Shown piece after piece: positions 1 through 64,000 of a stretch of 64,000 nucleotides of DNA. Position 1 is the first letter of the stretch, and every line of letters begins with the position of its first letter. The notes under the pieces are model-generated. The model searched no databases, had not been told where the DNA came from, and saw only the letters and a program-made list of their open reading frames with translations. The stretch lies in assembly GCA_050084515.1 (NCBI GenBank), contig CM114271.1, forward strand, positions 22,630,001 to 22,694,000, written 5' to 3'. The DNA comes from Blasia pusilla. Taxonomy: Eukaryota. A program made the translations under genes and the position numbers.

Positions 1-1119
1 TGCCCCTATCGCCCCGTTCGCCACGCTTCGCCATGCTTCGCTATGGAGAGAGGTCCAACCAGGGCGCCCCCAACGGGATAGGCATCTCCAACAATGAACA
101 AGTCACCAACCAACCAGCCCCTCTGATCCGTTGTCCACCATAGCCAGACCTTGAGCTAGTCCGCAAAATTTCGATCAGAAATTACTTCACAAATACGTGA
201 CCGAAATCAAATCTGTTTCGATCAAAATTCAATTGACCACCATTGCTATCTCCCCACAAAAACTCAGCTACAACCGAGCTCCGTACTCCGAGCTAAAAAT
301 CAGACAAACTTGCTGTCCATACACCTCTAGAACCGCAAATCCGACAGCGCTTCCGCCAAGTTTCATGCACGCAGAAATCCGCAACGCTCCACACACTCGA
401 GCACATAGCTTCACATGAGATCACAATACAAGTATCAATAGGAACCTCTCACCCGATCTGGATGAACTTCAACAGAGCTTCCGCAATCCAAGCTCTCCAC
501 ATCAGAAAACTATCGAACACGAACCAGAATCTTCAATGCTTGATAACTTCCAACTCCCTTGACGAAATCCGCGATCTACAACAGCGTTGAAAGCTCTCAG
601 CAAGGCGCTTCTTTCCCAACCAACAACGCACCTGATTCACACCTCCAACATAGGCAACAAGCCCCGAACATCCACGGCTGAGTACACAATCAGCCCTAAC
701 CAGATCCTACTGATCTACAATCGAAGCTACCATCGATCTACTCCTGTTCTTTGAGTGAAATCCGTGAAAGACCTACTATCATAAAACACGTTTACAATCA
801 CATACAATCGAGCCAAACCCACTCCACGATGGGAGAATCTAGGTAGAAGCTTGCGGGAAACACCATAGCCAAGAGCTCTACTCACTACCAAGGCTAACTC
901 CCAACGCGAAGGCTCAACTCAAAGAATGATTGTTCTTTGAGTGCACTCCACCTTATATCCTCCAACCTAAGAGTGGGCCCCTATCGGGAAACTCACCCCA
1001 ACCGAGTAAGCCCCCAACCTGTATGGAACCGCATCTCTACCAAGCCACTACGGTCCTACATAAGGAATGTCCTCTACTAGCACACTATACTCTATGACAT
1101 AATCCGTATGGTCATGACA
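1..1119. repeat. Probable LTR-like segment of an unrelated element, ending ...GGTCATGACA where it abuts a PHD remnant
   Basis: No credible ORF. The CA terminus at 1118-1119 is followed at once by a truncated PHD-coding tail, suggesting an insertion junction. The other end is not visible. Confidence 0.35.
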
Positions 1120-1410
1120 GTGATCCCCCCTCTTGATGTGGTTCCCACGGGACGATGGATGTGTCCGAGATGTGTATAGGGTAGTAGGTCATGTCAGAGA
1201 GATGTGATATTTTCTATCTGGAGTTGGGGGGGATCCAACTGCCAACTAGGGGGGCGGTTGTGTGATCTCCATGTATATGTATGAGTTGATTTTTGTACAT
1301 GTGTGGATCGACCCGTGTGAGGGAAGATCGGTGTTGTGTGGTGTAGATGTGATCAGCGATGTATATTATGTAGCGATAGGTATGCGCACGACACCTATGA
1401 CATATCCACG
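1120..1410 (+). mobile_element. 3' end remnant of the MTase-Gypsy family (PHD tail, polypurine tract, downstream terminal sequence)
   Basis: About 1126-1179 translates PPLDVVPTGRWMCPRCV*, matching PPITIPRGGWMCPRCT* at the end of ORF 11389-11613. CCAACTAGGGGGGCGG near 1242 matches about 11787. Downstream GTAGCGATAGGTATGCGCACGACAC resembles 11915-11930 and 12590-12615. Confidence 0.75.
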
Positions 1411-1414
1411 GAGA

Positions 1415-1669
1415 TAGATAAAAAAAATGTGGGATCCACACTTATTGTTCATGATGGTAGGCACGACAAGGGTAAATGGGGTAATAAGGAGGGAGGGAGT
1501 GGAGGTGAAGGAAGGAAGAAACATTGGGTATGGAACACAAAGGCAAGTGGGAGGAATGAGAAAGAAGGGGAAGGTGAAACTCACATGGACAAGTCTTTCC
1601 ATAGGACGGACGTAAGTCCATGGACATTAATATGTCCGTAGACACGGACTTTGTCTGCATGCAATCTTG
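1415..1669 (-). mobile_element. Truncated hAT-type MITE, same family as 9336-9656 and 10356-10672
   Basis: Reverse-complement homology to 10356-10610. One TIR (TGCAATCTTG, 1660-1669) is retained. Confidence 0.8.
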
Positions 1670-1726
1670 GAGATTAGCCATGGTTTGGATCAACCAACCA
1701 TGCATCTCCCGAGTCTTCTTGATAAC

Positions 1727-1798
1727 TTAATCGATTTAGTTGGATCATATCACTTCAAAATATGAGCATATAGTAAAACCTTCTTCAATGCTTGAAAT
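1727..1798 (-). mobile_element. Short Gypsy pol fragment (RT/RNase H junction)
   Basis: Closely similar to 24719-24790 (TTAATCGATTTAGTTGGATCAT...). Confidence 0.65.
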
Positions 1799-1899
1799 AT
1801 AGAGTTGTTGTGTAGTGAAATGATCCACTATGTATATTCCACTCTTATTAGTGTTAGAGAGAGTTTTATGAATATTAAGTAAATTAGTTTAAAAAAATA

Positions 1900-2560
1900 A
1901 TTTTTCATGTTCAAACCTCTTTATGATGCCTCATTTATGCAAGCCTAACTTTAGGAAAAGAGGTAATAAATGAGACATGGAAAAAAAAAGTGAAATAGTG
2001 GATTAGTATATTAATGAAAATAAAGCTAAAGTATGTTTGGTTGGTGAGGAAATCAATGCTAGGGTAGTTGGGATAGTTTGGAGGATATTAAGTTGGTTTA
2101 TGAATATTTTTTAAGAGGAGATAAAAAGTAATCTACTTGTGTCAAAATGAAATTGGATTAGCCTTGAGAGGTAGCCACGTGGCACAATATAAGATTTGTT
2201 CTATTTTGTACTCTTTTGAGTCTATAAAGAGAAGGGACCTTCCACAGTTCATAATCTTAAACTTCATTTCTCAAATTTCTCTTGTCTCTCAAGAGTGGAT
2301 TTTTTTCTCTTGGGAGAGTGACTTGGCCACAATGTATTCTTCGAGAGTTTTGAGTGTCTGATATGTGTGGAGATGATTATTTGGATAGACTTATTATCTT
2401 AGAAGAGTTCCCTTTGTCATTCTATGGATAATGGATGGATTTAGGCTTGTTACTTTTCCAATAAGTGGATTATCCCTCTTGGGAGAGCAACTCCACCATA
2501 ACCCTTTCTTGAGGAGGGTAGAGGATGTTTGTCAATTATGGATAAGGATGGAGTGCAAAC
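1900..2560 (+). repeat. Degenerate LTR-like sequence related to the chromovirus LTR at about 21090-21819
   Basis: About 2150-2210 (GCCACGTGGCACAATATAAGATT) resembles the reverse complement of about 21400-21460. Boundaries are approximate. Confidence 0.4.
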
Positions 2561-3739
2561 CGTGCCTAATTTCTCGTTTCTTAATCCATACCACGTAAAG
2601 ATTCTATTCGTAGATAGATATTGGTTTACTCGTTATCTAGTCTATCACTTTGGAGAGGTATTCATGAATCACATCATGCAATTATCAACTCTGATGATAT
2701 TTCCTATTGTCACGTATAAAAGGACTTGGGATTGTATCTTTTTACGTCCTTATTTAGTAATCTATGGATTTAAATATGCTTGCTCGAGTAGGGTTCAACG
2801 CTAGTTGTGCCATTTTTCTTATGTATAAGCGTATAATAGTTTAGAGAGACTTCATGGTTGGGAATATGGGGGTTAGATGTTATGAATAAGTGATCGTCTT
2901 GGCACTATCATTTTTTACTCCTATTGTGAGAGAATGGAGAGTGTATATAGTGATTCTATACTAGGAAAATTATTTGAGAATTCAATCTTGCATCAACTAC
3001 TATTGTAACTTAAAGGTTTGGCTTTTCTTGAAGAAATCTCTTGACACGACAACGTGGTTTTTTTATAGAGGAGGATATGCCGTTGAGTGCCGCTTCCCAT
3101 TCTTGAGTATCATGCCATTTGTAGTCGTTTCGTGCTTATTTGAGTATCTTCAGTACCAGATGCATATAACTTGTTGATTGGAGGAATTTTCTTCATGACC
3201 AAGTTGGGGTTGAGTATGCAGTTGTTGAGGAGAAACACCGATATTTCTTCAGGTTATCCATTCTAGTCTTTTGGCCTTCACACGTGAGGGAATTCCAGGT
3301 ATAGGGTAGTTATTGGAGATATTAGGATTTTGTGCGGATACTGAGAGCATCATTGACATGTGTGTTAGGGGACATAGACCTGTCTGGGATATACAAAGTT
3401 GAGGGTATATTTTCAATGAGAGGATAGGACAATAGTTGATTTTCCGCACCACGTCGCTTATTGCCACACAATACATGTCTCAATGGAGGTTGAGTGCCGC
3501 ATGTTTAGTCTAAGTGATTGAGGGATTACTCGCCAGATTAAGAGTGATCGGGTGAGAAGGGCACAAGGGTCATCACACCGTCATTTCGAGACTTTGAGAG
3601 GCAAGATGGTGGACTTGAGAGTACCTCTAGAGGATTCACGAGGAGTGCCGCGAGGTTTCAAGGATCATCGTGTGAGGGGCTATCTCCACCTCTTTCGGTA
3701 GTGTACTGACGAAAGAGAGGATATAGATGATTTTTTAAT

Positions 3740-5100
3740 ACATCACCTTACACATTGAGTGGTCATACTACCTGGGCGATGGTGGGCCAAGGTTAAGGAC
3801 AACATAGATTTTTGGGAGGCGTGGATACAATAGAGTTGCACGACTTTATCATAGAGTTTAGGAGTTGGTGCGACTCCAAGAGGACTAGGAATTCTAGAGA
3901 GTTCAACTCGATCACAACATGAAACAAAATGTCCTAGCACTTACACGAGACATCCTTGGATGATTACCTTGAGTTTTCCCAAAGGTATGCATATGAGATT
4001 AAGGCATGGAGACTCTACTATGATCCATATTACGTGTCATGGACTGAGTCATTTCCAGATGACAAGGAGGAGCTAGGAGAGGCTATTTTCTCTGCCACTG
4101 GTAAGATTTTGGGAGGGATTAGTCAGATTGGAGCAATTGCATTGTCTTGTAGGGTTTTTCCTAGGTTGAACCCCATGGTTGAGTTCTTAAGGAACTAGCA
4201 AGGGGTTTGGACTGAGAAGTTGCGGAGCATCCATGATTTCCATAGGCACATGTGAGAGAGTTTGTGTGAGGCATGTACTCACTTGCATTGGTTGATTAGT
4301 ATTCCTTAGAGGATGATAGAGGCCTAGATTGTCTAGACATGGTACATTATGTTGGAATGAGACCTACGGAGATGGGTGAGGGATGCGATACTTCACCTAC
4401 GTTGAGAGATGTTTTTGAGATGTCGGAGTGCATTGAGCATAACATGGTTGAGGAGAGTGTAGTAGCCATGAGTCACACGAACAAGCAGTCACAATTTTGT
4501 GCATCATCAATGCAACGATGTGGATTTTGGGAGAGTGTGGCACCACCAGCTCAAGGAGGTTATCGTGAGCATATGCCATATAGACCTATGTCATTATATG
4601 CAGCCCAGCAACAGCCGCCATGACTTATTTGTTGGGCTAGTGGTGGAGCCCGTTGCTAGAAGAATTGAACCCGTCAACATAATGGACGTGTGCCGCAGCT
4701 TGGAGGAGGAGATGGGCCCGCATCGGAGTCTACCAGTGTGACCATTATCAGTGGTATGGTCATAGCATAGCAGCCAACCAAAAAAGCTCGGCGTAATGGC
4801 CGGACCAATTTGATTTTTTTCGAAAGCATGCGCTTATATTTCCTCTTATATCCTGAGTTGCGAGCGGACCGAGGGCTAGAGAGGGCACCACAAGGAGTTG
4901 GCGGTGAGCATGGACCTAGAGGTCATGCGCGAGGTGGTCCTGTGGGGGGAAAAGGAGTTGGATTTTCCCAAGGGGTTGGTGGATATGCCGGTGGAGGAGG
5001 TAGAGGTCCACCACCTACACGTGTCGAGGGAGACACAGGGCATGAGGCTGGGGTGGCTATTCAAATAGAGCAATTTTGTTAGTAGATTATCGCGATGGCA
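3740..5100 (+). pseudogene. Gag remnant of copy A
   Basis: ORF pieces MDDYLEFSQRYAYEIKAWRLYYDP and SPTLRDVFEMSECIEHNM match copies B and C. Gly/Arg-rich tail. Confidence 0.75.
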
Positions 5101-5399
5101 TTGCAATTTCCTGATATCGGATCAGTGGTATTGACGTCTCATGGAGCACTAGAGAATGTTCTGGGGACGGCCACTGCCATGTATCCCATCCCATGGTTTT
5201 TTGCTTTCGATGTTACAACGTTGGGAGGTATGCCCGCCGAGCTTTTTTGATTGGCTGCTATGCTATGTGAGCATGGATTTTGTGTTAGTGCCTCATATTC
5301 AGAGGTGGTTGGAGAGGAGGTAGTGGACTTGCCCTTGGAGCCTATGCTTGGGCTGTCCACCTCAGATTCATGGCAAGTTGCGGTTGCTAGGATGGTGGA

Positions 5400-7130
5400 G
5401 ATGCTCGCTAGACTCGCGATAGAGTGTACCATGGTTTCTCTTTGTGTTTTATTAGATAACTTGAGTGAGGTTTTTCATTTGGTGAGTCAAGGAGGTAGAG
5501 TGTTTTTTCCGCAACGCATCTTGTTGGATTCAAGAGCGCAACATCCCTCATGTTAGGGTAAGGGGCATTTACAAGAATGTGCTTGTCGAGGGCTGATATT
5601 GAGCATTTCCCATTCAGAATATAGACATCCTTGGATGGAGCAAGAACGACATAATTTATCATCCAACATGAGGTTGTGGGAAGGATTCTCCCAAGACATC
5701 TGTCAGATGAGTCCAAGCCGAAGCGATAGTAACCGATACTGAGTCCTCTAACGTCTTGGATGGAGGATCCATGTTGTATCCGATGGGGTTTCCCCTAGAT
5801 TATTGGGAAGAGTCAACATTGTGATATACACCTTTCTTAAGTTGTAGAGATTTTAGATGAGTTTAGATACCTCTCGACAATAATTCCCTTAGTTAGAAGA
5901 TATTTCACTTAGGTTTAAAAGTAGGGAATACCTATTAGGAAAGGAGGATAAAATAGAAGCTATTTGAAACTAGGAACATTCCATTATGGGACCCCTTAAA
6001 TCATTAGGAATTAATTATAAGTTAGAGGGATCACGAGTTTACTTAAGAGTTCCTACTTTTGACAGTTACATGACAGTTTTTAAGGAAGATATTAATCCGG
6101 TGAACGCTGCAGAAGTTAAACAGTTAGTCACTTCGGGAAGAAGTTAAACAGAATTACAATTAAGAGTATAAGCTTTCGACCCCTTGAAACCCTGATCCAG
6201 AAGTCAAAAAAAGTGTCTTTTTCCCCTTAGCAGGACGGGGAGCTCTTGTGATAGAAGACTCTCACCTTTAGAGATCGACCATGGAAGAAAGAAACTGACC
6301 CATTCCATAGAATTAATGCTCGTCGCTCTTCTTGGAATGAAGAATTATTACTCGTTGAACTCCAGAATCAGTCTCATTTATTACTGATGGCTTCGAGGAT
6401 GGAATTAGAGACAGACAACAATATCTTATGACAGGAGTAAAGAGCAGATGTATTAATTGAGAAACATTTCTCCCTTCATCTCTGTTTCGAATGAGTTTGG
6501 CAGATAGAGAGATCATATGTCTCACGGCAGTCTCTTCTTCTGATAAAGAATACTTATGTACTCCCCTGTCTCTGGAATTTAGCATTTCCTTCGATTTAAT
6601 TCTATATGAGGAGAAGTTCAACTCCTTATAACTAAAATCATGTTTAGATATACACGTTAAACACTCAGTCTGGTGCTGTTGTTAAATTCACCTTATGCTT
6701 TGTTGATGCATAGACTACACATAATCAACTCAAAATCTTTAAATATAATTTCTAATCCATATCCTATTCTGAAAAGGAACGAATTCAGACCAATTGATAC
6801 TTCTTATTGAACTCTCAATAGACCGCAGTTACTACAAACATCCTATAGACCAAGATGATAGTTTGGTGATGGACAACTTAGCTCATTACCTGTTTGATTC
6901 ACGGGTGGAGTGATTGAGCGACAACCAAGAGAGATGGCAACGTTAGCAACATTTCTCACTTGGCTTATTGATTTGATCAAGGGGCATATCCATGCAAGGG
7001 ACACACCCGTGCCAGATACTTCTATGGAGAGGGGTGTTATGATAGCCGCATCAATCCATGGAGGAGAGGTGCCGCTGTGGGGCTCTAGTGAGAATCTTCG
7101 ACGCTTGGCTGATGAGCACGTGCAGATACT
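5400..7130 (+). pseudogene. Aspartic protease region of copy A, split by a solo LTR
   Basis: VLLDNLSEVFHLVSQGGRVFFPQRILLDSRAQ (DSG-type site decayed to DSR). Homology resumes after 6841. Confidence 0.75.
5820..6836. mobile_element. Solo LTR (1017 bp) of an unrelated retrotransposon
   Basis: TGT...ACA termini with a perfect 5-bp TSD AACAT (5815-5819 and 6837-6841). Removing it restores alignment to copy C 58470-58500. Confidence 0.9.
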
Positions 7131-7219
7131 ATAGAGCAAGATGTTTGCACTAGAGCATGATGGGTCAAAAGAACTAGAGGTAACCACAATTGCTACTATA
7201 ACACCCTTCGACACTACAC

Positions 7220-8160
7220 CAATTGTGTGGCGTATCCCAGAGGAGGGTATCCAGGTGTTGGATCTCTTTGGAGGGAGCAACATTGGGTTGGCTCTTATTT
7301 TGCAAGCAGGAGTGCATGTGCAATAGTATCTATATATGGATCTTGATGAGGTTGTGAGGTGCATCTCACTCCAACATGTGGTGCAGTTACGCCTCCGTTT
7401 TCCCGACTTATTGTCTATGTTGGTTATATAGGGGTACTAGAGTTCCCTATCAAGGGATATTTCTTTGTTGGGGGCGCAAGACTTGGAGCGAGTAGGGACC
7501 ATTGATTTGGTTACTTCTGGTTGGTCATATAAGGGCGAGTTGAGTGTTGGACGAGGTAGCGGGTTGGTGGACACTCGGTCCATGTTGTTTAGGGAGATGA
7601 TTAGGATTTTGCAACACTTGCAAGAACATCACTCTTCTTCTTTAGCGTATATTGGAGACTGTACTGATCTTGGGTACTTTAGGTCATAGGTGGTGATGAG
7701 TGCACATTAAGTGCTTGCTTGGACTGGCCGAGTAATGTTTTTGGATGCGATGAGTGTAGATTCATGAGCACATAGCCCACATTTATGGTGGATCAACTTG
7801 GTGCCATATAAGGTGTTACGGAGGGCGTATGCAAGACTAGATTAGCCCTCCCATTTGTTGGTCGATTCTATTTTGGATCATGGTCATCAATCACAGGTAG
7901 TGAGACACAATGATCGACCTCCGTTGATTGTGATCATTAGGATTTGTGAGTTTTTCTGCTTCCTATGTGTATAAGGAGGCCGTTTTTGGCTTGGTTTGGG
8001 AGGATCATGCACATCGGTTGGTGGAGCCTAACATTGATGAGCGAGAGCGGATGATGGGATATCCCACAGGAGTGGCGGCTCTACCGTCACTATCATAGGC
8101 ATCCCAACGGCATGTCCTCAGTCAGGCAATGGACCTAAACTGCTTGACATGGTTCATCAT
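7220..8160 (+). pseudogene. C5 cytosine DNA methyltransferase domain (Dnmt3-like) of copy A, degenerate
   Basis: Motif I IQVLDLFGG. Motif IV decayed to DLVTSGWSYKG. Motif VIII region LWWIN. Motif IX DERERMMGYP near 8035-8065. Motif X SQAMDLNCLTW near 8120-8152. Confidence 0.85.
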
Positions 8161-8506
8161 CTTAGAAGAAGTTGAGCAACCTTGGATGAGGTTGTGACAG
8201 ATCATAGCTATTGTGTTGATGAGCCCCATGCTTATTGAGATGGTTCATGCAATGGCTAAGGGCGAGATCCAAGGAGATCGACATATCAGAGGTGATCAAG
8301 AGAGATACCCTTGGACTTCTTGGGATGTGTTGCAAGTACGTCGTAAGATGGCAGCCACATCATTGAGCGTGGTTTATGGTCCTGCATACGGAGGAGATAA
8401 GAGTTTGGAGTTTCCTTTCGAGGAGAAATTGAGTTTTGTTGATCGAGATGGGGTTGCACCATAAGAACCACGGATACTCGCGCCTAAGAGTCTTAGAGTA
8501 GTCAGG

Positions 8507-9250
8507 ATGGAGACTTGGGAGCCAAACATGGGCCCTAATTTGACAAGAGGAGAGCGGCGAAGGATATATCAGTTCATTAGGAATCATAGGAGTTATTTTG
8601 CATTTAGCATGCATGATTTGGGTACGCTCAAGGGTCTAGGGATCCACATTGAGTTGTCTATCGACACGCCGATCTTCCGACAACCCTACATGTACAATGA
8701 GATGGAGAGGGCCCTGATTTAGGGCAGGAGCCAGGACTTGGTTGGAGCAAGACTAGTGGAGATATCGCATGAAGAGTATGCATGTGCCACTATTATGCCC
8801 GCCAAGTAGGATGTGCATGGAAATTGGACAGATAGACAGATGTGTGGAGACTATCGACCTATCAATCAGCAGACGAAGTACGATAGCTATGCCATACTCT
8901 CTCCTAAGGAGTTGTTTCATGCTCTTGGGCATAAGGTCTTTAGTTTATTGGATCTTTGAGTTAGATACCATCAATGGCCTATCAGATTGGAGGCGAGATA
9001 CAAGACGATATTTTGGGCCATCGATCCTCATAGGAAGGATTGTTTGTATCAGTGGTGGTTCTTACCATTTGGGTTAAAGAATGCCACGGCAAAGTTTCTG
9101 AGGCTTATGGATAGAATCTTGGCACGTTTTGATTTTGCAAGATGTTACATTGATGGCATTGTAGTCTTTAGCACCATAATTGGGGAGCATGAGCGACATC
9201 TGGAGGAAGTTTTTCGATAATTGCAATTACATGGGTTGAAGCTATATCCA
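8507..9250 (+). pseudogene. Reverse transcriptase remnant of copy A
   Basis: RxMCGDYRPIN, FLPFGLKNA and YIDG (from YIDD). Near 9250 the sequence jumps directly to the end of RNase H (LLLxEYDFQVVHRPG), so RNase H is deleted. Confidence 0.85.
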
Positions 9251-9335
9251 TGCTCTATTGTTGTAGGAGTATGATTTCCAAGTGGTACATCGACCTGGGA
9301 CGCTCAACTAGGATGTAGATAGATTGAGTTATAAC

Positions 9336-9656
9336 CAAGGTTGCATGTGGTAAAAGTCCATGTCCGTGGACATGTAATTTGTCGATCCTATGGAAGGACT
9401 TATCCATATGGGCCCCACCTTTCCCTTATTTCTCATTTGCTTTACTTGCCTTTGTGTTCCATACTTGGGGGAGTATGGAACACAAACACATTTTTTCCTC
9501 CCTCCTCCCTCATTGCTCCTTTCATCCTTGCCTTGCCTTCCATCATGGACTAAAAGTGTGGAACCCACCTCTTGGAACCCATGTCCATGGACATATCCAA
9601 ACTTATTTGTCCATGTCCATTCTAAGGAAGGATTTGTCCGTTTTTGTGCAACCATG
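9336..9656 (+). mobile_element. hAT-type MITE (321 bp)
   Basis: TIRs CAAGGTTGCA / TGCAACCATG. 8-bp TSD GTTATAAC / GTCGTAAC, differing only at a CpG. Interrupts the Gypsy pol. Confidence 0.88.
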
Positions 9657-9879
9657 GTCGTAACCGATGCCCGAGTCAACGAGATGCAACCGAAACTCAA
9701 TGGCATGGGCATAATGATGAGGAGTTCCTGGATGGCACATATCAGCCTACTGGGGCTTGTTGGCCATGGAGAGTTACAATGTTGAGACTTCGAAGGCGAG
9801 ATCTGATGGAGAGTCCTTGGATCCAAAGGTCGGTGAATAGGCGACACGTGGTCGAGATATCCATGAGGATGGAATAGTC

Positions 9880-11390
9880 TTGGAGTACCTGTGTACAAGC
9901 AACATCGCAAGCATAGTGGATGCTAGAAAGCAGGATTAGATCCTACAATTGGCCATATTTTTTTGGTAGGAGGAAACACATGTATTACAAGTTTGGTAGG
10001 ATGGAAGAGTATGCGTAATACAGAATCCTTCACAAAGAGCACGTTTGGTGCAATATGCCCACGAGGAGTTGGGTCATTTTGGAGTGAAGCGGACGTACAA
10101 CTTGCTCCAGATACACTATTGGTGGCGAGGCATGCAAACTGATGTGGAGCAGTTTGTTGTCATGTGCATGGTGTATGACTGGATTTGAGCACCGTTTAAT
10201 GCTCTGAATCCACATTTGCATCCACTACCAATCATAGATTTAGGTTAAAGATGGAATTTGGATTTTGGAGGACCTTTACCTTTGACGGAGCACCATACTT
10301 GTTTTGTGTTGGTGATGGTCAAGCATTTCTTGAAGTTGATAGAGTTGTTGGCATTCAAGGTTGCATGTGGCCAAAGTCCGTGTTCGTGGACATGTCCATT
10401 TCCGTGGACTTATGTTGGTCTTATGGAAGAACTTGTCCGTATGGGCCCCACCTTTCCCTTCTTTCTCATTACCCTCACTTGCCTTCATGTTCCATACTCC
10501 CCATTTCTTCCTCTCTCCACCTCCACTCCCTCCTACCTCATTGCTCCTCTCATCCTTGCCTTGCCTTCCATCATGTACTAAAATTATGGGTCCCACCTCT
10601 CGGAATCCATGTCCACACTTGTTCCTCCATGTCTGTCCTAAGGAAGGACTTGTCCATTTTTTTGCAACCATGTTGGCAGTTCCTGACAAAGGGATTGAGG
10701 GAGTAGCGTACACCTTCCTAGATTGAGTGTTGAGTCATTATGGCGTACCAGTTGAGGCGTTAACAAACCAAGATATAAAGTTTCGCGAGGAGTTTTTGGC
10801 CTTGTATGATTAGGCGTTGATTGAGCATCGCACCACTTCACGAGATGATCTTGAGGCGGATGGACTAGCAAAGAGGGTTGTGCAGATGGAGAAGAGAAGT
10901 TTACATATGTGTGGTTTCACCTAGGAGATTGGGATCGCCAGTTGCCATGGTTGGCAATCGGTTACAAATTTTGTAGGCAAATATCTTGAGCATCTTTCTC
11001 ACCACTTTTGTTGCTTTATGCTTGATTTACTTGCGGCTATTTGTCAAGATGTTGGTGAGGTGTGAACCTAGATGACCTTCATATATGGATGCGGGCATAT
11101 TCTCACACATTTAGAGGGCTGAGTTGTTTTAGAGAGTGATGCCCATGACATTTGAGAACTTGGCAATTGTGGTGCATCGAGATACATTGAGGTATGAGAT
11201 TATGCAGGGAGGTGTTTATCAATCGACTATTCAGAGGCATCAGGGAGGCTATGTCTACTTACAATAGATGGCACCTTCGACATTGGATGTGACCAAAATG
11301 CGCACTATTTTGAGAGCGCGTGATGTTTTCCCTTTTGATGTTCTCTTATTGGAGGGATGCAAAGGTAAGTGGTATTTGAAAGGACCGTGT
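9880..11390 (+). pseudogene. Integrase remnant of copy A
   Basis: AHEELGHFG zinc-binding region, DFGGPLP, HRTTSRDDLEADG and LPWLA. Colinear with the copy B integrase. Confidence 0.8.
10356..10672 (+). mobile_element. hAT-type MITE (317 bp)
   Basis: TIRs CAAGGTTGCA / TGCAACCATG. 8-bp TSD TTGGCATT / TTGGCAGT. Inserted in the integrase. Confidence 0.9.
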
Positions 11391-11469
11391 GCATAATTGT
11401 GCGCCATGTCACCTTCCTAACATTGACAAGACACTTTATCCGAGCTTGGCAGTAGTTCTTGCAAGCTTG

Positions 11470-11613
11470 CGTTGTGTGTTGTGTGATTCTGCCCGTGGTG
11501 CAACCATTATGCTAGTTTGTGATGGATGTTCGAGAGCATGCCATATGGCATGCTTGATGCCACCTCCCATTACAATTCCTCGAGGCGGATGGATGTGCCC
11601 CAGATGTACATAA
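11470..11613 (+). pseudogene. PHD finger (C4HC3) at the C-terminus of the copy A polyprotein
   Basis: CVLC...MLVCDGCSRACHMACLMPP...WMCPRC*, with all eight ligands and the conserved Trp. Confidence 0.88.
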
Positions 11614-11940
11614 AGTAGGTACTATGTAGTTATAGATTATCACTTGTGTTTGTGTCATGGATGATAAGAAGGCAACTAACGATGGGGCCACATAAGCACT
11701 AGGCCTTTTTTTATCTTACCGTCCTAGAGATGTATGTCATGGTAGGTAGGGATAGATGGCTATCTCGAGTTAAACGGACCTAACCACCAACTAGGGGGCG
11801 ATTGGAGATATTTTCGTTCATGATCTTCTTGATGTTTGGATGGGATCTTGTGTGTGTGTTAGCATGGGATCTTGTGTGTGTGTGTGTCTATTCGGTGGAA
11901 ACGATGTATGGTGTGTAGCGATGTGTATGGGTACAAAAGT

Positions 11941-12371
11941 TGTCACGTATTTTAGGATAGATCGGTAAGATCTAGTAGAGCTCCTTCAAGGATAGTGGAG
12001 GACAGTCTTGAGAGGTCACAAGGTGACTTCTTGAGACTATAGGTATTTTGAGAGAGCAGGTTTTCCCTTCATTTCGGCTCATTTGGAGCTATATAGATAA
12101 ACTTACTATTTTGTGTCAGTTACTATTTTCAATATCATTGAATTTCTACTTTAGGAAGTAATCCTTGACCTCCTACATTAGATCAAGAGCCAAGGAGGTG
12201 ACTTGCGAGCATAGGTTACCGTGGAGAGAGCTTGGGAGAAGGAAGGGGCTTTGAAACTCATTCTCTCGTTGTTGAACCTCTTGGCATGAGGCGGCCGATC
12301 CGTAGATATGGTCCTCCTTGCCTTGTTTCTGTAACCCAAACCTCTCATTATAAGAATGAGTTTGGTTTGAC

Positions 12372-12459
<88 letters not shown>

Positions 12460-12505
12460 TGTGCACCATGGAGAGGCATTGTGTTAAGAGAGACACTTGA
12501 TTTAT
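11941..12505 (+). repeat. LTR-like repeat homologous to 54131-54684, containing (GA)n
   Basis: Starts TGTCAC. TAGGATAGATCGGTAAGATCTAGTAGAGC and CCTCCTACATTAGATCAAGAGCCAAGGAGG are shared with 54147-54400. Confidence 0.7.
12374..12457 (+). repeat. (GA)n microsatellite, about 42 units
   Basis: Directly visible. Confidence 0.97.
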
Positions 12506-12649
12506 TGGAGATATTTTGGTACGTGATCGTCTTGATATTTGGATTTAGCATGGGATCTTATGTATGTTCGGTAACATCGATATATGTTGTGTAGCAATGT
12601 GTATGCACACGACATCCTTTATGAGGTGTCTACATAGAGAAGAATGGAA

Positions 12650-13399
12650 TTTGGAGGCAAATTAGTTATATTTGAAGGAGATCTTTGTCAATTATCTCCA
12701 ATATGTAATCATAGAGCGAGTGACTTTTGTAGAACTTGTCATTTAAGTTCCTCCACATTTATGTCAAATGCACAAATATCTATGAGCTAACAATGCCTAT
12801 GAGACATTGTGAAGATCCAGAGTATCTTAAATTCTTGAATTCAGTAAGGAATATTACACCTACAACGCCAGAAATACTAGCATGCCTTGGTAACTATTTT
12901 GTGTGAGAGAATAGGGCAATAGATTTCATTCACTCAGATACATCCATAGTTTGTACTCATTGTGAAGATGTGAATATTTTTAACGTTTTAGCTCTTAGAT
13001 GTTTGGTGATGCATTTATAATATAAGTTAGAGTAAAATCAAATGCACCTTCAAGTCCATAATTCAATTCTAGGATTTAAGATGAATGATTCCACTAGCTA
13101 CCATTTATAGCAATACATTGTATTGTGATACTAACTGCCAAATTAATTTGAAAGTCCAAGCATCCAATGGATCATTAGCCATTGTTTTCGATGATTTATG
13201 ATGATGATGAAGAACTTGTGACAATTGTAGTTCACATATTATCAAGTAGTAAGTTAATAAACATCACAAGATCTAAAATTGCAACTCTTAAGTACAACTC
13301 GGATAGAAAATATATTAAGAGAACATTCCTACTAGTACTTAGTTATGCCATGACAAGACATAAAAGCCAAGGAGCCACTATAACAGGGCATTTTTGTTA
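12650..13399 (+). pseudogene. PIF1-like SF1B helicase fragment
   Basis: KRTFLLVLSYAMTRHKSQGATITG (motif V). Colinear with the minus-strand copy at 45600-46420. Cut at 13400 by a CACTA terminus. Confidence 0.75.
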
Positions 13400-13739
13400 C
13401 ACTAGAAGAAAAACTTTGTTTTATGACTAGGATTTATGACTTGTCTCAATCATATATCACATTCACGACTAAGAATGACTCGTGACTCGTTGAATCACAA
13501 AAGCCAAGTCATAGATTTGTAATGACTAGGGCAACTACAATAGTTTGCAGACATGGAAGTATTGTCCTCCCTATATGACTCAATGGTTGAGTCATATAGG
13601 CAGGACTACCACGTCACGTTAGTGACATGGCAAAACACTATGGTGACGTATAAACCTTGGGTCTTTGACATGTCAACATAAGATGTGGACAAAGGAAAAA
13701 ACATTCAAGTGCATGGCCTAATTGTTATTTTTTTCTTAT

Positions 13740-14075
13740 CTTTATTGGAATAAATTTGCCCATTTCCAATTGCATCCTTTTCCTAAGAAGTTGTTCAATG
13801 GTTCAACAAACTTAGCAAATGAACAAAAAAAACATCCATAGAACCTAGTCAATCTTAGAAAGCTTGAAAGTTATTCTAGATTTTCATGTGGTGCCAATTT
13901 TTTGATGATCTCTCTCTTATCCTTTATGAATTCTATGCCTTTCTCACTAATATGATGATCTAGATAATCTACTTCAATCTTTCCAAACTCATACTTTGAT
14001 AACTTTGCATATAGTTTATTTTTTGTAAGGACTTTCAGAACTTGACCTAAGTGTTTCATGTGTTCTTGTAAATTA
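13740..14075 (-). pseudogene. Gypsy RT C-terminal fragment (chromovirus-like)
   Basis: HLGQVLKVLTKNKLYAKLSKYEFGKIEVDYLDH. Similar to 24850-25115. Confidence 0.75.
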
Positions 14076-14869
14076 CCACCATATTCTCAAACATACTTGG
14101 TGTTATTCCTCCCATCAAATCTTCCCAATTTCTTCACGATGTCTTGAGGGCCCTTGTTGATCTTTGCTTTCCCATATTAACTCCATGTTGTTGGCTAAAC
14201 AACATTATCAATATTCGGAGAAGATCTTCACCTTCCTTAATTCCCATCGATGTAGCACAACCCAAAGAAGCCATCTTGATAAAACCTAAACTTGCAAAAA
14301 TAGAATCTATCACCTAAAAGAGCTCTTAGTGGAAGCATCTATTGTCGTGTCGAGAGGCTTTCTTTGAGTAAGGGCGAACCTTCTAATTGCTATAGTCATT
14401 GATGCAAGATAAAAATTTTTCCGTATTCAATATAGAACCATCATATAAACTCCCCATTCGTTAACGGTAGGGATTAAAAGTGGTTGTGTTGAGGCAATCA
14501 CCTCTTTGTAGCACCTAATCCCACATTTCCTAAGTATGAAGTCTCTATAAATTTCTTTTAGCGTTTATACACTAAAAGAAATTTGCACAAGTACCATCGA
14601 AGTTGATGATTGCATGACTTGGTTCATGAATGTCTCTTCAAAGTGGTACACTAGATCATGGTGAACAAACCAATATATATTTACGAAGAGGATCTTTACT
14701 TAGTATAGGTTTGAGAAAGGAAAATCATGTATCACTCATGCTCCACCTTTATCCATATTTAACAAACATCCTCTATCCTCCTCTTTCTCCCAATACAATT
14801 TAAGGTCATAAGAACTTGCTCCTCATATTCCCTCACACTCATGAATGAAAAGTTTCTGAAATTTAATCA

Positions 14870-17800
14870 CGAGTGCCAATATTCCTACTACATTGGATGG
14901 AGACATGGAAGGATCTGATGACTATATTGAGGAAGAAAGAATTGATGATGAGATTCTTCATGAAGGAAGGAGAAAAACACTTACAGCGCTACAATTTGCC
15001 TCTTTTCGACTTCAAAAACGTGTTGGTGCGATGACGATAATCATTTGCTTTGATTTGGGCGTCTTACTCAAGAGTACATGGTTGATTTGTATGCTACAGT
15101 AGAGATGCAACGACTATCTTGGGTTTGATTAAATCAAAAGGAGTTGCAAGCTGAATTATATCAAGATCTAAAGGATATCCTATATTAAAGTGATAGAGAT
15201 AGTGCAAGGTTTGGGAGGCGTATTGTATTGCCTTCTTCTTTTAGTGGAGGCCCACGCCATATGCATCAACTTTATCAAGATTTAATGGCCATTGTGAGGC
15301 ACCATGGGAAACAAGATTACTTTCTAACAATGACGAGCAATCCTAAATGGGAGGAGATCACTTCATCACTATTACTTGGTCAACAACCTACCGATAGACC
15401 ACATTTGATTGTGCGAGTTTTTGAGAGAAAAAAAAGGAGTTATTAAGGCTTATTCTCTAGAAGCACATATTGGGAAGGGTTGTTGGTTGCATTCATGTGG
15501 TTGAATTCCAGAAAAGAGGTCTACCACATGTACATATTTTGATTATTCTTCATCATGAGGATAAGCCACGCTCAACATCTTATTATGATGATATGATATC
15601 TGCTGAGATTCCTAATCCAAACACTCATCCCATACTTCATTCTACTATGGCTCATTGCATGGTTCATGGCCCATGTGGAAAACTTAATCCAAATGCTCCA
15701 TGCATGGATAAGGGAATCAAAAAGTGTACCAAAGGTTATCCTAAGCCTTTTGCAAGCATAACTACGGAGAGTGAGGATGGATATCCGATTTATCGAAGGT
15801 ATGTAATCGAACTTTGCATCTTTTGGATTTTAAAAAATTCCCTAACTTCTGATTTTTTATAAGGTGAAATTATATTAATTTTTTCCTTCATTCTTATGAT
15901 ACAGGCTGGATAATGGAATAAAAGTAATGAAGCGCGATCAAAGTTTGGACAATCGTTGGGTCGTTCCTTACAATCCTTTGTTATGTACTCTCTTTGATTG
16001 TCATATCAATTTGGATATCACGAATACCATTTCATTTGTGAAATATTTATAGAAATATGTATATAAGGGATCCGATGCGATATCATTTAAGGTTTCAAAT
16101 AAGGCAAACACTGGAACGACAAGGGAGGTAATCGATGAAACTTCACATTATCTTGATGCAAGGTAATCATTCTTTTGTGAATTCTTTTTCCATTCCTTCA
16201 ATATGTCTACATTCGAGAACATATCAGACTTCACTAATTTCTTTTCATCATTTTTGTGTATCATATATATAGATACGTTTCTTCCTCTGAGGCATGTTGG
16301 AGATTGTTCAAGTTTAGCTTACATGCGGAAAATCCAAGTATTATAAGGTTGGCAGTTCATCTACCCGAGTTACAAAGTGTTTTCTTCAACGATCACGACA
16401 ATGTTAAGGAGATACTACAAAGAAACAGGGAGACAACTCTTACACAATGGTTTGTAACTAATCAGTTAGATTTGGATGCTCAAAAATATCTATACATCGA
16501 CTTTCCTTCCTATTATCGTTGGAACAAAAAAAAATGGATTCATAGAATTCAAAGGAGAAATGGTTGTGGTCATCCCATTGGTTGCTTATATCTTACTCAC
16601 CCAGGTAAATATGTTTGTAATTTCCATAATGTACTTACAAATTACGTAAATTTTCAAGCGTCCTTTTGATTATTTTCATGTTTCGTATATTAAGCGATTA
16701 CATTCAAGTTTTGATAGGTGAAGGAGAACGACATTGGTTGCGGTTGTTGCTTCATCATGTTCGAGGCGTAACTACGTATGAATACTTGAGAACTGTGCAA
16801 GGAGTGCTATATCCAACATTTAAGGAGGCTGCTATTCAAATAGGGCTTCTTGAGGATGATAGGGAAGTATTCTCATGCTTTCAAGAAGCATCAGAAATCC
16901 GCATAGGTCGTACGCTTCGCCAACTCTTTGCAATTATTCTCGCTTACAACATCCCAACTCAACCTCTTAAACTATGGAGTCAATTTTTGATCCCATTCAT
17001 AGAGGATATCTTATATGAACAACGCGAGGTAATCCCTATTCCTATTTTTATGATAATAATTCTTATTTTTGGATTTTTCTTTTGGACTTACTTCCGTATC
17101 GTTTTCTATATGCAGCAAACAAGGATTTATGATCTTGCTCTAGATGCTTTAATTATGAACACAACATTATTGGATATCCATTACCATTTGCAAGATCAAG
17201 GCAAACGATTATCCGATTTCCTTGATATGCCTCAAGCAGATTTTCAAGCTTCATCTTCATATTCGTATTTGGAAGCAGAAGAGCTCATATATGATCGAGA
17301 TGACTTATATGAGCAAGCTAGGTTAGGAGAGGAAAATTTGAATGATGGACAAAGGTTGATTTGGGATGCTATACAAAATAAACTTGATAGCATTATTGCT
17401 GGTGATATTTCTTCTGGTTCAAAATTGTTCTTCATTGACAAGCCTGGTGGAACAGGAAAAACCTTTTTATACAATCTTCTTCTTGCAAGTGTACGAGGTG
17501 CTAGAGGCATAGCTTTAGCTGTCGCTTCTTCGGGAATAGCTGCTTTGTTGTTAAATGGAGGACGCACTACGCACTCACGCTTCAAGATTCCAATTAATAC
17601 AGATGAAAACTCCACTTGCAAGTAAGTATGAAACCATTTTATGAATTTGTAACTCTTTTAATATTGTAAAGATAACACTTACCCAACATACTAATATCTT
17701 TTGGTATATTTTTTGTAGTTTACCTGTTAATAGCGAAGTTGCGCGCTTGATTCAAAGGGCCTGGCTTATCATATGGGATGAGGCACCGATGACTAATCGC

Positions 17801-19034
17801 CATGCATTTGAGGTTGTAAATCGATCCTTTCAAAATATCATGGGAGTGGTATCGGAAGACTTAAGGAATGTTCCGTTTGGTGGCAAATTAGTAATCTTTG
17901 GTGGGGATTTTTGCCAACTGTTACCTGTTGTTCGTCATGGAGACCATCCAAAAATCATTCAAGCCACATTAAAGAGATCATATTTATGGTCTCATGTGAG
18001 GGTAATGAATCTTACAACAAATATGAGATGTCAAAATTTGGAGGTGAACATGCATGTACAACAAGCTTTTGCAAATTAGTTACTGGAGGTTGGAGAGGGA
18101 CGTGTGCCTTATGAATATCACTTGGGAGAGGATTTCCAAATGATATGGTGACCAAGAGTAAGAATATAAGTGATCTTATTGACATCATCTATGGAAATGA
18201 TTATGAAAAGTTTTGTGACATCATATTTTTAAGAGATACAACAATTCTTACACCAAAAAATCGAGATGTTGATGATATCAATACAGAAGTCATGTCTCGA
18301 TTATATGGAGAGGTAATATTGATTGTGAAATAATTTTCATGTCATTTTCTTAACAAATACTTGAATTATATTATGCATCAAAACTAAATTCATCTTCTAA
18401 GATATGTTTGTTCTATGCAGGAACGTACTTACCTTAGTATTGATTTTGTTCGGGATGAGAGAATGAGTTATATCTATCCAGCAGAATTCCTAAATACGTG
18501 CTTACTGTCAGGTTTACCACCGCATCATTTAAGCTTGAAAATTGGTGCGCCTATCATGCTTTTACGAAACTTGAATGGTTCAAAGGGACAAGCGAATGGA
18601 ACTCGATTGGTGATCCGTGGATTCATGCAACATGTCATTGATGTTGAAATTATCACAGGGAAGAACACTGGAGATCGAGTCTTTATTCCATGAATCCCAT
18701 TGATTGCATCAGACTCGGGCTTACCTTTTGATTTACGTAGATTTCAATTTCCTATTCGTCTTGCTTTTGCCATGACTATCAATAAATCTCAAGGTCAAAC
18801 TTTGAAAAAGATAGGAATTTACTTACCTGCATCAGTATTTTCTCATGGTCACTTATATGTAGCATTGTCAAGAGTATGACAAAAAAAGCAATAAATATAA
18901 CAATAGGAAATGACGCACTTTCAAATGAAAAAGTACACTTCACACGAAATGTGGTGTATAAAGAAATCCTTTAGTAAAATAATTTTTTTCTTATTAATAT
19001 GTCATACCGGTGCATCGCACGGGAACCTTACTAG
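14870..19034 (+). mobile_element. Helitron, autonomous-type and decayed; 5' part truncated, 3' terminus intact
   Basis: Rep-helicase coding region followed by hairpin CCGGTGCATCGCACGG (19007-19022) and CTAG (19031-19034) then T. Confidence 0.9.
14893..18975 (+). pseudogene. Helitron Rep-helicase (HUH Y2 endonuclease plus PIF1-family helicase), intron-containing, with stops and frameshifts
   Basis: LPSSFSGGPRHM, FLTMTSNPKW, VEFQKRGLPHVH (HUH), KYVYKG near 16050, [38 protein letters not shown] and [13 protein letters not shown] introns, e.g. about 15799-15904 and 17622-17718. Confidence 0.92.
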
Positions 19035-20124
19035 TTTATATTGTTTCATGCTACATTTGCTCATAATTATTTTCTCTGGACAGTTACTTCATGGTGTAGG
19101 ACGTGTGAAATTCTCACATAGTCTACCAAGACAACGATGGTCATTCAAGAATATAAAATATAGCATATGTCCCTTTTTTGGATTTTTTAGTTAATAAAGG
19201 ATGTAAGTTTTAACATATGGACAAGTGCAACTTTGTAATGGCGGTATTTGCAGTTACGTATTGGAGATAATGTTCACCTCATTAAACCAAAGTTGAGCAG
19301 GATGGTCCTCGGCTGGAGAGTTATTATAGGTTTTGGAGGCGGAGAAAAGTTCCATGGGAAAAACAATTCCACTTGGCATTGTGAGAATCAACTTGACAGA
19401 TGTCACCGATTAGGATTATACCATGTGGACTCCCAATATAGATAATGAACCGCCTCAAGTAACTTTTGGCGATGCATTAGGTTGACCATGCTTTGGCCAG
19501 AAATGCATACAAGGAAGTGTGAAGGTTAGAACTACCTATGATCCATTTTTAAAGCTAGAGAATTGTTCAAACTGTTATTGCGGATCAATTTAGATCATTT
19601 TTACACTCTTTTGAAACATCTTCACTATCTCTTATCCGTTGGTGCCCAAAATGGTTTATATAACAAGACCTTGTCTTTTTTGTTCTTACAATATTTCTTT
19701 GTATAAGTCATGGATTTGGAGTAAATGTATGAGACATCTGAAGCTTCTCTTCTGTTTTAGTTGTTCTTATGTCAAGTTGCACAAAAATATGGTCTTTGTA
19801 CTTGTTTCAACTCTCACTCTCACTTTACATTAAGCAAAGCAAGTTGAACTTGCTTGGCCATCATTCAAGGGTAGTCGTTAAAGTTGATCGGTCTACACAT
19901 AAAATCAGTAAAATTTAGGGTTTGGGACGTATATGACTATGAGAGTCATTATGTCATGACTAGCAGTTAGGAGCTCTCAACTCAATGAGTCATTTTATTG
20001 TGAGTAGTTTGGCGTATATATTATTTTTGTATGACTTTCGTAGTCATGCTTGTAGAACTTTGGTGGTTATGACGTTGTGACTCATATCTCATGCAATTTA
20101 GCGAGAATGACTTGGTGAGTTGTT

Positions 20125-21085
20125 CAACTATGACTTCTTGAAATACCGCCTGAACTCCAAAGTGGCACATCCAACGATGAGGATGCCACTGCTGCAAAAA
20201 TAGGGACCTCCTCTACCTCCTCATGCGCAGGAGAATCCATAGCAGAAACATTACCCTCCAAAAAGTCTCCTGGCCAAGTGACTACTCCACTAAAACCAGC
20301 CACAGATGCTAACACACTTTGTTGGGGAAGACCCTCTGGTCGAGCCCCAGAAATAAATCTCACAGAACTTGGCTCATACGTCCATCCCGGACCGCCAACT
20401 AGGTCAGAAGATTTGTCTCACCCCGATAATCCATCCGAAAACCCATCGTACAATATTGCTCCTCCAACTAGTACATCATACGACTCGGTGATGTGACTAC
20501 CGCAGATACTCCCAACCGGGAGCTATCGATCGCATGATCTGGTCTCAATCAGATAGAAAACTTTTCCCGTGTCATGAATTGAGACCTATCATTGGCTCCT
20601 CCAAGTGATGTTTGAATCTGGAATGGGCAAGGCTCAAGCTCGACCTCCGAATACCCAAACCAATACATGCCGCCTTTCCCAACATCAAGGTTGGGCACAA
20701 GAGTCTAACAAGACTCTATCCGGTCTCAGACACTGTCCTATAGGACTCACCAATCGGAAGATCCCACTCCGGTTGTCCAACATACATACACCAGGTGTAA
20801 GCCTCTCACGATCAATGGTGGCCGGGCCGGGTAATGCATCCATCTTCGCCGCTTTGCCGCCGCCAAGTAGCACCGGGTACTCAATGCTACTCGACATAGA
20901 GGGTCGCTCCACCGCAACACCCTCATCCACCTCAACACGTGTAGCAAGAATAACACCCCACGTTCACACACGCGTGGTCGCTAATCGAAATACTGAGCTA
21001 AGTCAACTCCTAAAGCCATCAGCTCCGTGGCCGAAAACAATGGGGATCCCAACACTGAAGTTGCCATCCATCTCTAAAGCTCCTT
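20125..21085 (-). mobile_element. Protease-region fragment of a diverged relative of the MTase-Gypsy family
   Basis: GVCMLDNRSGIFRLVSPIGQCLRPDRVLLDSCAQP and FSGVVTWPGDFLEGN...PLWSSGG align with ORF 51275-52036. Truncated just before the MTase would begin. Confidence 0.8.
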
Positions 21086-21089
21086 AAGA

Positions 21090-22410
21090 TTAGATAGTAT
21101 CTAAATTATTCTCCCAAAAGGGGTAATTCCTTCTCCAATGAGAATGAATTCATTTTCTAACAAATATAGCTTTTCTAGGATTACAAATCTCTCCAAAATA
21201 CTCCAGTCTACATTCATCAAAATCTCAAATTCCTTAAGAATTGATCATGGGTAAATTATTCTTCCAAGAGAGACAATCAATTTTATTGAAAGAGAAATTA
21301 AATCCAATATCATTGTCCCAAGAATGACAAAGACAACTCAAGAAAACAAAATTTAAGGTAGTCCCCCTCTTTATATGCCCATAGGGGATCCACAACAGTA
21401 AAATATAAGATCAATCTTATCTTGTGCCATATGGTTTTCTCTAATTGCTTAACCAATCCGTAACTCTCAACTTCATAGGACCATCCTTATATTACACAAA
21501 GGTAGAATGCCCCTTGAGGCCTCTCTTCTTCCTTTATATACTTAAAACTATGTATAATAAAGATAAATTAACTTTACCTATTCTTATTCCATGTGACCTC
21601 TTCTCATAGTATGAAAGCATCTTCTTTAGACTCTAGTGTCCTTGTCTCATTTTATCATATTTATTCATGATTTCATCTTTATTTTACTTTTCATCAACCT
21701 ACAGAGCCACTCATCTTAATCAGATGTTATTTTTTTCTTTTTTTGGTTGGTTTTTTCTCACTTATGTGTTATATGGTATAGACTCTAACTTAACTCATAA
21801 CTAACAAATAATGGTTACAAATCTTCCCTTGTTAAGATAAAACATATTTTTTGTGAGAACTTTCAAAGCCTTGCATTATCAATGGTGCATTGGTCAAGTT
21901 GGATGAGGGTTCTCATATTGCCTAAAATAATGGATATCCTTTCCAATTATTTAACTTGATAGTGATAAGTTCCTCAAATGTGTTTCTTAAAGATACGTTC
22001 CACTTCAGATTTTTCATGATCTCCTTCCATTTTAGGTAATGGTAGAGGGAGAATATTGTGATCAAATATTTTGGATGTAGAATAAACGATGAAGGAAAAG
22101 ATAAATGAAACACATTATGAATTTTTATACGCCTGGATAGGTCTAACTTATACCCACCCACTTTCTCTATAATGGAGAAAGGCCCAAGATAATAAGGATT
22201 AAGCTTACACATATCTACTAATGATAAATTGGATGTTGCTAACCAAACTTTATCCCCTTTGAAAAACTCTATCTCTTGACAATGAGCATATGCATATCGT
22301 TGTTGTCAATTTTGGGCAAAATCCAACTTCTCCTCAACTAATTGAACTCTCTTTTTAATTTAATCCATAAATTCACTAATTGGTGCTACCTTCCTAAATT
22401 CCCTTGGAAT
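21090..22410 (-). mobile_element. Chromovirus (Gypsy) 3' end: integrase tail, chromodomain, PPT and 3' LTR
   Basis: KLNPYYLGPFSIIEKVG..YKLDL..IHNVFHLS (GPY/F motif) and WKGYP. PPT AAGGGAAGAT (21821-21830) precedes TGTAACC (LTR start at 21819). Confidence 0.75.
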
Positions 22411-22419
22411 TATTCCTAT

Positions 22420-23323
22420 TTAAGTGAGGCTATGTAAGATTATGGTAAGTCAATAAAATGATCTCAATTTGAGAAGTAAGAATTATCTTTAAGGCCCTTC
22501 TCCCCTCTTTATGTACTCTTGAGTACGTGATCCCTTACCCTTACATCAAAGATCAATAAGATTGAATCTACGTCATCTTTTTCTCATTGGTCATCCAATT
22601 ATTTTTCTTACATGCTTGCCAAGTATCCTTCTAGCTATCCTTATGCATCATCATGTATACATTATATGACCTTATCTAAGATTCTTGTTATCTTATCTTC
22701 TCCTCATCTTTCATGTCATATCTTTATCTTGTGCGTGCCCTAAGCCTTTTCATCCTTTTGGCGATCTTCAATAATGCATTTATATCCCTAGTGATTCTTC
22801 TAACATAGTTTCTTCTAAGTCCTATCTTATGAAAATACTCCTTTCATTTAAGAAGCAATGTCCTTGTTGCGTGTATTCTCAAAGTATTGAATCATCAATG
22901 ATGCATTAGCAAAGTGGTTATAAGGTTCCAAAATATCTTCATACAATATATAGCCTTTCCATGGGACCAAATATTTAATGATTTGATAATTACCTCATTG
23001 ACCGATGCAATTATCTAGGACTTGCTCTACCTCAAATTCTTTGTGATTATTTACTAATCAAACTACTAATTCTTGGTTCGATCGGGTGTTGAGAGAAAAA
23101 AAATGATTGGGGAATACAACGTCTTAAGATTGATACATGGAAATTGGAAGATATTGTGAAACTCTATGTGTATAGGGAGTTCTAATTTATATGTCACTGC
23201 ACCAATACGCTCTAAGATAGGAAACATTCCAATGAAATGCGCACTCATTTTGCAAACATTCACTTATTGTAGATGAGTGGTGGATAGCTAGACTTTACCA
23301 ACTCTTCATGATAATGATGGGTA

Positions 23324-23358
<35 letters not shown>

Positions 23359-25350
23359 TTTGGGGATTTTGAGCAATTTGAAGTTTCTCCTTTGCTTGAA
23401 CCACTTCCTCATGAATTTTCTTGTACAAAGTCCTCTATTGTACGAACCGTGGAAGTGACATTGTCAATGAGACCTTGTTTTGCCAAGTTGATCATTTGTG
23501 GATGCTCTCCATACATAAAAAAAAAACTAACGGTGTTGCTTTAGTGAAAGCGTTGAGAGAGTTGTTGTAAGAAATTCCACCAATGGAAATAGCCAATCCC
23601 AATCCTCTTGCTCCCCAAGAATGAAGGCCCTAAGCATATCCTCAATTCTATAATTGGCTCATTTTTTGCGCATATATCTTATTTAGGATGGTATGAAGTT
23701 GATATAGCTAGTTGAGCCTTGAAGAGACCGAAAAGAGTGCGCCAAAATAAACTTGTGAATTAAGTTTCAAGGTCTTATATCAATAGCTTAAATAGTCCAT
23801 GTTATGAAAATACTACCTCTAAATATATCTTAGCCAACTCTCGCGTTGTCACTATCTTCTTAGTGGTCCAAATGTGAATAATTTTACTCAATTTATCCAC
23901 AAACACCACAATGCTATCAAAACTTGTACCGACGTATGGTACTCCACAAATAATATCCATGCTTACATACTCCCATTATTGGCTGGGTATCGAAAGGGTT
24001 GTAGAAACCCTACCTTATGAAGATTTTTGGGCTTATTTTGTTTGCACTTAAGGCAACTATGAACATAAGATTCCACATCTTCCTACATCTTAGGCTAGTA
24101 ATACACTCATCGAAGACTATCCAAAGTCTTCTTAATTCCAATATGGCATGCTATAGTTGTATCATGCACCTCAAATAAAAATTCATTATGGGGTTTTGTG
24201 TTGATCAGAATCCATAATTTATCTTCGTTGACGACTAGATCTCGTATCGTCTTCACCTTTCTCCTACCTTTGGCTGCCAATATCTCTTTATCTTATTTTT
24301 CAGGTGCGAGAAACTCCACCTACCAACTCGGGGGGATTTTCATCTCCGCCATATGATTCATTGTTCACATTTATGTCAAAGCATCTATAGTTTTATGTTT
24401 TCCTTCTAAGTACATATTGGTTACGTTGAATATTTTTCTTCATTCAATCGCACGGATTTGGCCTTTGGACAGCTCATTTTGTAATTCTAAGCACACTAAC
24501 ACTTTATGTTAGTCTCCAGAATAAAGGACTTATCCCCAAGATAGTGATGTGATTTCTTTATGGCCAATACAATTGCAAGCTCCTCCCGCTCCGTGGTGTG
24601 ATACTTTTGTTCCATCAATAGTAGTTTCTTAGAGGAGAAAGAAATTGGATGTCAGCCATCTTTCTATTTTTGTTATAAGATCCCTTCCACAGTTGAACTT
24701 GAAGTATCCATTGACAATTTAATCGATTTAGTTGGATCATAACACTTAAAAATAGGGGCATGTAATAAAGCCTGCTTCAATGCTTTAAATGCCATGTCCT
24801 CTAAAATTTCCCACTTCCATTTGCATTCTTTTCATGATAAGTTAGCCAATGGCTGAACCAATTTGGCAAATAAACCAAAAAAATGCTCATAGAACCCTGT
24901 CAATCCTAAATAGCTTTGAAGTTTTGCTAGATTTTTAGATGGTGCCCACTTTTTGATGACTTCTATCTTATCATTCATGACTTGCATATCTTTTTCACTA
25001 ATAAAATGACTCAGGTGATCTACTTCAATCTTTCCAAACTCACACTTTGTTAACTTTGCATCTAGTTTATGTTCTGTGAGGGCTTTAAGGACTTGACGTA
25101 AGTATTTCTAATGTTCCTATAAACTACCATTATATACTAATATCTCATCAAGGAAGACTATCATTGACTTTTCCAAATATGGACATAAAATATCGTTCAT
25201 GAGATCCATGAAGGTAGGTGGAGCATTGATTAGGCCAAAAGGCATGATTAAATACTCATAACGACCATATCTAGTTCTAAAAGCAATTTTATTGACACCT
25301 TCATCCATAATTCCAACATGGTTGTAGCCACTCCGTAGATCTAACTTTGT
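22420..25350 (-). mobile_element. Chromovirus (Gypsy) pol remnant: RT, RNase H, INT, chromodomain
   Basis: [25 protein letters not shown]...[13 protein letters not shown] region. EFEVEQVLD...YLVPWKGY...EP chromodomain near 22900-23045. Confidence 0.85.
23328..23354. repeat. (TA)n microsatellite
   Basis: Directly visible. Confidence 0.9.
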
Positions 25351-26469
25351 GAAGTATACTTATTTTTTATGGTCTTCTCATTGAATGCTCAATAATCCAC
25401 ATTCGTATTCCTCCATCCTTCTTATTCATAAATAATATGTGGATTGAAGAAAAATACTTATCATCATAGAAGCGTTTAAACTAGTCACTATAGAAGTGTA
25501 GGGATGTATGTATTATGTTTGAAAGACATGGTTGTGTGGGGTTGGTAGCTAGGTTGATCAATAGAATACTATCCAGTACCCATAGTATGATGGAAACCTA
25601 TGGGGACATCCTTGTACCATCCATGGTAGAGTTAAACCTCTACTTCTTGCTAGCCCACCAGAAGATCTTAACCTTGAAATTTGTAATTTGAAGTCTTGAG
25701 TTGAGTCTCAAAGAACCCAACTAGTTGTGTATTATGTGTGTAGGCAACTAGGTAGATGCTAAGCACTAAATGGTTCCAAGTCCCTCGACTCGGATTTGCA
25801 AGTTTCCATTTTTTCCTAAAGCGTACAATTGCAAGTCGCATGCATGATCCTATAAACCAAAATTGCAAGTTTTTTTGGACGCGTTTTAGGTTAAAAATTT
25901 ACGACTCTCCTTAATTACAAGTGGAAAATGGTTGTCAAGACTTGCAAAACTATGTGAACTTGCAAAGTTGCATCAAGATGCAATGGTGTGGCACGAATTG
26001 GATTCACAAACTTATAGTTGCAAAATATCCGCTCTTGAAAAAAAAATGACAAGAAATGGAGTTGCGTTGATATCTCTATCCTTAGTATTCTACATTGATG
26101 ATAGATACTTGTGCTACTTCCAAAATCTCACCATCTTTTCCCAATGAATCCCTCGTTTATCCTAGCTAAAAATACTTACATAACACAAGTTAGTCATTGC
26201 ATAATTAAGACCAAAAATTGTCTTCTACATAGAAATCATATGGCATATTAGTTTATTACCTTCAACAACAAGTTGAATGAAATTCAAACTCTTTCATACT
26301 CTTTCCCCACTCTGCCAAAACAAGAGAAAAATAAGAAATGAATCAAACTCATTCCACTAGATTATCTTTTCCACCTAAAACATCCAGGGAGCTATTGATA
26401 GATCAACAAACTCTCCCCACAAATGGAATTAAGGAAATTGATAGATAGGCAACTTCACTAGACTAGGGC

Positions 26470-26880
26470 GGGGTGGATCCATTCGAGCTTGGTAGACGTT
26501 CCTACTCGCTTAAGTTGTATGTTATGTGGATCTACAAGAGACATAACTGCCATGTTGGTTTGTGAGCGTCGTTCTAGAGGGTGGCATATATTACACTTAA
26601 TTTCCCTTTTTGATGTCAACGTTGTTCCCAGGGGATAATAGATATATCCGAGATATAGAGTAGTTTATTACGCCAGATTAGATGTGGTGAGTGCTATTTG
26701 GACTTAGGAGATCTAATCTCCAGTTATAAGGGAAATTATGTTGTATACACGTGTGAGTGTATTTTATTGTGTAGACAACTTTTCCATCTTGTGTGGAAAT
26801 TCAATGGCTTTTATTGTATGGATATGAATAATGACGTAGACCTCATAGCAATGTGTATGCGCATGAAAATTTTCACATCA
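26470..26880 (+). mobile_element. Highly decayed 3' end (PHD and downstream) of the MTase-Gypsy family
   Basis: Translates VPTRLSCMLCGSTRDITAMLVCERRSRGWH...VVPRG..YPR. Downstream TAGCAATGTGTATGCGCA matches 1370-1390 and 12590-12610. Confidence 0.65.
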
Positions 26881-27869
26881 TAGTTAGTCGATGGTTAGAG
26901 TTCCACCATGTATATACAAGGTGTAGAGAGTAAGTTGTCGTAAGCTCGATGTACATCCAAAAATTTGTATTGAGTACTTGAGTAAGGGTAGATACATCTC
27001 CATTTCATCAAGGTTGACCTTTCTAGAAATTTTCCTATTTTTTAATTTGAGTCAAGCGACTTGTGAACCTAGTCAATGATCATGTGTTAATCTATTTATG
27101 TAGCTTATCAAGTTGGTCCAAGAACGATCAAATACCTGCATCAATTCAACATCAAAAAATCCTTTGGGCAACACTTCTGTGCAAGGCCTTTCAAAAAAAA
27201 ACTAAAAAAAAAAACTACTAAACACATCTCCATTATAGCACTCTAGTGAGGCAATCTAATTGGCCCACCTGCACACAATGAATTATGTGTTGGCTACTAG
27301 TTGAGGTTACAAGGGAATTTGGATTCTAGGAGTCTAGTACCAAACTTCGATACCCATTCTTTTATTTTTCGATATCTGTATGCACGTACTTTAAAATATC
27401 ATTTATTTCTTTACGGAGTCATTTACATAATTTAATGAGGATTTGGCTTGTATTATTATTTTTGGTTTTTCCAAGGTACAAGAAATATTTGACTACATGG
27501 TTAGTACTACCAATATATCAGCAAACATTGTGGTGCTCGACTCTCAAAGATCTACAACCTCAACCAAGACCAAGAAACAATTTTGGTATGATTTTTGATA
27601 CGATTCCATTCCTTTTATGTTGCCTCACATGCTTTTTTTGAGGGTTTCTTCTATGATGATGCTTATTACTCTGAATTTTGTTGTCTTGATTTCAAATCCT
27701 TCCTCTCTAAACAATCCAAAAGTTCAATAGAGTAAAGAAAATGAGATAATATTTCTTAATTTGTATAAAGAGTGTTATTTCTATTATTTTAAGAAAGGCA
27801 ATGTGAGCCAAGATCAATGGCGGTTGCTTGCAATTCATATGAAGGAAAGAACTCAAGTGACCATACCAT

Positions 27870-29075
27870 ATAAGCCACAAATATTAAGAAAAAAAATGGT
27901 TGGATTAGTAAAAAAAGTATAAGAGTGAAAAAATTAAACAAGGTCAACGGGCGCCGAACCAAGTGAGTGGGAACATTATGCTTAAATACACAATTTTAGA
28001 GGTCCATCAACAAAGGAATCAAGAATACTATGTGCATGTGATGACGTTACTCACATCCAAGAATCCATTCGTATGGAAATGTTTTTTTATTTGAGTGATG
28101 AAGGCTTCATCCATACTAAATCTCAACCATTATTTCTTCATATTATATCTGATGAGGGCAAGAAAGTTATGGATCAGTCAAGTGATCCACCTATTTATTC
28201 ATCAATAGATACACTATTACATGAACCAATATACACACCTCGAACCCACACATTCAATATGAGTTCAAATGAAGCTCTACCTATCAAACAAAGTCTAAGA
28301 AGCAAACTATGTTCTTGATCAAGTGTTGCAAGAAAACCAAACAAAAAAAGAAATTTGAGAGAAATTAGTGACAATATTACACAACCAAAGAATGCCTTTA
28401 TTCAAGTTTTGAAGAAAAAAGTGAGAAGAAAGCCCAAAAAGAGGATAAAAAAATTGGAGCTAATGTGTCAAATGTTTGAACGTCGCCATATGGACCTTCA
28501 ATTGGAGAGAGAAAAGTGAGGTGGATTATCATCAACAACGTCTACATCTGAAAAATAAGTATGTATGTTCTAACTCAAGTTCCATCATTGCTCAAGTAAG
28601 AACATGTGTCGCAAAACTCTTTAAATAATGTTGCTAACACGTATTCACTCGAGATTTTTCTTCTCTTTTCAAATGCACTTCCAGGTTGTGATTGGATAAT
28701 TGTAGCATTCATCCTCTCATCCACTAGATTGATCTCTTGCGGTAGGGGCTCTGCATACATGATAACAAAAATTTGTAGAACTCCACATGCAAGCATCATT
28801 TTAGAAACCATTTCTAGAGACGTTGGACAATTGCGTAGAGTTGTTCATCTTCCTTTCGAATGACCAAAAGAATTTTCTATTTTCACTTTTTCCTTTGATG
28901 TATATCTATCAAATATGTTTTCCAATGGATTTCCTTGATATAGAGGTCGACTGAAATACTTCAATGCCTATGGTTATAGGGAATAGGCGGTATCTCCAAG
29001 TAATCTGGGTGGAATGACTTGAATGTCTCCATGCTCAAGTGGCAATGCCATTTATGGTTGACAAAGGATAGGTTT
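27870..29075 (-). mobile_element. PIF/Harbinger transposon remnant: DDE transposase C-terminus at about 28575-29075 (-), possible convergent ORF1 remnant on +
   Basis: Minus strand reads GDTAYSL...F...SKEKVKIENSFG.SKGR...LACGVL, matching the Harbinger GDxAY...IExAFGxLKxRW...ACxxL pattern. The ORF1 call is weak. Confidence 0.7.
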
Positions 29076-29084
29076 ATTTTCAAT

Positions 29085-29850
29085 TGGCGAGCACCTATTT
29101 CTCTTGAATGTTAGTCTTCTATGTTGCGGAAGCGTACGTTCAGTAGGTCATGCTCTCCTTAGTGATTTGCATCCAAATACATTCAAGTTAGCTACTGTTT
29201 GGCCCAATCAGTCTCACATCTCCCAATTTCTAGACTTGGGCTATCCTCCAAGCTCAAAAAAGGTCAATGGGATCAAATATCGACCTAACCTCTTACTCCC
29301 CAACACAAGAAACCCCTTCTAGACTTGGGATAGACTTCCTTCATAGTCCAAGAACCTAAAACGGTGACAGACTGCTTGGCGGTTGCAACTGCATAATGGA
29401 TATCAAATGAGTCTCTAATCGTGATCCATTATCTGAATCACGGATCAAGGTTCTCTGTTGTATCCATAATTTATTCCCTTGGACTTGGCTTGGCGTCTGC
29501 ACCTCGAAAACAACCTCATGATCCATCGCATTCTCTTGGTTCATCCCAACAACTCCCCAAGGTAGGGTTTGAGTCCCAAACTCCCTTGGAGACCCTTCCC
29601 CTTATATATAGTTCTAGATTTCCACCCCCTTCCTACCTTTTGGGAAAGTCCTCTTGGGCTACTCCTTGTGGCCCTCAACCCAAATATTAGTCCAGTAGTT
29701 TAGGGGTGGTTTCTTGATCTCTATTCATGCGTTTCTCTAGATCTTTAGTGTGTTGGAAGTTTTTTTGTTCTTCTAAGCTTTCCAACGCCACCTTACTCAT
29801 CCCAAACCCATCTTAGCGTCGTCTGGCTTTGCGTCCGCCTCTCTTCTAGC
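29085..29850. repeat. LTR-like repeat, family shared with 32881-33940 and (inverted) 37400-37960
   Basis: TGTTGCGGAAGCGT.CGTTCAGTAGGTCA.GCTCTC and downstream blocks are shared. Confidence 0.75.
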
Positions 29851-30910
29851 CTTGCGCCTTGGCTCTGTCCGACGAGCCCTCTACTCCGTCCGGACTTTTG
29901 TCCACTTCGTTTGGAGCTTAGGCGCTACCTCCATCCGTCTGGCGCCGCGGTTTTTTCCACGCCGTCTCGGGGCTTCGTCTGCCCGCGTTGTCCGCCGCAC
30001 TGTCCGTGTTGCCACGCCATCCGTCGCCGCTCCGTCCGCGTCTTGCCCAGTGCATCGCATGAGAACCGTAAAACTAATGGTTCATATCTCCATTCATGCT
30101 AAAAAATTGTCATGGAATAACTTGTCCTGTGTAGCTTCTTAGCACTTGAATTCACTTAGCAGCCATATGCCACCCGAAGCATAAATGGCGACCGAGAATA
30201 AAAATCTAGTCAAACTATAAGAAAAGAGGTTGGATGATAGGCCATCGAAAGCGCCTCAACCAAAACGGCTCCGCTCATGTAACAGAGGTTCCATATGAAC
30301 CGCCCTTTCATCACTCTCCTGTATGCTAATAAAACCACTAGTAGTTTTGGTTGAGAAAGCAATACTCCTACGACTTCGCCGGTACAAGAAACATGGTCTT
30401 ATTGCGGTGGTCCGTTGTACGACACGGTCAGCAAGGGCCAAGCTGGATTCTGTCAGTGGAAGTGCTTTCGTGGCTCGTCAGTTGGAGGCAAGTAACCGTT
30501 TCATGTCAGCGGACTCGGATTCAGTTGATCTTCTTACGCTTATTCTATGTTATTTCTTGCGATGGCAGAAGCACAGACCGCTGTGTTACGCGACCGACCG
30601 GCTGCACGGCGTTCCCGGGACTAAAGTTGGGAGTGCCCATAAACAAGAGCATATAGATAGCCGATGAATCCCCCGACTGCGGTCAGGACCATCATCCACA
30701 AACAAACCCATCCGGACCGGCTGTTGTCACGCAGTAGGTGAGATAGACTGTGCGCAGTTTCTTCGCAGTTCTATCTGCTCAGGTTCCGGTGCTGGCCAGG
30801 ATTCGGACGGCGAAGCGGCAAGCCACGGGTACATGACAAGAACAAAGTTCAGAAACTGCGACTCACACGTTGGAAGCCGTGTATTTAAGGGTGAAGTCAC
30901 GTTAACATGT

Positions 30911-31540
30911 ACTAGTAAATTTTTTTTAAATAAAAATATTTAACAGGTGGAGAATATTTCCCTACATTATACTATTCCCTACTCATGTTGAAATTATAGA
31001 ATTGAAGAATACATTTTCGTTTAAAAATATGAATCAGTTGCAACCCTTTGAAAGGGGTGGGAAAAAACTAATTATCAGATATGTGGATAGATTAGACGGC
31101 AAGAGGGAAAAAGAGGGAGAATTTATAGGGGTCTTAATAATCATGAATTTTTTAAATTATTATTAATAAAATTTCATTTTAATAATTATTAATAAAGATT
31201 TATCCTTTTTTTAATATCCATTTTCATTAAATTCATCCTTTTTTTAAATGACTGTATTTTCATCCTTTTTGAAGAATAATATTTTTAGAACTATTCTAAA
31301 ACTATATTTTCTCATTTTTTCCAAAATAATCGGTGATTTCCCTTTAAAAACAAATTTTAACAATTTTTTTAAATTTCTCCAAAATTTTAAAATTTTAATT
31401 TTAATTTTGAAAATGAAAAATCCATTGAATATGAAAGAAACTCACCATTTTTTCGACACAAATATTCTTTAAATATTAAAATCTCTTTTCTATTCAAACT
31501 TTAGCTCAATAAAAATTTAAAAAATTAAAGAATTGAAAGA
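30911..31540. repeat. AT-rich repeat, inverted homolog of about 39840-40207; possibly a non-autonomous Helitron-like element
   Basis: CATGTTGAAATTATAGAATTGA (30985-31006) matches the reverse complement of about 40091-40112. Both are bounded by ACTAGT. Confidence 0.5.
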
Positions 31541-32880
31541 TTTCACAAAACTAGGGCCCATAACAATATGGTAACTTGACTTACGTTTACCCTGCTTTTC
31601 TCGTTCATTACTTGAACCTGAGTTGGGAGGTCTGTTTCTTTGGGCAGGTACCAAATTTTACCGAAGCCCATACTAGGCTCTACCCGCAGGTGGCTCGGTG
31701 AACGCGAGCTTACGAGGACCGCCTTCCGAGTTCGGAGGTAAAACGCACATGAAAACGCTAGACGGAGAGGAGGTGGGGCGACTGATCTAAACGGATCCAG
31801 GTGGAGATCGGAAGATGAGGGAGTGAGCAAAGGTGTCGACTTGGCTCGGCAGTCCGGAATGTAGAAGATTTGTCGCACGCGGTGAGAAGACGGTAGACTA
31901 ACGAGGGGCTCGTAGTTCCCGAGACTCTTGGTCGAGGGACAATCGACGAGCGTATGTAAGGGCCGTGACAAAAGCTTTCCGTCCGTCAAAGATCTCAGGT
32001 CGTACCTCGGGGTTAGAGAGCTTCCTTCCCCAGGCATGGCGGATCGCAAAGTCAAGTACATCAAACTACAACTTCGTCACCATTCTCCCATTTTTCACTT
32101 CCCGGTTCCTGCGTTGCACCTCTCGTGCGAGAACACCAGTTTCGTCCCAATTTTCAGTGCGGCAGAAATTGACATCTCTGTCGGGAATGGCCGACGATGC
32201 GCTCGCCGTAGGAAGGATTCCGCAGACGTTGAGATGTCCTACGCTACGGTCACTGTTTCGTACGAAGGCGATCATACCTGACCACCAATTGGTCGTTATT
32301 GCGTCCGCAGTGAGGTTGGATTTTAGGGATTTTTCCTCTTTTCCGTCTCCCTGGCCTGTTGTGGTTCTTTCCCGTCTCCCCGGCCTGTTGTGGTTATGGA
32401 ATTCCTCGGGGTCCTTCCTTGTATTTGCCTTCATATGGTTTCCCGTCTTCTTTTGCTATGCCTTGTAACTTTTGTAAACTAGCCGGATGCGTTTCAAGAT
32501 CGAAAGGGAAAATACGACGCGTCAAAATTATTAGACAAAAAAGACACGTGTAATGTCCAGAAGTGACACCCCTATAAAGGCATTCTCCAATAATAATATA
32601 GATGAATCTGCAATCAACGGATGTGGATGGACTCGCCCGTAGGGCTATAGGAGGGTCTCCATAAACCACGCCTTACCTCGACAACGTTGAATCAGGACGC
32701 GGGAGGACACAATGGAAGTATGACGAGGAGCCCGCTGCGTGAGGTCGTGGCTGCCATGAGATGGCAAGTAGGTGCTTGCATATGCCGGCTCCTCCATCGA
32801 GACGCGACAAGTGTACGCAAAGCGTGATGGCTCCCTCATTTGCTAGCACTTATGAGCAGATCCCATGGACCTGCCCCTTC

Positions 32881-33940
32881 TGTCGTGCACCTACTCTCCT
32901 TGAACGTTAATCTTGTTTGTTGCGGAAGCGTGCGTTCAGTAGGTCACGCTCTCAACGCTGATCTGCATCCAAACACGCACTTCGGTTAGTCGGGTCTTGG
33001 ATCAATCAGCGGGATTACTTTCCGAGTTCTCGTCTCGGACTCTCTCTTCAAGCTCAACCTTCCTAGTTTCGCGGTTTCCAACACGGGCAAGTCTCGAAAG
33101 ACTTGGGACAAACTTTCTGGTCGGTTCAGGAACCTGAAACGGCGTTTCGTGCCTAGCGGTTCCAACTGTCCGATGAACATCCAATGAGTTCCTCACCAAG
33201 ACTCGCACGAAGTGAATCTCGGGTTGGAATCCAAGTGTGGCGTACAAAGTCCACTCCCTTGGATCAGGTTTGGGATTCGGGTTTCGCGCAAACTCCCGTT
33301 TCATCCTGCCTCTCAAACGCCGTTTGGCGCCCAAAGTGGGGTTTCGTTTCCGAGACATCTCAGAGAAGGTACTCCCTTACTAGTACTTCTGGGATCTCCG
33401 GGGCCCCTACATTTAGGGAAAGACACCGGGCCCCTCCAATTGGCCCTCAACCCGATTGCTCTCTGAATCGTTTTCGGCCAATATCTCAGCCTGTACTTAT
33501 GCGTTTGCTGAGATCTTTGGTGCGTTGGAAGCGTCTTGAGATCAGATTTCCAACGCGCCCTTACTTGTCCCGAATGCATCTCGGAGCTCAACGTTATGGT
33601 CCTAAACACAGTCAGATTCTCCCAAACGCTAGTCATGTTCCAAACTGGTTCTCTCTTTGGCAACCAACCTCCAAGACTCAACTCATCTCAAGTCTCGGCT
33701 CGCGTTTGGTCTAGGTTTCCTGGTCGCGACCACTAACGCATGAAACGCACAACTCTATTCCGCGTTTCGTCTCTTTGACTTTTCCAAGAGACTCTTCCAA
33801 ACGCCTCTCCAAAGCGCAAACCTCGCGGCGTGAGTTCCTTTGAGTTCTGATGTTTCGCTTGGCGCGTATTTGGTGTTGTTTGGTTATGAGGGTCGCGACA
33901 CCTTCCCAGTCGCAACCGTAGGGTCGGTGCGCCTGTCACA
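32881..33940. mobile_element. Solo-LTR-like element (about 1060 bp)
   Basis: TGTCG...TCACA termini and homology to 29085-29850. No matching TSD (CCTTC vs GAGCA). Confidence 0.6.
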
Positions 33941-34923
33941 GAGCACCCGGAAGAATTCCGTTGGGGTTTCTCTAGTTGTTATTTCCTGTTTGTAATACAT
34001 CACTCTGAAATGCCAGGATTACTGCCACCACGACAGGCGTCTTTTCATTTACCTGTGTAGTACACATGGAGAGCATACCGCAATTGATTCATACCAATTG
34101 ACACGAAATGAGGGTAGTTTTTTTAACTTCTGTAATTTACCTTAAGCGACCGTTCCCCACCACATCGACTCCTATTGATGCATTTAGCGATTGCAGAGTT
34201 TCAGACGGACGCTACCGTAACTTCAGGTCACACGTCATGAGGGGTTTTCGCATACAAATATCGCTGCGTTCAGGGCCGCTTTCTTGTTTAATTTAATGAA
34301 GGGAGGGCCCAAGTGATGATACCTTACAGATTCAGTAGAGAATCCATAATAGAAAACTGTGACCAAAACTCATATGGCTATGCTCTGTTCCGAGAATTGG
34401 AAATGGGTGGTGGCAAAGTCGCAAAAGCTTGCGCCCTGCCTTCTAGTGGCGCGAATCCGCATCACAACCCCATTAACGTGTGTGTGTGTCCCATCCGTTA
34501 GATCTTGGCGATCCGAAACCCTAGGGTCGGTCCTGGCGACCTCGCCCGCATGGGACCGGGTCCTTAGATAATAATGACCCTATAGCCAACTCTAGACTCA
34601 GATCCATAGACTATTGTTGCTATCACCATATGGTTGTGATCACTCCTCTGTCTCAACCTGAACTACCCTTGAAGGCCTTAGAGCTATCAAAATTGGAAAA
34701 TGGCAAGTATAGGTGCAAGATAGGTATCTATACTATTATGGCCGACCCAACATGCAGAATAAGATATAATCTACAGAAAATCTAAATAAAATAGCAACAT
34801 GGTATTATTTTTTCCTTCAAAGCTCGCATGTTGGTAGGGGCCATACAAGAAGTGAAAATATTTGAGGGAGGGGAATTGGTATTATTGGAGAAATTCGTGA
34901 GGTTTTATTTTAGCAGTGGGTAA

Positions 34924-35440
34924 CAAGGTTGCACGGAAATGGACAAGTCCGGATATGTTCACAGACATGCCCAACAAGTCCCCCACTCGGGTTTTCATGG
35001 CACCCCAATGGCTCGTCCGGGCTCGGAACTCCGGAACGGATGCAGCCTTGGCACGACAGGGGTTGAATGGGTGTGCGGGCAATGAGCCCTTCCTCGGCCG
35101 CATCAAGCCCACGTGCGGCCCGTAGCCAGGTCCGCGTAGGCCACGCGCAAGCATGAGTCCGCCATACATGAGCGTGAGCTTGCCTTGTGCCGGTCAAAGC
35201 CTGCCATGCTGGCCTAAGTTCGGGCTCTGTGTAGGCCTTGAGGTAGCCTTGTCAGCCTACCGCAGGCCATTGCGGGCTACAAAATGGGTGCAAGTTGGCC
35301 AAGCCCGAGTCTACGTTATGGGCAAGGTGGGGTCAGGGGAGGGCTTGGGTGCCGGCGCGGGTGCGGGCCACGGATACTCAAGCCCATATGGACATGTCCA
35401 TCCTAGGGATGGACATAGACTTTGTCCATATGTAACCTTG
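34924..35440 (-). mobile_element. hAT-type non-autonomous element (517 bp): same termini as the 320-bp MITEs, different GC-rich interior
   Basis: TIRs CAAGGTTGCA / TGTAACCTTG. 8-bp TSD GTGGGTAA / ATGGGTAA. GGACA/TGTCC subterminal repeats. Confidence 0.88.
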
Positions 35441-37399
35441 ATGGGTAATTAATAGATGGGAGGAGTGGGGTGTTTAAGAAGGACCTCCACTACTCTTTAA
35501 GAGTCAATAATGGTGATCGTAGCAATTATATTATTTTCTGATAATTTTTCAGAAAAAAAAACTCTCTTTTCGTGCGTGGCATGAGCATGTTAACTAGTGT
35601 GCTCTAAAGCAGTCACATGATCTCCAAGCCCAATTTTACCATTATGGGCGGACCATTGATGTCATCAGGAGGAAAATATTTAGAAAATGACAATAAATGT
35701 TACTCTTCCTCGAGCAACTTCTGGTAAAAGTGTAAATCTACTTTCCTAGACTAAATTAAAACTAGGCCTGCCAAACCCTAGCCACTCAACCATCTTCGGG
35801 AAACTTTGGAGCAAATTATTTTTTACCTCAAAAAAAGGAGAGAAAATAAGATTTAAATACACGGAAGTAAAAAAGTGGATAGCAATATTCCATAACACCA
35901 AGGCTACATCTGGCAAGGGCAAAGAAAAAGGAGAGCCCCCTAAAGGACAAGGGGTAAAGGAGCCCAAGGGAAGGATTAAATAGGAGTTCAAAAACTCTAG
36001 GAGAATCTTTTACATTACACATCCATTATGTTATATTTTTCAAAATTTCTTAAAAAAATCTGGCTACTTATGTTACCAAAAGAAAAAAAAATTTATTCAA
36101 TGTGTTGATCAAAGATGTGTTTGCAAATCAAGAAGCTATCCTCTCATCTACACTTGACACTTGTCCTTTAAGGACTCCTCTCCTATTGACATGTGTAGTT
36201 TTAAAAGAGGGAGTTAAATCAAGAAAGAAAAGGAGACCTAAGCTAAGGGGAGAATACAAATGAGAGAGGGGAGGAAGGAGAAGGGTGAGGAGAGAGAAAA
36301 GGACACAAGTTTTTTTTATAGAAAATAATTCACATATAGTCCAGTGTATGGTCAACTCACTAGTAATAATATAAATCAAATAATCAATGCTAGCAATTAC
36401 ATCACTTTTTACATGAATTTGATGGAAAAAATAATGACTAAAACCAATCAAACAAAATAAAAATTTATTTATTTATTTTTCTACATAAAAATGATAATTA
36501 TAAAATCTGGAAAGTGGAGGAGATGAATCATTTTTCCCTTGGCTATGGGAAAATGTCTTCATCGTTCAAGCATACAAAGATTGGTCATAAATTCTCACTT
36601 ATAAAATTAATTTTGGCCATGTTTTAAACAACCCTAAGACTGAACTTTTATATAAGGGAAATAAAATTATTATGCTTGTGGGGAAAAAATTTACATTCAT
36701 TTCATAAAATTTATATGATAAGACAAATATTCCAACATATAGTTCTACACTCAGAATATATGTTGAGTATGAGAACTTTTGGATGAATCAAAATGATATT
36801 CTTTAATAGTGTTTTATAATAATATTTAAGTGTTCCGATATTTTAGACAAACAAGAAGGGCTAATATATACATCCACGTGCAATAATTTTATAATAATTT
36901 CAATAGAACATATGAAACATGTGAACAAAGAAAAAATATAATTGATTCTAAAAAAATTCAACCCATGAAAAAGAACTCTAGTGGACTCACACTATGCTAG
37001 ACTAATGTCAAAGTCTTTGAGCAAGGCATGAGTTGTAGAAGCGCAGGACAAGCCTTAATGGGCATCTTGAATGACAACAATTGCGACCGAACTGAGCATA
37101 ACCAAACATAGGGTGAAACTTAAGAAGAGCTCAAGTTGCACAAGAGTTAGACTATAAGGAGGCTTTAACCTACCATGGAATTTGATTGAGTGTTTGGTAA
37201 TTTTCCACAAGTCAAGTCATAACAACGAGATCCCAATTACGTTTAAAGCTATTATAGGTTGTTTATTGTGATGATAGAGTTGGTGACAACACACCAAAGA
37301 TTTAGACAAACGCACGAGCAAAATTCTTAAAACAATCCTAAAATTATCAAAATGATAATTTAGATTCAAGGCCACAAGGAGCAGTTCAATGAGGATTCT

Positions 37400-37960
37400 T
37401 TGGTAGAATGAGGGGCCAAATATCTCTAGAACTACACCTAAGGAGGAGGATCTTGAAAAGAGTTCGGAGCCTAAACCCTATCTTGGGAATCATGAGGGTT
37501 GGACCAAGGACGCGTGATGGTCTTTGAGGTTGGCATTGGGATTCATGGTCTAGCTCGAGGACCATGAGAACTTGGACTTTACTTTGTTCTTTCTCTAGAC
37601 CCTAAACTTGGTTTTCATAGCAAGTCTAGTCAATGTTGTCTAGTTTTGGACCCTAATTTTAGACATTCATTTGAGGCTTAAATATTAAGTTTCGATTAGA
37701 GCCTCGTTCAAAGTCCATTGAGCGATTGGGATTTCCAAGTGCTCTACTGATGTTTCATGTCACTAGAATACCAAGGAAGTCTATCCCAAGTCTTTCTGGG
37801 TTTGCCCTATGGATGGGAAGTGACAGATAAACTCGATATTTCACCCTATTTAGGACTTTTAAGCTTAAGGGGTAATCCAAGATCCAACTCAGGAGATGTA
37901 AGGTGGGTTGATCCAAAACATGGCTAACATGATTGTGGTTAGGTTCATATCAATGTATAA
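37400..37960 (-). repeat. Degenerate inverted copy of the 29085/32881 LTR-like family
   Basis: The reverse complement of 37870-37920 resembles 29195-29250. Boundaries are approximate. Confidence 0.45.
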
Positions 37961-38779
37961 CTAGAAAATGATTTTTTGAATGCAAACTTTCATGATATAC
38001 AAGACGAGTTCAAGAGAGTAGATACACAAGAAAGAGGCTCTCCCTTCTTAAGAAAAACTATTGTTAAATTAATAAGATGGATAGCATAAATTTTCCTAAC
38101 CAAAATCTTGATTATTTTGACCTTGTAGTTAAGACTTTGCATGAATAATATATTCAATCTCGAATTTTCCATTGGACATCTCGTTATTGACTTGATATCC
38201 ATTTATAGAATTCTTTTATTGGTTTGGAAACAAAAAACACGATATTTTTCAATATTTCTTTTCTAAAATTATATATATATATAATATTGGATCCCAAATA
38301 TTCTTCTGAACTTTACGTGTAGTAATTTAGGGCATTAGAGCCTTATATTGTCCTACGTAATGTGCCAACGGGGTCCACTCATAACCCTATAGTAGAATTT
38401 CCCTTTTGGACCTCTAAATGCACTCCACCCGCATACCCAAACTGAATTCTTGGAGCCTTACATTGCCATAGCTCATCCATCCAATTGGTGCCACTCAAAC
38501 CCCCACAACATGGCAATCTGACCTTATTTTGGACCCTCAATTGCAACCCATCTCCATACACAAACTCATTTTCTTCCTTAAATAGAACATATGTCGTTAC
38601 TCACACAAATTTCAAATTTTCCTTGTCAAAAATCTGATTTGGTATCATTTTCTAAGGCATTTTCTCCACATAAACATTTCAGGTAAAACATTTTCGAGAA
38701 GAAACACCATACAAAGTTTTCTGGATGCCATATTGTGGAGGGTTCGAAACACGATATAATAGTTTCAAATCATACTATT

Positions 38780-39720
38780 AAGGGTGTTAGCTCTCGCTTG
38801 GAAGCTCGCAATGAACACCACATATGTAGCCTTCCAACTATTCAATTTTTGTTTAATTTTTCCTCTACTACATCAAAACTTGAATAAAATAGAGCTTTTA
38901 ATTATTATATTGGTTTAAAAATAATTTGAATTTGAAAAAAGCCTTACGGACAAAAAATAAGTCTCTTTCATGTTTAGTTAAATTTTCCAGATTATTTTTA
39001 TTTCAAGATTGAGGAAAATATAAGATTAATTTCAAGTTAAATTTTAAAGGTAAAATACAAATTATTTTGGGAAATTTGAGAAAATCATACTTCTGGGAGG
39101 GTTACCTCTAGCTGAGAGGCGCCCAATGAACAACACACGAAGTGCCTTTCAAATTTTAAATTTTTGTTAAGTTTTTCCTATATTAAGCCAAAAATTGAAT
39201 AGAAATAGGTTTTTTAATGATATGAAAAAAATAGTAATTTGAAAAAAGTTCTTTAAAAACATAATTTTTTTATTTTTAAATTATTTTTAAATGTTTAATC
39301 GGAAGTAAATTTTGGAAAGGAAACTACAAATTATTTTCTTAAGTGAGAAAAGATGATAATAAAATATTGAAAATTTATTATTCTTCAAAAGGAAGGAAAT
39401 AATTTTTAAAATAGTTCAATATTTCGTTGTAAAAGACTTCTAAGGAATATTTTGAAACAAATTTTGGATCAAAATGAATGATTTTATTTTATGAATTGGG
39501 AGATAGAGTTTTTTTTTAAAATTTTCTAAATCAAAATCATTAAATATGATAATTTCAGAAACTAGAATTTCATCATTATTCATATATTTATTTAATGAAT
39601 TGAGAGATAGAGTTTTTTTTTTTTAAAAAAAATCTTTCTAAATCAAAATCATAAAATATGATCATTTTCAAAAACTAAAATTTCTTCGGTATTCATATAT
39701 TTAAACAGAAATTTATCTTT
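38780..39720. repeat. Diverged AT-rich tandem duplications (about 320-bp and 125-bp periods)
   Basis: 38781 vs 39100 share ...CAATGAACA.CACA.... 39490 vs 39595 share ATGAATTG.GAGATAGAGTTTTTT...AAATCAAAATCAT. Confidence 0.6.
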
Positions 39721-42700
39721 AGTAATTATTAATCAACTTTATAATTTCAAATTTTCATATGATATTATCCATTATGGAAGTATTCTCATTTCCATTCATT
39801 TGATAAAGCGCATTGCATGGGCAAAAAGTTACTATTATACTAGTAGATGATTTAAAATTTTATTATTCTTTAAAAGGATGAGTTTTTTCTCCTTGATTTT
39901 CAAACTTTCGTTGTGAGGGATTTCTAAGGACTATTTTGAAACAAAAATTAGATAATTTCATTTTATTACTTGAGAGATGGTGATTGGAAAAATAATGAAA
40001 ATTTCTTTCTTTATAAATTAATAAGGGAAAATTTATAATTTCATGATTATTCATATATTTAAGCAAACAATTATGTTGATTATTTATTTCTCAATTCTAT
40101 AATTTCAACACATGTCTAGTGTAATGCCTCCATTACATTGTCCTTTTTAAAAATACTTCATTTCCATCCATATGATTGAAGGCGTCGTAAGGAAAAATAA
40201 TTACTAGTTTAGATTACTATACCAATTGACTAGTATAAGTTCCATGCATGGGTATACATTACCTCCCATAATTAATTTCCATAATTTTTAAATATCATTT
40301 AAAATCAATTTCAAACGATTATGCTTAGTTCATAAGGTGATTGATCCCATTGTTTGAAAGTGTCAAGTGTCAAGAGAAAAGGAATTTGCAAAATGAAAAG
40401 ACATTCTCCAATGATAATATAGATTGTCTACTGCTAACGATGTTGTGATATACGAACTTTATATTATTCTTTGAGAGTTCAATTTTTGCAAACTTTTCTC
40501 TTTGAGACCCTTTCAGCCAATAAAATAGTTTACCTTCCTCACCAATTAATTTTTATGTTTTCTTAATTAATTAGATTATTCAAAATTTGATTTCAAATGA
40601 AACTCAAAAAATCAAAATTTAATTGCAAGAGGTAGTTGAAATTAAACACATACGAACTCATTGAAAATAAAAATACATCACAAATATATGATTTGTGAGT
40701 CATTAGAGGGTGTCATAATCACCCCTATCCGGGATTTTAGTGTTCCCGGATCTCTCCATTCGGGTACTTGCCGGATCCCAAACAGGTAGTTCCCGAGTTA
40801 TCGGTTTTGGCGCTCCCAGGAATAATCAATCATTCCCTCCCCGTTTGCATTTCTTCGCGGGTATCTCGTGCATCTAATACACGGACCCAACGCAAAACTG
40901 CCGACCCTCCTCTTTCCGGGCCGGCCCTCCTAAGCCGGAGGATTCCGGATACGCAGTAAATTGACACCCCTTATTATTACGTTCTCGCAAAGTTTTTCCC
41001 CGAAACCGTACTTTCCTTGTATTCATAGTGGCGGCCGGTCATTTTCAAAGGTTTCTCAATCGCGGCCGACGATTGGACACAGAATATAATACAAAAGCCT
41101 TTTCTTACCCCCGTTCTTAACCAGCGACTCATACAACGAAACGGTAATCTTGATTTCAACCTAAACGTCAATCCGTAGCCCACTGCTTGAGGGAGGGAAG
41201 GGAGGAGGGGGGGCCACCGGGGACTCGGAGAGTACCAGTCAACTGAGCACGTGTGTCACTCCGAGGTTTGCCAAACTTTGCTCCAGCGGCGGCCGGAAAG
41301 TGCCCACGAGAGACAAGGAGAAGTATGGGAGTAGGCGCCGCCGGTTTCATCCGGAGGAATGACGTGGCGCTTCACTGATGTCACGCGCCAGTCCAGCAGT
41401 GGCCAACCGCCTATACTAAAGTGACTAAACTCCCTTGCCCCTTCGCATCGCTTTCCCTGGTGCCCCCCAGGTATTTGCTTGAGTGGGCCCCCCCTAACTT
41501 TTCTTGCTTGGGCGGCTCTCTCCCCAAATCTATTGCTTGAGGGTCCATTCCGAATGCCACTTAGGATTCCTAACAAGCGTGCGGCCAAGAATAGATCTGG
41601 TTATGGAATTCTAAATGAATTTTTTAAAAATTTGAATTATGATCAGCCAGATTCAATAGGTGAAGAATAGGGAAGTTATTTACAAAAATATACAAAGACC
41701 ACAACATAGTTATTTGAGGATAGAGTCTACCCTTTAAGACAGGTAGTTAGATGCACTTCATTGGGTTGATGCAAGATATATAAGGGCTGATATTGAGGCA
41801 TAGTGGTATGTAGATGAAGTGTTTTAATTCATGTTGTTAAGGAGGTGGTTCTATAAGTAAGAATGGCACGTAATAAGATATGCTTAAAGCATAGTTGGCT
41901 GTTATAGTAAGTCTGAGAGTAATGATGCACCATGATGGGAAAGTATATTTGTGGTAATTAGGGTTAGAGCAATTCAATGCAATCACTTAAATGCAATGAA
42001 AAAATGAAGAATTGTGCATGAAGTGAGCCATCATTAATTTGAAGAGAACATGTTGCAAACATGCTCTCTTCAAATTGCAACAACAACATCTTAAGTAGAT
42101 TGAGATTTATGATATGTGGTACTTGTGATGAAAGAGAGAGATAATACATAGGTTTGCATCACTTGCTGATGTTCATGGGTCGGTCGTGAGTATGCAGTAA
42201 GCTTGTTAATGCATGTGAGTAAGCCTGTTAATGCACAGCTGAAGTGACTGGTGATGCAAGTAGTTATTTCACTTATCATAATTGAATGGACAAGTTCATT
42301 TGAAGGAACATGTGGAGGAAAGCACCAGTGCAGCCCCTAGATAGGAGATGAATGTTATGTATGTAAGTGTAGGTAAAGTAATACATAATAAGAACTAAAA
42401 TGCAAATAAGTTGTCCCTGGGCAATACAATAGAGATAATATTTTAGTAAAGCAATGGAAATACTGAAGAGCTAAGTGGTAGGCTACAAACTTCATGAGCA
42501 CTAATCTTTTCAATGGGCAACTCTGAAATACAATCAGCATTTGGAAAAAGCCAAGATGGAATAGTACCAGATGGCACAAAGAAGCTTGTTTAGCAGAAAC
42601 AGTCATAAGACAAGCTCTTTAAAATTCTACTCCATAAAATAGAAGTACACATAAAAAACTGACGAGGAATTATGAACTTTGAAAGTCTGCAGCTGCAGCT

Positions 42701-45589
42701 GAAGTTTTCAAGTAAATATGAGAGAGCTGCAGTTGAAGTTTTCAAGTAAAACAGGTTTGCTTATCACTAGCTAGGGTGGAAAATGCAGAGTTAACATTTC
42801 AGAAAAAAGATGCATACTAGCATCAATTGAGATAAGTGTGGGAATAAAATAGAAGTCGACATACCAAACTGATCATGTCTTTTAAAGGCTGAATTTGAGC
42901 CTGATCAATAGACATATGCAGTTGAAGTTTACAGCTAAAACATGTCGTCATAGCATCAACTGTACTGAAAAATGAAAAGCTAACATAACATGAGGAAGGT
43001 GCATATTAGCATCAGCTGATATACATCTGGGAATCACATGTCAAGAATATATTTCATTATTGCTTCTTGTTGTTCCATTGACTGATCTTGTGTAATATAA
43101 GGATGCATAGTTGAAACAAGAGATTTGAACTATGCTTTTGCTACATGTAATTTTTGGTGTGCTTCATCCAAAGCAAGAGTAGCTGCAAAAATTTCTGCCC
43201 GGGTTGAATGTAATGTTTCATTGAGAGCAGCAAGCTTGGAACAAGAAGTAGCGAATTTGTGTTTTGCTACAGCAAGGGCAAAGGAAATCCTTGTGTAAAC
43301 GTGAAGAGGCATTGAACCAGATGGTGTGACAGCAACTATTGTATATGCATATTGATAAACCTGAAGATTTGAACCAAGATTCATGCCATGAATTGTTGTT
43401 CGAACGTGAGCTGGGTTGTTGTTGCCTCTTCTAGGAGTTGCTCTCACTCTCATCTAATGCATCTGTACCATAACATGGAGAAAATGACACGAGAATGAAA
43501 CTACAAAAAAACAAGTTTGAAATAGGCAAATGAACATTGTAGATGCTAAAAATGAAGCAAATTGGGGATCTGAAAAATAGGACAAGTACACGATAGTGCA
43601 GGACATAGTACTCAAAAGAGTCCAAGACAACTTGGTGAGATGGACTTAAAAGTAACAATTCAAGAATTATATTGAGATCAAAAATTAGATTAGTTCAAGT
43701 GAATGATAAGTAAATGGATAGAAAGGAGAGGTCGATTGCAGCATATAAAAAAATCAGAGTTGAGCTTAATGCAAATGCATTTAAATACTGATAAAAGAGG
43801 AACCATATCAAGAACATAAGTAAATGAACTTGAAGGGAATGATAAGTAAGCTCAGAAAAGCATCAGATTGAGTGTAGTAAAAAAAAAACAAAATGAGAGC
43901 TGAGCTAACTAAATATAAAGTACTGAGGTTCATCTTAGCCCAGAGTGTTATTTGATTGTGAAACTTTGAGATATGCTCAACAGTAGGCGGATAACACTTG
44001 GCATGTGACAAAAATACAGTGTAGATTTAGGATAGTAATGGAAAGTAATGGATACTTTCCAGTTTTTCTAGATGAAGTAATACAAAGCTGTTCCTCCCTA
44101 ATACATAAGTAAAAAAAAAAAGATCTAGAAATGGACAAAAGGTTATCATTAAATTTATCTTGAGTTCTTCTGATGCATAATTATCAAAACTAAAGAGTTG
44201 TGAAATAAAAGGCAACACGTGCAAAATACTTGTGCTATAAGAAAACAAAATCTAACTGCAGTACGAAGTGACAATGCTCCTTAGTAGGTTGTGGGTAACA
44301 ACATGTGTTCATGCTCAAATTGTACTATTGTGTTTATGAACCTTCGTGGTGTAATTAGACCATCTTGTACAGAGATACAATCCAGATATTAGAACAGGGT
44401 ACTGAAAGGAATGATCAAAAGTGAGTAGTGCAGGTTTCAGAAGAAGTTTATGGTAGGTAGGAGTTGGACTTCCTAAGATGTGCATTTGCGCTTGCTGGGG
44501 GAATGGAGAGTAGAATTGTTCTCATAGCCAGAGTTGGAGCCAGAGGCAAAATCAGCTGGATTACCCTACTGAAATTCATCCTTAGGTTCAGTGGGTGAAT
44601 GTGATCCGGGGATATGAGATAAGATGATGACATCATCAAACTTAGGTAATGCAAGGAAATGATTGGGGTTGTCAACATCAATAGGTAATGGCTCAAACTC
44701 GGGTAACTTTCCATTATCTTGAGCTACTTTCATTCTTTCACTTAATTGGCTGGCCTTTGTTGAAGAGAGCTCAAGCAGCATCTTCATAGGTAAATGCATT
44801 TGGTGTCTAAGTGTTCTCAACTCGTCTAGCTTGATTCCTCATGAGATTATGTTGAAGAGTCTTCCTACGTCCTTTCTCGTGAGAGTAGTCTCCTTAAAGT
44901 CCACATTCTTGAACTTCAAGGCTTCTTTCTAAATGCCTGGCCAAAGAAATTCAGAAGTAAAGCATTAGTGTGTTGAGTAGATGTGTAGGTATGCATGTAA
45001 TGGATGTGAGAAAAAATAAAAAGAATTAATGAGCTGATGAGAAGTACCTGACGTAGGCGCATTCTTATTGATATGAAAAAATTTGGAATCCCAGATGTGC
45101 CCTGGTTGATGAGTGACTGAATTTTCCTTCCAGTAACTCCATGTTCCTAGAAGGCAAGAACCAAGCCTAGGTTATCCATGTACTTTATTTGATTCTCAGT
45201 CGGGAAGATGAATTGTGGCTTGTATTCCTCAGGTTCAGACTTGATATCACTGAAGATCATGATTGCAAAATCAAGGTAGCTTGAAGGCATATGGCAACAA
45301 GAGGTTAGAAGAGAATTTAGATAAACTAGGAAGGCAAGGTGCACAGGGGTTAGGAGAGTACCTCTGGTGTGTCCCTCTCCTGTGGGTGATGGTTATTTTC
45401 AGACTGCACAACTGGTAGTGGATTTGGATTAGGTTCATGTTCAAATAGTGGGAGTTGCGCTTGTTGTAGGACTTGAGATGAAACTCATCCAACACGTCCC
45501 CTTCTTGAGCTGGCTGGGGATAACATCTTGCAAAAGCTGCAATTAGAACTCAACATGTTATGTGTGTTAATCCAGAACAGAGAAATCAG

Positions 45590-46794
45590 AAGGCTGAAGC
45601 ATACCCAGTATTCGGAGCTTGCTTCTGGTTTTAACACGTGACAACATAACATATGCTAGGTCGTAGGCAAATATAGACTGAATAACTAATAAACATGGCC
45701 AACTATTGTGGATCCGTGATTTTTGTGAGCTATCACGGCATAACCTAAAACTAGAGGAAAGGTCCTTTTAGTGTACTTCTGAGTTGAATGGTACCTCAGT
45801 GTAGAAAAGTTGGTCCTAGTAATTGCAACAGATGCTGTTTGAATCAAGCTTGACAATAATTTTAACTAGGACATTTCCCTCATAAAAAGATCAGATATTG
45901 AACCAATAGAGCCATTTGCTGCTTGCATCTTTAAGTTTACATTCGAAGTCAGCATAACTTTGCAATGCTTAGCAATAAAATTTAGTTGATGGAAAGAAGA
46001 ATCATTGATCCAAGACGTGAATTGAGTAGATGAAGGTGCATCAGTAAGTACATCAACCTTAACAATGGAAGCATCATCAAAGATCCTCCTTAATGCAAGC
46101 AAGTTAAAAATTGATACATCTTTGCACTGCCTACAAATGATTGTTGTATCTGATGATACATAATCAGTTACCTCATTCTCAGAGAGAAAGCAAGGTCCAA
46201 GGCAGTCAAGTATCTGAGATTCAGTTGGTATGGTTGTCTTGATTGATTTCAGAAAAGTACTAAAAGGAGGATCTTTAGAGTGTCGCATAGATGTACTAAT
46301 TTGGTACAATTTAGTAGATGTGAACAAGGGTGAGGAGATGATATAGGAGTTTCTGCAATACGAAAAAGTCCTATGATTGCACATAGGTGGTAATTAACAA
46401 GGATCCCCAACTAGTACTAATAGCTTCCTAGCAAAAGGTTTGGTAACAACACCGTGTGAGACTTCATGCATACGCATAGCTATAACTTGGAGGAGTTTGC
46501 ACGTTAGCATTGAGAACTCGTCAATGAAAAAAACCTCAGCAAATCTAAGTCTAATGTAAGAATATGAAGTAGCATGCATTGCTGGTAGATCACCACGAAT
46601 GAGAATAGCAAATGCTGAATAAACTGTAGTTGCTTGTGAATGGAGACAAATAGTTGCAATACATGTTGTTGCACTTAGTAGCGGAACCAAGACTTGGAAG
46701 ACTTGTACTTGTACATGAATTGTATAAAGAAGGATTTTCCACAACTAGGAGGTCCTGAGAGGAAAGTATGGCTTGCAGCGGGGATAGTTGAGGG
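45590..46794 (-). pseudogene. PIF1-like SF1B helicase pseudogene (cellular-type motifs, no adjacent Rep seen)
   Basis: Walker A HTFLSGPPSCGKS (about 46735-46775), FFIDEFSML, LLVLVGDP, VMLTSNVNLKMQAANGSIG and KRTFPLVLGYAVIAHK. Confidence 0.82.
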
Positions 46795-47344
46795 AGTGGG
46801 ACCTACATTTTCCATGGTTGGCTATGGGTTATCGCTTTAGTCGGCAAGCATCCTTGGCGTCATTTTCACCGTACTTTTTGCTCTTTGGGAGAGAACCAGA
46901 TTTACCTGCAGCGATTTGATGTGACATTGCAAAGGTGTTAGATCTTGATGATCCAGATGTGTGGCTACAAGCATGTTCTCAGAGGGCGAAGGTTTTTCGT
47001 AGAGTTATGCCTATGGCCTTTGAGAACTTAGCTATTGCTCAACATAGAGATACATTGAGGTACGCGACCATTTGGGGAGGAGGTTTTTGTCTAGGGATTA
47101 GGAGGTTTCATCCTGGAGATTATATGTATTTACAACAGGTGGCACCTACGACGCTAGATGTCACTATAGGGCGCACGATCCTACGTGTGTGCAAGGTATT
47201 ATCCACCGGAGTCCTCATGTTGGAGGGATGGGATGGTATGGTTTGGAAGGATCATGTGCTCAATTGTGCACCATATCATCTTCCGAACGTAGACGCGATA
47301 GTGGATTCGAGCTTGGCAGTGGTACCTGTAGGCTTGAGGTGTAT
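46795..47344 (+). mobile_element. Isolated integrase C-terminal fragment of the MTase-Gypsy family
   Basis: EWDLHFPWLAMGYRFSRQASL...MPMAFENLAIAQHRDTLRY...NCAPYHLP...LRCML, cut at the start of the PHD. Flanked by GTTGAGGG at 46787-46794 and 47345-47352. Confidence 0.85.
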
Positions 47345-47584
47345 GTTGAGGGTGGATATACTTGCATGAATGTGTCCACAGAGGAATTGTCAAATGTATG
47401 AGTGATATTCATGACCTCATTAAGTCCCATGCACTTTGAAATTTCAGGATCCAGCTTCATGAAGTTGAGATTCTTGTTAAAGCTACAAGTATACTACAAG
47501 TTGGGCTATCAATTGATTTAACCACCATGTTTTCTGTGCACCTACTATTGAACATGCACCAGAATTATTTCAAGATGCACAAGA

Positions 47585-48250
47585 CCCATCCGCCTCAGGA
47601 TGATCTCTGGACGTGGTGCGGTGATCTATCAGCGCCTGATCACACAAGGCCTAAAACTCTCCCTTGAACTCGGTACCGTGGTCAGTCAACACCTCCTCCG
47701 GTGCACCAAAGTGACTAAGCACACAATCTAGAAATGCATAAGCTGTTTCCTGGCTTGCCTTGTCCTGTAGTGCCACCAACTCTATCCACTTGGAGAAATG
47801 CTCCACCATGACCAACATGTGTCTATGATGACGCCCCGTCAATGGCAAAGGTCCCGCAAAGTCGAAAATCCATCGATAACCTAAACCCATAATCGGAAAA
47901 GGATGTAACTGCGGAGTGGGAGCATTGAAGGATGCTCGCACTTTGTCACATACCATACATCTGGCCACAAACTGTTGTATCCTAGTATGCATGCCGCGCC
48001 ACTATTACTGAATCTGGAGTAAGCTGTAAGTACGCTTCACTCCAAAATGTCCCAACTCCTCATGGGCATGTTGCACTACACGTGCTTGCTGGGAAGGATA
48101 AGGTACCACTCGTATCCTACCATCTCCCCATACCCGTAAAATGTGAGTCCCCTCCCACTTGAACCTCCTGGCTCTCTATAGGATCCGATCCCGCTCCCTA
48201 GCACTCACTGTGCTCGCTATGATGCCAGTGCGCAAGAACTCCACAACCTA
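47585..48250 (-). pseudogene. Integrase of copy B (zinc finger and core, 3'-truncated)
   Basis: HAHEELGHFG...CMVC, DFAGPLP, VLTDHGTEFKGEF and TTSRDHPEADG. Confidence 0.9.
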
Positions 48251-48535
48251 TACATTGTCATGGATATCACGACCACCTGTCGCCTCCTCACTGACCTCCG
48301 GATCCAAAGACTCATCATCCAACCCCACCACTGAAGTCATCACCTGTGGCTGACCTGCCATAGTCAACCAACAAAGATAGGCAGATGCATGCCAACCGAG
48401 CACCATCTACTCATCACTCTCTCCGTGCCATCGAGCTCCTGTGTCGTCTCTCTGACTCGGACATGGGTTACGACTCAACCCATCCGCATCCTGGTTCAGC
48501 CGACTTGGCCTATGAACCACCTCAAACTCATACTC

Positions 48536-49903
48536 CTATAGTAATAGAGCCCACATGGCAAGCTTTCCCGTAAGCTTGTTGGACTCCATCAACCACCTCA
48601 ACGGCTGATGATCAGTGATAAGTGTGAAAGGGTTTCCAAATAAATAGCACTTGAAATGTGCCATGGCCCACACTGTAGCCAAGCACTCTCCCTCATAGGA
48701 GCTGTACTTTGCCTCTGCAATGTTGTTCAATCGGCTCGCGTAAGCCACAACAAACTTCCTCTCCTTGTAATCCCTTTGAGTAAGCACTGCTCCTAGACCC
48801 AACATGCTCCAATCCGTATGTAACTGGAATGGGCAACCCCTAATCAGTCTCTGTAAAATGGGTGAGGACGTCAATCTATCCTTGAGATCCTGAAATGCTT
48901 GCTCATGATCATCTCCCCACAACCAAACCAGATCAAGTCTCGTCAACAAGGTCAAAGACTTTGCAATCGCACTAAAACCCTTGACATACCGTCGATAGAA
49001 GTTTGCAAGGCCAAGAAATGCTTGGACTCGACTCACATATGTAGGGCGTGGAATCTGCGCAATAGCCTCTACCTTCGTCTGCTGAACGCCTAACCCACTC
49101 GGGTATATGGTGTGTCCCAAATACTCAATCTGCTCCTGAAAGAATTTGCACTTTCTTGGATGTAACTTCAGTCCATGTAACTGCAATGGCCGAAACACCA
49201 CCTCCAGGTGTCGCTCATGCTCCTCAACCGTGGAACTGAAGATAAGAATATCATCTATGTAACATTGTGCAAACTCCAAGCTAGCCAGAATCCTATCCAT
49301 CACTCTCTGAAACTCTGCAGGCGCGTTCTTCAACCCAAATGGTAAGAACCGCCACAGATACAAGCAATCTCTCCGGAACCAATCTATCCCCCAGAATGTT
49401 GTCTTCTCCCTATCCTCCAGCCTGATAGGAAGCTGATGATAGCCAACACGGAGATATAAAGTACTTAAGATCTTTGCATGCCCTACCGCATCAAAGATCT
49501 CCTTAGGAGTAGGCATGGCGTACCGATTTGACTTCGTCTGTCGGTTGATAGGATGGTAATCTCCACATATCCGCCTATCCGTCCAATTTCCATACATATC
49601 CTTCTTCGCCGGCATGACTGTGGCAGATGCATACTCCCCATGTGATAACTCCACAAGTCCTGCCTCCAACAAGTCTTGCCTCCTGCTCTAAATCAAGGCT
49701 CGCTCCATATCACAATACCTGTAGGGTCGACAAAAGATCGGCGTATCACTAGCCAACTCAATCTGTATCCCGGGACCCTTCAGCGTACCCAAGTCTCTCA
49801 TACTGAACGCAAAATGACTGACATGCCCTCTCAGAAACCTATGAACTCGTCGTCGCTCTCCTCCTATCAACTTGAGACCTATCACAGGCTCCCAAGTCTC
49901 CAT
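48536..49903 (-). pseudogene. Reverse transcriptase and RNase H of copy B (378-aa open segment)
   Basis: RICGDYHPIN, LPFGLKNAPAEFQR and YIDD. RNase H LHTDWS...EGECLA...TDHQPL. Confidence 0.95.
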
Positions 49904-50209
49904 TGTGACCTCACTCTAAGAGGACGCAACCTCCGACTTGTGTTGCTATGTAGCAATCCTAGCTACCTCCGCAACAACCACTCCACTCTGACCTCCTACA
50001 CCATGCTCCACATCCAAAAAATGAACATGTGCTACTCTGGCCGCCTTCGCACTCTCTGCTCGAACGACGTCCCAAGAAGTCCATGGGTGCCTATCTCTCT
50101 TCGTCTCGCCCCCAGCCAATTCTTGTACAGACCTTGTAGGCAATGGTCCAACTTGTGGACATGAGGGCATGTATGACACTCGCATCCGTCTCTGCTCAAC
50201 CATACCTAG

Positions 50210-51170
50210 GCTGACTATCCATGTGAGACAGTTGAGGTCCATTGCTTGCCCCAACACCTATCTCCGGAATGCCTTAGTCATCCTTGGCACCGCCGTAGTA
50301 CCGATAGCGAACCCCATGGCGCGATCGCGCTCATCTGTTGTAGGCTCCTCCAATGCTCTGGTCACCTCATCCCAAATCATGCCTGGCCTTCGTTGACGAA
50401 AGGCATGGGATGCTGGGAAGCTCACCAATGTAGGTAAGGCTGCCCTCAACTCCCCCACCCTATTGGCGATGGCCAATGGTGGTCTATCATCCCGTGTCAC
50501 CACCAGAGATCAACGACTTGAGCCCAAAATAGCATCCACTTTGAGATGTGGTGCTCTCTGGACTCCATCGTATGCTCGACTCAGTACCTCTGATGGTATC
50601 AAGTTTGTCCATCACAATCGTGGACGATGGGCAGGTGATCCAACTCTCGCTGCATCTAACAACACAGCAGGTCCCAACCAAGACCTCACCTGATGCACAC
50701 TCGTCATCACACATGCACGAGTGTCTCCCAACAACGACACGTTCTCCAAAATGTACGTTGGAGATCATGTCGGACTCTCTTGCTAGTGTCGTACTACTCG
50801 CAGCATCTCCCAAAATATCCCCGACCTCGGATCCTGCAATCCAAATCCTCGTCCAGCTGATGAATGACCTTGACATGGCCATCCAGCCATCACCAAATGA
50901 ATGGTGCCAACTCTATCCAGATCCTGCGCCCCCACCAAAGAGATGTCGGCGGGTAGTGTATGTTGATATCCCCATACTGCAGATGCCGGCAACAACTGAG
51001 GATACCTTTGGACCAATCTCGCCACGTGACGTAATGATACTCGTTGCACGGTCTCATCTCTCTCCCCATAAACGTACTCATGCATCTGCATGCCCGCCTG
51101 AAATACTGCAGCCAATCTGGTGCTAATCCCTCCGAAGAGATCTAACACCCTAATACCCTCCTTTGGGCAC
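50210..51170 (-). pseudogene. C5 cytosine DNA methyltransferase domain (Dnmt3-like) of copy B
   Basis: Motif I IRVLDLFGG, II YGERD, IV AGWPCQGHS (catalytic Cys), VI YILENV, VIII AHRPRL*WTN, IX DERDRAMGF, X RR*VLGQAM. In canonical order and one frame, with internal stops. Confidence 0.93.
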
Positions 51171-51274
51171 TGCCACACAACAAGTGTGGTATCCTGTGGG
51201 TTCAACGTCTCCACTCCAAGAGCCCAATTGCCACATGACTCTCGCTGCTCCCGGATAAAGGCATGACTCCACGC

Positions 51275-52036
51275 CTATCTCACGAGGTTGTCGGTACTCC
51301 TTTGTAGCTCTGGAGTTATACCCCACAATGGTGAAGAGGTCTCGCCAATATGGGAAGAGACACCCGCCATGGCTAGTCTCTTCGTGGGACTATCCGCTAT
51401 TGGGACATCCTCCGCAAGTGCATTCCCCTCCAATAACTCTCTTGGCCAGCTAACACTACTTGTGAAAGTTGCCAACATGGTCACAGACTCGCCTTGTGAT
51501 CGACCACCTCGTCCCGCAAACTGCACGGGTAACTGACTCATCCGCCCGTCACCTGACCGCCATCCTGGCCGATAAGCAACGGTCTCCTCCCAGAAGTCAA
51601 GGATGAATCCTAGGGGATATAACACTCTACTCCCCACCAACACATCATACGACTCAGCCGGTGTCGTAATCGCACGTGTGCGCACCATAGCACTATCCGT
51701 CGCATCCTCTAGCTGGACTCTTACAACTATCTCCTGTTGAGTCATATATTGCGTGGGTGACACGCCCCCAATCGAGGTTTGTATCTGGAAGGGACAAGGC
51801 TCAATGTCGGCCTTCCGTAACCCCAACGCTAAACACGTCGCCTTCCCTAACATCAAGGGATGCGCTCCTGAATCAAGTAGGACACGTTGCCGGTGGTATA
51901 TCGTCCCCGTGGGACTAACCAAGAAAAATACTCTAGCTCGGTTATCCAGTAACACTACTCCAGATGTCACCATTGCTCTCGCTCTATGGCCGGTCGAGCT
52001 GGCATATCTACCAACTTTGCCGCCGCCGTATGCCAT
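51275..52036 (-). pseudogene. Retroviral-type aspartic protease of copy B
   Basis: RVLLDSGAHPLML...YDVLVGS. In frame with the downstream MTase across one TAG. Confidence 0.88.
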
Positions 52037-52559
52037 GACTATGTGGGAAACGTCCCGAGCACCGACTTTGAGGGCAAGTCCACCACCTCGTCAACTACCC
52101 CTAAACAAGAAGCAGTCACCTCTCCACCCTCACACAATGTTGCCGCCAGCCGGAACACCTCAACTGGTCCAACTCCCAACGTCGCCAACTCTATGGTGGA
52201 AAATAGTGGAGTGTGACTCAATCTGGTGGCCACCTCCAACACTATGCTCGACACTGACTCCACTCGAGTCAGCATAGGAGTTTTCACTCCAACTCCTTGT
52301 GATGTCGACATACCTCCCTGAGCTATAGATACCGTTGGTCGTCGAGGCACCATCGATGGTGTGTGTAGTACCTCCGACAATGTGAATGATTGTGGAACCC
52401 TGACCTGCCGCCCATTGGTCCTCTCTAGTGGGTCAATCTCAACTCCACCTCTCGATGGCTCGATGGCTCTCCCAGCACCCCGAGTCACCACTGCAGCTCC
52501 CTCAACGTGGGTTGCACTACACATAAACCCCATACTACCCCTCACCTGGGTCACGGTAA

Positions 52560-53920
52560 GAGGTAGAAGCTTGAGTCACACTAGATGCTCGCAGATCCGT
52601 GCATCATCGTTATGGCAACAATCCTTTGCTCCAACTGATCGATGCATGAGAGAAGTTCCGGCTCTGGTGCTCCTGCTCCATCTCCTCTGGCTAGTGGTGG
52701 TCCTCTACCACCACATATAGGAAGAACTCCCCGAAGTCCTCCATGACGACCGCCCCCACACCCTCGGCCTACCTTTGGACGTACCTCTTGACGAAGGTCA
52801 AAACACCTATCCCTAGTGTGACCATATATGTGGCAATAGTCACACTGGTGTTGTGGTTGTGCCATCCTCTGTGGCTCCTGAGCAATCGGAGGTACTTGTG
52901 GTCCTCTCCCATGCTGTGGGCAGTCTCTCTGACTATAGGCCCCTCCACACGTCCAACAAGACCACATCGGTCCCTGCTAGGCAACATATGTAGATACGGG
53001 TCATTGCCTCATAGGCTCACGGTACCCGCCCTGCGCTCTGGGCACACCGGCCTGCTCTTGTGGTACTGGTGCTCGCTATGGCACCTGTGGGGTCACTGTC
53101 GCTCGTGGACCCGTCGGCTCTCGAGGAAACCTAGCGGTCACTATCTACTCCTCACTCATGTTGAGCTCAATACGCTCAGACAACTCGAAGACCACCTTCA
53201 ATGTGGGCTTTGTTGTGTGAATCAACATCGCATCTCGGACTCTCCTCCGTAGTTTGCGGTCTAGAACCCCGTACCAATACTAGACTGACTGCGCCTCAGT
53301 CACTCCATACGTAGCAATGATCAGCCTCCTCATGCGTGAATACCTCTCTCAGACTCACCCGATCGTTCTTTGAAAACTCAGAGACTCTTGACTTGTCATT
53401 GCGCGCACGCCTGGTTGCTCTTCCCCAACTGTCAGAAGAACTCCACTGTGGGGCTGAAGCTAGGTGGCCCTCTACCACCAAAGGTCTCTGCCACATCGCC
53501 TGTCTCACTACCCTCCTCTCCATCTAGTCTCCAGGTTGATGGTGTGGGTCTCTCTCCTCTCACAATCCCATCATATGCCTCGCGACCACTAGTGGGCACA
53601 TACCCTCGAGCCCAATACATCATCCAAGCATTGATCTCTACTGAATATAGTGATCAAAACTCCATGTAATCATCCATCGGAGGACCCTACAAATGCTGGA
53701 ACAACCCCTTCCATGCCATGAAAGGGTTGAACCGTGTCGGGGTCCGTATCTCCTTGAAGTTGCACCACGTGTCAAACTCTTGGATAAAATCATCTAAGTC
53801 GATGGTGCCCAATGAACCAAAGAAACGACGCATGCATCGATGGCCCATGTCGTCCATCTCCTGCCAAGTGATGCTGCCTCCGTCTGGGATCTCCTCACCT
53901 ATTTTTAGGGGAAGAGCCAA
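52560..53920 (-). pseudogene. Gag of copy B with two zinc knuckles
   Basis: LDDFIQEFDTWC, CWTCGGAYSQRDC and CDYCHIYGHTRDRC (CX2CX4HX4C). RGG-rich tail. Confidence 0.82.
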
Positions 53921-54130
53921 AAGGCTCTTCCCCTAAAAATAGCCCTGACTTGTTCACCAGGTCACCCGGCTGTGAAAGACCTCAACATGAAAGTTATCAA
54001 AAACAACATTCCCGACACAATGGACCTATCATCAACCTCATCCAACACAATGGGACAAAGTTACACTCAAGATAGTCTGCTGGCTCCTACGTCCTATCCA
54101 CGATAGATCTCGACCTATCGGCTACCCAGA

Positions 54131-54684
54131 TGTGACACACGTCTCATAGGATAGATCGGTGAGATCTAGTAGAGCACCTTTGTGAGTAGCAAAGGACATG
54201 CTCAATAGGTCGAGGATGACCTGCTGAGGCCCCGAGAAACTTGAGAGAGCAGGTTTCCCCTTCGTTTTGGCTCATTTGCAGCCATATTGAGGAACTTACT
54301 ATTTGAGATAAGTACCATTTTGAGTATGTGATCAACTTTCTATTTTTGTCAAGTGACCTTTGACCTCCTACATTAGGTCAAGAGCCAAGGAGGTAAATTG
54401 GGAGCATAGATTACCATGGAGAGAGCTTGGGAGAGGGGAGGGATATACCTCAAGGAGAGAGAGCTTGAGAGCTCATTCTCTCTTTGTTGAACCTCTTGGC
54501 ATGAGGTGGCGGAGCTGTGGTCTTTCTTGCTTTGTGTGTGTAACCCAAGCCCCTCATTAGGAGAGTGGGTTTGGTTTGACATTGAGAGAGACATGTTAGA
54601 GTGCACACATGTGAGAACTATGATGTTGCGAGAGAGATTGGATCTTACTTCACAAAGAGAGAATGAGAGAGTGAGAGAGCTTCA
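54131..54684 (+). repeat. LTR-like repeat followed by PBS-like TGGGGGAGCTCGC; candidate 5' LTR of copy C
   Basis: TGTGAC...TTCA termini with TGG immediately after. Homologous to 11941-12505, which lies just 3' of copy A. Confidence 0.6.
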
Positions 54685-56317
54685 TGGGGGAGCTCGCTAA
54701 TCACTTGTTGTTTTTGCAGGTTGGGAATGGTGTTCCCCATTCTGCGGCTCATGGGTGTGCTCACCGGAGCAAGGGCTGCTTTGATTTTTTTTTGCATTTG
54801 CCAATTTTTCGTGTGGAAGAGTGGCACGCGGAAGCGCTGCCCAATTTCTGATAGGGATTGATTATGGGGGCGGGTTTCACCATACTGGTGCTCTTGGGAG
54901 CACCATGTAGCTTGCTGATTTGTATTTTTATAGGTTTTACAATTTCGTTGGGAGAAAATTTCGTTGTCAAATTTTGTGTAGGAGAAAGAGACATTGGGCT
55001 TTACAACAGTCCCTGTCAATTTTTATTGGAATGTCCAATTCTAAATATTTTTTGATGTTGTCCTAGATCATGAAGCTGTGCAATAAATAGTGCGCAATTT
55101 GGAGTTGTGAGCAAAAATTTATGGTGAGTCTTGCAAAATTGCCATTGCTAGGCAATTTTTAGGGTTAAATTGTTTCAACCCTAAACCAGCCGCCACGCCG
55201 ACAGCGACCGTTCACGATCATCCGTCACCATCAACGCTTAACCATCACCGTCAATGGTCAACCATCACCATCACCGGTCAACCATCACAATCAACGGTCA
55301 ATCGTCATCGTCAACGGTCCACCGTCTGTTGTCCATCCTTTGGCTGCTATTCCCGCTGTTATGGAGTGGAGAGTCTTCCACGACGTTTGTTGATTCTTTG
55401 ACTTGCGTCGCCACCACGTACTTTGTTTTGGCTGCCACCGTCATCACAGTTTTGTCATCAACTTGTGATGGTAGATGACCTCTGGTTATGGTGTTTTAGT
55501 TTTGATTTCATGCTACTATGTTGTGATTGGTAGCCGCTCGACGATGATCGGGTACCGTGCCGTGACGCGCATAGTTGCACCGCACCGTCTCGATCGTGGA
55601 ACCGCTCCTTCACTAAGGAGCACAGCGTGTGAATTGCTGATTGAGGAGGGTACGCCGCCGAGTGCCGCATCCCATTCCCGAGTGTCGTGTTGTTTGTAGT
55701 TGTTCCGTGCCACCAGTACCGCACCGGACCGCTCGACCTGCACCGCACATCGAGGAGGTTGAGCAGCGTCAATACAAGAGGAGTACGACTTGCTGATTGG
55801 AGGAGTTGTCTTCACGGCCGAGTTGGGGTCGAGATTTGCAGTTGCCGAGGAGCGACATCGACATTATTGTCAGGTTACCCATTCTGGTCTCTTACCTTGC
55901 ACGTGTGAGGGATTTCCGAATATTCGGAAGTTATTTGGGATATTGGGTTTCGTGTTGATGCAAGGAGCATCGATGATGTATGGATTTAGGGGACATAGAC
56001 CTGTGTGGGATGTCGAAAGTTGAGGATGGTTTGTCGATGAGATGATAGATCAGTGATTTTCCGCACCACGCTGCTTGTTGCCGCACAACACACGTCTTAG
56101 TGAGAGAGCGTAGATTGAGTGCCGCATATTTAGTTTGAGTGATTGAGGGATCACTCATGAGATTGAGAGTGATCGTGTGAGAGGGGTATGAGGGCCATCA
56201 CGGCATCCTTTCGGGATTTTGAGAGGCGAGGTAGTGGACCTTAGAGTAGCAAGGTTTCAAGGGTCTTCACGTGAGAGACCACCTTGATCTCCTTCTGTGT
56301 CATCTTCAGACGAGGGA

Positions 56318-56398
56318 GAGCATATAGAGGAGTGTGTTAGTGATCCACTGTACACTCAATGTGTACGGTGGATCACTAACACACTCCTCTATATGCTC
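56318..56398. repeat. Near-perfect inverted repeat (38-bp arms, 5-nt loop)
   Basis: GAGCATATAGAGGAGTGTGTTAGTGATCCACTGTACAC-TCAAT-GTGTACGGTGGATCACTAACACACTCCTCTATATGCTC, one mismatch. Confidence 0.95.
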
Positions 56399-58879
56399 CT
56401 ACTAGTTGGGCGTACGAGATGGACCATCAAGGTAGAGGACCGCATAGGTTTTCGGGTGCTGTAGGCACTATAGCTACACGACTTCATTGCGGAGTTTAGG
56501 AGTTGGTGTGACTCACAACGTGCTAGGAACTCTAGAGAGTTCAACCCATTTACATCATGAAACGGTATGTTCCAGCATTTAGAGGGGGCGCCCATGGACG
56601 ATAACCATGAGTTCTCCAATAGATATGCCCAAGAGATAGAGGCATGGCGACTCTACTATGACCCACATTATGTGTCATGGACGGAGCCATTCCGAGATGA
56701 GGAGGAGGAGTCACGAGAGGCTACTTCCTCTTCCTCTAGTGATGTTTTAGGAGGGGTCACTTGCACCGGAGCAGTTGCACCATCTAGTCGGGTTCGTCCC
56801 AGGTTCAACCGTGTGGTTGAATTCTTTGCTGAGTTGAGGGCGAGCTACTAGGGGGTACGGATGGAGAAGTTGGGGAGCATCCATGACTTCCAGAGGCGCC
56901 CAGGTGAGAATTTGCGTGAGGCTTATACTCACTTGCGCCGATTGATCAACGTCACTCAAGGGGTGACAGAGGCTCAGGCTATCTAGTCATGGTACGCGAT
57001 GTTGGACCGGACCCTGCGGACACGGGTGCGGGAGGGGTGCTTCTTATGAACATCTCGCCTACGTTGAGAGAAGTTTTTAGGACTGCCAAGAACATTGAGC
57101 GTAGCATGGTAGAGGAGAGCGTAGCCACTATGGGTTATGGGCGAGAGCAGTCACGATTGTCTGCACCACCTCTGCAGCAACGTGGACCCCGAGATAGGTC
57201 GATTGTGGCACCACGAGCTCAAGGAGGATATCGGGAGGCCGTGCCACAGAGACCTGCGCCTTCATATGCGGCTCGGTAGCAGCCGTTGACTATTACTTGT
57301 TGGTCATGTGGTGGAGCCCATCATGACTGCGATCGCACTCGTCAGGGTCACGGACGTGTGCCTCAGCACACGTTCGTGACCCTGCACCATGAGGTTATTA
57401 GTGTGACTATTGTCAGAGGTATGGTCATACACGCGCCATGTGTTTCATTTTACATCTTGAGTAACGTGCGGACCGAGGGCCAAAGAGGGCACTAGAGCGA
57501 GTAGCCGGTTCGGGTGGGCCTAGAGATCGTGCACTAGGTGGTCCCGTTGGGGGACAAGGAGTTGGAGTTGCCCGATAGGATGGTGGAGATGCCCGTGGAG
57601 GAGGTAGAGTACCACCACCTAGACACGTTGAGGGAGACGCCGGACATGAGGCTGGGATGGCTGCTCAGATACAACTATGGCATTGAGGTTACTCAATGCC
57701 AGATCCTTGGCATTGACATCATATGGAGCAGCTAGAGATATGGAGGATCTTAGTTGGATGTGTGGGGTTGCCCAGATGGAGGCCGCCGCAATTGTGACGC
57801 ATGGAGCAGCCACATAGTTGGATCCACAGTGAGGGGAAGCCAGAAATCAGACTAGGCTTCCTCAGTCTTTCACGTTGTCCGAAGCATTAAGGACCCCATC
57901 GATGGATCATCATCAAAGTTCCTGGAGAGTTGGTGATGTTGTTGGTGAGCAGGCAAGGAGGGCGATGGGAGAAGCAAGTGCGATGACTCCTATTGTTGAT
58001 GCTCATGAGGGGCATGTGTTGAGCACGTTGTTGGGGGCGGCCACCATTGTCATGGCAGGAAGCGGATGCTATGATGGAGGAGATGCCTGCTAGACTCACG
58101 ATAGAGCGTGCCATGGCTTCTCTTGGTGTTGTGTTGCTGGATAACCAAGGAGAGGTCTTCCAGTTGGTGAGTCCCGGAGGTAGAGCTTTTAGTCCGCAGC
58201 GCGTCTTGTTGGATTCAAGAGCGGAACCCCTAATGTTGGGGAAAGAGTCATTCACAGGATTAGGCTTGACGAGAGCCAATATGGAGCGTTGTCCATTTTG
58301 GATATAGACATCCTTGGATGGAGCGAGTACCACATAGTATATCACCTGATAGGAGGTCGTGGTGATGAGTCCGTGGTACGAGCCAAGGCGATAGTGACTT
58401 ATGCAAAGTCCTACGACGTCTTGGTTGGTGGAGGAGTGTTATACACGATGGGGTTTTCCTTAGATAACTGGGAGAAGTCAGCGTCCTACAGACCAGGATG
58501 TCAGTCAAGTAATGGGCGCCTTAGCTCATTACCCGTTCGATTCACAGGTGCAATGATCAAGCGACGGCCAGGAGAGGTGGCAACCTCAATTAGCAGCATT
58601 TAGCAGTGCCATCACTTGGCCTAGTGATTTGATTGAGGGATATGTCCATGCAGAGGATATTCCCGTTCCTAACATTTCTATGGAGAGGAGTGTTATGGTA
58701 GCCGCATCATTCCGTGGAGGAGAGTTGCGGTTGTGGGGCTCGACTGAGGAGCTTTGACGATTGGCAGAGAAGCACGTGTAGACCGCGTGGAGTGAGGCGT
58801 TTGCACCGAAGCGTGATGGGTTTGAGGAACCCGAGGTAGCAGGGAATGCTACGATCACATCCTTGGATACCACAACCCA

Positions 58880-59830
58880 TTGTGTGGCGTATTCCGGAGG
58901 AGGGTATTCACATGTTAGATCTTTGGAGGGATTAGCACCGGGTCAGCTGTTGTTTTGCAAGTAGGAGTGCGAGTGCAGCAGTACCTGTATGTGGAGAGTG
59001 ATGATGTTGCAAGGCGCATCTCACTACGACATGTGGCGCAATTACGCCTATGTTTTCCCAACTTGTTGTCTGCGTCCACGGTACAGGGATACCAAAGTTC
59101 CCTACAGAGGGATATTTCATTGCAGGGGGCGTAGGACTTGGAGCGGGTAGGGACCGTTGATTTGGTCATTGTAGGTTGGCCATGTTAGGGTCAATTGAGT
59201 ATTGGACGAGGCATTGGGTTGGCTGACACTCGATCCAGGTTATTTTGGGAGATGCTGAGGGTCTTGAGATATTTGCAGGAGCATCAATCCCGTTCTCCGG
59301 CTTACATTCTAGAGAATGTACCGAACTTGGGCGATTCGAGGTCACAAGTTGTGACGAGTGCACATCAGGTGCGTGCTTGGATCGGCCCCGCATTAGTTTT
59401 GGATGCGGCGAGTGTGGATTCTCGAGCACATCGCCCGCGTCTATGGTGGACCAACATGGTACCACACGAGGTGTTGCGGAGGTCTTATGCAAGAGTGGAG
59501 CGCCCCTCCCACTTGTTAGTGGATTCCATTTTGGATCCGGGTCGTCGATCATAGGCAATGAGGCACAATGATCGACCGCCGTTGACTGTGGTCAATAGCG
59601 TAGGCCCGCCGCGGGCAGCCTTTCCCACATTTGAGAAGGAGGCCGGTCCTGGCTTGGTTTGGGATGACCAATTTTAGAGGTTGGTAGAGCCCAATGCCGA
59701 CCAGAGAGAGCGAGCGATGGGATTTCCCACATGAGTGACGGTAGTACTGTCAGTGTCAGAGGCATCACGACGCCATGTCTTGGGTCAGGCGATGGACGTG
59801 AACTGCTTGACATGGATCTTCAACTTGGGA
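58880..59830 (+). pseudogene. C5 cytosine DNA methyltransferase domain (Dnmt3-like) of copy C
   Basis: Frameshifted LDL-GG near 58915. VGWPC*G at 59171-59191. YILENVP, RAHRPRLWWTN, DQRERAMGFP and RHVLGQAMDVNCLTW. Confidence 0.92.
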
Positions 59831-60169
59831 GTGGTTTAGTAGTGTCAAATGAGATCGCATCAGATCATAGCAGTTGCATTGGTGAGCCCTATGCCTATTG
59901 AGACAATGGAGGCAATGGCTGGGGGCGAGACCCAAGGAGATCGATACACCAAGGGAGATCGGGAGAGATACCCTTGGACTTCTTGGGATGTTTTGCAGGT
60001 ACGCTAGGAGATGATAGCCACAACATGGAGCGTGGTTCCAGGCATTGCATGTGGAGAAGATCAGAGTTTCCAGTTGGTTGAACAAGAGCGACCAAGTCTT
60101 GGTGTCCAAGACGGGGTTGAACCATAGCAACCATGGATACCCGCGCCGGAGAGTCCTTTCCGTAGTCAC

Positions 60170-61784
60170 GATGGAGACTTGGGAGCCAGATATGGGCCCT
60201 AAGTTGACAGGAGAAGAGCGGCACCGGATACATCAGTTCCTTAGGAGTTATAGGAGTTGCTTTGCGTTTAGCATGGAGGATTTGGGTACTTTGAAGGGAC
60301 CAGGGATCCGCATTGAGTTTTCAACTGATACGCCGATCTTTCGACAACCCTACATGTACAATGATATGGAGAGGGCCCTCATTCAGAGTAGGAGCCAAGA
60401 CTTGGTTGGAACATGACTAGTGGAGATGTCGCATGGTGAATATGCATCTGCCACTGTCATGCCTGCCAAGAAGGATGTGCATGGGAACTGGACGGATGGG
60501 CGGATGTGTGGGGATTACCGGCCTATCAATCGGCAGACAAAGTCCAATATGTATGCCATGCCCACTCCTGAGGGGATCTTTGATGCGATTGGTCACGCAA
60601 AGATCTTTGGTTCATTGGATTTTCCATCCGGATACCATCGGCTACCTATCAGATTGGAGGATAGACAAAAGACGGCATTTTGGGGCATCGATCCTCACGG
60701 GAAGGATTGTTTGTACCAGTGGCGGTTCTTACCATTCGGGTTAAAAAATGCGTTGGCTCAGTTTCAAAGGGTCATGGATAGGATCTTGGCAGGTCTGGAT
60801 TTTTCAAGGTGTTATATTGATGACATCGTAGTCTTTAGTGCCACGGTTGAAGAGCATGAGCGACATCTAGAGGAGGTGTTTTGACGATTGTAGTTACATG
60901 GGTTGAAGCTACATCGAGGCAATTGTAAGTTCTTCTACGACCAGATTGAGTACTTGGGTCATACGATATACCTAGGTGGCCTTGGTGTTCAGCAGATGAA
61001 GGTAGAGGCTATTTCACGCATTCCACGCCCTACAGATGTGAGCCGCGTTCGTGCATTCATGGGATTGGAAAAATTCTATGAGTAGTACGTCAAAGGATTC
61101 AATTTGATTGCAAAGCCATTGACCTTGCTGACCAAGGTGGATCATGAGTGACACTAGGGAGATGAGCAGGAGCGAGCATTTCAGCTGCTCAAGGACCAAT
61201 TGACGTCCGCGCCCATCTTGAGGAGACCGATCAGAGGGCGTCCCTTCTAGTTGCACACAGATTGGAGCATGTTGGGGCTTGGAGCAGTGCTCACCCAACA
61301 TGATGATGAGGGTAGAGAGTTCGTCATGGATTATGCTAGCCGTTTGAACAACGTTGGAGAGACGAAGTACAGCTCGTATGAGGGTGAGTGCTTGGCTGCG
61401 GTGTGGGCTGTCGCACATTTCAGGTGTTACTTATTCGGCAATCCCTTTACCATCATCACTCATCATCAACCACTAAACTGGTTGATGGAGTCCGAGAAGC
61501 TTATAAGGAAGCTTGCAAGATGGGCTCTGTTGCTGCAAGAGTACAATTTTCAGGTGGTACATAGACCTGGGACGCTCAACCAAGATGCAGATGGGTTGAG
61601 TGGTAATTCATGTCCGAGTAAGCGAGATGCGGCTGGAGCTCGATGGCATGGAGAGAGTGATGAGAAGTCAGTGCGAGGATGGCACGCGTCAGCTTATTTG
61701 GGCTTGTTGGCTATGGAGATCAAAAGTGTGGAGACTGTGGTAACGAGGTTTGATGGAGAAGTCCTTGGATCCCGAGGCAAGTGA
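60170..61784 (+). pseudogene. RT and RNase H of copy C
   Basis: ORFs 60045, 60420, 60903 and 61251 share one frame. RMCGDYRPIN, LPFGLKNA, YIDD and HTDWS. Confidence 0.92.
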
Positions 61785-61844
61785 GGAGACGATAGATGGC
61801 CGAGATATTCACGATGATGGAGCAATCTTGGAGTATTTGCGTAC

Positions 61845-64000
61845 TGGCAGAAGATTGAAGATTGAGTAACAGTCAAGCTCATGAGACACCTGAACTACTA
61901 CATTTGGCACTCACACAAAGTAGGGAAGCTTAATCTTGGTTAGTCAGTTAAGCACGATTATCTTAACTAGGGTTAGTTAATCATAATTAGGCTAACTCGA
62001 GACTATGGTTAATGATAGGGTTAGGGTTTCTTGTACATACCCTATATAATTGAAAAGAGGACCAACCTCCACTCATTCTCTCATTGCAAATTTTGTTCTC
62101 CATGGTGGTGTGTGTGTGTGAGAGCCGTTTTCTACCAATTATGCTTGTTTAGATGTTTTCCACATGGTATCAGAGCGGGAGGAGAACATCACTTGAAATA
62201 CTTTGTGTTTGAAGAGAGAAGAGAGGCAAGAGAAGGCAAAATTTCATTTTGGGAGAAGGAAATTTTACTCTGAGTTCAGTGGGTGCAAATTTCAAGTGGA
62301 GCTTTGATGGTGATAAAACTTTGGTGGCGTTTTTAAGGGCTTTTCGGTCGATTCAGCCGTCAGCGTCCACGTCGGCTACTACGATGCCCAAGTTTGGTTC
62401 TAGCCGTCTTGTAGAGCTCATTGAGAGCTTTGCGATGCATCCAAAATGCTCGATTCTGGCACTCTAAGCTCCTGCAGCAGCAATTTCAGTGTAGGAAAGT
62501 ACAATTAGTGAAGAAAAGTTGTGAAGTTTGCTCTCTACAAGCCAATTTCGACTAGTTCTTTCATACATTTGATCAATTTTGGCAAATTTCACGTCGATTT
62601 TTGTGTAGGAGTGGTCTATGCTTCAATTGGAGCAGTAGAAAGCCTGAAATTACATTTTTTGTGAGTGAAATCGTTTATCATGGAATATTCCTCAATAGCA
62701 ATCACATGCGCGAAGCTAGACAAGCAGAATTACAATGTCTGGAAGTTTCGCATGAAACAATTTTTCATGGATCAAGAACTATGGGAGCTTGTTACAGGTG
62801 ATGAGGCCAAGCCACAAGGTGACTCAACAGACTTCAATGTTCGCGCTTGGAACAAACGCACAAGGCAAGTAATCCACTATATTTCAATAACGATCAGTTC
62901 ATCAATGATAGTTCACATCCAAGATATTGATATTCCGAAGGAGACGTGGGATGTTTTGGAAAAGCTATTCCAAATATCTACAAAGGCCATAAAGCTTCAA
63001 TTGAAACAGCAATTGAATGAAGTGAGGAAAGGATCGTAGAGCATCAATGATTATATTTTGAGTATCAAACATATTATTCATCAGTTGAATAACATTGGAG
63101 TGACAGCAGAAGATGATGATCTGATCTTATTCACTCTTCAAGGCCTTCCAAAGGATTACAAGTCCTTTGAGACCTCTATCTCTGTGAGAGAGAAGTATCC
63201 AACCTTTCAAGAGTTAGTTCCTCTGTTGATCAATGCAGAGATGCGTCTAGTAGGTAGCGGTAACTCGTCTAGTCTGCAAGAGAATGCGCTATTTGCAGGT
63301 TATGGATCAAACAGAGGCAAGGGTCGTGGCAAAAACTTCCGTGGTCGTGGTGGATATCAAGCATAAGGAGGAAGAGGCACTCAATATAACGTCACTCAAT
63401 CGACTACGAACCAGTACCAGACACAATCACATGGTGATGATGTGGGAAACCGTTGGGATCGAGGTCAGCAGCAGAGGGTTCTTGGATCTTGCAATTATTA
63501 TGGGATAAAGGGTCACTATGCAAAGTTCTGCTTCAAGAAGAAGGTAGATATGAGAATAGGAGCCTTATAGCAACAACACCAAGAGCAGTACCAAGAACAA
63601 CAACATTCACAAACGGAGCATCTCTTGGTCATGACTCATCATATTGGAGCAATGTTCAAGAAAGACTCGACAACAGATTGGTATATTGACTCCGGTGCAT
63701 CAAATCACATGACCTCATAAGCAAAATGATTTAGTAGTTTGGAGCCGGTGAAAGATCTTGCAATTGTGCTCACATGAGATGACACTCAACATCATATCAC
63801 GCATACCGGTAAAGTTCCAATAACATCATATGGTCTTTGTGCTCTTGGAAATGTTCTCTATGTTCCTACCATTGCAAGAAATCTAATATGTATATGAAAG
63901 ATAGAAGAACAGGGTTATCAAGTGAAGTTTAACGCATATAGTTGTTTCATTGAAATAATGGATGACCAGACTACGATAGCCAAAGGAACTAGATATGGCA
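61845..64000 (+). mobile_element. Ty1/Copia retrotransposon 5' part (LTR to 62164, tRNA-iMet PBS, Gag, protease), running off the window
   Basis: LTR end ...CCACA (62164) then PBS TGGTATCAGAGC (62165-62176). Gag KLDKQNYNVWKFRMK...LWELVTG and LQGLPKDY. Knuckle CNYYGIKGHYAKFC. Protease WYIDSGASNHMT near 63678. Stops present. LTR start is uncertain. Confidence 0.92.

Follow-up and report, generated by a model that had tools for sequence, protein, structure and literature searches.

Chromoviruses carry a chromodomain at the C-terminus of their integrase, as set out in passages of Novikov 2012 (PMC3350952) and Neumann 2019 (PMC6317226), and PHD fingers on retrotransposons are called widespread in passages of two further papers (PMC6673714; PMC8557442). 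In Chlamydomonas reinhardtii, the element Gypsy-7a_cRei has a PHD in its Gypsy Gag-Pol, for which a targeting role was proposed; insertion of the Chlamydomonas PHD Gypsy between genes was 2.6 times chance, a bias that may reflect selection according to its authors (Craig 2022, 10.1101/2022.06.16.496473). The text of de Mendoza 2018 (PMC5890265) describes KnitGypsy-Dnmt3 of Klebsormidium nitens, which combines the Gypsy domains with a DNMT3-like domain and DIRS-like repeats in the order A ... B A B, and already raises the idea that the DNMT of such elements acts on the element's own cDNA; the word PHD is absent from that text and its text supplements. EpiLTRs, as portrayed in parts of a preprint (10.64898/2026.05.21.726589), are LTR elements with a DAM, a DNMT that is sister to DNMT4 and a chromodomain, and the same parts name streptophyte Gypsy-DNMT3 but not a PHD finger. 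No test of retrotransposon PHD fingers as the proposed targeting modules was found in the literature searched.

The window analysed here, a 64-kb stretch of Blasia pusilla DNA, contains a Gypsy-type element (copy A) to which an earlier note, made from the sequence alone, had assigned a PHD finger fused to the integrase. The note's statement that PHD-bearing integrases occur in some Gypsy lineages of non-seed plants was not borne out as a published description: the term PHD is absent from the parts of Neumann 2019 and Novikov 2012 consulted, and was found in print for a green alga. A published PHD in Selaginella or the Phygy/Selgy lineages was likewise not borne out by the same parts of both papers. 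The PHD-tipped integrase accompanied by a DNMT is real, conserved and clade-wide. Our preferred reading, to which we give an even chance, is that stop-codon readthrough doses the DNMT against the integrase-PHD, that the protease separates the two, and that the PHD serves as a tether to histone H3 with unmethylated K4 while the DNMT works on cDNA.

Copy A and its surroundings

Copy A is dead and belongs to a large family of the Ty3/Gypsy type (Table 1). Stops are found throughout, frameshifts disrupt the integrase core/PHD region, two 320-bp insertions are present, most of RNase H is deleted and the Pro-Cys of the methylase is lost. The claim of a complete C4HC3 PHD finger was upheld by a Pfam search (PF00628, E 1.7e-10, above the cut-off), and a six-frame scan of the window found this single complete finger, which is followed by one residue and then a stop codon at 11611-11613 (+). 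In copy A the PHD frame stays open over no more than 77 aa. Further PHD remnants had been noted at three sites; all three are present, but every one is partial or decayed. The block at 46764-47348 (+) continues ORF2 of the adjoining minus-strand copy (~53870-47585), as its inverted 3' block.

Table 1. Features of copy A and of related remnants (positions in the window)
Feature	Position	Strand	Remarks
PHD remnant, last third only (WxCxxC end)	1126..1176	+	
Gag-like region	3139..4764	+	Weak Retrotrans_gag match in another copy, E 0.019; CCHC knuckle in L074
Aspartyl protease region	5162..5815	+	DNA match to copy L023; Pfam matches below cut-off in L074/L075
DNMT3-like C5 cytosine methyltransferase, end of ORF1	7250..8152	+	In copy A stops, catalytic Pro-Cys gone
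ORF1/ORF2 junction, in-frame stop	8462..8470	+	Family has TAG + CARYYA readthrough context, decayed in copy A
Reverse transcriptase with stops	8510..9335	+	Most of RNase H (~600 bp) deleted
Integrase: H2C2 zinc domain, DDE core, beta-strand C-terminal domain	9724..11369	+	Broken by stops, frameshifts, insertion
~320-bp insertion in integrase	10356..10672	.	Absent from other aligned copies
Conserved linker, integrase C-terminal domain to PHD, in PHD frame	11389..11472	+	
C4HC3 PHD finger, C-terminal end of ORF2	11473..11607	+	Cage aromatic missing two residues ahead of His; Cys3 followed by Asp; acidic wall lacking; basic net charge
Repeat B1 of split direct repeats	11801..11938	+	
Repeat A2, starts TGTCACG, expanded GA run	11941..12503	+	
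Repeat B2, element 3' end, terminates in CA	12504..12614	+	
Decayed PHD remnant with stops	26471..26653	+	
Integrase C-terminal part to PHD start, ends after first cysteine	46764..47348	+	Inverted beside minus-strand copy

No 5' repeat A1 belonging to copy A was detected within the window. The second insertion (9336-9656) is 74% alike to the one in the integrase and is also absent from the other aligned copies. This 320-bp repeat, present twice in copy A and once inverted at 1429-1669, directly behind the 1.1-1.4 kb remnant, is probably a small non-autonomous element. An AT-rich stretch of ~1 kb between protease and DNMT (5816-6840) is absent from other copies. Positions 3580-13756, comprising copy A and its 3' flank, recur on contig C9 (2459500-2471600; L048, L049) at 97-98% identity; because the flank recurs along with the element, this is a segmental duplication rather than transposition. 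Elsewhere in the window, an ORF at 16630-17625 (+) encodes a PIF1-like helicase (E 1e-25) and is probably a piece of a Helitron, and RT/RNase H pieces at 13760-14083 and 24508-25353 (-) belong to another retroelement lineage, 25-30% identical to the family. A search of the phage collection gave no match.

Element ends and classification

The family has the layout A1 - Gag-protease-DNMT3-like / putatively leaky TAG / RT-RNaseH-integrase-PHD - B1 A2 B2. The direct repeats are thus split (A ~515 bp, B ~128 bp) instead of forming the two whole LTRs of Ty3/Gypsy elements. B1/B2 were found in 10 of 11 3' ends and A1/A2 in 7 of the 8 copies examined, with identities of 86-97%, and split repeats also occur in the relatives L066, L072, L087 and L104. 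An exact 4-bp target duplication flanks five of seven copies with both ends, and one more with a mismatch (judged by eye), as well as both solo A-B repeats examined. In L033, L036, L042 and others, B1 and A2 are linked by an additional AC, GC or GT, reminiscent of a circle junction. An AG-rich run follows the 5' repeat in two copies, as judged by eye, at the position where a tRNA primer-binding site would lie.

The domain order is protease-RT-RNase H-integrase and the RT is nearest Ty3 (Ty3 Gag-Pol, E 4e-98). No ORF2 scanned had a match to Chromo; each has a PHD instead. The genome also holds 1,636 candidate chromodomain elements, to which the family RT is 30-34% identical, and in the RT tree the family stands apart from nine chromodomain-linked RTs of this genome, which served as the root. 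That tree holds 124 sequences with FastTree supports, weak deep nodes and no named reference lineages.

The integrase-PHD fusion in the family

The proposal that the PHD is a family trait was confirmed by a genome search with the finger, in which all 150 matches scored, from 9,634 candidates, had E<=6e-30, so that at least 150 genome matches exist. Family sequence made up 8.6% of twenty 10-kb stretches at fixed positions, a rough figure from a 200-kb sample. Twelve of the 150 copies, selected because their open frames were long, were fetched; an ORF of 341-533 aa runs into the finger in all twelve, and the four ORFs scanned from this set each contain H2C2, rve and PHD in a single frame. An intact ORF2 was absent from the 150 scored out of 12,485 candidates in this genome, the longest open frame being 786 aa. 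The metagenome relatives L074 and L075 are intact and have a whole RT-RNaseH-INT-PHD ORF of 1,047 aa. Fusion of integrase and PHD therefore does not hold for copy A itself, where frameshifts and stops intervene, but it does hold for other copies and for L074 and L075, where the PHD is in frame with the integrase.

A structure model (mean pLDDT 73) shows a zinc domain, core, long helix and strand bundle, then the finger, which is predicted to be a domain of its own behind the C-terminal strands; the best fold matches of the modelled integrase are the PFV and Ty3 integrases. In the model the PHD thus sits where chromoviruses carry their chromodomain, in keeping with the earlier note.

Sampling on the RT alone gave 80 relatives, clustered at 95%; of the 38 that contained an integrase and sufficient sequence, 35 have a PHD (26 of 29 clusters). 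The figure for integrase homologues, 119 of 120, is biased by the query. Comparison of L074 with L075 gave a dN/dS of 0.04 for the PHD and 0.02 for the integrase core (one pair, with dS 1.6, near saturation), and by these sequences the PHD is under purifying selection in this one unbiased pair. The within-family value for the PHD, 0.19, was set aside because the copies had been picked on PHD likeness. An ESM Atlas cluster of integrase-PHD proteins, those of known taxon being chiefly molluscan, suggests, as no more than a lead (score 0.78), that the fusion also exists elsewhere.

A conserved stop between ORF1 and ORF2

The earlier note placed PHD and methyltransferase in one polyprotein. This description has to be given up, because DNMT and RT are separated by a conserved in-frame stop. 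All ten other fetched copies covering the junction have the stop followed by Gln-Pro, and in several fetched copies the RT frame opens at the same point. The 20-base junction has 1,522 exact matches in the genome with TAG as against 23 with A, C or G first; the stop is therefore the state of the family and not the outcome of decay, and an origin of the TAG from a decayed CAG was ruled out (1,522 TAG, 8 CAG). L074 has a 1,369-aa ORF with protease and DNMT, one TAG, and then the 1,047-aa ORF in the same frame.

Stop readthrough is known from some LTR elements, such as SIRE1, Tca2 and MuLV gag-pol. In the present family the type I signal UAG CAR YYA lies in frame between the two ORFs. Distant relatives have TAG followed by CAACCA, CAACTA, CAATCA or CAGTTA, so that the encoded residues vary and CARYYA is kept. 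A looser, frame-free motif (stop+CAR-YY) was found at the junction in 59 of 75 relatives, with 16 lacking it, compared to 139 of 4,000 random windows; the commonest context in the metagenome relatives is CAACCC (37 of the 59 motif matches), which differs from the consensus by one base and counts against the preferred reading. Folding of the RNA downstream of the stop yielded z values of -1.3 to -2.8 against simple shuffles in four relatives. UAG CAR YYA is the TMV readthrough signal, with about 10% readthrough in vivo according to a passage of PMC2754532, and type I (TMV-type) readthrough is also covered in part of PMC13517186. From the sequence context we infer ribosomal readthrough at the TAG of the family.

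Three RNA runs each placed ~4,500 reads on a 5.6-kb copy at >=85% likeness, with ~ten-fold strandedness (sense), and coverage is unbroken across the stop, the species match of these runs being uncertain. A species label is all that they have in common with weak holders, 6-12% of every run was read, and reads of related families are mixed in; the reads show transcription of the family or its close kin, no more. No RNA run was listed as containing the window's own stretch. At L021:6400-8500, many reads of runs X12-X14 have common loose ends (94-100% agreement), which indicates that one uniform related element is well expressed there.

It is quite improbable, in our view, that the TAG is a true stop, with ORF2 expressed through a subgenomic RNA, an internal start or reinitiation and with DNMT and PHD never in one chain. 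RNA depth does rise ~1.5-fold directly after the stop, as this reading would have it, but 3' bias or related-family reads explain the rise equally well. Gene callers also place Met-started ORFs of 1,031-1,044 aa directly behind the stop. The reading frame, on the other hand, is identical on either side of the stop in L074 and L051, and the context is conserved at the nucleotide level despite the varying residues. Splicing past the stop was rejected, none of the RNA joints listed skipping it, and no pile of molecule starts near the junction was listed. We therefore retain readthrough as the preferred reading. The split is not universal, since some relatives hold the DNMT in one ORF with the RT. 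Where it exists, it explains why the DNMT ORF and the RT-INT-PHD ORF are called as unrelated genes; the Marchantia proteins Mp4g09160 and Mp8g17980, for example, are ORF1 homologues that end after the DNMT, and a Coleochaete protein starts just ahead of the RT.

The DNMT3-like domain and its pairing with the PHD

The family DNMT matches PF00145 (E 1.8e-13), its best solved matches are DNMT3A/B/C (E about 1e-5), and Pro-Cys is intact in eight of ten motif matches at genome loci. Among the RT-picked relatives, a DNMT lies upstream of the RT in 56 of 60 (37/39 clusters), and both domains are present in 28 of 31 (21/23 clusters), which bears out the co-occurrence that the earlier note had proposed to check. 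A DNMT-like domain was found in the same predicted protein in 77 of the 120 integrase homologues: between RNase H and integrase in 51, before the RT in five, and in 21 without an RT motif found. In the RT tree the middle-position type, to which proteins of Chlamydomonas, Pleodorina, Tetrabaena and Haematococcus belong, groups as a single clade nested within the remaining sequences (59 RT sequences, node support 0.99). CHLRE_09g398141v5 of C. reinhardtii (P0059), which we do not equate with Gypsy-7a, combines an integrase-PHD with a middle DNMT whose catalytic motif is degenerate, as it is in P0027, P0034, P0085 and P0105; no Pro-Cys occurs in the stretch examined. Pfam mostly misses the DNMT-like domain in this position of chlorophyte Gypsy polyproteins. 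One member of the family's eukaryotic clade, P0157 (CAA9586175.1), is deposited as an uncultured cyanobacterium, a label that is probably due to contamination of a metagenome bin.

In the ADD module of DNMT3, reader and catalytic domain belong to one mature chain, with the reader immediately on the N-terminal side of the catalytic domain. The analogy that the earlier note drew with this module fails in the family, where the DNMT forms the end of ORF1 and the PHD that of ORF2, ~1,000 residues downstream and beyond the conserved stop. A coupled reader-writer like the ADD and catalytic domain of DNMT3A, by which insertions and their flanks would be methylated at unmethylated H3K4, is accordingly improbable, although the frequent pairing speaks for it, a readthrough product would contain both domains, and the middle-position DNMT lies in the PHD frame. 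Besides the stop and the residues that intervene, the element has a protease of its own, and in the chlorophyte examples named above, whose layout is where such coupling would be most plausible, the relocated DNMT is degenerate at its catalytic motif. PHD and DNMT are thus probably made in different amounts and have separate jobs, as in the preferred reading.

Features of the PHD finger

The solved PHDs nearest to the finger include KDM5 PHD1, BAZ2A/B, PHF21A, CHD4, AIRE, ATXR5 and KMT2C/D. The view of the finger as a candidate reader of the H3K4 state gains from this comparison, the nearest solved relatives being readers of unmethylated H3K4. An aromatic residue at the methyl-K4 cage position was found in none of 23 fingers of this genome and in one of 110 homologous fingers; as the cage aromatic is absent, the finger is by its sequence no K4me3 reader, and this missing cage assigns it to the unmethylated-H3K4 class. 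The Asp after Cys3 is retained in 22 of 23 own fingers and 103 of 110 homologues, and a PxGxW end is conserved in the family; we take these two features to have roles in binding H3 R2 and A1.

Acidic-wall positions were set using an offset from Cys3 that we assume to be that of the BAZ2A residues. The residues used were D1688/E1689 of BAZ2A, where neutralizing the acidic patch weakened H3 binding 17-fold (PMC5415848). None of the 23 fingers of this genome has an acidic residue at these positions, compared to 70 of 110 homologous fingers with one at one of the two, and the own fingers carry a net charge of +3 to +7, where the chlorophyte-type group averages -5. The missing wall and basic charge count against the preferred tether and are what would be expected if the PHD of this branch were no histone reader, instead serving the integrase as a basic appendage for nucleic-acid binding or structure, or binding a non-histone host factor. 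We consider this somewhat unlikely given the retained Asp and PxGxW end, and passages on AIRE indicate that some H3 readers hold an extended tail without a wall (PMC5415848). A complex prediction of the PHD with the H3 tail of this genome scored 0.28 against a mark of 0.34 and was counted neither way. A tether to unmethylated H3K4 remains the reading we prefer, and a role of the PHD in integration targeting is plausible.

The first 100 of the 1,522 junction matches are Poisson-like over 20 Mb of C1 (variance/mean 0.89), with no sign of clustering, which tells against the preferred reading. At least half of the flank was family sequence in 5 of 26 flanks, compared to 16 of 200 random 1-kb pieces, at least three of these flanks being internal sequence misread.

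A model for the family

The preferred reading suggests the following model. Most ribosomes would stop after the DNMT and a minority would read through the TAG, and the DNMT would therefore be made at the level of Gag and the integrase-PHD at a fraction of it. The protease of the element would release the two as separate proteins. The PHD would remain part of the integrase, tethering it to the N-terminus of H3 where K4 lacks methylation, and may thereby bias insertion away from active promoters, as the chromodomain does in chromoviruses. The DNMT would act independently of the PHD, its substrate being the cDNA of the element inside the particle or later. Both may promote quiet insertions, and would do so as two separate proteins rather than as a single reader-writer enzyme.

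A wider conjecture, which we hold only tentatively and think rather unlikely to be right as a whole, is that a split-repeat Ty3/Gypsy clade of chlorophytes, charophytes and bryophytes rebuilt the logic of DNMT3 in two parts. A packaged, abundant DNMT3 would methylate the cDNA and a rare readthrough integrase would dock via its PHD on H3K4-unmethylated nucleosomes, so that copies would land silenced in quiet chromatin; in chlorophytes the DNMT would have moved beside the integrase-PHD, often to decay.

With these findings, the range of Gypsy elements that carry a DNMT3 grows from a single charophyte to include land plants and chlorophytes, and it is seen that such a family can occupy several percent of a genome. 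The readthrough split, if used as proposed, says how writer and integrase are dosed, and separate calling of the DNMT ORFs can inflate counts of host methyltransferases. As the same genome holds many chromodomain elements, a natural comparison of PHD and chromodomain is at hand. As to the pairing of PHD and DNMT3 across green lineages, the readthrough split and the relocated chlorophyte DNMT, the literature searched held no description of the relocation, and its open-licence part none of the pairing in one Gypsy clade or of its readthrough; figures, Repbase, preprint supplements and Craig's thesis may hold PHD annotation.

Comparison with known systems

Like KnitGypsy-Dnmt3, as its text describes it, the family has the Gypsy domain set, a DNMT3-like domain and DIRS-like repeats, but the DNMT of the former is in the Pol ORF with the RT, whereas here a stop separates the two. 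The kinship is one of architecture only, no K. nitens protein being among the homologues found. Gypsy-7a_cRei shares the PHD in a Gypsy polyprotein; it differs in its near-normal LTRs and in having no DNMT listed. The EpiLTRs, in the parts of the preprint cited, similarly unite a DNA methyltransferase and a histone reader in one LTR element, while the domains of the family are a DNMT3-like domain and a PHD. The finger itself resembles BAZ2A/B and KDM5 PHD1 in its C4HC3 fold without a cage tryptophan, and differs from BAZ2A/B in that the acidic wall before the first strand is absent. As in TMV-type readthrough, UAG CAR YYA separates an abundant short product from an extension that bears the polymerase; in the present case the element is a retrotransposon and the signal follows the protease and DNMT. 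With the chromoviruses, finally, the family has in common a histone-reader fold appended behind the integrase, but that fold is a PHD rather than a chromodomain and its RT falls on a separate branch.

Follow-up and report, generated by a model that had tools for sequence, protein, structure and literature searches.

Retrotransposons that carry a DNA methyltransferase (DNMT) have been published for dinoflagellates and for Klebsormidium (de Mendoza et al. 2018, PMC5890265), a precedent that an earlier sequence-only reading of the present locus had named correctly; that paper states that the role of the retrotransposon DNMT3 "remains unclear". A second kind of element, the EpiLTRs (bioRxiv 10.64898/2026.05.21.726589), likewise has a DNMT added to a Gypsy-like pol, but the preprint describes this DNMT as sister to DNMT4, places it at the pol 3' end and separates it from Gypsy-DNMT3. 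Here we analyse a 64,000-nucleotide stretch of Blasia pusilla DNA (the window) whose element family is a land-plant counterpart of the Klebsormidium Gypsy-DNMT3, likened to it through the published description and not through a tree. The nearest named relatives of the element are liverworts and Sphagnum mosses, which would place it in a land-plant lineage, as the sequence-only reading had suggested. The kind of element is already published, and its occurrence in bryophytes is one for which a full-text literature search found no earlier report.

Three decayed copies of one family

Three copies (A, B and C) of one Ty3/Gypsy-type family with an element length of about 9 kb lie in the window; all are old and dead, and they are partly nested. 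Copy B has the following features, where MTase is methyltransferase, PR protease and RT reverse transcriptase.

46764-47584, plus strand: integrase C-terminal segment, inverted relative to the remainder of the copy
47586-53946, minus strand: main block, with partial gag, PR, MTase, RT, RNase H and integrase core
47663-48094, minus strand: integrase zinc-binding domain and DDE core (Integrase_H2C2 E 7.8e-13; rve E 1.7e-9)
48530-48919, minus strand: RNase H (RT_RNaseH E 3.4e-30; RT_RNaseH_2 E 3.7e-28)
49106-49537, minus strand: RT, with YIDD (RVT_1 E 3.7e-27)
49946-49948, minus strand: conserved in-frame stop, TAG then CAA, closing the Gag-PR-MTase frame
50171-51178, minus strand: DNMT3-like C5 cytosine MTase domain (PF00145), with internal stop codons
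51500-51980, minus strand: aspartic protease region, LLDSGAHP, from translation
52581-52976, minus strand: gag zinc-knuckle region, from ORF translation

The copy spans about 46764-53946 on the minus strand, inverted integrase end included, and is truncated on its 5' side. From 52090 to 47651 it translates as 1480 codons in a single frame with 16 stops (12 TAG, three TGA and one TAA) and no frameshift, as had been claimed for the run from PR through MTase, RT and RNase H to integrase, and RT continues in the same frame downstream of the conserved stop; because of these 16 stops, and because gag lies in a different frame from PR-integrase, the copy is dead. Pfam matches in copy B and its relatives follow the Gypsy order PR-RT-RNase H-integrase with a DDE integrase. 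The zinc-knuckle region contains a single CX2CX4HX4C motif (CDYCHIYGHTRDRC) and a second, decayed knuckle; it has no match in a Pfam scan of copy B, and L002, a near-intact relative, does contain zf-CCHC. A single-frame Pfam scan of copy B detected no protease family at E 0.01, and we assign the protease because of its DSG motif and its homology to regions of the relatives P0020 and L016 that match Asp_protease_2. The inverted segment aligns in plus orientation with 10927-11481 of copy A, and 464 whole-genome reads span the junction, linking 47584/47586 with 46764 on opposite strands; read ends are loose at 53909 and 47586, and at 51976 there is a 2-base difference from the majority of genomic reads.

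The features of copies A and C are these.

3140-12605, plus strand: copy A, the most decayed of the three
7192-8160, plus strand: copy A MTase remnant, catalytic motifs lost
8462-8464, plus strand: copy A conserved stop, TAA, between MTase and RT
11473-11607, plus strand: PHD finger of copy A, at the integrase C-terminus (PF00628 E 1.8e-10)
11801-12605, plus strand: copy A 3' terminal repeats (B1 11801-11929, A2 11944-12381, a (GA)n run, B2 12504-12605)
54138-54591, plus strand: "A" terminal repeat, matching copy A 11944-12381
55759-61849, plus strand: copy C internal part, from gag to RNase H and the start of integrase, breaking off at about 61849
58865-59998, plus strand: copy C MTase domain (PF00145)

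Copy A has 30 stops per 1213 aligned codons, several frame changes and insertions at about 5833-6841, 9336-9656 and 10356-10672; copy C has 20 stops per 1167 aligned codons, plus frame changes. None of the three copies is capable of any step of the mechanism proposed below.

The ends of the element are not plain LTRs; they are split direct repeats in the layout A-internal-B-A-B, and no LTR pair (two identical long terminal repeats) was found for any of the three copies. The window shows this layout in parts, with B-A-B at the 3' end of copy A and an A repeat 5' of copy C, and complete in no single copy. Within copy A, B1 and B2 share 68% identity along 129 bases (E 2.7e-12), and A2 is 74% identical to 54138-54591, which, judging from strand and distance, probably belongs to copy C as its 5' repeat. 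This repeat has the highest read depth in the window (about 3100-3400x), and read ends accumulate at 54138, where the continuation is poorly conserved (agreement 0.58-0.75). Among the relatives, L025 has the full A-internal-B-A-B layout, L005 has B1-A2, after which the contig stops, L018 and L019 have A2-B2, and at ten loci the A repeat alone lies about 4 kb upstream of the MTase.

Identity of the methyltransferase

The motifs on which the sequence-only reading was built (LDLFGG, GWPCQ, ENV, HRPRL*WTN, ERDRAMGF and LGQAMD) are all present in copy B in canonical order, and translations and alignments of copies B and C contain motifs I (FxGxG-like), IV (PC), VI (ENV), VIII, IX and X in non-permuted order. 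Both copies match PF00145 above its curated gathering cut-off of 22 bits, copy B over residues 382-492 (36.9 bits, E 3.7e-9) and copy C over 58919-59998 (30.9 bits, E 2.5e-7). The remnant in copy A gives no match in a Pfam scan because its motifs are destroyed (SGWSYKG vs AGWPCQG in relatives for motif IV, IGDCTD vs ILENV for motif VI), but hhalign aligns it to the family profile over 250 columns (probability 100%, E 7.8e-43). A tblastn map likewise puts the MTase of copies A and C between protease-like and RT sequence; the domain sits at the same place in all three copies, supporting the claim that an MTase within a Gypsy-type polyprotein transposed with the element.

Searched against PDB sequences, the family profile matches DNMT3A best (87.8 bits, with DNMT3A-C at E 5.8e-24), followed by DRM (54.8 bits, E 5.8e-14), DNMT2 (42 bits) and M.HhaI (36 bits); among these solved structures DNMT1 and CMT gave no match at E 1e-3. 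For the AF2 model of P0035, an intact relative that is 63% identical (pLDDT 84.8), every Foldseek row listed to rank 50 is DNMT3A, 3B or 3C, with TM to target of 0.74-0.83 for MTase-domain chains and 20-24% sequence identity to DNMT3A. Sequence profile and predicted fold agree in identifying the MTase as DNMT3-like and not DRM, DNMT1 or CMT, the assignment first made from motif style.

The same comparisons bear on what the enzyme might act on. A DNMT2-like action on RNA or an RNA-DNA hybrid (genomic RNA, primer) instead of double-stranded DNA would suit a position beside an RNA-binding Gag, and the family profile does pick up DNMT2/tRNA methyltransferases (E 3e-10); PMC5890265 also raises RNA methylation for a LINE-borne DNMT that did not methylate DNA in yeast. 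We nonetheless consider an RNA target very unlikely: the score of about 88 bits for DNMT3A-C is twofold that for DNMT2, the listed Foldseek rows are DNMT3A-C throughout, and the family retains DNMT3-style motifs VIII (AHRxRxxWxN) and IX (ERERxMGF). Still less probable, in our judgement, is a non-catalytic, DNMT3L-like adaptor that recruits or blocks host methyltransferases, even though DNMT3A-DNMT3L complex structures are among the top matches to the predicted fold. DNMT3L has lost the catalytic cysteine, ENV and the motif VIII arginines, whereas in the element family 12-21 diverse sequences keep them with little or no variation; AGWPCQ, the E and N of ENV, H216, R217, R219, W222 and N224 do not vary among 12 sequences covering both architectures described below.

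Ratios of dN/dS indicate that the MTase evolved under purifying selection, as did other parts of pol. For the MTase, B vs C gives 0.15, B vs A 0.21 and A vs C 0.35; for RT the same pairs give 0.09, 0.15 and 0.30. The ratios involving copy B are rough because the dS of B against A and C is saturated (1.9-2.1).

Relatives, layouts and the conserved stop

Database searches returned 34 + 114 relatives and 541 clusters at 50% identity (E <= 1e-30), a Chromochloris protein among them, and so the presence of the MTase in the element is more than chance; all 150 matches listed from an exhaustive search are element copies. The window family is part of a much larger green-lineage group of elements with the same MTase, the relatives with names coming from Marchantia, Calypogeia, Riccia and Sphagnum. 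Intact relatives consist of two frames. ORF1 encodes Gag with CCHC, an aspartic protease and, over about 360 residues, a DNMT3-like C5 MTase, and closes with a conserved UAG/UAA stop; ORF2 continues in frame with RT, RNase H and integrase followed by a PHD finger, which Pfam finds in L016, L033, L034, P0025 and P0032 as it does in copy A. The MTase precedes RT in 13 of 67 sequences, the window family included (for example Gag-PR-MTase-stop-RT-RNase H-integrase(-PHD) in L002 and L016), and lies between RNase H and integrase in the other 54 (RT-RNase H-MTase-integrase-PHD in L033 and L034). A single branch of the RT tree divides the two layouts (SH-aLRT 100, 64 typed rows), and the MTase tree groups them alike (SH-aLRT 85).

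The stop between MTase and RT is kept, as TAG or TAA, in 26 of 27 copies, which represent only about seven distinct lineages. Twelve of the 17 gene models listed stop 60-100 residues past the MTase, and several begin with Met; the Marchantia gene models P0006 and P0012 are exceptions that continue into RT. The claim that the MTase lies between protease and RT stands, but its placement inside Pol proper does not, the domain in this branch sitting in the Gag-PR frame upstream of the conserved stop. The context of the stop (TAG then CAA) resembles the UAG-CAR-YYA type of read-through signal; no conserved RNA fold was found 3' of it (consensus -1.58 kcal/mol), and in Sphagnum-type copies an ATG two codons past the stop makes re-initiation an alternative to read-through.

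These relatives also bear on whether a bryophyte Gypsy lineage instead took a host DNMT3 itself, unrelated to the Klebsormidium elements. Motif IV of the element reads PCQ, whereas that of host DNMT3 is PCN, and no Klebsormidium-named protein is among the matches listed, although a missing name is weak evidence in a word-indexed search of the best 8000 candidates. Repeated independent captures are moreover documented in PMC5890265. We think such a capture quite unlikely, and the sequence-only suggestion of it went unsupported: the family extends far beyond bryophytes, as its 541 clusters and the Chromochloris protein show, the main split agrees between MTase and RT trees, and the published description of KnitGypsy-Dnmt3 gives the same DNMT3-in-Gypsy polyprotein with the same A-internal-B-A-B ends, which are unusual for Gypsy.

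Whole-genome reads under the same species label put the MTase at roughly 500 copy-equivalents, equal to gag-protease, an approximate figure only, given that 80% likeness mixes subfamilies. The unique flank has a depth of about 2.35x, MTase bins about 1200x and gag-protease about 1150x; since the last two are so close, gag-protease copies also carry the MTase. The family is large, and it is abundant in liverwort and moss relatives. Three RNA-seq runs contain sense-orientation reads at 3-21x over the MTase and 39-107x over RT-integrase, RNA depth per DNA copy being about four times lower for the MTase than for RT.

Proposed mechanism and comparison with known systems

A land-plant Gypsy-DNMT3 element together with the mechanism that follows is the best explanation overall, one to which we give a somewhat better than even chance; the complete mechanistic chain, taken as a whole, is tentative and falls moderately short of even. 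ORF1 would be translated far more often than ORF2, which would be reached only by occasional stop read-through, and such rarity would have the MTase produced in capsid-like amounts within Gag-protease-MTase and then released by the protease. A catalytically competent enzyme is predicted from the family-wide retention of motif I (SAM binding), the cysteine of PCQ, ENV and RxR. Its target would be the element's own new double-stranded DNA, or the new insertion, such that a methylated copy would arrive in the genome already bearing host-like 5mC, and the PHD finger of the integrase would read a histone tail in choosing the landing site. Packaging of the enzyme and methylation of the cDNA, both put forward in the sequence-only reading, are conjectural steps.

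Action in trans on host or rival-element DNA (competitors, the landing site) rather than on the element's own cDNA strikes us as unlikely. It would draw on hundreds of copies, sense transcripts in three RNA-seq runs and, if the stop works as proposed, Gag-like enzyme levels, and effects on the host methylome are considered in the discussion of PMC5890265; most copies, however, are likely dead, like the three in the window, and the present data do not separate cis from trans.

Compared with host DNMT3 (the human DNMT3A/3B and mouse DNMT3C structures), which gives the best sequence and fold match and has the same motif order, the element differs in its PCQ, in a gap of about 90 residues between motifs VIII and IX, and in its setting: a Pfam scan of copy B and 10 related polyproteins found no PWWP or ADD domain, the MTase being embedded in Gag-protease or Pol in place of host-type accessory domains. 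A host DNMT3 of Marchantia is named as MpDNMT3b, Mp5g09290 (bioRxiv 10.1101/2021.02.12.428880). Chromoviruses, the Gypsy elements whose integrase bears a chromodomain, also have a chromatin reader at the integrase C-terminus, which here is a PHD finger. According to PMC5890265, SymbioDIRS-Dnmt3 of Symbiodinium likewise has a DNMT3-type domain within its polyprotein, occurs in two domain orders side by side and has A-coding-B-A-B repeats, but it uses a tyrosine recombinase; the integrase of the window family is of the DDE type and comes with an H2C2 zinc domain and a PHD finger.

Closest is KnitGypsy-Dnmt3, as described by de Mendoza et al. (2018, PMC5890265). It shares with the window family a non-permuted DNMT3-type domain inside a polyprotein of Gypsy composition, retained key catalytic residues, purifying selection (Ka/Ks < 0.2 vs 0.15-0.35 for the window copies), a streptophyte host (Klebsormidium nitens) and A-coding-B-A-B repeats, an arrangement called "the same as that of a DIRS retrotransposon". 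The position of the MTase in the Gag-PR frame before a conserved stop may or may not set the present family apart from it. The family does differ in its hosts, with land-plant relatives in Marchantia, Calypogeia, Riccia and Sphagnum, and in abundance, with about 500 copy-equivalents here against the few copies stressed for K. nitens.

Methyltransferase domain in three decayed copies

Copy B reads in a single frame from 52090 to 47651 on the minus strand, with 16 stop codons (12 TAG, 3 TGA and 1 TAA) and no frameshift over its 1480 codons. With the stops entered as X, a Pfam scan of this frame returns DNA_methylase (PF00145) at E 3.7e-9 (36.9 bits; the cut-off is 22 bits) together with RVT_1, two RT-linked RNase H families, Integrase_H2C2 and rve; the protease matches no Pfam family at E 0.01, and we assign it because of its DSG motif and because relatives match Asp_protease_2. 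Copy C passes the PF00145 cut-off at 58919-59998 (30.9 bits). Copy A, with motifs IV and VI lost, gives no Pfam match for the methyltransferase (MTase) domain, and its remnant aligns with 250 columns of the family profile (E 7.8e-43). By tblastn mapping, the MTase of each of the three copies sits between protease and RT. The observation made in the sequence-only reading, an MTase within a Gypsy-type polyprotein, is thus borne out, and the motifs it listed in copy B are all present in canonical order.

All three copies are dead. In copy A, 30 of 1213 aligned codons are stops; the frame changes several times, the copy carries three insertions, and it keeps the integrase PHD finger (PF00628, E 1.8e-10). 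In copy C, 20 of 1167 aligned codons are stops, and the copy ends abruptly at 61849. The gag of copy B lies in a different frame from its protease, and at position 51976 this copy shows a two-base difference from the majority of genomic reads; its 5' side is truncated at about 53909-53946, and the C-terminal piece of its integrase (46764-47584) is inverted, matching copy A on the plus strand. The canonical, non-inverted junction of other copies is seen in 464 whole-genome reads that connect 47584/47586 with 46764 on opposite strands. A model in which copy B is nested in a fourth fragment, 'D', was dropped because the reads make 46764-47584 an inverted piece of B and because 54138-54591 is better explained as a 5' repeat belonging to copy C. 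DNA identity is about 76% between A and C, and about 66-75% between B and either of them.

Deamination of methylated cytosine as a simple source of the 12 TAG stops is argued against by the residues that relatives carry at the stop positions of copy B (E, L, S, W, R, H, Q, A and Y) and by the 100 changes private to this copy, which on the coding strand include 30 G>A, 18 T>C and 7 C>T. G exceeds C on the coding strand of all three copies (GC skew about 0.2). A stop just upstream of the MTase domain in copy B and in L002, a near-intact metagenomic locus, was rejected as a feature and attributed to decay because its position differs between the two.

Elsewhere in the window, the ORFs of 12600-45800 comprise Helitron-like genes only. 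A short repeat (about 240-320 bases), possibly a small non-autonomous element, has three occurrences, two of them within the integrase region of copy A.

Other features of the window (coordinates, strand, description)
1429-1669, minus, short repeat
9336-9656, plus, short repeat
10356-10672, plus, short repeat
15461-18079, plus, Helitron-like, with long ORFs and helicase-like sequence
45866-46744, minus, Helitron-like, a decayed fragment of a PIF1-like helicase (PF05970, E 4.8e-8) with the read depth of a single copy
62665-63366, plus, Copia-type gag (Retrotran_gag_2, E 4e-27), just past the break of copy C

Against solved structures, a single-sequence query finds DNMT3A first (E 1.7e-7), then DNMT3B and DNMT3C, then M.HhaI. 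A profile built from 15 family members gives the matches tabulated below, with no DNMT1 or CMT among solved structures at E 1e-3; the tobacco DRM chain is matched in its C-terminal half, in keeping with a permuted enzyme.

Family profile against solved structures
DNMT3A: E 5.8e-24, 87.8 bits
DNMT3B: E 1.5e-22
DNMT3C: E 2.8e-22
Tobacco DRM: E 5.8e-14, 54.8 bits
DRM2: E 2.9e-11
DNMT2: E about 3e-10, 42 bits
M.HhaI: E about 3e-8, 36 bits

An AlphaFold2 model of P0035, an intact relative 63% identical to copy B (pLDDT 84.8, pTM 0.87), was submitted to Foldseek, and the rows listed, down to rank 50, are all DNMT3A, 3B or 3C chains (E about 1e-18; 20-24% identity; TM to target 0.74-0.83 for methyltransferase-domain chains). 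Profile and predicted fold therefore support 'DNMT3-like, not permuted' within the limits of the solved structures. Taken as a whole, the interpretation offered by the sequence-only reading is partly supported. A search of the ESM Atlas returned generic DNA-methylase clusters only, which do not resolve kinship.

Relatives, domain order and the stop before RT

Word-indexed searches return at least 34 longer and at least 114 similar-length relatives, the named ones coming from Marchantia polymorpha (many loci, 52-62% identity), Calypogeia fissa (63%), Riccia sorocarpa and four Sphagnum species; M. polymorpha gene models, for example those with products Mp_4g09160 and Mp_8g17980, fall within the family. 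A profile search of 1.84 billion representatives gives 19,931 matches at E <= 1e-3, of which 541 reach E <= 1e-30, and the best 150 of the 19,931 each exceed 265 bits and are mostly long polyproteins. An alignment-based search added P0213, a gene model of Chromochloris zofingiensis; no Klebsormidium name appears among the matches listed, which counts as weak evidence.

The near-intact metagenomic loci L002 and L016 encode Gag (CCHC), protease and MTase, then one in-frame stop, then RT, RNase H and integrase, with a PHD finger at the C-terminal end of L016 (L002 leaves its contig inside integrase). The order in two further loci, L033 and L034, is RT-RNase H-MTase-integrase-PHD finger, in L034 within a single open frame of 3329 residues. 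Among the 67 sequences with both domains, the MTase precedes RT in 13 (B and C included) and lies between RNase H and integrase in 54, a much larger sister group consisting of the loci L033, L034, L036, L038 and L039, the protein P0025 and 48 others, with P0213 as a member. One branch of the RT tree (74 rows, 64 typed) splits the two orders with an SH-aLRT of 100; in the MTase tree the sequences of the first order group together (SH-aLRT 85), with B and C placed in a clade of 10 rows (SH-aLRT 99) that also includes L002 and sequences from Calypogeia, Sphagnum and Marchantia. Each tree comes from a 'quick' search with no mixture model and has midpoint rooting only, and the near-duplicate loci L007, L009 and L011 were omitted from both.

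MTases from Sphagnum, Marchantia and Calypogeia lie inside one tight, well-supported clade whose branches are short (0.04-0.13). Moss and liverwort hosts diverged very anciently, and these branches seem close for that; they may reflect strong constraint or horizontal transfer.

Nei-Gojobori dN/dS values, obtained with codons aligned via copy B and rough wherever that copy is involved since dS is saturated, show that the MTase was under constraint like the remainder of pol while the family diversified. In a 12-sequence alignment spanning both architectures, AGWPCQ and the E and N of ENV are invariant, as are H, R, R, W and N of motif VIII, E, R and G of motif IX, and R and G of motif X.

dN/dS between copies (values with B are rough)
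B vs C: MTase 0.15, RT 0.09
B vs A: MTase 0.21, RT 0.15
A vs C: MTase 0.35, RT 0.30

Of the 27 copies examined (about seven distinct lineages), 26, all but copy C, have an in-frame stop 18-25 codons upstream of the conserved TWEP motif, where the RT part begins.

Conserved stop between MTase and RT
49946-49948, minus, copy B, TAG CAA
8462-8464, plus, copy A, TAA GAA
Within L001-L028, the related loci among the copies examined

The stop is TAG or TAA followed by CAA CCN (CAA CCA in L002) or by CAG TTA (in the loci L016 and L017), a context that we take to resemble the UAG-CAR-YYA read-through type; no conserved RNA fold was found 3' of it. Sphagnum-type copies have an ATG two codons 3' of the stop, so that re-initiation is a possible alternative in them. 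Of 17 gene models inspected, 12 terminate 60-100 residues past the MTase, several of these having a Met start and 1150-1450 residues (from Marchantia and other sources); two Marchantia models continue into RT, and three are cut elsewhere. The stop looks like a putative programmed read-through (or re-initiation) site with the MTase in the Gag-protease frame, and we infer that in the bryophyte-type branch the MTase belongs to this abundantly translated frame and not to Pol. By grouping the MTase with Gag and protease, and not with RT and integrase, the conserved stop offers a concrete and testable lead on dosage and timing.

Terminal repeats, abundance and expression

A plain LTR search of the window found no LTR pair for A, B or C, and the plain LTR model was replaced by a split-repeat layout after comparison with related loci. 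Ten of these carry a 342-base repeat 'A' about 4 kb upstream of the MTase; the 3' end reads B(113)-A(342)-B(113) in the Sphagnum-type locus L025; L005 reads B-A before its contig ends, and L018 and L019 read A-B. Divergence is equal for the two pairs of L025 (A1/A2 92%, B1/B2 94%), as expected if both arose at insertion.

Split repeats (coordinates, strand, description)
L025, 1676-2017 and 10238-10805, A-internal-B-A-B
11801-11929, plus, B1 of copy A
11944-12381, plus, A2 of copy A
12504-12605, plus, B2 of copy A
54138-54591, plus, probably the 5' repeat of copy C

The repeats in the window agree with the layout of the related loci. The stretch at 54138-54591, on the strand of copy C and 1.2 kb upstream of it, is 74% identical to A2 of copy A; it has the greatest read depth, and its upstream continuations are poorly conserved. 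The terminal repeats are split direct repeats, A-internal-B-A-B, and not two LTRs, despite the DDE integrase. Separately, a 178-base stretch at 766-941 (minus strand) is 77% identical to the 'A' repeat of L025, an unexpectedly conserved piece of non-coding repeat.

Raw reads from one whole-genome and three RNA-seq runs under the same species label were placed at 80% likeness on 44000-56000. Read depth speaks against the possibility that most genomic copies lack the domain, the MTase being as abundant as gag-protease; the RT-integrase figure probably includes more distant families.

Whole-genome read depth
Unique flank, 6 bins: about 2.35x, 1 copy-equivalent
MTase, 3 bins: about 1200x, about 510 copy-equivalents
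Gag-protease, 7 bins: about 1150x, about 490 copy-equivalents
RT-integrase, 6 bins: about 2120x, about 900 copy-equivalents (probably with more distant families)

Copy B is a minor, diverged copy, since only 593 of the 132,025 whole-genome reads placed are at least 99% alike. RNA reads in all three runs have the orientation expected of sense transcripts from a stranded library, at depths of 3-21x over the MTase and 39-107x over RT-integrase.

Significance and comparison with known elements

Because cytosine methylation is the main host weapon against transposons, an element with its own de novo methyltransferase is a paradox. DNMT3-bearing elements are not limited to one alga, and are abundant and transcribed in a land-plant-type genome. 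The mechanism proposed for the MTase is inferred. In a bolder joint reading, which we consider improbable as a whole, the family would be an old green-lineage clade, from chlorophyte algae to liverworts and mosses, with a complete epigenetic kit (its own DNMT3, a DDE integrase with a PHD reader, and DIRS-like split repeats). In its bryophyte branch the MTase would have shifted into the Gag-protease frame before a leaky stop, as a capsid-level product that would put 5mC on new copies and perhaps, in trans, on host DNA. Given hundreds of transcribed copies in each genome, element-encoded DNMT3 would then be a real and overlooked source of bryophyte de novo methylation, which would be testable in Marchantia. 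The placement in ORF1 (Gag-protease-MTase) and the conserved stop supply a concrete hypothesis to test. For Marchantia, a genetic model that carries the family with reading frames apparently intact, methylome tools and methyltransferase knock-downs exist, so the role of a transposon DNMT3 is experimentally approachable.

A search of the full-text literature turned up no liverwort or moss case of a Gypsy element with a DNMT, and supplements, figures, Repbase or subscription journals may hold one; the same absence holds for the available passages of PMC12344493, PMC11982613, PMC6453930, PMC5784723 and two preprints, Marchantia methylome papers included. The host enzyme MpDNMT3b (Mp5g09290) is a separate gene from the MTases of the Marchantia elements. 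De Mendoza et al. 2018 (PMC5890265) described LINE and DIRS elements of Symbiodinium that carry a DNMT, and Gypsy-DNMT3 elements of Klebsormidium nitens; the authors call the purpose of the element-borne MTase unknown, and the main text mentions neither Marchantia nor liverworts. Later papers of the field speak of 'streptophytes (Gypsy-DNMT3)'. The DIRS elements of PMC5890265 have an A-coding-B-A-B layout, the same as here. From three shared features, compared by description, kinship with the K. nitens elements is likely, if unproven, and our finding is a land-plant representative of the already known Gypsy-DNMT3 kind.
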